Source: Thermodesulfobacterium commune DSM 2178
Lineage (GTDB): Bacteria; Desulfobacterota; Thermodesulfobacteria; Thermodesulfobacteriales; Thermodesulfobacteriaceae
DNA: 32,000 bases
Assembly (NCBI RefSeq): GCF_000734015.1
Contig: NZ_CP008796.1
Coordinates: forward strand, 720,001 to 752,000
Direction of reading: 5' to 3'
Shown: positions 1 to 32,000 of the stretch, piece by piece
Layout: each line of letters opens with the position of its first letter
How positions within the stretch are numbered: position 1 is the first letter of the stretch
The notes under the pieces: generated by a model
Databases searched by the model: none
The model's input: only the letters and a program-made list of their open reading frames with translations
Told to the model about the DNA's origin: nothing
Position numbers and translations under genes: made by a program

Positions 1-1487
1 GAAATAAGATTGAATACATAGATTATCCGGAAAATGTGAAACATAGAGTTTCTACTTTAAGGGAAAACCTTATAGAAACTGCAGCTGAAGGTAAAGACGA
101 ATTAATAGAAAAATATCTGGATACAGGTAGTTTAACTAAGGAAGAAATATTAGAAGGACTAAAATTAGGGTTAGCTAACAATAAAATTGCCTTAATCTTT
201 GCTGGTGCTGCCAAACCAGGCATAGGAGTATCTGTCTTTCTGGAATACTTATATCATTTTGTACCTTCCTATGAGTTAGTAAGAACACGTATAGAAGCAG
301 ACGAAAAATCTTCTGGTTTTATCTTTAAAACCATCATAGATCCCTTCGCTGGCAAACTCTCTTATGGAAGGGTATTTGCTGGTTCTTTCTTCTCAGACAA
401 CACAATCTTTACGTCTAATGGAAAGGAAGAAAAATACACACAAATTTTTGTCCCAAGAGGAGATGGATTACAGCAAGTAAAAGAAGTTAAAGAAGGAGAG
501 GTTATCGTTTTTGCCAAGGTTGACGGTTTATATACAGGGATCACTTTTTCCAAAAATCCTAAGTTTAAACCTATTGCTTTACCAGAACTTCCTTCTCCTA
601 TGATTACTATGGCTATCCATCCAGAAACCAGAGCTGACGAAGATAAAATAAGTGGGGCTTTGGTAAAAATAAAAGAAGAAGACCCCTCTATAATCTTTAC
701 CAGAGATGAAGAAACTAAAGAACTTCTTATCTCCGGGTTAGGAGTATTACACATAGAAAAAACCATAGAAAAATTAAGAGAAAAGTTTGGAGTAAAGGTA
801 AAACTCTCTACCCCTAAGATTCCTTATAGAGAAACCATCAAAAAAGCGGTACATGGAGTTATTTACCGACATAAAAAACAAAGCGGAGGTAGAGGACAGT
901 TCGCTGAGGTACATTTTAATATTTTTCCATTAGAAAGGGGTAAAGGTTTTGAATTTTTAGAAACTCTTACCGGTATGAACGTTCCGAGAAACTATGTTCC
1001 GGCAGTAGAAAAAGGAGTAAGAGAAGCTATGGAAAGAGGTCCTTTAGCAGGATTCCCTGTGGTTGACGTGAAGGTACAATTTTACGACGGAAAGTCTCAT
1101 GAAGTAGACTCTTCTGACCTTGCTTTTAAGATAGCTGCTATACACTGTTTTAGGAAAGGTGTAGAGCAAGCTAACCCTGTACTTTTAGAGCCCTATGTAG
1201 AAATGGAGATATATGTTCCAGATGAAACTGTAGGAGATGTAGTAGGAGACCTAAACTCAAGAAGAGGTAGGGTTTTAGGGATTGAAAAAGATAAAAAGAT
1301 GACTAAAATATCTGCGGTGGTTCCTATGGCAGAGGTTCAAAATTATGTAGTATCTTTGCAAGGGTTTACAGGAGGAAGAGGGTATTTTATCTCCAGATTT
1401 TCTCATTACGAAGAAGCCCCACCTTTTGTGGCAGAAAAGGTGATTGCAGAAAGAAAATCTCAGATGGAGGCTGCTAAAGAAGAATGA
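1..1487 (+). CDS. Elongation factor G family GTPase paralog, 5'-truncated by the window edge (domains II-V present, G domain outside the window)
   Basis: The frame is open from nt 3 (NKIEYIDYPENVKHRVSTLRENLIETAAE...), so the track's GTG at 36 is internal. EF-G-like blocks are present: HKKQSGGRGQFAEV, NYVPAVEKGVREAMERGPLAGFPVVDVKV, GKSHEVDSSDLAFKIAA and LLEPYVEMEIYVPDETVGDVVGDLNSRRG. The stop TGA 1485-1487 overlaps the next ATG (ATGA). Confidence 0.85.
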   Translation, partial: NKIEYIDYPENVKHRVSTLRENLIETAAEGKDELIEKYLDTGSLTKEEILEGLKLGLANNKIALIFAGAAKPGIGVSVFLEYLYHFVPSYELVRTRIEADEKSSGFIFKTIIDPFAGKLSYGRVFAGSFFSDNTIFTSNGKEEKYTQIFVPRGDGLQQVKEVKEGEVIVFAKVDGLYTGITFSKNPKFKPIALPELPSPMITMAIHPETRADEDKISGALVKIKEEDPSIIFTRDEETKELLISGLGVLHIEKTIEKLREKFGVKVKLSTPKIPYRETIKKAVHGVIYRHKKQSGGRGQFAEVHFNIFPLERGKGFEFLETLTGMNVPRNYVPAVEKGVREAMERGPLAGFPVVDVKVQFYDGKSHEVDSSDLAFKIAAIHCFRKGVEQANPVLLEPYVEMEIYVPDETVGDVVGDLNSRRGRVLGIEKDKKMTKISAVVPMAEVQNYVVSLQGFTGGRGYFISRFSHYEEAPPFVAEKVIAERKSQMEAAKEE

Positions 1488-1975
1488 TAAAAGTAGGTAT
1501 CCTTACCCTTAGTGATAAAGGATTTAAAGGGGAAAGAGAAGATAAAACCGGAGAACTTCTTAAAACCTTGGTAGAAAAAGAAGGCTGGCTGGTATCCAAA
1601 TATTTAATCCTACCTGATGAAAAAGAAAAGATAGTAGAAGTGTTAACCTCTTGGGCAGATAAAGAAAAGTTAGACCTTATTGTTACCAACGGAGGAACAG
1701 GGGTTTATCCAAGAGATGTCACCCCTGAAGCTACTAAAGAAATAATAGAAAAAGAAATCCCGGGGATCCCAGAATTTATAAGATATATAAGTTATCCCCT
1801 AACTCCGATGGCAGCCCTGACAAGGGGAATAGCTGGAGTTAGGGGAAAAACCCTTATCATCAACCTCCCTGGTAGCCCAAAAGCGATAAGCGAAATTTTT
1901 CCCAGTTTAATACCTATCATAAAACATGCTGTAGAGAAAATTAAAGGAGACCCAAGTGAGTGTGCCAGAAATTAA
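1484..1975 (+). CDS. mogA: MogA/MoaB-family molybdenum cofactor biosynthesis protein (molybdopterin adenylyltransferase-like)
   Basis: The 163-aa product has family hallmarks: ILTLSDKG near the N-terminus, DLIVTNGGTG, PRDVTPEAT and TLIINLPGSPKA. It is coupled to the upstream gene by an ATGA overlap. Confidence 0.85.
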   Translation: MIKVGILTLSDKGFKGEREDKTGELLKTLVEKEGWLVSKYLILPDEKEKIVEVLTSWADKEKLDLIVTNGGTGVYPRDVTPEATKEIIEKEIPGIPEFIRYISYPLTPMAALTRGIAGVRGKTLIINLPGSPKAISEIFPSLIPIIKHAVEKIKGDPSECARN

Positions 1976-3017
1976 ACTTTCTCAGATGGTCAAGGCTTCA
2001 GGCTGAGCAGCCAAGCTTCCACAAGAGTTTCTTGTGGAAATATTAGAAGGTTTAGAGCTACCCTCTCATCCTAACCTTATTCAAAGTTTTGAACATGGAG
2101 CAGATGCAGGTATATATAAATTAGATGAAGAAAAAGCCTTGGTTTTTACTGCAGACTTTTTTACCCCTGTGGTAGACGACCCTTATACCTTCGGTCAAAT
2201 AGCCGCTGCCAACTCTTTAGCAGATGTATATGTCTGTGGAGCAAAACCTCTTTTGGCTTTAAACCTCATAACTTTTCCTAAGAGAGGGATTCCTAAAGAA
2301 ATCTTAAAAGAAATCTTAAGAGGTGGTTTGTCTAAGATTAAAGAAGCAGGGGCTTTACTGGTAGGTGGACATAGCGTAGACGACCCAGAACCTAAATACG
2401 GGCTTGCAGTGGTAGGTTTGGTTCATCCTAAAAAAATAATAACCAACAGTCAAGCCCAAACAGGTGACCTTCTCTACCTTTCTAAACCCATAGGCACAGG
2501 AATCTTAATAACCGCCTATAAAGGTAAACTGTTTGACGAGAAACATGAGGCTTATCAAAAAATGGTAACTACCATGACTGAACTTAACGACAAAATCTGT
2601 GCTATCATGACAGAGTTAGGTCTTAAAGCTGCTACTGACATCACAGGCTTTGGACTAATCGGACATGCCCTTGAGATGGCAACAGCCAGTAAAAAAGACC
2701 TTATTATTTATGCCAGCAAAGTTCCCTGTTTTGAAGAGGCTAAGGATTTAATTTCTATGGGGATAGTCCCTGAAGGAGACTATCATAACCTTAATTTTTG
2801 CAAAAAATTTATACAAATCCATCCTGAAGTTTCAGAAGACGAATTGATTTTACTATCTGATGCTCAAACCTCTGGAGGAGTCTTGGTAGCTGTTCCACCA
2901 GAAAAAAAAACAAGCTTTGAAACAAAAATAAAAAAAGCTGGTCTTGATAACGTAACTCTCATCGGAGAAGTTCAAGACCCACAAGGTCACTGCCCTACTG
3001 TGAGGATATACCCTTAA
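1956..3017 (+). CDS. selD: Selenophosphate synthetase SelD, selenocysteine-containing form (in-frame UGA at 2004-2006)
   Basis: The track ORF (2034..3017) matches the SelD body (DAGIYKL, FFTPVVDDPYTFGQIAAANSLADVY, GGHSVDDPEPKYGLAVVG, DITGFGLIGH, DAQTSGGVL). The same frame upstream reads (V)SVPEIKLSQMVKASG-TGA-AAKLPQEFLVEIL, which is the SelD N-terminal active-site loop with Sec (U) at the catalytic position. AAAGGAGA at 1943-1950 precedes GTG 1956, and an in-frame TAG at 1932 limits any further extension. GTG 1962 and ATG 1986 are alternative starts. Confidence 0.9.
2017..2039 (+). promoter_or_regulatory. Putative bacterial SECIS hairpin for the selD UGA
   Basis: A perfect 9-bp stem pairs UUCCACAAG (2017-2025) with CUUGUGGAA (2031-2039). 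The 5-nt loop AGUUU contains a GU. The hairpin starts 10 nt after UGA 2004-2006, which is the expected position for a bacterial SECIS. Confidence 0.7.
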
Positions 3018-3062
3018 ATTCATTGTTTTTTTTCAATATATCAACTTAATTTTTATTTATAA

Positions 3063-3076
3063 TTTCTATTTGACTT
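3063..3076 (+). promoter_or_regulatory. Promoter-like element containing TTGACT (-35-like), shared 14-mer TTTCTATTTGACTT
   Basis: It lies about 70 nt upstream of ATG 3144, and the identical 14-mer recurs at 6198-6211 upstream of yedE. The candidate -10 is weak (AAAATT region around 3093-3098). Confidence 0.3.
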
Positions 3077-3143
3077 CACATCTTTTTCATGAAAAATTGA
3101 TTTTAACCTTCAAAAAACTTAAATATTTAAGTAGGAGGAGTTT

Positions 3144-4409
3144 ATGGGAGAAGACTATATCAAAATGTGGGAAAACCTGGGAATAGATTTAGAAAACCAT
3201 GATTGTTTACTTAAGGCATTAGCCGAATTTTATCAACAAATCTATCTTTCTCAAGAAAACCGTCCTGAAGGGATGAAATACTTTGACTTTGTAGTTTCTG
3301 AGGCCCATGGCTTAAGGATAAAAGAACTCCTTGAGGCCAAACAACAAGGGAAAAAAGTAGTGGGGGTCTTTTGTGTATATGTACCTGAAGAGATGATACG
3401 TGCGGTAGACGGAATATGTGTGGGGCTTTGTGCAGGGGCTCAGATAGGTTTTGAGGAGGCAGAAAAAGTTTTACCTAAAAACACCTGTGACCTTATCAAG
3501 GCTTTTATAGGTTTTAAACTTACTCAAGTTTGTCCTTACACAGAAAGCTGTGACCTTTTAATAGGAGAAACAACCTGCGACGGAAAGAAAAAAGCTTATG
3601 AAATCTTAAATAAACTTACTCAAAAAGTCTATGTTATGGAAGTTCCTCATATGAAAACAGAAAGAGGGAGAGAGCTGTTTTTAAAGGAACTTTTTGCCCT
3701 TAAAAACAAGTTAGAAGAGCTAAGTCAGCAAACTATGACTTTAGAGCGTTTTAAAGAGGAAGTCAAGGTTGTAAACGAAAAAAGAAAAGCCTTGATGAGA
3801 CTTGAAAAGTTAAGAAGTTATGACCCAGCTCCTATCTCAGGTCTTGATGCTCTTTTGGTGAATCAGATTGCCTTTTACGACGACCCTGTAAGGTTTACCC
3901 AAAAAGTTAACGAACTTTGCGATGAACTTGAGGAAAGGGTTAAAAAAGGAATAGGTGTTAAACCTAAAGGAACACCAAGAATACTTATTACCGGATGTCC
4001 TTTTGCCTTACCTAACTGGAAACTTCATCACATGATAGAAACAAGCGGTGCTGTTGTGGTAGGTGAAGAGTCTTGTATAGGAAGAAGGTATTATCATAGT
4101 TTAGTGCCTGAAGATTTTAGTAGTATAGAAGAAGGCATCAAACTTTTAGCAGAAAGATACCTAAAAACGCCTTGTGCCTGTTTCACTCCCAATCCAGAAA
4201 GGATTGAAGAAATCCAAAACATGGCTAAAGAATTAAAAGCTCAGGGGATAGTCTATTATTCTATCCAGTTTTGTACCCCCTATCTTTTTGAAGCCTATCA
4301 GGTAGAAAGCGCTGTTGACCTTCCTTTTTTAAAGATAGATACCAATTACAGCACGGAAGATATAGGACAACTTAAAACAAGATGTGAAGCTTTTATAGAA
4401 ACGTTATAA
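3144..4409 (+). CDS. 2-hydroxyacyl-CoA dehydratase / benzoyl-CoA reductase (BcrB/BadE/HgdB) family Fe-S protein, possibly of the double-cubane-cluster type
   Basis: The 421-aa product is preceded by a strong RBS (TAGGAGGAG). It is cysteine-rich (CVYVPEE, ICVGLCAG, NTCDLIKAF, CPYTESCDLLIGETTCDGKKK, ITGCPFALP, ESCIGRR, TPCACF, QFCTPY). It is a single subunit followed by a dedicated activase ATPase. Confidence 0.7.
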   Translation: MGEDYIKMWENLGIDLENHDCLLKALAEFYQQIYLSQENRPEGMKYFDFVVSEAHGLRIKELLEAKQQGKKVVGVFCVYVPEEMIRAVDGICVGLCAGAQIGFEEAEKVLPKNTCDLIKAFIGFKLTQVCPYTESCDLLIGETTCDGKKKAYEILNKLTQKVYVMEVPHMKTERGRELFLKELFALKNKLEELSQQTMTLERFKEEVKVVNEKRKALMRLEKLRSYDPAPISGLDALLVNQIAFYDDPVRFTQKVNELCDELEERVKKGIGVKPKGTPRILITGCPFALPNWKLHHMIETSGAVVVGEESCIGRRYYHSLVPEDFSSIEEGIKLLAERYLKTPCACFTPNPERIEEIQNMAKELKAQGIVYYSIQFCTPYLFEAYQVESAVDLPFLKIDTNYSTEDIGQLKTRCEAFIETL

Positions 4410-4450
4410 CCCTTAAGTGTAAAGAGTCACATCACTAAGTTTAAAAACCT

Positions 4451-5209
4451 ATGAGGATATTAGGACTTGATGTTGGGTCTACTTATATTAAAGTGGCCCT
4501 TTTTGAAAATGAAAGGTTAACCCTTTTAGAAAGAGACAAAACTTCTTACCAACCCTTAGAAAGGTGTCTTCAATATATAAACAAATACCAACCAGATCAG
4601 ATAGTTGCTACTGGATATGGAAGAAACCTTATTAATAATAAACTTCCAAACTGTATCACCCTTTCTGAAATCAAAGCCTTTGCTATGGGAGCCCATTTTA
4701 TCCATCCTAAGGTGAGGACTATCTTAGACATAGGTGGTCAGGACACAAAAGTTATAGGTCTTGATGAAGAAGGTAAGGTAGTTAAGTTTGAAATGAACGA
4801 CCGGTGTTCAGCTGGCACAGGCAGGTTTTTAGAAATAATGTGTAAGGCTTTAGGGTATGAGATAGAAGAATTAAACCAGTTAGACCTCGACGATGAAGTT
4901 AAGGTAAAAATCAGCAGTCTTTGCACCGTTTTTGCTGAATCAGAAGTTATTTCGCTTATAGCCCAGGGAGTTCCCAGAGAAGAAATTTTAAAAAGTGTAC
5001 ATTTTGCGGTAGTTCAAAAGGTAGTCTCTATGTTAAAAAGAACCAATGTTATTGAAGATTTTGTTTTTGCTGGTGGATGTTCTCAAAATCAAATTTTAAA
5101 AAAGTTTTTAGAAAAACAACTAAAAACTAAGGTAATTACCCTTGATGAATCTCCTTTTCTAGGGGCTATAGGAGCAGGAATTTTTGGAATCTCTCAGATT
5201 AAACGTTAG
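4451..5209 (+). CDS. BcrA/BadF/HgdC-type (ASKHA fold) CoA-enzyme activase ATPase
   Basis: ILGLDVGSTYIKVALFE is the phosphate-1 motif, followed by ATGYGR, ILDIGGQDTKVI, FEMNDRCSAGTGRFLE (cluster-ligand Cys region), SLCTVFAESEVISL and FAGGCSQN. Confidence 0.85.
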   Translation: MRILGLDVGSTYIKVALFENERLTLLERDKTSYQPLERCLQYINKYQPDQIVATGYGRNLINNKLPNCITLSEIKAFAMGAHFIHPKVRTILDIGGQDTKVIGLDEEGKVVKFEMNDRCSAGTGRFLEIMCKALGYEIEELNQLDLDDEVKVKISSLCTVFAESEVISLIAQGVPREEILKSVHFAVVQKVVSMLKRTNVIEDFVFAGGCSQNQILKKFLEKQLKTKVITLDESPFLGAIGAGIFGISQIKR

Positions 5210-6104
5210 AAAAACTCTTGATAAAATCTAAAAATTTATGTTCTACTGGTAAAAATTTTGCCATTTTTGGATAAACTACATAAAATTTTCTTTTTATCGT
5301 AAAATTTTTAATTCTTACTACTTTTAAAATTTTTAGAGAAGTTTCAAGTTCTACGGCTAAGGAAGAAACGAAACCAAAACCAAGGCCTGACTTTACTGCT
5401 TCTTTTATCGCCTCTGTAGATCCCATCTCTCCTATGAGGTTAAGCTTAGTGCAATCTATACCTTTTTTATCTAAAGCCTCTAAAAAATTTTTCCAGGTGC
5501 CTGAACCCTCCTCTCGTTTTAACAACGGTATATGATACAATTCTTCTAACTCTATTTCGTCTTTATTAAAATCTGTAGGGCCAATAAGAACTATTTCATC
5601 TTCATAGCAAGGGAAGAACACCAAATCTTTGTTAGTAAAAACAGCTCCTACCATACCAAAATCGATTTCTCTTGCCAAGACCATCTCTATTATTTCTTTG
5701 CTATCTCCTACCTTTAAGAAAACTGAAATGTTCGGATGATTTTCTTTAAAACTTTTTATAAGCTTGGGAAGGATATACTGACCTGGTATGGTGCTACCCC
5801 CTATTTCTATCAACCCTACCTTTTCATCTTTTAGAAGTTTTAATTCTTTTTCCATCTGTTTAAGTATATTCAAAACCTCTTTCCCGTAACGATAGACTAT
5901 TTTCCCAGCTTTACTAGGGACTACCTTTCTGGTATTTCGGTCAAAAAGATTGACCTCTAACTCCTGCTCAAGGTCTTTGATATGAAGAGTAATGGTTGGT
6001 TGAGCAAGATGTAAGGCAGAAGAGGCTTTAGAAAAACTTTGGGTCTCATATACCTTAATAAAAACCTCTAACTTCCTTAAATCCAACATCTCTCCATTCT
6101 TCAA
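5199..6104 (-). CDS. LysR-family transcriptional regulator
   Basis: The N-terminal wHTH reads LRKLEVFIKVYETQSFSKASSALHLAQPTITLHIKDLEQELEVNLFDR, and a C-terminal substrate-binding domain follows. The gene is divergent from yedE and overlaps the activase 3' end by 11 nt. Confidence 0.9.
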   Translation of the reverse strand: MKNGEMLDLRKLEVFIKVYETQSFSKASSALHLAQPTITLHIKDLEQELEVNLFDRNTRKVVPSKAGKIVYRYGKEVLNILKQMEKELKLLKDEKVGLIEIGGSTIPGQYILPKLIKSFKENHPNISVFLKVGDSKEIIEMVLAREIDFGMVGAVFTNKDLVFFPCYEDEIVLIGPTDFNKDEIELEELYHIPLLKREEGSGTWKNFLEALDKKGIDCTKLNLIGEMGSTEAIKEAVKSGLGFGFVSSLAVELETSLKILKVVRIKNFTIKRKFYVVYPKMAKFLPVEHKFLDFIKSFSNV

Positions 6105-6156
6105 ATATTTTTACCTTGAATATACAAAAAACCTACTCAAAGACAAGGGTATCTTT

Positions 6157-6173
6157 TATAGAAAAAAACTATA
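6157..6173. promoter_or_regulatory. Candidate LysR-type binding box (T-N11-A within the palindrome TATAG-N7-CTATA)
   Basis: TATAGAAAAAAACTATA is a perfect 5-bp inverted repeat in the lysR/yedE divergent intergenic region. It lies about 32 nt upstream of the TTGACT at 6205-6210. Confidence 0.4.
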
Positions 6174-6197
6174 AATCATTTTTAAATTGATAGATTT

Positions 6198-6211
6198 TTT
6201 CTATTTGACTT
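6198..6211 (+). promoter_or_regulatory. Putative yedE-operon promoter -35 region (TTGACT 6205-6210), shared 14-mer TTTCTATTTGACTT
   Basis: TTGACT is followed 17 nt later by TATTTT (6228-6233). The core TTTCTATTT repeats again at 6224-6232. The identical 14-mer occurs at 3063-3076. Confidence 0.35.
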
Positions 6212-6276
6212 AAAATTGGATTTTTTCTATTTTTAATACTTAATCAAAAATATACTTATAAACCAAGGAGGAGTGG

Positions 6277-7374
6277 ATGAACGGCATCAGTAATTTTTTA
6301 GCTACCAGGTGGGGCATTATTTTAGTAGGTGCTATCATAGGAATCTTAGCTCCCATTCTTCAAAAACTTGGAAACCCACCTAACATGGGGATTTGTGTTG
6401 CTTGTATGGAAAGGGACATAGCAGGAGCTTTAGGTTTTCATCGAGCAGAGGTAGTCCAGTATATGAGACCAGAAATCATAGGATTTGTTTTAGGGTCTTT
6501 TATAAGTGCTCTTTTGTTTAAAGAGTACCGCCCAAGGGGTGGTTCTGCTCCTTTTATCAGGTTTATTTTAGGGATGTTTGCGATGATCGGTGCTTTAACC
6601 TTCTTGGGTTGTCCCTGGAGAACCGTTCTAAGGCTTGCAGGAGGAGACTTCAACGCTATCTTTGGTTTAGCAGGCTTGATTTTCGGTGTCTTTATAGGAA
6701 CTATCTTCTTCAGGATGGGATACTCTCTTGGCAGGTCTCAAGGATTCCCTTATAAAGCCGCTGGATTAGGTTTTCCCTTTTTGATGTTAGTTTGTTTAGT
6801 TTTACTTTTAATCGATAGTCCTTTACCTGGTACTAACAAAGGGGAGTTTTTGTTTTTTAGTATCAAGGGTCCTGGATCTCAACATGCCCCTATTTTTATC
6901 TCTCTTTTAGCCGGTCTTTTTATAGGGATCCTTGCCCAAAGAAGTAGATTTTGTACTATGGGTGCCTTTAGGGATGTAATCCTTTTTAGGCAATTTCATC
7001 TATTCTTAGGGGTTGCTTCTTTTTTTGTCTCTGCATTAATAACCAACCTTATTTTAGGACAGTTCAATCCAGGTTTTGAAAATCAGCCTATAGCTCATAC
7101 CATGCAGTTATGGAACTTTTTAGGTATGGCTTTAGCAGGGCTTTGTTTTGCCTTAGCAGGTGGTTGTCCTGGAAGACAACTCTTTCTTTCTGGAGAAGGA
7201 GATGGAGATGCTGCTATCTTTGCTACTGGGATGATAGTAGGTGCTGCTGTAGCCCACAATTTTGGTTTAGCAGCCTCTCCTAAAGGAATAGGACCTCATA
7301 CCCCTGAAGCTATCCTTTTGGGCTTTATCGTATGTATAGTCATAGGATTAACCATGAGAGTTAAAAAAGCTTAG
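6277..7374 (+). CDS. yedE: YedE/YeeE-family membrane protein (putative selenium/sulfur-compound transporter)
   Basis: The 365-aa product is polytopic and hydrophobic. It carries the paired conserved Cys motifs of the family (GICVACMERDIAGALG, RFCTMGAFRD, LAGGCPGRQL). An AGGAGG RBS is present, and a TusA-like gene follows immediately. Confidence 0.85.
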   Translation: MNGISNFLATRWGIILVGAIIGILAPILQKLGNPPNMGICVACMERDIAGALGFHRAEVVQYMRPEIIGFVLGSFISALLFKEYRPRGGSAPFIRFILGMFAMIGALTFLGCPWRTVLRLAGGDFNAIFGLAGLIFGVFIGTIFFRMGYSLGRSQGFPYKAAGLGFPFLMLVCLVLLLIDSPLPGTNKGEFLFFSIKGPGSQHAPIFISLLAGLFIGILAQRSRFCTMGAFRDVILFRQFHLFLGVASFFVSALITNLILGQFNPGFENQPIAHTMQLWNFLGMALAGLCFALAGGCPGRQLFLSGEGDGDAAIFATGMIVGAAVAHNFGLAASPKGIGPHTPEAILLGFIVCIVIGLTMRVKKA

Positions 7375-7401
7375 ACAATAAAAATTGCAGGAGGGAGAAA
7401 T

Positions 7402-7617
7402 ATGCCAGAAGTAGTAGATGCAAGAGGACTTTCTTGTCCAGAACCGGTATTACGTACCTTGGAAGCAATCAAAGCTTTAGGACAAGGAGAACTGGAGATA
7501 TGGGTGGATAACCCTACCGCTAAAGAAAATGTCATTAGAGCAGCTAAAACCTCGGGGTGGGAGGTAGTTGAAATAAAAGAACTTCCTGATAGTATTAAGC
7601 TGGTGATTAAAAAATGA
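7402..7617 (+). CDS. yedF: TusA/SirA/YedF-like sulfur(selenium)-carrier protein
   Basis: The 71-aa product carries DARGLSCPEPVL, the canonical CPxP active-site motif near the N-terminus. A GGAGGGAG RBS is present. Confidence 0.85.
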   Translation: MPEVVDARGLSCPEPVLRTLEAIKALGQGELEIWVDNPTAKENVIRAAKTSGWEVVEIKELPDSIKLVIKK

Positions 7618-8180
7618 TGGAATGGCTTAATAAACTTTTACCAACCAAAAGAAACAAAAAAGATAAAACAAACCAAAGTTCTCAAAAGGCTCTTCTTATA
7701 TTTGAAAACACCTCTGAGGTGATCCAAGCTGAAAGGATTTTACAAAAACAAGGTTATAAAGTAAAGGTAGTTGGGCCTCCTCCTGAAGTTAGAAAAGGAT
7801 GTGACCTTGCTATAGAAGTACCAGTAGTTGAAATCCCAGGTATAATAAACCTTCTAAAAACTCAAAAAGTAGAACCTTTAGATTTCGTTTCCTTTTCTGA
7901 AGAAGAAATTTTAAAGCCTGTAGACCTTTTTCACGTAAAAGACTTTGGAGAGTATTTGATGGTAAGGGCTGCTAACATGAAAATAACGGTAGATAAAAGA
8001 ACTCTCACCATCGTTAATGTTTCAGGAGGAGGATGTCCTGATGTCCCATACTTGGCTTCGATTTTGGTTGGATTAAACCTGAAACATTCTTTCCCTCCTA
8101 AGGAAAAAGGACATACCCTCTGTGGATATGCCTTACATTTAGCTTATGAAAAAGCTAAAGAACTGTTATGTTCGGAATAG
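7614..8180 (+). CDS. DUF3343 (putative Se/S carrier-like) domain protein with an uncharacterised Cys-containing C-terminal extension
   Basis: The segment ALLIFENTSEVIQAERILQKQGYKVKVVGPPPEVRKGCDLAIEV fits the DUF3343 pattern of a small alpha/beta domain with a conserved Cys. The C-terminal half carries GGGCPDVPY and TLCGYAL. ATGA overlap with the upstream gene. Confidence 0.55.
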   Translation: MMEWLNKLLPTKRNKKDKTNQSSQKALLIFENTSEVIQAERILQKQGYKVKVVGPPPEVRKGCDLAIEVPVVEIPGIINLLKTQKVEPLDFVSFSEEEILKPVDLFHVKDFGEYLMVRAANMKITVDKRTLTIVNVSGGGCPDVPYLASILVGLNLKHSFPPKEKGHTLCGYALHLAYEKAKELLCSE

Positions 8181-9022
8181 CAGGCATTATCCCTGATGAA
8201 ACACTCCCTTTGGTTTATGGAGTTCCTGTTTTAAATGATAATCGACTTATCATAGACCGATGGCAAATTCCTATAGAACGTGGAACTGCTGCCCTCATCG
8301 CCTCTGCCATAAAAACCTTGGAGGTTTTTGAAAAGTCCAATCCAATAGTTTTTCTGGTTGGAGATATAGGTAAAGGTAAGGGAAGTAAGATTCTATATCA
8401 GTTTTTAGCAGAAAAAATTTCTCAAACTTCCTTTCAGGTATTTACCTTTCATTATATCCTTCCTGAAGTAGACGGCTGTTTAAAAGTAATCTTCTCGATA
8501 GAAAAACTTTCTAAAAAACCCTTTTTAATAGCTGACGCAGGTTTTATGTATGCGGTAAAAATGGCAGGATATGCTAACTTTTTTGACCTTTTTACTCCAG
8601 ACTTAGGTGAATTAGCCTTTTTAGCTGATGAAAAAGCCCCTCATCCTTTTTATACCCGAGGTTTTCTTCTCTCAAACGAAAAGGACATAGAAAGCTTGAT
8701 AAAACGGGCATATCAACATCAAAATGCCCCTAATTATCTTTTGGTCAAAGGTGAAAAGGATTGGGTAGTCTGCAATCAAGAAATTTTAGCAACTGTAGAT
8801 GAACCTTTACTTCCAGAGCTTGAAGCTATAGGTGGTACAGGAGATACTCTCACAGGTATAGTTTCTGCTTTGATTTATGCAGGATATCCACCAGAAAAGG
8901 CATGTATTTTAGCGGCTAAAGCTAACAGGTTGGCTGGTGCCTTAGCTTCTCCTACCCCAGCTACTCAGATTTCAACCATCATCGATTTTATACCCAAGGC
9001 CTTAAAAAAACTGACTGGTTAA
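8168..9022 (+). CDS. YjeF_C / ribokinase-like fold protein (NAD(P)H-hydrate dehydratase-like kinase-fold enzyme), function unknown
   Basis: The C-terminal anion-hole/nucleotide motif AIGGTGDTLTGIVSAL resembles GxGDxLxG of YjeF_C. The preceding LLVKGEKDWV block is typical of the fold. The gene overlaps the upstream gene by 13 nt. Confidence 0.5.
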   Translation: MFGIAGIIPDETLPLVYGVPVLNDNRLIIDRWQIPIERGTAALIASAIKTLEVFEKSNPIVFLVGDIGKGKGSKILYQFLAEKISQTSFQVFTFHYILPEVDGCLKVIFSIEKLSKKPFLIADAGFMYAVKMAGYANFFDLFTPDLGELAFLADEKAPHPFYTRGFLLSNEKDIESLIKRAYQHQNAPNYLLVKGEKDWVVCNQEILATVDEPLLPELEAIGGTGDTLTGIVSALIYAGYPPEKACILAAKANRLAGALASPTPATQISTIIDFIPKALKKLTG

Positions 9023-9397
9023 TTATTCCACAGGAATAATCGTTATTTTTTTAGAATTTTTAAGTTCTTTTAACTTTTTTGGATCTTCTAAAAGCCTTCC
9101 TACAAGGTTTACTTCACTGGCAGGTACAGGCTCATCGTCAACAGAAATAGGGGTTGGTCCAAAAAAGATAGCTAAAGCTTTTCCTGGGGGCCAATAACCT
9201 ATGTCTCCTGATTTTACCTTTAAGGTAGCTGTTTCGTCCAAAGGATGGTCTAAAGGTATAGAAAAGTAAAATTCATCACCTCAGGTGTTTAAGTAGGATT
9301 CTATGGGTAAAATTTTGTAGACTTCTTGACCGCAGGGAGTATCAAACAATTCTGCCAAAACTTCTTCTTTTCCGTCAAAGATCAACTTAACCTTCAT
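9023..9397 (-). pseudogene. Cyclophilin-like (TM1367-type, Cyclophil_like) protein gene interrupted by an in-frame TGA at codon 39 (9281-9283)
   Basis: From ATG 9395-9397 (RBS GAGGT upstream) the frame reads MKVKLIFDGKEEVLAELFDTPCGQEVYKILPIESYLNT-TGA-GDEFYFSIPLDHPLDETATLKVKSGDIGYWPPGKALAIFFGPTP.... The track ORF (9023..9241) is only the part downstream of the TGA, started at a TTG. The stop falls where the family has a conserved Trp (..W-G-[DE]-E-x-Y-F). Confidence 0.7.
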
Positions 9398-9653
9398 CTT
9401 ACCTCATCTCCCCGTTTAATATTAATTAAATTTTAATGTAAACCTATCTTTTTTAAAAAACAAGAATTTAAAACCGGTGGTCTTTTTAATCTCATAAAGC
9501 TTATAAACGTGCACTACAGGTAGCTATACAATCGTTTGTGAATAAGATTTGTTATGTAAACCTTATTTTAAATCTTTCCTTATTTTGTTTTTATGAATAA
9601 AATTTATAAAAGAAACTAAAAGACAGATAAATATAATCAGGAGGTAAACAAAG

Positions 9654-10811
9654 ATGAAATTCAAAGGTTATGTTAGACCTAATGGAGAAGTAGGAGTAAG
9701 AAATCATCTTTTGATAATTCCTACCGTAGTCTGTGCAAGTACTGTGGCAGAGAGGATAGCTTCTTGTGTAGAAGGAGCGATATCACTTGCCAATCAACAT
9801 GGATGTTGTCAAATTGGAGCCGATCTTGTCTTGACTGAAAACGTCCTGATAGGATTAGGAAAAAATCCTAATGTAGGAGCAGTACTTGTAGTGTCATTAG
9901 AATGTGGAGGGGTTTCGGCTGAAAGAGTGGTTGATGAAATCGCAAAGACAGGGAAACCTGTTGAGTACGTAGGGATACAGAAAAGTGGGGGAAGTTTAAA
10001 GGCTATAGAAAAAGGAACAAGGCTGGCAAGTAAAATGGCTCAAGATCTTGCTAAACTCGATAGAGAAGAAGTTGATATCTCAAATTTAATCTTATCTGTC
10101 GAATGTGGAGGTTCTGACACAACCTCAGGACTTGCTTCTAATCCTGTGGCTGGTTATGTAATGGACAAGATTATTGACCTTGGGGGGACAGGTATATTTT
10201 CTGAAACTGCCGAAGTGATCGGTGCAGAACATATCCTTGCAAAAAGAGCAGTAAGTAAAGAAATAGGAGAAAGGTTAATTTCGGTAGTTAGAAGAACAGA
10301 AGAGAAAGCTAAAACAATGGGGGTAGATATGCGTGGGGGTCAACCTACTCCAGGCAACATCGAAGGAGGTATTAGCACGATCGAAGAAAAGTCTTTAGGT
10401 GCTATTTACAAAGGAGGAACCAAACCTTTGCAGGGAGTATTAGAGTATGGTGAAAAACCACAAGGTAAAGGATTGTACTTTATGGATACTCCTGGGCAAG
10501 ACATTGAGTCCATAACTGGAATGACAGCAGGCGGTTCGCAAGTTGTTATCTTTACTACCGGTCGTGGTACTCCCACTGGTTCTCCAATAGCACCGGTTAT
10601 CAAGATTACTGGAAATCCTGAAACTTACAGAAATATGGAGGACAATATAGATTTCAATTGTGGCACTATAATCGAAGGTACAGAAACAATAGAAGAAGCC
10701 GGAGAAAGACTGTTTAAACTTTTGATAGAAGTTATTAACGGATCATTAACAAAAGCTGAGGCTTTAAAACATAGAGAATTTGGCATGTTTAAATTAATTT
10801 CTACTTTTTAA
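9654..10811 (+). CDS. UxaA-family dehydratase/hydrolyase, large (catalytic C-terminal-domain) subunit
   Basis: Family blocks are present: MKFKGYVRPNGEVGVRNHLLIIPTVVCAS, LECGG, VECGGSDTTSG, YFMDTPGQD and VIFTTGRGTPTGSPIAPVIKITGN. An AGGAGG RBS is present. Confidence 0.85.
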   Translation: MKFKGYVRPNGEVGVRNHLLIIPTVVCASTVAERIASCVEGAISLANQHGCCQIGADLVLTENVLIGLGKNPNVGAVLVVSLECGGVSAERVVDEIAKTGKPVEYVGIQKSGGSLKAIEKGTRLASKMAQDLAKLDREEVDISNLILSVECGGSDTTSGLASNPVAGYVMDKIIDLGGTGIFSETAEVIGAEHILAKRAVSKEIGERLISVVRRTEEKAKTMGVDMRGGQPTPGNIEGGISTIEEKSLGAIYKGGTKPLQGVLEYGEKPQGKGLYFMDTPGQDIESITGMTAGGSQVVIFTTGRGTPTGSPIAPVIKITGNPETYRNMEDNIDFNCGTIIEGTETIEEAGERLFKLLIEVINGSLTKAEALKHREFGMFKLISTF

Positions 10812-10905
10812 AAAAAATATAAAATGACAAGGGTTTCCATTTTTACACCTATTTCAAAAAGTTTTAAGTGGTTTAATGAGAATATTTCTTAAGGAGGTAC
10901 CAAGT

Positions 10906-11211
10906 ATGACTGAAAAAAGAAAATTTGCAGTCGTTATTAATAAAAATGACAACGTTGCCACAGCAGTCAAAGATCTATCAGTAGGAGAAGAAGTGTATAT
11001 AACTATAGATGGGCAAGAGGTAAAGATCACGCTGTTGTCAGATATTAAATTTGGCCACAAATTTGCGATAGTTGATATAAAAAAAGGAGAAAACGTCATC
11101 AAATATGGAGAAGTTATCGGTAGAGCAACCTCTGACATTAAAAAGGGAGAACATGTACACGTTCATAATATTGAGAGTTTGAGAGGGCGTGGCGATTGGA
11201 AGGTAAGCTAA
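10906..11211 (+). CDS. UxaA-family small subunit (SAF domain)
   Basis: It carries the SAF-domain pattern of UxaA/SuyA N-terminal parts (KNDNVATAVKDLSVGEEV, GHKFAIVDIKKGENVIKYGEVIGRATSDIKKGEHVHVHN). ATG 10906 follows AAGGAGG (10891-10897), so the track start 10876 is probably too early. Confidence 0.8.
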   Translation: MTEKRKFAVVINKNDNVATAVKDLSVGEEVYITIDGQEVKITLLSDIKFGHKFAIVDIKKGENVIKYGEVIGRATSDIKKGEHVHVHNIESLRGRGDWKVS

Positions 11212-11301
11212 AAATATAATTCTAATCTAAAACTTAAGGGAAGACTGATATAATTAAGATTTAAAGTTGAAAGTTTTGTAACGATGATTATATTTTAAAA
11301 C

Positions 11302-11526
11302 ATGCCTGAGATGTCAGGTTTTGGAAAATTTTTAGTATTATTAGGAATTTGCTTGATATTACTGGGAATTTTTATCTCTATACTTCCCAAGATACCTTAT
11401 ATAGGAAAACTTCCCGGCGATATTTATATCAAAAAAGATAACTTTACTTTCTATTTTCCCTTAGCAACTTGTATTTTAATAAGCATTTTACTTACCATTA
11501 TTCTTAACCTGCTTTTTCGTAAATAA
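11302..11526 (+). CDS. DUF2905-family small membrane protein
   Basis: The 74-aa product has two hydrophobic helices and the signature GKLPGDIYIKKDNFTFYFPLATCILISILLT. Confidence 0.7.
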   Translation: MPEMSGFGKFLVLLGICLILLGIFISILPKIPYIGKLPGDIYIKKDNFTFYFPLATCILISILLTIILNLLFRK

Positions 11527-11530
11527 GCTT

Positions 11531-12610
11531 TTAAATCTCTACTGGTTCACCCCCTATTTCTTGGATAAGTCTTTCAATTTCTTCTTTAGAAAGATGTACC
11601 ACGGTATCCTTTCTCATAGATTGGCTTATTTTTTCCTCTATCACCGTTCCGTGAAAATGGTCTGCTCCCCATAACAGGGCTATCTGAGCTAATTTTACCC
11701 CCAGAAAAACCCAATAAGCCTTGATATGAGGAAAGTTAGACAAAATAATCCTTGAAATAGCGATAGTTTTTAAAATCTTTAAAGCAGAAGGCCCGGGTAG
11801 ATAGGAAAGTTCATTGCCTTCCGGTATAAAGGCCAAAGGGATAAAACAATAAAACCCTTTGGTTTCTTCTTGGGCTTCTCTGAGGGTTAATAGATGGTTT
11901 ATTATCTCTTCGTCTGTTTCTAAATGTCCAAAAAGAAGGGTAGCATTAGTAGGTATTCCTAATCTATGGGCTGTCTTAGCTATCTCAAGCCATCTCTGAT
12001 AACCAATCTTTTTAGGATAGAGCTCCTTATGAAGTCTTTCTGAAAAAACCTCCGCCCCTCCTCCTGGAAGAGAATTTAACCCTGCTTGTTTTAGCTCGGT
12101 TAAAACCTCTTCTACCGGTTTTTTAGAAATTTTCGATAACCAGTCTATTTCTACACAGGTAAAAGCTCTAATTCTTAAAGAAGGAAAATTTTCCCTTACC
12201 TTACGTATCAGTTCTACATAGTACTCATAAGGCAACTCTGGGTTTACCCCTCCTACTATATGAACTTCTTTTAATTCTGGTGTTGATTTTAACGTTTCTA
12301 TAATCTCTTCTACTTGATAGGTATAACCTCCTTTTTCACCAGGCTTTTTGTGATATCCGCAAAACTTACAATTAGTAGTACAAACATTAGTATAGTTAAT
12401 ATGTCTGTTTATCGTATAATAATAACGTTTTTGATGCAAATTTTCTTTTACGACATTAGCCAGGGTGCCCAGAAAATAAAAATCTCCTTCTTGATACAAC
12501 CTTAAAGCCTCTTCGAAGTTTAAAGTTTTTCCAGAAAGTATTTTTTCTGTTATTTCTCTGTAAAAACGGTTTTTCTCTGCATACTTTTCTAACACCAGAG
12601 AGCTTTCCAC
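11531..12610 (-). CDS. Radical SAM enzyme of the MqnE/MqnC/CofH family (futalosine-pathway menaquinone biosynthesis type)
   Basis: INYTNVCTTNCKFCGYH is the CxxxCxxC radical SAM cluster motif. The family also shows GGVNPELPYEYY, SLPGGGAEVFSE, NATLLFGHLETDEEIINHL and TKGFYCFIPLAF. MqnC and MqnE cannot be told apart by eye. Confidence 0.8.
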   Translation of the reverse strand: MESSLVLEKYAEKNRFYREITEKILSGKTLNFEEALRLYQEGDFYFLGTLANVVKENLHQKRYYYTINRHINYTNVCTTNCKFCGYHKKPGEKGGYTYQVEEIIETLKSTPELKEVHIVGGVNPELPYEYYVELIRKVRENFPSLRIRAFTCVEIDWLSKISKKPVEEVLTELKQAGLNSLPGGGAEVFSERLHKELYPKKIGYQRWLEIAKTAHRLGIPTNATLLFGHLETDEEIINHLLTLREAQEETKGFYCFIPLAFIPEGNELSYLPGPSALKILKTIAISRIILSNFPHIKAYWVFLGVKLAQIALLWGADHFHGTVIEEKISQSMRKDTVVHLSKEEIERLIQEIGGEPVEI

Positions 12611-12637
12611 CTTATCCCTCCTTTTTTAATAATTACA

Positions 12638-15631
12638 CTATATTAAATAACGATAATTTTTGCAAAGGGGTAAATACTCACAGTACTTACAGAAGTCTTC
12701 TTTTTCAGTAAAATAAAATTTTTCTGAGAATAACATATGATTAACTATCCATTCTAAAAAACTTTTGGCTTCTTTTTCAAAAAACTGATTTACCGCAGCG
12801 TATTCTTTCTTTTTAAGATTAAAAAGAAAATCTTCAGGTTCCTTAAAGTTAGAAGGTCTAATAAACCCTGCGTTTATGATATAATTATCTACCTTTGAAG
12901 AGATAAATTTCTGTTTATTTTTATAGAAGAGATAGCAATAAAAAAACAACTGAAAGTTTGCAAGGCTGTCTCCAAAGTTTTCAAGTATTGAACATAAACT
13001 TTCTAAGTCATATTTATCTGGCAGAGAATATTTATTTATAAACTCTTTCATTTTTTTAGGTTGAGGAGATATAGAAGGATTGCTTTTAAAATCCATAATT
13101 AAATATTTTCTCACCTCTTCTTCCCTTTCTATCAAAAAATCAAAAATGCCATAAAATGTAATATTTAAAGTCCTACCATCACAAAGCACTATATCTTCTT
13201 TAGTCTCAAGATCTTTTTCTAAACCAAGAAGTTTATGCGCTTTTATCTTTTTTTCTTCTTCTTTTTTCCTTAAAAATTCAAAATATTTTAAAATACTTGC
13301 CAAAGTTATAGTTTTTGAAAGGTAATGACTTAAAGGATCAAATTTTTTTTCAAACTCAAAATTTTTCCATAGAATATCAAATTTATTTTTAATCCTATTT
13401 TCATCATAAATTTCTAAGATCAAAAACCTTTTTCCTTCATAAGGCCTAAAAAATTCTTCAAAAAAACTGTGAATAAATTTTCCTGGATCTTCTACCTTAA
13501 AACCCAACCTCTCAGGTTCTCTAAGTTTCATTATATACTTAAAGAAAAATTTAGCCCCACACTTAAGATAGGTTTCGAAATAATAACGACTAACCCTTTC
13601 TCTGGATAAGTGGTTAAACAAACTCTCTTTTATTTTTTCAGTTTTAGGTATCCCTTCTTCTCTTTTTGAAAAAACACAAAAGTTAGGTTGGATGAGCTCT
13701 TCTTCGGGTTCCTTTCCTTGTTGCTCTAACTCCCATTTTAACCTATGTATAAACCTCGAAGGTTCTTTAACTTCCTGGGTAGTCGACTTCTCAACAAGCA
13801 GATAAAATAGGTGTACTTCTTCTGCAGAGTTTACAAGTCTATCAAAATAATAGCTCCAAAGTTCATTGTGATTAAAAATAGGTATTTTTAACCAAGATTT
13901 AATCTCGTCGGTAAGCAACGGGTTAAACTTTTGAGAAGGAGGAAAACTTCCTTCGTTTATATCTAAAAGGATAAGCTTTTTAAACGAAAGAAGTCTTGTT
14001 TCCATAAGACCAAGGATCTGTAATCCCCTAAGAGGGTCTCCAGACAAAGGAACTTTTTGGGTTTTCAAAAGATACTCTAACAAGGTTAAGAGATTTTCCT
14101 TATTGTTTATAAAGGGAGGAAGGTAATCTTTGGTAAAAAAGGGAAGAACCTCTGTTTCTATTACCTCAAGATAGTTATGTAAGACTATATCTTGAAAAGA
14201 ACTTTGAGACTTTAAATTAAAATCCTTGAGGTTTAAAAACTCTAAAATTTTTTCCAAGTTTTTACCTATATCCTTTGGAGATCTTATGGTTTCCCAGTTT
14301 TTAAAGAAAACCTGATGAACCTCCTTGATAATTTTTCCTATAATATCCTGGGTGTATTTACCTTGATGATAAACCCCAAATTCTTTTTCTATTTCTCCTA
14401 AATCTATGGTCACATAGCCCTTATTTCTAATGAAATCTTCTATAGGCTTAAAAAATTCCTCTCCAAAAGTATTGTCTGAAAAAGCACGATTAAGCATAGG
14501 ATGTTTTATCACTTTTAAATAAGACTGGGTAGAATAAAGTCCCTGAATTTTATCTCTTTGAGCTTTTATAACCGCTGTGAGAAGAGAATTTAGAGGAAAA
14601 CTATCGAGGGGATAAAAAAGAGAAATATTCACCTCAAGGGGAATATCTTTTTGTTCCAGTTTATAAATTAAAGGTATTAACGTATTCGGGTCAGAAAGCA
14701 CGATCGCTATCTCGTCTGGCCTTTGAGGATTTTCCCTTATCAAGTCTAATGCCTTCGTTATTTCCAAATGTAAGTCAGTAGAGCGATAAATTTTTATAGA
14801 AGGAGTTTTTACCTCTTTTGCATAATATTTTTTAGGTAAAACTCTATAATCCTGGTTCATCCCAAAGAGTTGTAACGTGTTTTTCACCACGTTTGGCAAA
14901 ACGGTAGGGTCTTCTTTGGGAACTTCGAATACTAAAAAGGCTTTTTCAAAATTTTTTAAAAAAACTTTAAATAATTTTTCTTCTATCTTTCGTAAACCAG
15001 CGAAACCTACCAGCCAAACCTCTTCTATCATAGAACCTAAAAAAGTTTTTTTCAAATCAATCTTTTCTAAAGTCTCTACTACCCTCTTTAACCTAAAAGT
15101 AGGGCTAACCCAACCCTTTTGGTTTAAAACTTTATTGTATTCAAGATAAATTTTCTTTAGCTTTTCGAAAATATCTTTAGCGATAGGAGGTAAGTTTTCA
15201 GGTGGATATACCAAATTTTGAGGCTCTGTATCCTCCTTTTCCAACTCTTCAAAAACCTCAAGAAATTTTATGCCCCAAAAAAAGTTTTTTTCAAAACTCT
15301 CGCTTACATTTTCTGATAAAACTTGAGGAAAAACCTCTAAAAGGGGTAAAAGCCTTAAAATCTTTGTGCCTGTTGGACAAGGGTGGTCTTCCAGCATGAC
15401 ATAAAGATAATCTACCAAGGTTTCTAAAGAAAAAATACGAGGGAAAAAACCAGCTTTGTTCTTCCCTCCTTTTTCTTTTAAGTAGTGTTTAAAAAAAAGG
15501 GCAGAACGTTTATTAGGAAAAACTATCCAGGTTTTTAAAATACTTTCGTCTAAAGACCTTCCATCCAGAAAAAAGTTAACTAAGGTTTTCAAAAAGTGAG
15601 AGTTGGCAGGAATTAGTATAGCTTGAGGCAT
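12638..15631 (-). CDS. AddB-like PD-(D/E)XK nuclease family protein with a C-terminal Fe-S (Cas4/AddB-type) nuclease domain and no visible Walker A motif
   Basis: The C-terminal domain carries VSRYYFETYLKCGAKFFFKY (first cluster Cys), GIFDFLIE...YLIMDFKS (D...D-x-K nuclease core), QLFFYCYLF (QxxxY) and the terminal FCKYCEYLPLC (CxxCx5C). The N-terminal roughly 650 aa is helicase-scaffold-sized, but no GxxxxGK[ST] was seen. Confidence 0.7.
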   Translation of the reverse strand: MPQAILIPANSHFLKTLVNFFLDGRSLDESILKTWIVFPNKRSALFFKHYLKEKGGKNKAGFFPRIFSLETLVDYLYVMLEDHPCPTGTKILRLLPLLEVFPQVLSENVSESFEKNFFWGIKFLEVFEELEKEDTEPQNLVYPPENLPPIAKDIFEKLKKIYLEYNKVLNQKGWVSPTFRLKRVVETLEKIDLKKTFLGSMIEEVWLVGFAGLRKIEEKLFKVFLKNFEKAFLVFEVPKEDPTVLPNVVKNTLQLFGMNQDYRVLPKKYYAKEVKTPSIKIYRSTDLHLEITKALDLIRENPQRPDEIAIVLSDPNTLIPLIYKLEQKDIPLEVNISLFYPLDSFPLNSLLTAVIKAQRDKIQGLYSTQSYLKVIKHPMLNRAFSDNTFGEEFFKPIEDFIRNKGYVTIDLGEIEKEFGVYHQGKYTQDIIGKIIKEVHQVFFKNWETIRSPKDIGKNLEKILEFLNLKDFNLKSQSSFQDIVLHNYLEVIETEVLPFFTKDYLPPFINNKENLLTLLEYLLKTQKVPLSGDPLRGLQILGLMETRLLSFKKLILLDINEGSFPPSQKFNPLLTDEIKSWLKIPIFNHNELWSYYFDRLVNSAEEVHLFYLLVEKSTTQEVKEPSRFIHRLKWELEQQGKEPEEELIQPNFCVFSKREEGIPKTEKIKESLFNHLSRERVSRYYFETYLKCGAKFFFKYIMKLREPERLGFKVEDPGKFIHSFFEEFFRPYEGKRFLILEIYDENRIKNKFDILWKNFEFEKKFDPLSHYLSKTITLASILKYFEFLRKKEEEKKIKAHKLLGLEKDLETKEDIVLCDGRTLNITFYGIFDFLIEREEEVRKYLIMDFKSNPSISPQPKKMKEFINKYSLPDKYDLESLCSILENFGDSLANFQLFFYCYLFYKNKQKFISSKVDNYIINAGFIRPSNFKEPEDFLFNLKKKEYAAVNQFFEKEAKSFLEWIVNHMLFSEKFYFTEKEDFCKYCEYLPLCKNYRYLI

Positions 15632-16244
15632 CTTTTTTGGTTATTTCAATTATGTTAAAAGGCTCTAACACTATGAGGTATGCTGATATATTAACATCAG
15701 GATAAAGTTTTTGCAACAAAGAAACATAGCCCTTAAGTTGGTCTTCATCTCTAAGATCAGAAGCCTGATGAAGTTTAAACTCAAAAATTATCCAACCCGA
15801 AAGAGACTTAATTATTAAATCTGGCCTTACCATCTTGGCATCTTCTGTTTTTTCATCAAACAAAAAACCTTCTACTTCAGAATATATGTTTTTAGCCTGC
15901 TTTAAAACCTTGCAAATCAGTTTTTTAAATTCAATTTCTTCAAAAAGTTTAAGTAAGGTCTCTTTTGCGTTCTTTTCTATCTCTTCTTTCCCAAAAATAG
16001 GTTCTTGATACAGAGCTAAAGCTTTTTTTAGATAAAAGGAAATTTTTTGAGTAAAAAACTCTTTATCGTGAAAAAGTGTTTTGATATCTTTTTCACAAAC
16101 CAATAAACTTTCTAAAGTAAAGTGTAAAATTTCTCCTATGAAACGGTTGATGGTTTCCTGGTTAAGCTGTCTTTTTGAGAGATTATTTTGCTTTAAGATT
16201 AACCCCATGTTTTTAAATTTTACCTCAAAAGAAGGTCTTGTCAA
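15576..16244 (-). CDS. Stand-alone RecB/AddA-type PD-(D/E)XK nuclease-domain protein
   Basis: GEILHFTLESL is G-x-x-x-H-x-x-L-E-like, VRPDLIIKSLSGWIIFEFKL is the D...E-x-K core, and QLKGYVSLL is QxxxY. The track start is TTG 16244. ATG 16208 (MGLILKQ..., GAGGT upstream) is a more conventional start. The 3' end overlaps the AddB-like start by 56 nt. Confidence 0.55.
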   Translation of the reverse strand: MTRPSFEVKFKNMGLILKQNNLSKRQLNQETINRFIGEILHFTLESLLVCEKDIKTLFHDKEFFTQKISFYLKKALALYQEPIFGKEEIEKNAKETLLKLFEEIEFKKLICKVLKQAKNIYSEVEGFLFDEKTEDAKMVRPDLIIKSLSGWIIFEFKLHQASDLRDEDQLKGYVSLLQKLYPDVNISAYLIVLEPFNIIEITKKDASSYTNSCQLSLFENLS

Positions 16245-16299
16245 AAAAACGAAAAGGTATATTCTAAATTTGAGTTAAAATTAGACAGGAGGCCTAACC

Positions 16300-17367
16300 A
16301 TGGAAATTGAAATTCATTTAGCTAAACCTGAAGATAGAAAGGCCCCTAATTTTGATAAACTTGTCTTTGGTAAAATTTTTACTCCTCATATGTTTGTGAT
16401 GAAATATGAGGAAGGTAAAGGCTGGCATTCTCCAAAAATAATCCCGTTTTCGAACATAGAACTTCACCCTGCTGCTATAGTGTTGCATTATTCACAAACC
16501 ATATTTGAAGGGATGAAGGCCTATTTTGGGGTTGACGGAAAGATTAGGCTTTTTAGGCCTTTTGACCATATAAATAGATTAAATCGTTCTGCAGACAGGA
16601 TGTGTATTCCTCAGGTAGACCCTAACTTTGCCTTTGAGGCTATTAAAACTTTAGTTTTGTTAGACAAAGACTGGATACCTAAGCAAAAAGGATCAGCTCT
16701 TTATATAAGGCCCTTCATTTTTGCTACAGAAAATACACTTGGGGTAAAAGTTAGTCATGAATATCTTTTTATGATAATTCTTTCTCCTGTAGGCCCTTAC
16801 TATGCCGAGGGATTTAACCCGGTTAAGATTTATGTAACTGAAGAATATGTAAGGGCTTGTCCAGGAGGAACAGGCGAGGTAAAAACTGGTGGAAACTATG
16901 CAGCAAGCCTTAAAGCCCAGGCTGTAGCTCAACAAAAAGGGTATACCCAAGTGCTATGGTTAGACGGAAAAGAAAGAAAGTATGTAGAAGAAGTAGGTAG
17001 TATGAACATCTTTTTCTATTTTTCTGACGAATTAGCCACCCCTGCTCTTTCTGGATCGATCCTTCCAGGGATAACCAGGGATTCTGTATTAAAACTTGCT
17101 TCTCATTTAGGAATTCCTGCTAAGGAAAGAAAAATTTCTATAGATGAAGTAATCTCAGCAATACAGGAAGGTAGGCTGAAAGAGTGCTTTGGAACAGGAA
17201 CTGCTGCTGTGATTTCTCCGGTAGGAGAAATTTGTTACAAAGACAAACCCTATGTAATAGGGCAAGGTCAAACAGGAGAACTTACCAAAAAGTTTTTCGA
17301 TTATATCACTGGAATACAATACGGAGAAAGAGAGGACGAGTTTAACTGGACGGTGGTGTTGGAATAA
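16300..17367 (+). CDS. ilvE: Branched-chain amino acid aminotransferase (fold type IV PLP enzyme)
   Basis: Family blocks include LHYSQTIFEGMKAY, FRPFDHINRLNRSADRM, LYIRPFIF, GGTGEVKTGGNYAASL, EEVGSMNIFF, ILPGITRDSV and ECFGTGTAAVISPV. An AGGAGG RBS is present. Confidence 0.92.
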   Translation: MEIEIHLAKPEDRKAPNFDKLVFGKIFTPHMFVMKYEEGKGWHSPKIIPFSNIELHPAAIVLHYSQTIFEGMKAYFGVDGKIRLFRPFDHINRLNRSADRMCIPQVDPNFAFEAIKTLVLLDKDWIPKQKGSALYIRPFIFATENTLGVKVSHEYLFMIILSPVGPYYAEGFNPVKIYVTEEYVRACPGGTGEVKTGGNYAASLKAQAVAQQKGYTQVLWLDGKERKYVEEVGSMNIFFYFSDELATPALSGSILPGITRDSVLKLASHLGIPAKERKISIDEVISAIQEGRLKECFGTGTAAVISPVGEICYKDKPYVIGQGQTGELTKKFFDYITGIQYGEREDEFNWTVVLE

Positions 17368-17380
17368 AAGGTGTATTGAC

Positions 17381-17833
17381 CTAAAAATCTACTACTTTTC
17401 TGGCTTTAGCAAGTTCTCTCTGTACTTGTACAGCTTTGTCTAATTCTAAATCTGCAGCTTCTTCAAGCCCTTTTTCTCTTAATATTTGACTTCTTGCCAT
17501 ATAGGCAGCAGGATAAACCGGTTCTAAGTCTATAGCTCGAGTAAAAAGCTCAAGGGCCTTATCTAAGTCTTTTTTCTTATAATAAATTTGCCCTAACCTA
17601 AAATATAATCTTGGATTTTCTGGTTCTAACGAAAGAGCCCTTTCTAAATCTTTTTCTGCTAAGTCTAACTGATCTTTTTGCAAGTAGATCACAGCCCTTG
17701 CCTCTAAAGCCTTGATGTGGTTAGGGTCTAAGGCTAAGACCTTCTCAAAACATTCTAAAGCCTCGTCAAACCTTCTAAGGGTTATCAGTTTAGCTCCTTC
17801 TAAAAAAAGGTCTTCTATATCTACCTGAGACAT
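17381..17833 (-). CDS. Tetratricopeptide (TPR) repeat protein
   Basis: The 150-aa product has repeated 34-aa A/L/Y/P patterns (ALECFEKVLALDPNH, AEKDLERALSLEPEN, ALELFTRAIDLEPVY). Confidence 0.85.
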   Translation of the reverse strand: MSQVDIEDLFLEGAKLITLRRFDEALECFEKVLALDPNHIKALEARAVIYLQKDQLDLAEKDLERALSLEPENPRLYFRLGQIYYKKKDLDKALELFTRAIDLEPVYPAAYMARSQILREKGLEEAADLELDKAVQVQRELAKARKVVDF

Positions 17834-17954
17834 AACCTCACCTCTTCTTACAATTTTTTCTAACTAAATTTATACTCTTTTGTAAATAAATCAACTCTGT
17901 AAGAGGACTATTTCAACGGCAACCTTAACTCAGCTCTTATTGATTACTATCTCC

Positions 17955-18062
17955 TTAAATGATCTCTATCTCTTTACGGCTTAAATCATAAAGCTTGTAG
18001 ACAAGCTCGTCAATCTGAAGATCGTATTCTTTGAACTTGGCTTGCTTTAGAGGGTTGGAGGG
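17955..18062 (-). pseudogene. Relic: last ~35 codons of a Type IIG/Eco57I/PglX-like RM methyltransferase gene (C-terminal tail only)
   Basis: The minus-strand frame reads PSNPLKQAKFKEYDLQIDELVYKLYDLSRKEIEII-TAA, with the stop at 17955-17957. It is closed upstream by an in-frame stop at 18063-18065 and has no start codon. The tail pattern IDxLVYxLYxL(T/S)xxEIxII-stop is the characteristic C-terminus of that enzyme class. Confidence 0.5.
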
Positions 18063-18102
18063 TTACCGTCAGATTAGGTGAGAGAGATGGTTTTAATTCG
18101 CA

Positions 18103-18858
18103 TTATCCTTCTACGTACTTCATGGCCCCAAAGTATTCTTTAACGTTTGAAATTTCCACTTTTTCCCTGTTAATCATAGAGGAAACCTTAGTATAAAATC
18201 TTTTTATTTTGCTGTTTACATCAAGAGGCGGGTGGACTTCAAAAAGCTTTAACAAAAATGAATGATATTTACTAAATGAATCATCTGCCAAAAAGAAAGG
18301 TAAAATTATGTTGAAAAACATTTCCCTTTTTCTGCTTATACCGATACGCTTGAAATTCATTATTTTTTCAACAGCCATCTTGGCAGATGACTTCTCCACT
18401 ATACCGGTGTAATTGACCTCTATCTGCTTTTTGAAATAATTGTAAATTCCCATTTGAGTTGTTTCAGCTAGCAAGTGGGAAAAATCTTTTATTCTTCTGT
18501 CAGGAAAGTTTACGGGACGTATTGACCTGTAGTTCCAGTATGTTTTCTCTAATCTCAGGGAAATGTCAAAGTCAGGGGGAAGGCCAGAATAATCTTCTAC
18601 AAATCCAGCTCTGTAGAGCAGAGCCTTTTCTATGAGCGGTTGAGTGTTGAGTTTTTTTATTTCTCTGTATGGAAGAAGAAGAGAAAGCTCCAAAAACTGA
18701 AGCTTGTTCCTGGGATAGCCAAGGGAAAGCATTAGCTCCCTGTAGAGGGCTTCGTCAAAATCAGCAATCTTCAAAAGGTTTTTCATCCGATGAATTTTTG
18801 AATATAAAACTTCTTCCCCGAACCTGCTAAGAATTTGCCGTAGTTCCGATGTTTGCAT
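18103..18858 (-). CDS. DUF2851-like protein, corresponding only to the central/C-terminal part of the family (N-terminal domain absent)
   Basis: The blocks FDEALYRELMLSLGYPRNKLQFLELSLLLPYREIKKL...LIEKALLYRAGF and WNYRSIRPVNFPDRRIKDFSHLL match my recollection of the conserved mid-region blocks of DUF2851. The ORF lies 61 nt downstream of the methyltransferase on the same strand, with a GGTAGGA RBS-like element. Confidence 0.45.
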   Translation of the reverse strand: MQTSELRQILSRFGEEVLYSKIHRMKNLLKIADFDEALYRELMLSLGYPRNKLQFLELSLLLPYREIKKLNTQPLIEKALLYRAGFVEDYSGLPPDFDISLRLEKTYWNYRSIRPVNFPDRRIKDFSHLLAETTQMGIYNYFKKQIEVNYTGIVEKSSAKMAVEKIMNFKRIGISRKREMFFNIILPFFLADDSFSKYHSFLLKLFEVHPPLDVNSKIKRFYTKVSSMINREKVEISNVKEYFGAMKYVEG

Positions 18859-18919
18859 GTATAAATCCTACCTTATTGGAGCTTTATCGTATTCACCTTT
18901 TGATATATTTCCACCACAT

Positions 18920-21900
18920 TTACACACTCTTTGCTTTATCCAGTCTTGCCTTTACAAGCTCGGCAACTGCCCAGTAGACTTCTTTGCGTTCTTGTTCAGT
19001 AAGTCCTAAAGCGTCAAAAACGATATCGTCAAGTTCTTTCCTGTCGGGTAGAGGGTTTGGCTCTTGTTCACGGATGGGATGGTTGGGGTCAAAACCAAGT
19101 TCGGTGAAGATATTTTCTATATTTCTTGATCTGAGTCTGTTAAAGGAATTTAATATTTTCCTTGAAACAACTTCTGGATTTACCACCTGTATATTTACCA
19201 AATCAACGCCTAAAGAACTCAGGCCACCCTCTCCGAGAACTTTTCTTCCATGTAGCTCTTTACCAAACCACACCATGGTAGAATTAAGTATGGCTCCCGT
19301 AATATCAAAATCATATTTTGGATATAACACTGAAAATGTATCCGCAGCATAAATGTGCGAACGATAAATTCTATGTGAATCGTTATGTATTCTTGACCAT
19401 AAATATGAATTTTTTTCCTGCTCTCCCAAATCCCACCATAAATTTCTACTTCTACATGTTGGTCTTTTGTGATATTTTTGCCTCTCCCCGCACTCAATAT
19501 ACTCCAACGTCTTTGTCCCTTTCAGTTCCCCCTTGCTCTTATGACACATAAAAACCAAATAATTCAAATCCTCAAGCTTTACCATTATGGTTTTTAGTTC
19601 TCTTGGGCTTTTTATAACCGGCTTTAAAAACTCCGCCTCAATTTCACCTTCCCAGCCAGCACCATTTTTTACTCTGATTAATGCTTTTGGATCTCTTTCA
19701 GCAACTTCTACAACTTCCTTAACAGTCATACCAACTGGTTTAAGATAAAAGAATTCGTTGGCACCTGTTTTGATTCCAAATCTTACCTCTGCAATATCTC
19801 CCAATCTTACCAGTTTATCTTTTCCTTTTTCCAGAATCTTAAAATAAATCTCTGGTGCTCTTAGGTATTTCCCACCCCATTTGTTGCCGATATAAGGTAA
19901 AGATTCTACAGAATGCCTTAATCCTAATTCTGTTTCTTCTTCTGGATATTCCACGCCCTCTTCTAAAAGCTCTTTTTTGGTTTTTGGATAAACTCTAAAG
20001 AGAAGATGGTCAAAAATAGGTTTGTTTGCTATTTCAATTTCTTTAAGAACATCTGGCGATATGGCTTCTTCAAATGGCTTTTTAAAAGCAACGAATTTTA
20101 TTACATAATCTTCCAGTTTGTTTGCTGGCTTTTGGATTAAAACAATCACCGTGTTAACATCTGCCTGCTTGAATGAACGCTTGGCAAGGTTGTCAATTAT
20201 GTAAATTGGCTTCATGTTTTTAAGAAGAAATTCCTGAAGTCCTGCACCATATCCTACATCAAGCCAGCTATTGGAGTTTATGAAGCAGAAAATCCCTCCA
20301 TCATTGAGCAAGGATAAGCCCTGATAGTAGAAGTACACATATAAATCACTCTTTTTGTCTATTTTTTTAACATCTTTCCAGACGCTTTGAACTGCTTGTA
20401 TGAGCTTCTCTTTGTATTGTTTTTTAATCTCTCTCCATTCATCAGGAGTATAATTTTCTTCTCTTGCAAGGGGTGGGGCTATAAGTTCTTGCCTTACATA
20501 CGGTGGATTTCCAATAACGATGTCAAAACCACCCTTTTGAGCAAAAACTTCTGCAAAATCAATTTCCCAGAGAAAGTAATCCTTCTTTTCACCTTTACCG
20601 ATTGTATAAAGAACATTTTGGTATTTGTGTATTTCATTTTCAAATTGCTTTATTTCTTCTTCAAGTTTTTTTAGTTCTTTTTCTTGTGATCTATCTTTTT
20701 CAAAAAGATCTTTTTGACCTTTTAAGCTATTTAATTCTTTCTCTTTAAAATTTCTTTTTTCTGTTAATTCATCAATTCTTTTCTGCAAAATCTCCCTGAA
20801 AATCTCCATCTCTAAGCTTTCTATCTCATACTTTTCTTTTAAGTCTGCACTTCTTTTTCCGGAGAAATAATCTGCTTTTCTATCAATCAGTTCGGCAATT
20901 TTCTGCTGGATGGATTTTGGTAATGTTTTTAGAGCATTTCCTCTTAAATTTATGAATACCCCTCCTATCTCTTCAACCAGTGAGTCACCCTGTCGAATTT
21001 TAAAAGAAAGGTTTGGAAGAAGTGGCTTTGTGTAAATGTCCATATATTTTTCATCGGTTTCAATGATGAGCGAAAGCCAGAGACGAAGTTCACCAACCAT
21101 CACAGCCCAGTCTTTGATGTCAACACCGTAAAGGTTTTCAAGGATTATTCTGTTTTTCAGGGCGAAGAGGTTCTCTTCCCTGTTTTCTATCTTTCTTGTG
21201 AGTTCAGAATGAAGCTCCACCAGCACGCTCATCATTCCAACAAGAAAAGAAGCAGAGCCAACCGCAGGGTCAACAATTTTAACCTCTTCAAGGTATCTGC
21301 GGATGAGTTTCAGATTATCAATGTTTTCGTATTTGCTGATTGATGGTGGATTAAAAATAAGGTCTATCAAATCTTGCTTGTCAATGCCTGCTTTAGCATG
21401 AAGATATTCAACTAAAGACAGCCTGCACATTAAATCTATTTCGTTTCTGGGGGTGTAGAAAATTCCAGAAGAACCACGTTCCTCTTCGTTTATCAAGGAT
21501 TCATATACTTTACCGAGCATTTCAGGGTCAACCGCAACTTCCACGTCAAGAGGTGTTGCCTCATCAATGGTAAAATTGAAAATTTCAAGAAATCCCTTCT
21601 TTTTGTCAGAAGACCACAAATCAGGCTCAAACAACCATTCAAAAACTTCATCAGGCACATCAAAGCCAATCTTATCTAATTCATTCTCCGAGAAAAGACC
21701 GCCATTTAAAAAAGGCATCGTGGAGTAAGATTCTTTAATATCGTCAGGCAACTCAGAATGGATGAATTGAAATCTTTTATTAAATGCTCCAAAAAATAGG
21801 CTTTTTAACCATATAGAATAAAATTTATCCTTTTTACAGTGCTTTTCTTTGTATTTCAACCACAGATTTTTTAAATAACTTTTGTCTTGCTCGTAGTTTT

Positions 21901-22633
21901 TCCATTTAAGCCATCCTTTCTTCTGAAGGAAGTAAATAAACAGGATTCTTGATAAGAGTTGTTGTGCAAAGGAATGTTTTTTCTCATAAGGAATTTCGTT
22001 TATATTCTCGTGTTTTAGATTTTTGATAATTACTTCGTGGAGCGCATAGCGGTAGGCATCAAAAAATTCTTGAGTAACTACTTCAACATTAAAAGCCTCT
22101 TCCAGATCTTTTAAGGCAGGTTTCCAATCATCATTTTCAAGAAGCGGTAAAAACCTGCTCTGGGCGGTGTGGCTCTTTTCGTTCTTTCCTACAAGGAAAG
22201 ACCATCTTCTGGCGGGGGTAATTTCTTCTTTAACCTTTTTCTCCTCAAAACGATAGTCCATCTTAACAAGTGAAAATCTCCAGTCTTCGCTGGTTGGGGA
22301 GACAAAGGCAACCAGCGCGGCATCTGTTAACCTCCCCTTCAGATACCAGGCGATGAAGTTTCTCTGCATCGTCCTTGCACGTTCAAGGGAAGTTTCTTTC
22401 TTAAGCTCTACTATAAGAAGGTCTATCTCCTTTCCGTCGTAGTTATACTTTCCAACTCTTTCCAGAGTCCTTACGTATTTTTCAAAGGCGTCTGGGATGT
22501 AGTTCCCCTGATAGACAAAGGTGCTTTCCTCAAAGGATTTCAAAAGGTTTCTCAGGAAATAAACAAAGCGGTCTTTAGCAAAGGGATTTTCAAAGGTGTT
22601 GATTATAAGCTTTTTTGCCTGCTCTCTATCCAT
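18920..22633 (-). CDS. Large gamma-class N6-adenine DNA methyltransferase of Type IIG/Eco57I-like architecture (N-terminal PD-ExK-like domain, helical linker, MTase with coiled-coil insert, C-terminal target-recognition region)
   Basis: The N-terminus carries D66-X9-E76-X-K78 (YDGKEIDLLIVELKKE...MQRNFIAWY). GIFYTP lies at aa 390-395, SAM motif I IVDPAVGSASFLVG at aa 453-466, and motif IV GNPPYV has NPPY at nt 20498-20509. A charged coiled-coil spans about aa 595-675. TRD-like FGIKTGANEFFYL is present, and the C-terminal tail is LDDIVFDALGLTEQERKEVY. Confidence 0.9.
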   Translation of the reverse strand: MDREQAKKLIINTFENPFAKDRFVYFLRNLLKSFEESTFVYQGNYIPDAFEKYVRTLERVGKYNYDGKEIDLLIVELKKETSLERARTMQRNFIAWYLKGRLTDAALVAFVSPTSEDWRFSLVKMDYRFEEKKVKEEITPARRWSFLVGKNEKSHTAQSRFLPLLENDDWKPALKDLEEAFNVEVVTQEFFDAYRYALHEVIIKNLKHENINEIPYEKKHSFAQQLLSRILFIYFLQKKGWLKWKNYEQDKSYLKNLWLKYKEKHCKKDKFYSIWLKSLFFGAFNKRFQFIHSELPDDIKESYSTMPFLNGGLFSENELDKIGFDVPDEVFEWLFEPDLWSSDKKKGFLEIFNFTIDEATPLDVEVAVDPEMLGKVYESLINEEERGSSGIFYTPRNEIDLMCRLSLVEYLHAKAGIDKQDLIDLIFNPPSISKYENIDNLKLIRRYLEEVKIVDPAVGSASFLVGMMSVLVELHSELTRKIENREENLFALKNRIILENLYGVDIKDWAVMVGELRLWLSLIIETDEKYMDIYTKPLLPNLSFKIRQGDSLVEEIGGVFINLRGNALKTLPKSIQQKIAELIDRKADYFSGKRSADLKEKYEIESLEMEIFREILQKRIDELTEKRNFKEKELNSLKGQKDLFEKDRSQEKELKKLEEEIKQFENEIHKYQNVLYTIGKGEKKDYFLWEIDFAEVFAQKGGFDIVIGNPPYVRQELIAPPLAREENYTPDEWREIKKQYKEKLIQAVQSVWKDVKKIDKKSDLYVYFYYQGLSLLNDGGIFCFINSNSWLDVGYGAGLQEFLLKNMKPIYIIDNLAKRSFKQADVNTVIVLIQKPANKLEDYVIKFVAFKKPFEEAISPDVLKEIEIANKPIFDHLLFRVYPKTKKELLEEGVEYPEEETELGLRHSVESLPYIGNKWGGKYLRAPEIYFKILEKGKDKLVRLGDIAEVRFGIKTGANEFFYLKPVGMTVKEVVEVAERDPKALIRVKNGAGWEGEIEAEFLKPVIKSPRELKTIMVKLEDLNYLVFMCHKSKGELKGTKTLEYIECGERQKYHKRPTCRSRNLWWDLGEQEKNSYLWSRIHNDSHRIYRSHIYAADTFSVLYPKYDFDITGAILNSTMVWFGKELHGRKVLGEGGLSSLGVDLVNIQVVNPEVVSRKILNSFNRLRSRNIENIFTELGFDPNHPIREQEPNPLPDRKELDDIVFDALGLTEQERKEVYWAVAELVKARLDKAKSV

Positions 22634-22642
22634 GAGTTTCTC

Positions 22643-25600
22643 CTACTCACCGTTCGCCAAGTATAAGGAGAGTATAACTTCTCTCTTTTCCTCGGTTACG
22701 ATGGATACTTCAGAGTAATGACTTTCAAGAAGTCTGTTTGAGATTTCTTTATGCAAGACTGCAATAACCTTTAAGGGATTTAATTTTTCTCTGCCAAGTT
22801 TATTTAGCTCAGACAGGACTTTTTTTACCGTTTGTTTAGGCAAGGCTCCACGCTCAAGCTGGGTTATGACTCGTTTGAGGTATTCTTCCTGATCTTCGGT
22901 GAGCTGTTTGCTGTGACTTTGCGTTGCCTTAAGCTCTATAATAAGTTTGCTATAAATATCTTTACTACTATGCTTGTGTTTTACTATCTCTTCTGCTGTT
23001 GAGTAAAAGAATGCTGTTTTATTCTTGTGTAGCAACTCGTAGTAAGTTTCAACGGGAATTTCTACCCTCTTTTCGTCAACTAATGATTCCAAGATTTTAG
23101 CAGTAGTCAAAAAATCAAGCTCAATCGTTCTATTCTTCTCTGATAAAAAAAACTTCATTAGCTTTCCCTTTCTGAAAAATGTAACGAGAGAGCCGGGACT
23201 GGCAACATTACTTAAAGATGGATTGAAAACTTTCCCTGAGCGGGCTTTTTTGGGGAGGCATTTTATCTTTTCAAAGAGCTCTGGATTTTTGTCCCTTATG
23301 TCCTCAATAACTCTCAAATACTTAAGTTCGCTTTCTTCTTCCTCATCTTCTGTGATGGTCTTCTTTGAAAGGAGTTTATCAAATAACTCATGAGAAGATA
23401 CAGGCTCACCTTCAGTCAGAATGGCGCTATCTCCACCAAGCAAGGTAAGGAAGGCTTCTATCTTTGAACGGGCGATGTTTGTAAGCTCTATCTCAGACTC
23501 AGACTGTTTTGTTGGAAAAAAGTTAAAGGTGTAAATTTTGTCAAAGGGGGTGTCTATACGGTTAACCCTCCCCACTCTTTGCATCAACTTCGTTGGGTTC
23601 CAAGGTATATCGTAGTTTATCACTATGTTTGACCTGTGAAGGTTGACACCTTCTGAGAGAACCTCTGTTGACACAAGAATTCTATAATCATCCTTTTTAT
23701 TCTTGGCCCTTGCGTCAAAGTTTTCTATGACTTTGTCCCTGTCGGCTTCAGATGAATTTCCGTGGAAAAGGAGCGCGATTTCTTTTTTGAAATACTCGTT
23801 TATCTTTTCTGTTAAATACTCTGCAGTCTCTTTTGATTCCGTGAAAATAATTACCTTCTTGTCCTTAAGTATTGGGTTATTTTCAAGGTTTGAGAGTAGG
23901 ACTTCAATTTTGGGGTCTCTTTTTATTTTGCCCCACATTGATTTTATTCTTTTTAAAATTTCAAGGTCTTCTTTCAAATCTCTTCCAAACTCAGGCCTGA
24001 AATCTTCTTTGTTATACTTCTCTGCCTTTCCTTCATCAATAATTTTCTGAATTTCTTTATCATCCCCCTTTTCTATGAGGTTAAATATTTTATTTATATA
24101 GTCCTTACTTACATACACATTCCCTTTTTCAAATTCTTTAATGAACATTTCATATGAACGAATAAACCTGTCAATGCTACTTTTGAAAGCGTGGAAGCTA
24201 CTTTCAAGGCGCTTAACAAGAAGGACTTTCATAAAGCCAGCCATGTTCCTCTGCGATTGCTCTTCAAGAGGTTTTATTCCTTTTTTTAAATAAAGAAGTG
24301 GCGTGTAGCGAGCATATTTAAACTCTTGAGTTATGAGCCTTACTGTTTCTGTGAAAATTTCATCTTCTTCATCGTTGAGCTGATAGTAAAGGGGCTTAGG
24401 GTCTTCAACCTCTGGAAACTTGACGTTGTTTCGTCCTAAATCTTCGGCAAAGTATTTCTCAATCTCGCTTCTTGTTCTCCTGATCATGATATGTTTCAGC
24501 ACTTTGTTGCGGATTTCTTTGGCGTTCTCTCTTGTTATTTCAAGGAATTTTTCGTAATCTCTCTGACGATTGACTTTGCTTAGCCTTCTTTCAAGCTCTT
24601 TGAAAAACTCTTCAAGATTGCTAACACCTGGTATGGTGCTTTTTCTAACATTCTGAAAGAGTTTGATTTGAGCAAGAATATCGCTTGGGTAGTTATTATA
24701 AGGAGTAGCAGATACCAAAATCACCCTTTTTCCACGGCATATCTCTGCAAGCTTCTCATATCTCTTGGTCTCCTCTGTTCTGAAGTAGTGTGCTTCGTCT
24801 ATCACAACATTTTTATATTCTCTGTTTTCTATCATCTGAATGGCATCGTCAAGTTTGCCGATTGATACGAAATCAGCCTGCACGTTAAAATCGGAAAAAA
24901 CATTAGGCCATGAACCGGGATTATTTTTGGTTAGGAGTGCAGGAGGGGCCACGACAAGCGTTCTTCCATCAAGCTGTTTTACGAGCATCGCGGTGATATA
25001 AGTTTTTCCGAGCCCAACCACATCGGAAATGAATACCCCACCATGTTCTTCTAAAATCTTTTTTGCGTTCAACACTGCTTGTTCCTGGTATTCAAACCGT
25101 TTAAACCCTTGCGGTAAGTAAACCAAAGAAAGTTTTTCCTTCAGAGAAAGGTCTTCTTTAAAGTATTCGTAGAGGAATTTCAGATATAATTCGTAAGGGG
25201 TTATGTTATCGTTGAGCCAGGTTTTTTCATTGATTGTTTGAACATATTTCTCACTGACAGGAACAGCCTCAGACCACAACGCTTCAAATCTCTCTTTGGC
25301 AAAAAAATAGTCGGATGGATTTTTCAGTTCAACGTTGAATTCCAGTTTTTTCTCAAGCCCAGAATAAGTAAGGTTGCTTGAACCTGTAATAACCCTTCCA
25401 ATGTCTCTGTCCCCCTCTCTAAAAGTCATGATATAGAGCTTTGCATGAAGTTTCTTTGATGGATATGCTCTTATTTCAAGCTTTCCTTTTTTTATCCATT
25501 CGATGAATTTTTTAATCCCAATTTCAACCTTAAGGTCATCTTCAGAATCAGCCATTTCTTGCTCAATCAACTCAACCACCTTTTCTTTTGTTTCTGCATG

Positions 25601-25894
25601 AGAAGGACGTGAAGACGGATTCTGTGCCGACTTTATCAATTCAAGGGTTTGTCTATCCGTTCCTAAACCTATGAGAATTCTTATCTTTTCAGTTTTTTCT
25701 AAAGGTTCAACAAGTAGGTGAAAGCCACTCAAATAAAAATACGCAACCAGACAATCAAAGTACTTACAGTCCTTTATAAGCTCACACAGTCTATCTGTTA
25801 ATTTCTTCCCTGATTCGTTAGTTATGAAGGTTAAATCAAGAGGCACTTTTTCATTAACCATAGTATTTTTATCTTGATTTAAACATTTTGTCAT
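22643..25894 (-). CDS. Fusion protein: N-terminal PLD-family (single HKD) nuclease domain + SNF2/DEAD-like superfamily 2 helicase
   Basis: The HKD motif is LHAKLYIM...GRVITGSSNLT (H150, K152, G171-S-S-N174; nt 25373-25447). Helicase motifs are I DVVGLGKT (aa 291-298), II VIDEAHY (DEAH 366-369), III VSATPYNN, V/VI STEVLSEGVNLH and PWNPTKLMQRVGRVNR. The stop TAG 22643-22645 lies within TAGGAG, the SD for the methyltransferase ATG at 22633. Confidence 0.9.
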   Translation of the reverse strand: MTKCLNQDKNTMVNEKVPLDLTFITNESGKKLTDRLCELIKDCKYFDCLVAYFYLSGFHLLVEPLEKTEKIRILIGLGTDRQTLELIKSAQNPSSRPSHAETKEKVVELIEQEMADSEDDLKVEIGIKKFIEWIKKGKLEIRAYPSKKLHAKLYIMTFREGDRDIGRVITGSSNLTYSGLEKKLEFNVELKNPSDYFFAKERFEALWSEAVPVSEKYVQTINEKTWLNDNITPYELYLKFLYEYFKEDLSLKEKLSLVYLPQGFKRFEYQEQAVLNAKKILEEHGGVFISDVVGLGKTYITAMLVKQLDGRTLVVAPPALLTKNNPGSWPNVFSDFNVQADFVSIGKLDDAIQMIENREYKNVVIDEAHYFRTEETKRYEKLAEICRGKRVILVSATPYNNYPSDILAQIKLFQNVRKSTIPGVSNLEEFFKELERRLSKVNRQRDYEKFLEITRENAKEIRNKVLKHIMIRRTRSEIEKYFAEDLGRNNVKFPEVEDPKPLYYQLNDEEDEIFTETVRLITQEFKYARYTPLLYLKKGIKPLEEQSQRNMAGFMKVLLVKRLESSFHAFKSSIDRFIRSYEMFIKEFEKGNVYVSKDYINKIFNLIEKGDDKEIQKIIDEGKAEKYNKEDFRPEFGRDLKEDLEILKRIKSMWGKIKRDPKIEVLLSNLENNPILKDKKVIIFTESKETAEYLTEKINEYFKKEIALLFHGNSSEADRDKVIENFDARAKNKKDDYRILVSTEVLSEGVNLHRSNIVINYDIPWNPTKLMQRVGRVNRIDTPFDKIYTFNFFPTKQSESEIELTNIARSKIEAFLTLLGGDSAILTEGEPVSSHELFDKLLSKKTITEDEEEESELKYLRVIEDIRDKNPELFEKIKCLPKKARSGKVFNPSLSNVASPGSLVTFFRKGKLMKFFLSEKNRTIELDFLTTAKILESLVDEKRVEIPVETYYELLHKNKTAFFYSTAEEIVKHKHSSKDIYSKLIIELKATQSHSKQLTEDQEEYLKRVITQLERGALPKQTVKKVLSELNKLGREKLNPLKVIAVLHKEISNRLLESHYSEVSIVTEEKREVILSLYLANGE

Positions 25895-26401
25895 TTAAAA
25901 ATTACTACTATATACCAAATAAATACCATATAAACAAATCTGAGTCAATAAGGTAGTGTTCCCCCTAATTTGCCGATAAAAATTTATAATCATCCATAAT
26001 CTCCCCATTTTCCAATTGCTCTAAACGATTTATAATATCACCCATTGGGTAAAAAAATTTTCTAAATCTAAGAGGGTGCCATTATACTGCAAAACTCTCT
26101 TAACTTCAAAATCCTGATAACTAACAAAAATCTAACAACTAATTCAGAATTTTTTTGTTGGTGCCTTTACCTGATTCAAACAGATGTTATAGTGCCTGGT
26201 AATGTATCCAACCTATCCTTCTTATCCTTATAGGGGGAGATCATATCTGGTAGATTAAAATTTTTAGTCTAAAAATTACAGGAAATTTTTTTGATTTTAT
26301 TTTCTATTAGTATTTTCGTTATAAAAACCCTCTTGATTTATTGAAAGTTTTTTGCTAAATTGGTTTCAATTTTTTATAAAACTGAAAAATGAGGTAGGCT
26401 T

Positions 26402-27682
26402 ATGTTTTTGAGTTTATTTCTAATTTTTTTAAGTTTTTTTCCGTTCTTAGTATTAAAGGCTTATGGGGCTGGAATTGCTATCTATGAACAAGGGGTTAGT
26501 GGGCTTGGCAATGCCTATGCAGGGGCTGCAGCTTCGGCTGAAGACGGAAGTACTATTTTTTACAACCCTGCAGGACTCACTAAACTTACCAAGCCTGAAA
26601 TTTCCTTAGGTACTCATGTAATCATACCTACCGCTCATTTTAAAAACACAGGCTCGATTAAGGCTGATAAAACACCTCTTACTGGAAACAACGGCGGAGA
26701 TGCAGGGGTAATAGGGATAGTTCCTAACCTTTATGTTTCAACCCCGATAAATGAAAAGTTTTTTTTAGGTATAGGGATAAACTCTCCTTTTGGATTGCAG
26801 ACTGAGTATGACAAAAACTGGGTAGGTAGATATCATGCTATAAAGTCAAAGCTTATAACCATAAACTTAAACCCGGCTATGGCTTATAAACTCAATTCAA
26901 AGGTTAGTTTGGGTTTAGGGGCAAACTTTCAACGGGCAGAGGCAGAAATAACCAATGCAATAGATTTTACCAAATATGGAATTACTCAAGATGGTTTTGC
27001 CAGATTAAAAGGAGATGACTGGTCTTTTGGTTGGAATGCAGGCATTCTCTATGAACCCTCAGAAAATACCAGATTGGGTGTTGCTTACAGGTCTAAGATA
27101 ACCCACCAACTAAAAGGAAAGGTTAAGTTTGAAAATATCTCTTTTCCTTTAAGCAGTATATTTCATAAAGATAATGTTAAAGCCCGTCTTGACCTTCCTC
27201 CAATGCTATCTTTTAGCGGTTTTCATAAGCTAAACTCAAAATGGACCGTTTTGGCAGACATCACCTGGACTAGTTGGAGCAGGTTTGAAGAATTAAGAAT
27301 TAAGTATGATACTTTAACCATAGGAGACACAGTGATTACCACCAAGTGGAAAGATTGCTTCCGCTACTCTATAGGCTTATCTTATCAACCTACCTATAAA
27401 TGGGTTTTTCGCTCAGGCATAGCCTATGATGAAACCCCTATTGCTTTTGATAAACATAGAACTCCAAGGATCCCAGACACAGACAGGTTTTGGATAGCTT
27501 TAGGTTTAGGTTATACCTTATCTGAAAAACTGAAGTTTGATTTAGGATATGTGCACATATTTTTTAAAAAATCTTACATAGATAAAGACCCTGTAGGAGA
27601 AGATGAACGAAGAGGTGGTTTAAAAGGTTATTATCGAGGTCATGTAGACATAATAAGCGCTCAGTTGCGTTATAGTTTTTAA
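26402..27682 (+). CDS. fadL: Outer-membrane long-chain fatty acid / hydrophobic compound transporter (FadL/OMPP1/TodX family)
   Basis: A signal peptide is followed by GAGIAIYEQGVSGLGNAYAGAAASAEDGSTIFYNPAGL, the family N-terminal hatch motif. The rest has beta-strand periodicity and ends in a terminal Phe. Confidence 0.88.
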   Translation: MFLSLFLIFLSFFPFLVLKAYGAGIAIYEQGVSGLGNAYAGAAASAEDGSTIFYNPAGLTKLTKPEISLGTHVIIPTAHFKNTGSIKADKTPLTGNNGGDAGVIGIVPNLYVSTPINEKFFLGIGINSPFGLQTEYDKNWVGRYHAIKSKLITINLNPAMAYKLNSKVSLGLGANFQRAEAEITNAIDFTKYGITQDGFARLKGDDWSFGWNAGILYEPSENTRLGVAYRSKITHQLKGKVKFENISFPLSSIFHKDNVKARLDLPPMLSFSGFHKLNSKWTVLADITWTSWSRFEELRIKYDTLTIGDTVITTKWKDCFRYSIGLSYQPTYKWVFRSGIAYDETPIAFDKHRTPRIPDTDRFWIALGLGYTLSEKLKFDLGYVHIFFKKSYIDKDPVGEDERRGGLKGYYRGHVDIISAQLRYSF

Positions 27683-27702
27683 TTTGAAAAGAGGGAAAGA
27701 AC

Positions 27703-29229
27703 ATGCAACTTCATGAAAAATTTATTTATACAGCTAAAGCCTATCCTAATAAAATAGCTATTGTTGACAGAGCCATTGATAAAAGGTTTACTTATCAACA
27801 AGCCTTGATTGCAAGTCTTATTTTTTCCCGAAAAATAAGAAAATTTAGGGATCGATTGATTGGAGTTATGCTTCCTAACTCCTCTGCAGCCGTCTTTACA
27901 GTAGTAGGTATTCTTATGGCTGGAAAAATCCCAGTGATGATTAATTATTCTACCGGTCCAGAGTATAACATAAGATATGCAAGGGAAAAATGTAGTTTTA
28001 AGACGGTGGTGACTTCTAAGAAACTGCTTGAAAGGGTAAACTGTCCAGTTTTGGAAGACATGGCTTTTGTAGAAGACTGGATAGAGGAGATAGACTTAAA
28101 AGAAAAGTTAATCTCGTCAGCCATCTCACGGCTTCCTTTAAAATTTCTTATGACTTATTGTAACATCGATGAAGATGCAGAAAAAACAGCAGTTATACTT
28201 TTTACCAGTGGAAGCGAAAAAGACCCTAAGGCTGTGGAATTAAGTCATAAAAACATTCTTAGCAACATAGAAGGTTTTAGTGAGATGGCTAAGCTTACAG
28301 AAAAAGACATCATACTTTCCATTTTACCTTTTTTTCATGTTTTTGGGATAACCGTAAATCTCTGGACACCACTTTATCACGGTATGACTTTTATTACCTA
28401 TCAAACCCCACTTGAGTATCAAAAGATCTGTCAAATTATAAAGGAAGAAAGACCTACAGTTATGGCGGCTACTCCAAGTTTTTGGTGGGGGTATCTTAAA
28501 AAGGCAGAACCAGGAACCTTTGACAGCTTAAGGCTTATGGTAAGTGGAGCAGATAAATGTCCTCAATCTCTTAGAGATGCTATGTGGGAAAAGCACAGAA
28601 AAATACTTTTAGAAGGCTATGGGACTACTGAGACCTCACCTGCCATCTCAGCTAACATGCCTGATGCTAACAAACCTGGGAGTGTAGGAAAACCACTCCC
28701 TAACGTGGAAGTTATGATAGAGAACTACGAAACAGGAGAAAGGTGTGGGCCTAATGAAATAGGAAGAATTTTAGTAAAAGGTCCTAACGTAATGAAGGGT
28801 TATTATAACGATTTAGAAGAAACCTCTATGAGGATAAGACATGGATGGTATGACACAGGAGATATGGGTTATTTAGATGAAGATGGTTATCTCTGGCATG
28901 TCGGAAGACTTAAAAGGTTTGTTAAAATAGGTGGAGAAATGATATCTTTGGTTAAAGTAGAAGAGGAGTTAGAAAAGGTTCTACCTAAGGAGATAGAATG
29001 TTGTGTGGTAGAAGTACCTGATGAAATTAAAGGGGCTAAAATCGTTGCAGTGGTAAGCCAAAAGATAGATGAAAAGTCAGTGGTAAAACAACTTGCTAAG
29101 GTGCTCCCAAATTTAGCAATGCCTAAACAATTTTTAATCATCGAAGAACTCCCTAAGATGGGAAGTGGGAAAATAAACTTTAGTAAAGTACAAGAAATGG
29201 TGATAGAAAGGCTGAAGCTTAAAGGTTAA
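27703..29229 (+). CDS. AMP-dependent synthetase/ligase (acyl-CoA or acyl-ACP synthetase)
   Basis: The AMP-binding motif is ILFTSGSEKDPKAV (T-S-G-[ST]-x-x-x-P-K). EGYGTTETSP, WYDTGDMGYLDEDGYLWHVGRLKRFVKIGGE and a C-terminal GSGKI are also present. Confidence 0.88.
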   Translation: MQLHEKFIYTAKAYPNKIAIVDRAIDKRFTYQQALIASLIFSRKIRKFRDRLIGVMLPNSSAAVFTVVGILMAGKIPVMINYSTGPEYNIRYAREKCSFKTVVTSKKLLERVNCPVLEDMAFVEDWIEEIDLKEKLISSAISRLPLKFLMTYCNIDEDAEKTAVILFTSGSEKDPKAVELSHKNILSNIEGFSEMAKLTEKDIILSILPFFHVFGITVNLWTPLYHGMTFITYQTPLEYQKICQIIKEERPTVMAATPSFWWGYLKKAEPGTFDSLRLMVSGADKCPQSLRDAMWEKHRKILLEGYGTTETSPAISANMPDANKPGSVGKPLPNVEVMIENYETGERCGPNEIGRILVKGPNVMKGYYNDLEETSMRIRHGWYDTGDMGYLDEDGYLWHVGRLKRFVKIGGEMISLVKVEEELEKVLPKEIECCVVEVPDEIKGAKIVAVVSQKIDEKSVVKQLAKVLPNLAMPKQFLIIEELPKMGSGKINFSKVQEMVIERLKLKG

Positions 29230-30125
29230 GGTTTTTTCTTTTCATCGGGTTCTATATGGATGGTTACCTTGATGTCTCCATGTTTTTCTGAGATGTTTTT
29301 TTCTATTTCATTACAGATATCGTGGGCAGATTTAATAGACATCGTTTCTGAAACGGTTAGATGAAACTCTACAAATCCTTTTCTTCCGGCTCTTCGTGTT
29401 TTGAACTCATGGATGTCATGAATCTGTTCTTTTTGAGGATGATTTTTGATGGTTTCAGAGATGATGTTTTTGATAGAATCAACCTTTTCTTTGGGTAAGC
29501 TTGCATCAAGAAGAGAATTTATCGATTCTTTGGTAATTTTATAACCCATATAAAGTATATTGACCCCTAAAACCATAGCTATCAAAGGATCTAAAATCCA
29601 TATATTAAAAAATTTAGCAACAAAAAGACCAATCATTACCCCTAAAGTAGTTAAAACATCGGTAAATATGTGATGGGCGTGTGCTATTAGTATCGGTGAG
29701 TTTTCTTTTTTTCCTTGTAAATAGGCTATAAAAGAAATAAACCCGTTAAGGACTAAAGTTATTCCTATTAAAACAAACCCCTGATTAAGATTAGGTGGTG
29801 GTTGAGGAGTTTGAAGGTTTTGAAAGGCCTTCCATAAAATAGAGATAGATGCAATAAAAATAAAGGTAGCTTCGACGATAGAAAAAAGGTATTCTATCTT
29901 AGTGTGGCCATAGGGATGTTCAGGGTCAGGCGGTTTAAGAGCTATCTTTAAGCCGATAAAGGCTGTTAAGGCAGAAAAGATGTTTATGGTTGATTCCATA
30001 GCATCCGAATAGATAGCCACAGACTTGGTAATAAGATAAGCAAAAATCTTTATTAAAAAGATTAAGACAGCCAGACCTAAGCTTATAAGAGAAACTTTTG
30101 TGCCCTGAAAACCTTTAAGTTCCAT
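29226..30125 (-). CDS. Cation diffusion facilitator (CDF) family metal efflux transporter
   Basis: Six TM segments are present. SDAMES lies in TM2 and HIFTDVLTT in TM5 (H/D metal site). The C-terminal cytoplasmic domain has HEFKTRRAGRKGFVEFHLTV and VTIHIEP. Confidence 0.9.
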   Translation of the reverse strand: MELKGFQGTKVSLISLGLAVLIFLIKIFAYLITKSVAIYSDAMESTINIFSALTAFIGLKIALKPPDPEHPYGHTKIEYLFSIVEATFIFIASISILWKAFQNLQTPQPPPNLNQGFVLIGITLVLNGFISFIAYLQGKKENSPILIAHAHHIFTDVLTTLGVMIGLFVAKFFNIWILDPLIAMVLGVNILYMGYKITKESINSLLDASLPKEKVDSIKNIISETIKNHPQKEQIHDIHEFKTRRAGRKGFVEFHLTVSETMSIKSAHDICNEIEKNISEKHGDIKVTIHIEPDEKKKP

Positions 30126-30208
30126 CGTTTTCTAATTTTATCACAGCGACAAAAGTTTGAAAAGAATTAGGGCTTGACAACCGAGGATATCGTTTAAAAA
30201 TAAAGGGT

Positions 30209-30946
30209 ATGTTTAAAGTTTTTTTATCTCCAGGCAGCAAGGGTTGTCAAAAGGCAAGAGATCTTAAGGCTATAGCAGTGGTAGTAGATGCTCTAAGAGC
30301 AAGTGCTACTATAGTAACTTTGTTAGAAAAAGGGGTAGAAACTATCTTTGTGGTTTCAGAGGTAGAAGATGCCTGGGCATTAAAAAGAGAGTTACCCCAG
30401 GCTATGTTAGTAGGAGAAAGAAACAACCTTATAATAGAGGGTTTTGACTACAGTAACAGTCCTTCAGAGATATTTTCTGCTTCTAACTTAAAGGGTAGGT
30501 TAGTTATTTTTACCTCAACTTCTGGAGCAAGGAGAATCCTTGCTTGCAAAGGAGCTACCAGGGTATTTGTGGGAACTACCTTGAACGCAGAAGCCTTATC
30601 TGCGGTTTTAAGAGAGGAAAGCCAAAAACATCAAAAAGATATTGTTATAATTCCTGCAGGGGTATATGGAAAAGAAGAGTTTTCAGAGGAAGATGTGGTA
30701 GCTTCCTGGGAAATAGCTAAAAGGATAGGATTTAAAGTGATAGATGAGACAGGTTTTTTAACAGAAGAGGTCAAAAACCGTACAGTAGAAGAAAATTTTT
30801 ATTTATCTAAGCATGCTAAAGAATTAATAGAACTTGGTCTAGAAAAAGATGTTAAATTTTGTGCTCAAGTAGGAGTAGCTAAAACCATCCCAGAGGTTTT
30901 TCAGTTTATAGAAAAAGCAGCATTAGTCAAAAATCGTCTATCATAG
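30209..30946 (+). CDS. comB: 2-phosphosulfolactate phosphatase (ComB) family protein
   Basis: Family blocks are VVVDALRASATIVTLLEKG, LVGERNNLIIEGFDYSNSPSE, VIFTSTSGAR and IIPAGVYGKEEFSEEDVVASWEI. Confidence 0.8.
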   Translation: MFKVFLSPGSKGCQKARDLKAIAVVVDALRASATIVTLLEKGVETIFVVSEVEDAWALKRELPQAMLVGERNNLIIEGFDYSNSPSEIFSASNLKGRLVIFTSTSGARRILACKGATRVFVGTTLNAEALSAVLREESQKHQKDIVIIPAGVYGKEEFSEEDVVASWEIAKRIGFKVIDETGFLTEEVKNRTVEENFYLSKHAKELIELGLEKDVKFCAQVGVAKTIPEVFQFIEKAALVKNRLS

Positions 30947-31333
30947 AAAAGGCTTGATGATATCTCTTAGGGTTATGATACCTACAACTTCATCTCCTCT
31001 GGTTACAGGAAGTCTGATCAATCCTGTCATTTCCATAAGTTTCGCAGCATATTTGATGTCATAAAATTCAGGTACAGTTATACAGGGTTTGGTCATTATT
31101 TCTAAAACTTTGACCTTTTCTAAAGGTAACCCTTTAGCTATTACTTTGTAGACTATATCTTTAACTGTGATGATTCCATAAGCATCTTCTTCGTCTGTTT
31201 TTTCTACCACCAATCCTCTACAACCATTTTTTATCATAAAATCTGCCGCTTCTTTAACTGTGGCATTTCCGTTGATGGTAAACACAGGGGTACTCATAAC
31301 ATCTTTAACCCTGATTTTTTCAATCTCTATCAT
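30941..31333 (-). CDS. CBS-domain pair protein
   Basis: The 130-aa product has two CBS repeats (VKDVMSTPVFTI...AADFMIKNGCRGLVV and VLEIMTKPCITV...AAKLMEMTGLIRLPV...GIITLRDI). Confidence 0.88.
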   Translation of the reverse strand: MIEIEKIRVKDVMSTPVFTINGNATVKEAADFMIKNGCRGLVVEKTDEEDAYGIITVKDIVYKVIAKGLPLEKVKVLEIMTKPCITVPEFYDIKYAAKLMEMTGLIRLPVTRGDEVVGIITLRDIIKPFL

Positions 31334-31566
31334 AGCCCTTCACCCTTTAATTTTTTGCCTCTATTATAATAAAAAATTAAAGCACAGTCAAGGTAACCTG
31401 CTTTTTTAAGTTTAATAATCTTCAAATTAAACCCATAGAGGCTGAATTAGGTTGTCAGATATTATATAAAAATTATTTTAGGATTTCGTTAGCCATAGCA
31501 TTCCCAAGTTTCTCAGCTGCTTTTAAATAACACTCTTCAATAATAGATTTGTATATCTGACACTTG

Positions 31567-32000
31567 TCAAGAGAATTGTGTCTCCTTATAAAATCTCTTT
31601 ACAAACATTTGCCTCAATTCGTATAAAGCAGACTTAATTAAAGGAAGTGGTTTTTGCCATCTCGTTTTCTGAATCCGACTTACTGTTATGTATATCGCAA
31701 CCTCTGCTGTCTTGATTGATTGAAAATATCCCCCTGTATTTACCCTTATCAGCTCTATCCTGCTATTTATATTCTCAACCACATTCGTCGTGTATATATA
31801 CCTCCTCACCCCCTCAGGATATTTCTTATAAACAAAATAATGCTCCTTCTTTTTCAAAAGTCCCTTTATATAAGCTGGATACTTCTTCTCATAACTCTTA
31901 CATAATTCCTCAAATCTATTTAAGGCCCTCTCATACTCCTCTATCCTCTTTATAATGCTTAACTCCTCATAAAATTTTTTAGCATCCTGCTTAGACATGT
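31567..32000 (-). mobile_element. IS256-family (Mutator-type) transposase gene, 3' portion only; continues beyond the window edge
   Basis: YPEGVRRYIYTTNVVENINSRIELIRVNTGGYFQSIKTAEVAIYITVSRI matches the conserved C-terminal block of IS256/Mutator transposases (..TTN.iE..N..ir..t......F.s......l.yl). The track 'M' at 31998 is only 3 nt from the window edge, so the true start is presumably upstream, outside the window. The IS terminus was not identifiable. Confidence 0.8.

What the first reader, a model, noticed from the sequence alone, without database searches (positions are those of the whole stretch)
18920..25894. Coupled PLD-nuclease/SNF2-helicase + giant N6A-methyltransferase operon: a split Type ISP-like or minimal DISARM-like candidate defence system
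**Seen in sequence.**
- Two large minus-strand genes are separated by 9 nt. The helicase stop (TAG 22643-22645) is embedded in TAGGAG, which serves as the SD for the methyltransferase ATG (22633), so co-translation is likely.
- Gene 1 fuses a single HKD phospholipase-D nuclease motif (H150-x-K152 ... GSSN174) to a complete SNF2/SF2 motor (GLGKT, DEAH, SATP, QRVGRVNR).
- Gene 2 carries a D-X9-E-X-K motif, FYTP, DPAVGSASF and NPPY motifs, a roughly 80-aa coiled-coil insert, and a TRD-like C-terminus.

**Established knowledge.**
- Type ISP enzymes (LlaGI/LlaBIII) combine nuclease, SF2 translocase, gamma-MTase and TRD in one polypeptide.
- Class 1 DISARM combines an SNF2 helicase (DrmD), an Eco57I-type adenine MTase (DrmMI) and an optional PLD protein (DrmC), but requires DrmA/DrmB (DUF1998).

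**Inference.** The window holds PLD, SNF2 and MTase modules but no DrmA/DrmB-like genes. It also has two potential nucleases (PLD and PD-ExK) flanking one motor. That does not fit a classical Type I, II, III or ISP layout, so the pair may be an uncharacterised translocating RM-like defence module.
Basis: partly seen in the sequence, partly recalled or inferred. Interest (0 to 1): 0.85.

Follow-up and report, generated by a model that had tools for sequence, protein, structure and literature searches.

The report
PLD-helicase plus methylase restriction module
This is a real, widely spread but apparently uncharacterised bacterial restriction-modification module. A DNA methylase that databases label "Type IIG" seems to lack its own nuclease and is instead paired with a motor-nuclease protein.

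Summary
Two translationally coupled minus-strand genes in Thermodesulfobacterium commune encode a single-HKD PLD + SNF2-type helicase (1083 aa) and an Eco57I/MmeI-type N6A methyltransferase with a variable C-terminal part (1237 aa).

- **Conserved pair.** 67 of 80 related genome loci from more than 20 phyla carry the methylase just downstream. Only 2 loci with enough sequence lack an intact one. No other gene recurs widely, and DrmA/B and DUF499 are absent.
- **Conservation.** The helicase is 57-90% identical across phyla.
- **N-terminal domain.** The methylase's first 180 aa come in three types, each paired with its own helicase clade. I read this domain as a helicase adaptor.
- **Cassette swap.** Against T. 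thermophilum, methylase residues ~185 to the end plus a short DUF2851 gene (18103-18858) were replaced as a block. A 33-codon stub of the old methylase remains.

Best reading: an ATP-dependent system that works like Type ISP or MANTIS but is split into two or three genes. It is neither DISARM nor a canonical Type IIG enzyme. I rate it a new variant of a known kind, with no experimental data.

The parts
22643..25894 (-). Helicase-nuclease subunit (1083 aa; RefSeq WP_038060436.1 is called from an internal start and is 1072 aa). It has a single-HKD PLD domain (aa 37-207), an SNF2/SF2 motor (aa ~267-790) and a conserved C-terminal region (aa ~800-1083) with no known family.
   Evidence: HKD, GSSN, Walker A, DEAH, SATP and QRxGRxxR are invariant across 17 multi-phylum homologues. 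The best PADLOC model is 'HKD+Snf2' (PDLC01075, 1.5e-47).
25274..25786 (-). PLD (HKD) nuclease domain with one HxK...GSSN motif per chain.
   Evidence: Pfam PLDc_2 E=9.8e-10. H150, K152, G171, S172, S173 and N174 are invariant.
22634..22645 (-). Junction between the two genes. The helicase stop TAG lies within TAGGAG (a Shine-Dalgarno-like AGGAG), 9 nt before the methylase ATG.
   Evidence: In 29 of 48 related loci the gap is 30 nt or less, and it often overlaps by 1-8 nt.
18920..22633 (-). Methyltransferase/specificity subunit (1237 aa; WP_038060308.1). It is an Eco57I/MmeI-type gamma N6A-MTase with a helical spacer, a charged insert (aa ~560-690) and a variable C-terminal part taken to be the TRD.
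   Evidence: PADLOC REase_MTase_IIG PDLC03596 E=2.8e-127. NPPY, DPAVGS and YTPR are conserved; the C-terminal part averages about 25% identity among homologues.
22082..22633 (-). N-terminal ~184-aa 'type A' domain of the methylase, proposed to be the helicase-matching adaptor. It has restriction-endonuclease-like secondary-structure order but no conserved catalytic triad.
   Evidence: It is 86.8% nucleotide-identical to T. thermophilum, whereas the rest of the gene shows no nucleotide similarity. It comes in three types, each found with its own helicase clade. AF2 pLDDT is 89, with no Foldseek hit in PDB.
18103..18858 (-). Short DUF2851-family protein (251 aa), 61 nt downstream of the methylase. 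It is a lineage-specific third gene that arrived with the methylase core cassette. Its function is unknown.
   Evidence: Homologues of 50-63% identity lie at the distal end of islands carrying the same methylase-core lineage (L010, L084, L086-L089, L091, L092). It is absent from 78 of 80 clade-A helicase loci.
17958..18056 (-). Orphan 3' stub (33 codons plus stop) of the previous methylase allele.
   Evidence: 94% identical to the last 33 aa of the T. thermophilum methylase; collinearity with T. thermophilum resumes at 18056.
26081..26109 (-). Candidate sigma-70-like promoter (TTGAAG-17-TATAAT), about 190 nt upstream of the helicase start.
   Evidence: This is weak evidence, because the number of promoter-like sites in the region is not above the shuffled expectation.

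Best explanation
This is an ATP-dependent restriction-modification-like defence module made of two core proteins, plus an accessory DUF2851-type protein in this lineage.

**Shown**
- The composition of the two proteins and the intactness of all their catalytic motifs.
- Strict co-occurrence and translational coupling of the two genes.
- Categorical matching of methylase N-terminal domain type to helicase clade.
- Block replacement of the methylase core and C-terminal part.

**Inferred mechanism**
1. The large methylase acts as the specificity and self-marking subunit. Its variable C-terminal part, taken to be the TRD, reads a short and probably asymmetric DNA site. Its gamma-class N6-adenine methyltransferase marks host DNA.
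2. The methylase's N-terminal ~180-aa domain is not an active nuclease. It docks the partner protein.
3. The partner is the restriction subunit, an SNF2-type dsDNA translocase carrying one HKD half-site.
4. Two partner chains must come together to form one PLD active site, as in BfiI, SauUSI and MtsD.
5. At unmethylated sites the methylase recruits or licenses the motor-nuclease. The motor translocates using ATP and cuts when two motors or sites meet.

It works like a Type ISP or Type III enzyme, or like MANTIS stripped of its extra ATPase.
For: **Conserved pair**
- 67 of 80 loci carrying a helicase homologue have a methylase homologue directly downstream on the same strand.
- 11 of the 13 exceptions are contig ends. 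One retains only a C-terminal methylase fragment, and one lacks a methylase.
- Only these two families recur in most of the 80 loci.
- More distant relatives (31-36% identity) in Parabacteroides and Prevotella keep the pairing.

**Catalytic integrity**
- All helicase and PLD motifs are invariant.
- NPPY and the AdoMet-binding motifs are conserved.

**Specificity logic**
- Mean pairwise identity is 66% for the helicase and about 25% for the methylase C-terminal part.

**N-terminal domain as adaptor**
- Methylase cores that are 50-70% identical carry N-terminal types A, B or C.
- Among the loci examined, type A was found only with helicase clade A, type B with clade B and type C with clade C. 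The clades share only 25-33% identity with each other.
- Types A and B are homologous (hhalign probability 96.5%), yet they share no conserved acidic catalytic residues.
- The domain profile hits 2407 representatives, always at the N-terminus of proteins of roughly 1000-1340 aa.

**Recombination**
- Window and T. thermophilum are collinear at 93-95% nucleotide identity, except for 18057-22081. The swap leaves the N-terminal domain with the helicase.

**Defence-island behaviour**
- The same kinds of gene that I recall as common inserts in Type I RM operons sit between the two genes in other loci: SLFN_AlbA_2+HATPase_c_4, Bro-N, ORF6N and AbiEii.

**Precedent for the effector type**
- SauUSI and the MANTIS protein MtsD are dimeric PLD-SF2 nucleases (10.64898/2026.09.23.753747).
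- HKD+SF2 fusions are described as restriction components in PMC10853773 and PMC12839542.
Against: - There are no experimental data: no methylome, no phage or plasmid assay, and no demonstration of a physical complex.
- The N-terminal domain has the secondary-structure order of the PD-(D/E)XK fold, and D71 is conserved within type A. An unconventional nuclease activity is therefore not excluded.
- The full-length helicase model was too poor to use (pLDDT 55). Dimerisation and the role of the conserved C-terminal ~280 aa are inferred only.
- The categorical covariation rests on few B and C loci (3 each). One type B locus (L087) has no helicase within 6 kb.
- Within clade A, helicase identity correlates no better with the N-terminal domain (rho 0.49) than with the methylase core (rho 0.61).
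- The role of the DUF2851 protein is unknown.
Confidence: 0.68

Rival explanations
1. Two independent neighbours: an autonomous Type IIG restriction-modification enzyme with its own N-terminal nuclease, next to a separate SauUSI-like Type IV (modification-dependent) PLD-helicase endonuclease.
For: - PADLOC labels the methylase as Type IIG at E=2.8e-127.
- This particular sequence does contain D66-X9-E76-X-K78.
- The helicase has SauUSI's PLD plus SF2 layout and an unassigned C-terminal domain that could in principle read DNA.
Against: - Adjacency, co-orientation and short or overlapping junctions hold across phyla.
- Methylase N-terminal type matches the helicase clade.
- The ExK motif is not conserved.
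- No SRA or DUF3427 reader domain was detected.
- A modification-dependent nuclease that is obligatorily linked to a methylase would risk self-attack.
Confidence: 0.1
2. One reading: both the PLD domain and the methylase N-terminal PD-ExK-like domain are active, and they flank one motor.
For: - The secondary-structure order alpha-beta-beta-beta-alpha-beta in the confident model is compatible with a restriction-endonuclease fold.
- There is a weak Cas4-family hit at E=0.066.
- D71 is 90% or more conserved within type A.
Against: - E76 is conserved in 2 of 41 sequences and D66 is variable.
- No lysine occupies the canonical (D/E)xK position across the family.
- Homologous type B domains lack D71.
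- Foldseek finds no nuclease match, with best TM about 0.3.
Confidence: 0.1
3. A reduced or dispersed form of a known multi-gene system (Class 1 DISARM or MANTIS/BREX-related type 2) whose missing partners (DrmA/B, or DUF499/DUF3780) are encoded elsewhere in the genome.
For: - The helicase gives sub-threshold hits to DrmD and to the PLD-helicase anti-phage family, and the methylase gives a weak DrmMI hit.
- The module content overlaps that of MtsC and MtsD.
Against: - No such partner is present in the 32-kb window or recurs in 80 loci with up to 10-kb flanks.
- All equivalog scores fall far below their cut-offs.
- The unit moves as a 2-3 gene block between housekeeping genes.
Confidence: 0.07
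4. The module is not a defence system. It could be an epigenetic regulator (a phase-variable methylase) with a chromatin or repair helicase.
For: - Some T. commune metagenome-assembled genome (MAG) alleles are split at an A7 tract. This recalls phase-variable Type IIG methylases such as Cj0031, which is referenced in PMC9881135.
Against: - Distribution is patchy and horizontal across phyla.
- The C-terminal part diversifies rapidly and whole cassettes are swapped.
- A PLD nuclease is fused to the motor with invariant catalytic residues.
- Neighbouring genes are defence-island hitchhikers.
Confidence: 0.05

Closest known systems
MANTIS / Gao_RL (BREX-related type 2; MtsABCD)
   Same: Both have an N6A methyltransferase that gives specificity and self-marking, plus a separate effector with an N-terminal single-HKD PLD nuclease fused to an SF2 ATPase. 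In MANTIS that effector (MtsD) is dimeric with one composite active site.
   Different: There is no DUF499 AAA+ ATPase (MtsA) and no small co-regulator MtsB (called DUF3870 in the preprint and DUF3780 in PMC12839542). The helicase scores 148 bits against an 1100-bit cut-off for the NCBIfam PLD anti-phage equivalog, which I take, without verification, to be the MtsD-type family. The methylase has its own ~180-aa N-terminal domain that tracks the helicase clade. The gene order is helicase then methylase, with tight coupling.
Type ISP restriction-modification enzymes (LlaGI, LlaBIII)
   Same: The module order is the same: nuclease, SF2 translocase, gamma N6A-MTase, TRD. The expected behaviour is also the same: an asymmetric site, one-strand methylation and ATP-driven translocation (PMC3874165).
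   Different: Here the enzyme is split into two polypeptides. The nuclease is a PLD/HKD type rather than an Mrr-like PD-QxK type. Extra conserved domains sit at the junction: the helicase C-terminal ~280 aa and the methylase N-terminal ~180 aa.
Type IIG / IIL enzymes (Eco57I, MmeI, BpuSI)
   Same: The methylase and TRD architecture and the sequence families match: Pfam Eco57I and MmeI_Mtase, and the PADLOC Type IIG model at 424 bits.
   Different: The family lacks a conserved N-terminal D...ExK. Its N-terminal domain does not match the BpuSI nuclease by Foldseek. It is obligatorily linked to a helicase-nuclease. PglX offers a parallel case: it was formerly listed as Type IIG in REBASE and is now listed as a methyltransferase (PMC12707154).
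Class 1 DISARM (DrmD, DrmMI, DrmA, DrmB, DrmC)
   Same: It contains an SNF2 helicase, an Eco57I-type adenine methylase and a PLD nuclease.
   Different: DrmA/DrmB are absent. The PLD is fused to the SNF2 protein rather than being a separate DrmC. The DrmD and DrmMI models score far below threshold or below the Type IIG model.
SauUSI (Type IV)
   Same: An N-terminal single-HKD PLD domain fused to an SF2 ATPase in one chain.
   Different: SauUSI is autonomous and targets 5mC through a C-terminal SRA/DUF3427 domain. No such domain was found here, and this protein is coupled to a methylase.

Membership tests
Class 1 DISARM | DrmA (YprA-type helicase) and DrmB (DUF1998) encoded in the locus | tested here: not met
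   Pfam and PADLOC scans of the window's other large ORFs show only housekeeping genes. No such family recurs in 80 loci with flanks of up to 10 kb.
Class 1 DISARM | The helicase is a DrmD equivalog | tested here: not met
   NCBIfam DISARM_DrmD scores 154 bits against a 610-bit cut-off. DrmD_b scores 79.5 against 950.
Class 1 DISARM | The methylase is DrmMI | tested here: not met
   The PADLOC DrmMI model gives 63 bits, against 424 bits for a Type IIG model.
Type ISP | Single polypeptide carrying nuclease, motor, MTase and TRD | tested here: not met
   There are two ORFs with a stop codon and a 9-nt gap. No fused homologue appears among the top 120 hits of either protein.
Type ISP | Mrr-like PD-(Q/E)xK nuclease at the N-terminus of the motor | tested here: not met
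   The motor's N-terminus is a PLDc_2 domain.
Type IIG (combined R-M in one chain) | Gamma N6A-MTase plus C-terminal TRD of the Eco57I/MmeI type | tested here: met
   Pfam Eco57I at 2.6e-30 and MmeI_Mtase at 4.1e-11. PADLOC REase_MTase_IIG at 2.8e-127.
Type IIG (combined R-M in one chain) | Catalytically competent N-terminal PD-(D/E)xK nuclease conserved in the family | tested here: not met
   E76 is conserved in 2 of 41 and D66 is variable. Types A and B share no acidic residue. Foldseek finds no nuclease match. Activity itself was not tested.
MANTIS / Gao_RL (BR type 2) | DUF499 AAA+ ATPase (MtsA) and small co-regulator MtsB (DUF3870 in the preprint, DUF3780 in PMC12839542) | tested here: not met
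   Absent from the window, and no recurrent family of this kind in 80 loci.
MANTIS / Gao_RL (BR type 2) | Effector with an N-terminal HKD nuclease fused to an SF2 ATPase | tested here: inconclusive
   The architecture is the same. The match to the NCBIfam family phospholipD_antiphage is only 148 bits against a cut-off of 1100, and PADLOC PLD_Helicase gives 85 bits. That these two models represent the MtsD family is my assumption. This indicates a distant relative, not an equivalog.
SauUSI-type Type IV | C-terminal modified-base reader (SRA/DUF3427) | tested here: not met
   Residues 799-1083 have no Pfam hit even at E up to 10.
ATP-dependent RM with an HKD-SF2 restriction subunit (generic kind) | Methylation protects host DNA, and restriction requires ATP hydrolysis and the HKD histidine | not testable with these tools
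   This needs a methylome and genetic or biochemical assays.

The most novel reading that the evidence does not exclude
A large, cross-phylum class of proteins is automatically called "Type IIG". At least about 2400 clusters at 50% identity carry the N-terminal domain. These proteins may be nuclease-dead specificity and methylation subunits of a distinct two-subunit ATP-dependent restriction system. Their N-terminal pseudo-nuclease domain would be a lock-and-key adaptor for a cognate PLD-SNF2 motor-nuclease, in three co-varying types. Specificity would be renewed by swapping whole methylase/TRD cassettes between conserved anchors, sometimes together with a DUF2851 cofactor.
Probability: 0.45. 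Interest if true: 0.72.

Novelty: new variant of a known kind. Interest (0 to 1): 0.6.

Why it matters
- **Annotation.** If confirmed, thousands of "Type IIG" calls in REBASE, DefenseFinder or PADLOC-style annotation would need re-reading as subunits of a helicase-dependent system. PglX was reclassified in the same way.
- **Mechanism.** It would be the simplest natural version of the "methylase targets, PLD-motor cuts" logic now being worked out for MANTIS. It has no extra AAA+ loader, which makes it a tractable model, and thermophile proteins suit structural work.
- **Open questions it could address.** How hemimethylating systems avoid self-cleavage, and how a specificity subunit licenses a translocating nuclease.
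- **Engineering.** The adaptor-domain matching and cassette exchange suggest rules for engineering specificity.

Tried and rejected
1. **DISARM membership.** Rejected. There is no DrmA/B, and DrmD and DrmMI scores are sub-threshold.
2. **MANTIS/Gao_RL membership.** Rejected. DUF499 and the MtsB-type small protein are absent, and the score is far below the equivalog cut-off.
3. **Full-length helicase structure.** The AF2 model from 17 sequences at about 70% identity gave pLDDT 54.7. It was not used, and no fold search was run on it.
4. **Fold search for the methylase N-terminal domain.**
   - Foldseek against PDB gave only noise, with TM 0.3 or less.
   - Whether the fold is a degenerate PD-(D/E)xK is therefore unresolved.
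5. **Sequence and profile searches of PDB.** Searches with both proteins, the N-terminal domain and the DUF2851 protein found no informative relatives.
6. **A conserved third gene across the helicase family.** None found. DUF2851 is limited to one methylase-core lineage.
7. **Silent TRD cassettes or inverted repeats (programmed inversion, as in PMC9881135).** Only short chance-level repeats were found in 17000-26500.
8. **Phage carriage.** There are only 3 weak helicase-only hits in 50,697 phage records.
9. **Promoter and terminator scan.** Promoter-like sites were not above the shuffled expectation. Terminator-like sites were modestly above it (14 vs 7.1 ± 2.9) but none marked a gene boundary.
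10. **Literature.** Four full-text searches found no paper naming or testing this two-gene system. Only a table entry in PMC9881135 mentions the adjacency. REBASE and subscription journals could not be searched.

Full report
**1. Observation**

The window comes from Thermodesulfobacterium commune. The exact proteins are WP_038060308.1 and AIH03976/AIH03977 on a 1.76-Mb genome.

Both ORFs exist as described.
- The helicase stop TAG (22645-22643) lies inside TAGGAG.
- The methylase ATG is at 22633-22631, nine bases downstream.

Pfam confirms the domains.
- Gene 1 has PLDc_2 (aa 37-207), ResIII/SNF2-rel_dom and Helicase_C.
- Gene 2 has Eco57I, MmeI_Mtase and N6_Mtase.

The neighbouring genes are housekeeping.
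- On one side are FadL and an AMP-ligase.
- On the other are a TPR protein and an aminotransferase.
- The remaining large ORFs in the 32-kb window are also housekeeping.
- There is no DrmA, DrmB or DUF499.

**2. The pair is a conserved unit**

The helicase has more than 7900 database relatives. The top 120 come from many phyla and are still 68-90% identical over the full length. The C-terminal ~280 aa, which has no Pfam family, is equally well conserved.

A scan of one genome per species found at least 532 encoding stretches, and I kept 80 loci. The methylase was found downstream in most of them.
- In 67 loci a methylase homologue lies downstream on the same strand.
- Of the 13 loci without a hit, 11 are contigs that end within 1.5 kb of the helicase.
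- One locus (L028) retains only a C-terminal methylase fragment, and one (L014) has lost the methylase.
- Junctions are 30 nt or shorter, or overlapping, in 29 of 48 measurable loci.

When the gap is large, it holds inserted genes.
- SLFN_AlbA_2+HATPase_c_4+HTH proteins occur in 14 loci.
- Bro-N, ORF6N and AbiEii proteins occur in others.
- From my own knowledge, these same families commonly sit inside Type I RM operons.

Clustering all ORFs of the 80 loci shows that only the helicase (78 loci) and the methylase recur widely. No gene downstream of the methylase is shared between loci.

More distant relatives (31-36% identity) on Parabacteroides and Prevotella replicons keep the helicase-then-methylase layout. 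A Thermus plasmid has a methylase, a hypothetical gene and then the helicase.

**3. What the methylase N-terminus is**

In an alignment of 41 family members, however, E76 is kept in only 2, and D66 is variable.

Proteins sharing this methylase core at 50-70% identity carry one of three N-terminal domains of 160-180 aa. Among the top 120 hits there are 38 type A, 36 type B and 26 type C.
- Types A and B are homologous (hhalign probability 96.5%). They share no conserved acidic residues on the strands where a PD-(D/E)xK site would lie.
- Type C is at best marginally similar to the others.

Each type goes with its own helicase clade.
- Type A pairs with the clade of this window.
- Type B pairs with helicases only 31-33% identical to it (L084, L088).
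- Type C pairs with helicases 28-29% identical, encoded downstream of the methylase (L089, L090).
- One type B locus (L087) has no helicase within 6 kb.

An AlphaFold model of residues 1-200 is confident (pLDDT 89, pTM 0.84).
- Its order of elements is alpha, alpha, three beta strands, alpha, three beta strands.
- That order is compatible with a restriction-endonuclease-like core.
- Foldseek finds nothing in PDB above TM 0.3, and no BpuSI, LlaBIII, PglX or other nuclease appears among the listed hits.

A profile of the domain finds 2407 representatives at 50% clustering. In the listed hits it always sits at the N-terminus of proteins of about 1000-1340 aa.

I conclude that this domain is a partner-matching adaptor, possibly a dead nuclease fold. 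The module therefore has one conserved nuclease, the PLD.

**4. Mosaic history in this window**

The window and T. thermophilum (L001) are collinear in three blocks.

| Window region | Nucleotide identity |
|---|---|
| 11522-18056 | 92.7% |
| 22082-22644 | 86.8% |
| 22659-31558 | 94.5% |

Region 18057-22081 has no nucleotide similarity to L001.

At the protein level, the helicase is 90% identical. Methylase residues 1-150 are 82-96% identical, and the remainder is 11-52%.

The incoming block comprises methylase residues ~185 to the end plus the next gene, a 251-aa short DUF2851 protein. Just beyond it, 17958-18056 still encodes the last 33 residues of the old allele at 94% identity.

The imported core is closest to methylases of Athalassotoga, WOR-3 and Bacteroidia (54-74% identity).

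**5. The short DUF2851 protein**

Homologues lie at the distal end of islands that carry this methylase-core lineage. They are 50-63% identical, except for a fragment in L018 at 38%.
- This holds whichever N-terminal type is present.
- Other genes are often inserted between the methylase and the DUF2851 gene.
- The loci are L010, L084, L086-L089, L091 (Hydrogenobacter thermophilus TK-6) and L092.
- Many database hits share contigs with methylase hits.
- It is absent from 78 of 80 clade-A helicase loci.

I found no family, structure or function for it. I treat it as a lineage-specific accessory. A role as a methylase cofactor, by analogy with MtsB, is speculation.

**6. Mechanism**

*Shown:*
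- The composition of the module and its intact catalytic motifs.
- Translational coupling and conserved pairing.
- A helicase that is far more conserved than the methylase C-terminal part (66% against about 25% mean identity).
- Matching of N-terminal type to helicase clade.
- Cassette exchange.

*Inferred:*
- The methylase reads a short site and marks self DNA.
- Its N-terminal domain binds the helicase-nuclease.
- The single HKD motif requires dimerisation to build one active site, as established for BfiI and SauUSI and seen in the MtsD cryo-EM structure.
- ATP-driven translocation brings two motors or two sites together for cleavage of unmethylated DNA.

**7. Comparison with known systems**

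- It works like Type ISP enzymes (PMC3874165), but it is split and uses a PLD nuclease.
- It works like MANTIS/Gao_RL, but it lacks MtsA and MtsB.
- It fails the membership tests for DISARM, MANTIS, Type ISP and SauUSI, and for the nuclease criterion of Type IIG.
- HKD-SF2 fusions are a recognised restriction module in several systems (PMC10853773 and PMC12839542).
- A table in PMC9881135 records a Cj0031-like Type II RM gene next to a PLD+SNF gene.
- I found no paper that names or tests the two-gene system. REBASE could not be consulted.

**8. Verdict**

This is a real and widespread module, and most likely a defence system. It is a new variant of a known kind.

- The module logic is anticipated by Type ISP, MANTIS and HKD-SF2 systems.
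- The DISARM and dual-nuclease ideas fail.

It remains notable for four reasons.
- The adaptor-domain covariation.
- The scale of probable "Type IIG" mis-annotation.
- The unusually strong helicase conservation across phyla.
- The clean cassette-swap scar.

Noticed in passing
window 20666-20672 (methylase nt 1962-1968, aa 654-656): An A7 tract lies in the charged insert. In at least two independent T. commune MAGs the methylase is annotated as a 660-aa N-terminal piece plus a 461-aa C-terminal piece. In one of them identity runs to aa 655, at this tract; in the other the last exact 12-residue match ends at aa 628, and both share the tail NLKKK. Other MAGs break near aa 617. This could be slipped-strand ON/OFF switching or homopolymer assembly error.
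   Followed up: partly
window 17958-18056 (-): A 33-codon stub is 94% identical to the C-terminus of the T. thermophilum methylase. It marks the right-hand junction of a cassette replacement.
   Followed up: yes
L086 11898-11999 and 12536-12718: Two extra copies of the methylase C-terminal tail (76% and 66% identical to window aa 1204-1237 and 1179-1237) lie downstream of a type C methylase. They look like scars of repeated cassette swaps that use the conserved tail as an anchor.
   Followed up: no
L091 2630-6856 (Hydrogenobacter thermophilus TK-6): The homologous methylase is 1408 aa and carries a Y1_Tnp (IS200-type transposase) Pfam hit inside it. A DUF5131 gene and an MNT/HepT toxin-antitoxin pair sit between it and the DUF2851 gene.
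   Followed up: no
window 12638-15631 (-) and 15576-16244 (-): A 997-aa PDDEXK_1 (AddB-like) protein overlaps by 56 nt an upstream 222-aa ORF that has no family hit. A comparable PDDEXK_1 plus UvrD pair lies near the system in L088. This is probably housekeeping repair and unrelated to the module.
   Followed up: no
window 25862-25894: RefSeq annotates the helicase from an internal start (1072 aa), whereas other records use the first ATG (1083 aa). Homologues align from about residue 14-20, so the true start is uncertain.
   Followed up: no
L001-L080, helicase genes: The helicase is unusually conserved for a defence gene, at 57-90% identity across Aquificota, Thermotogota, Bacteroidota, Chloroflexota, Planctomycetota, Candidate Phyla Radiation (CPR) lineages and others. 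The conservation includes a ~280-aa C-terminal region with no known family.
   Followed up: partly
L084 11736-17567: A second candidate defence cassette is inserted between the methylase and the DUF2851 gene in a Bacteroidia genome. It comprises an AAA_15/AAA_21 ATPase, a 269-aa protein and a 1061-aa DEAD/ResIII helicase.
   Followed up: no
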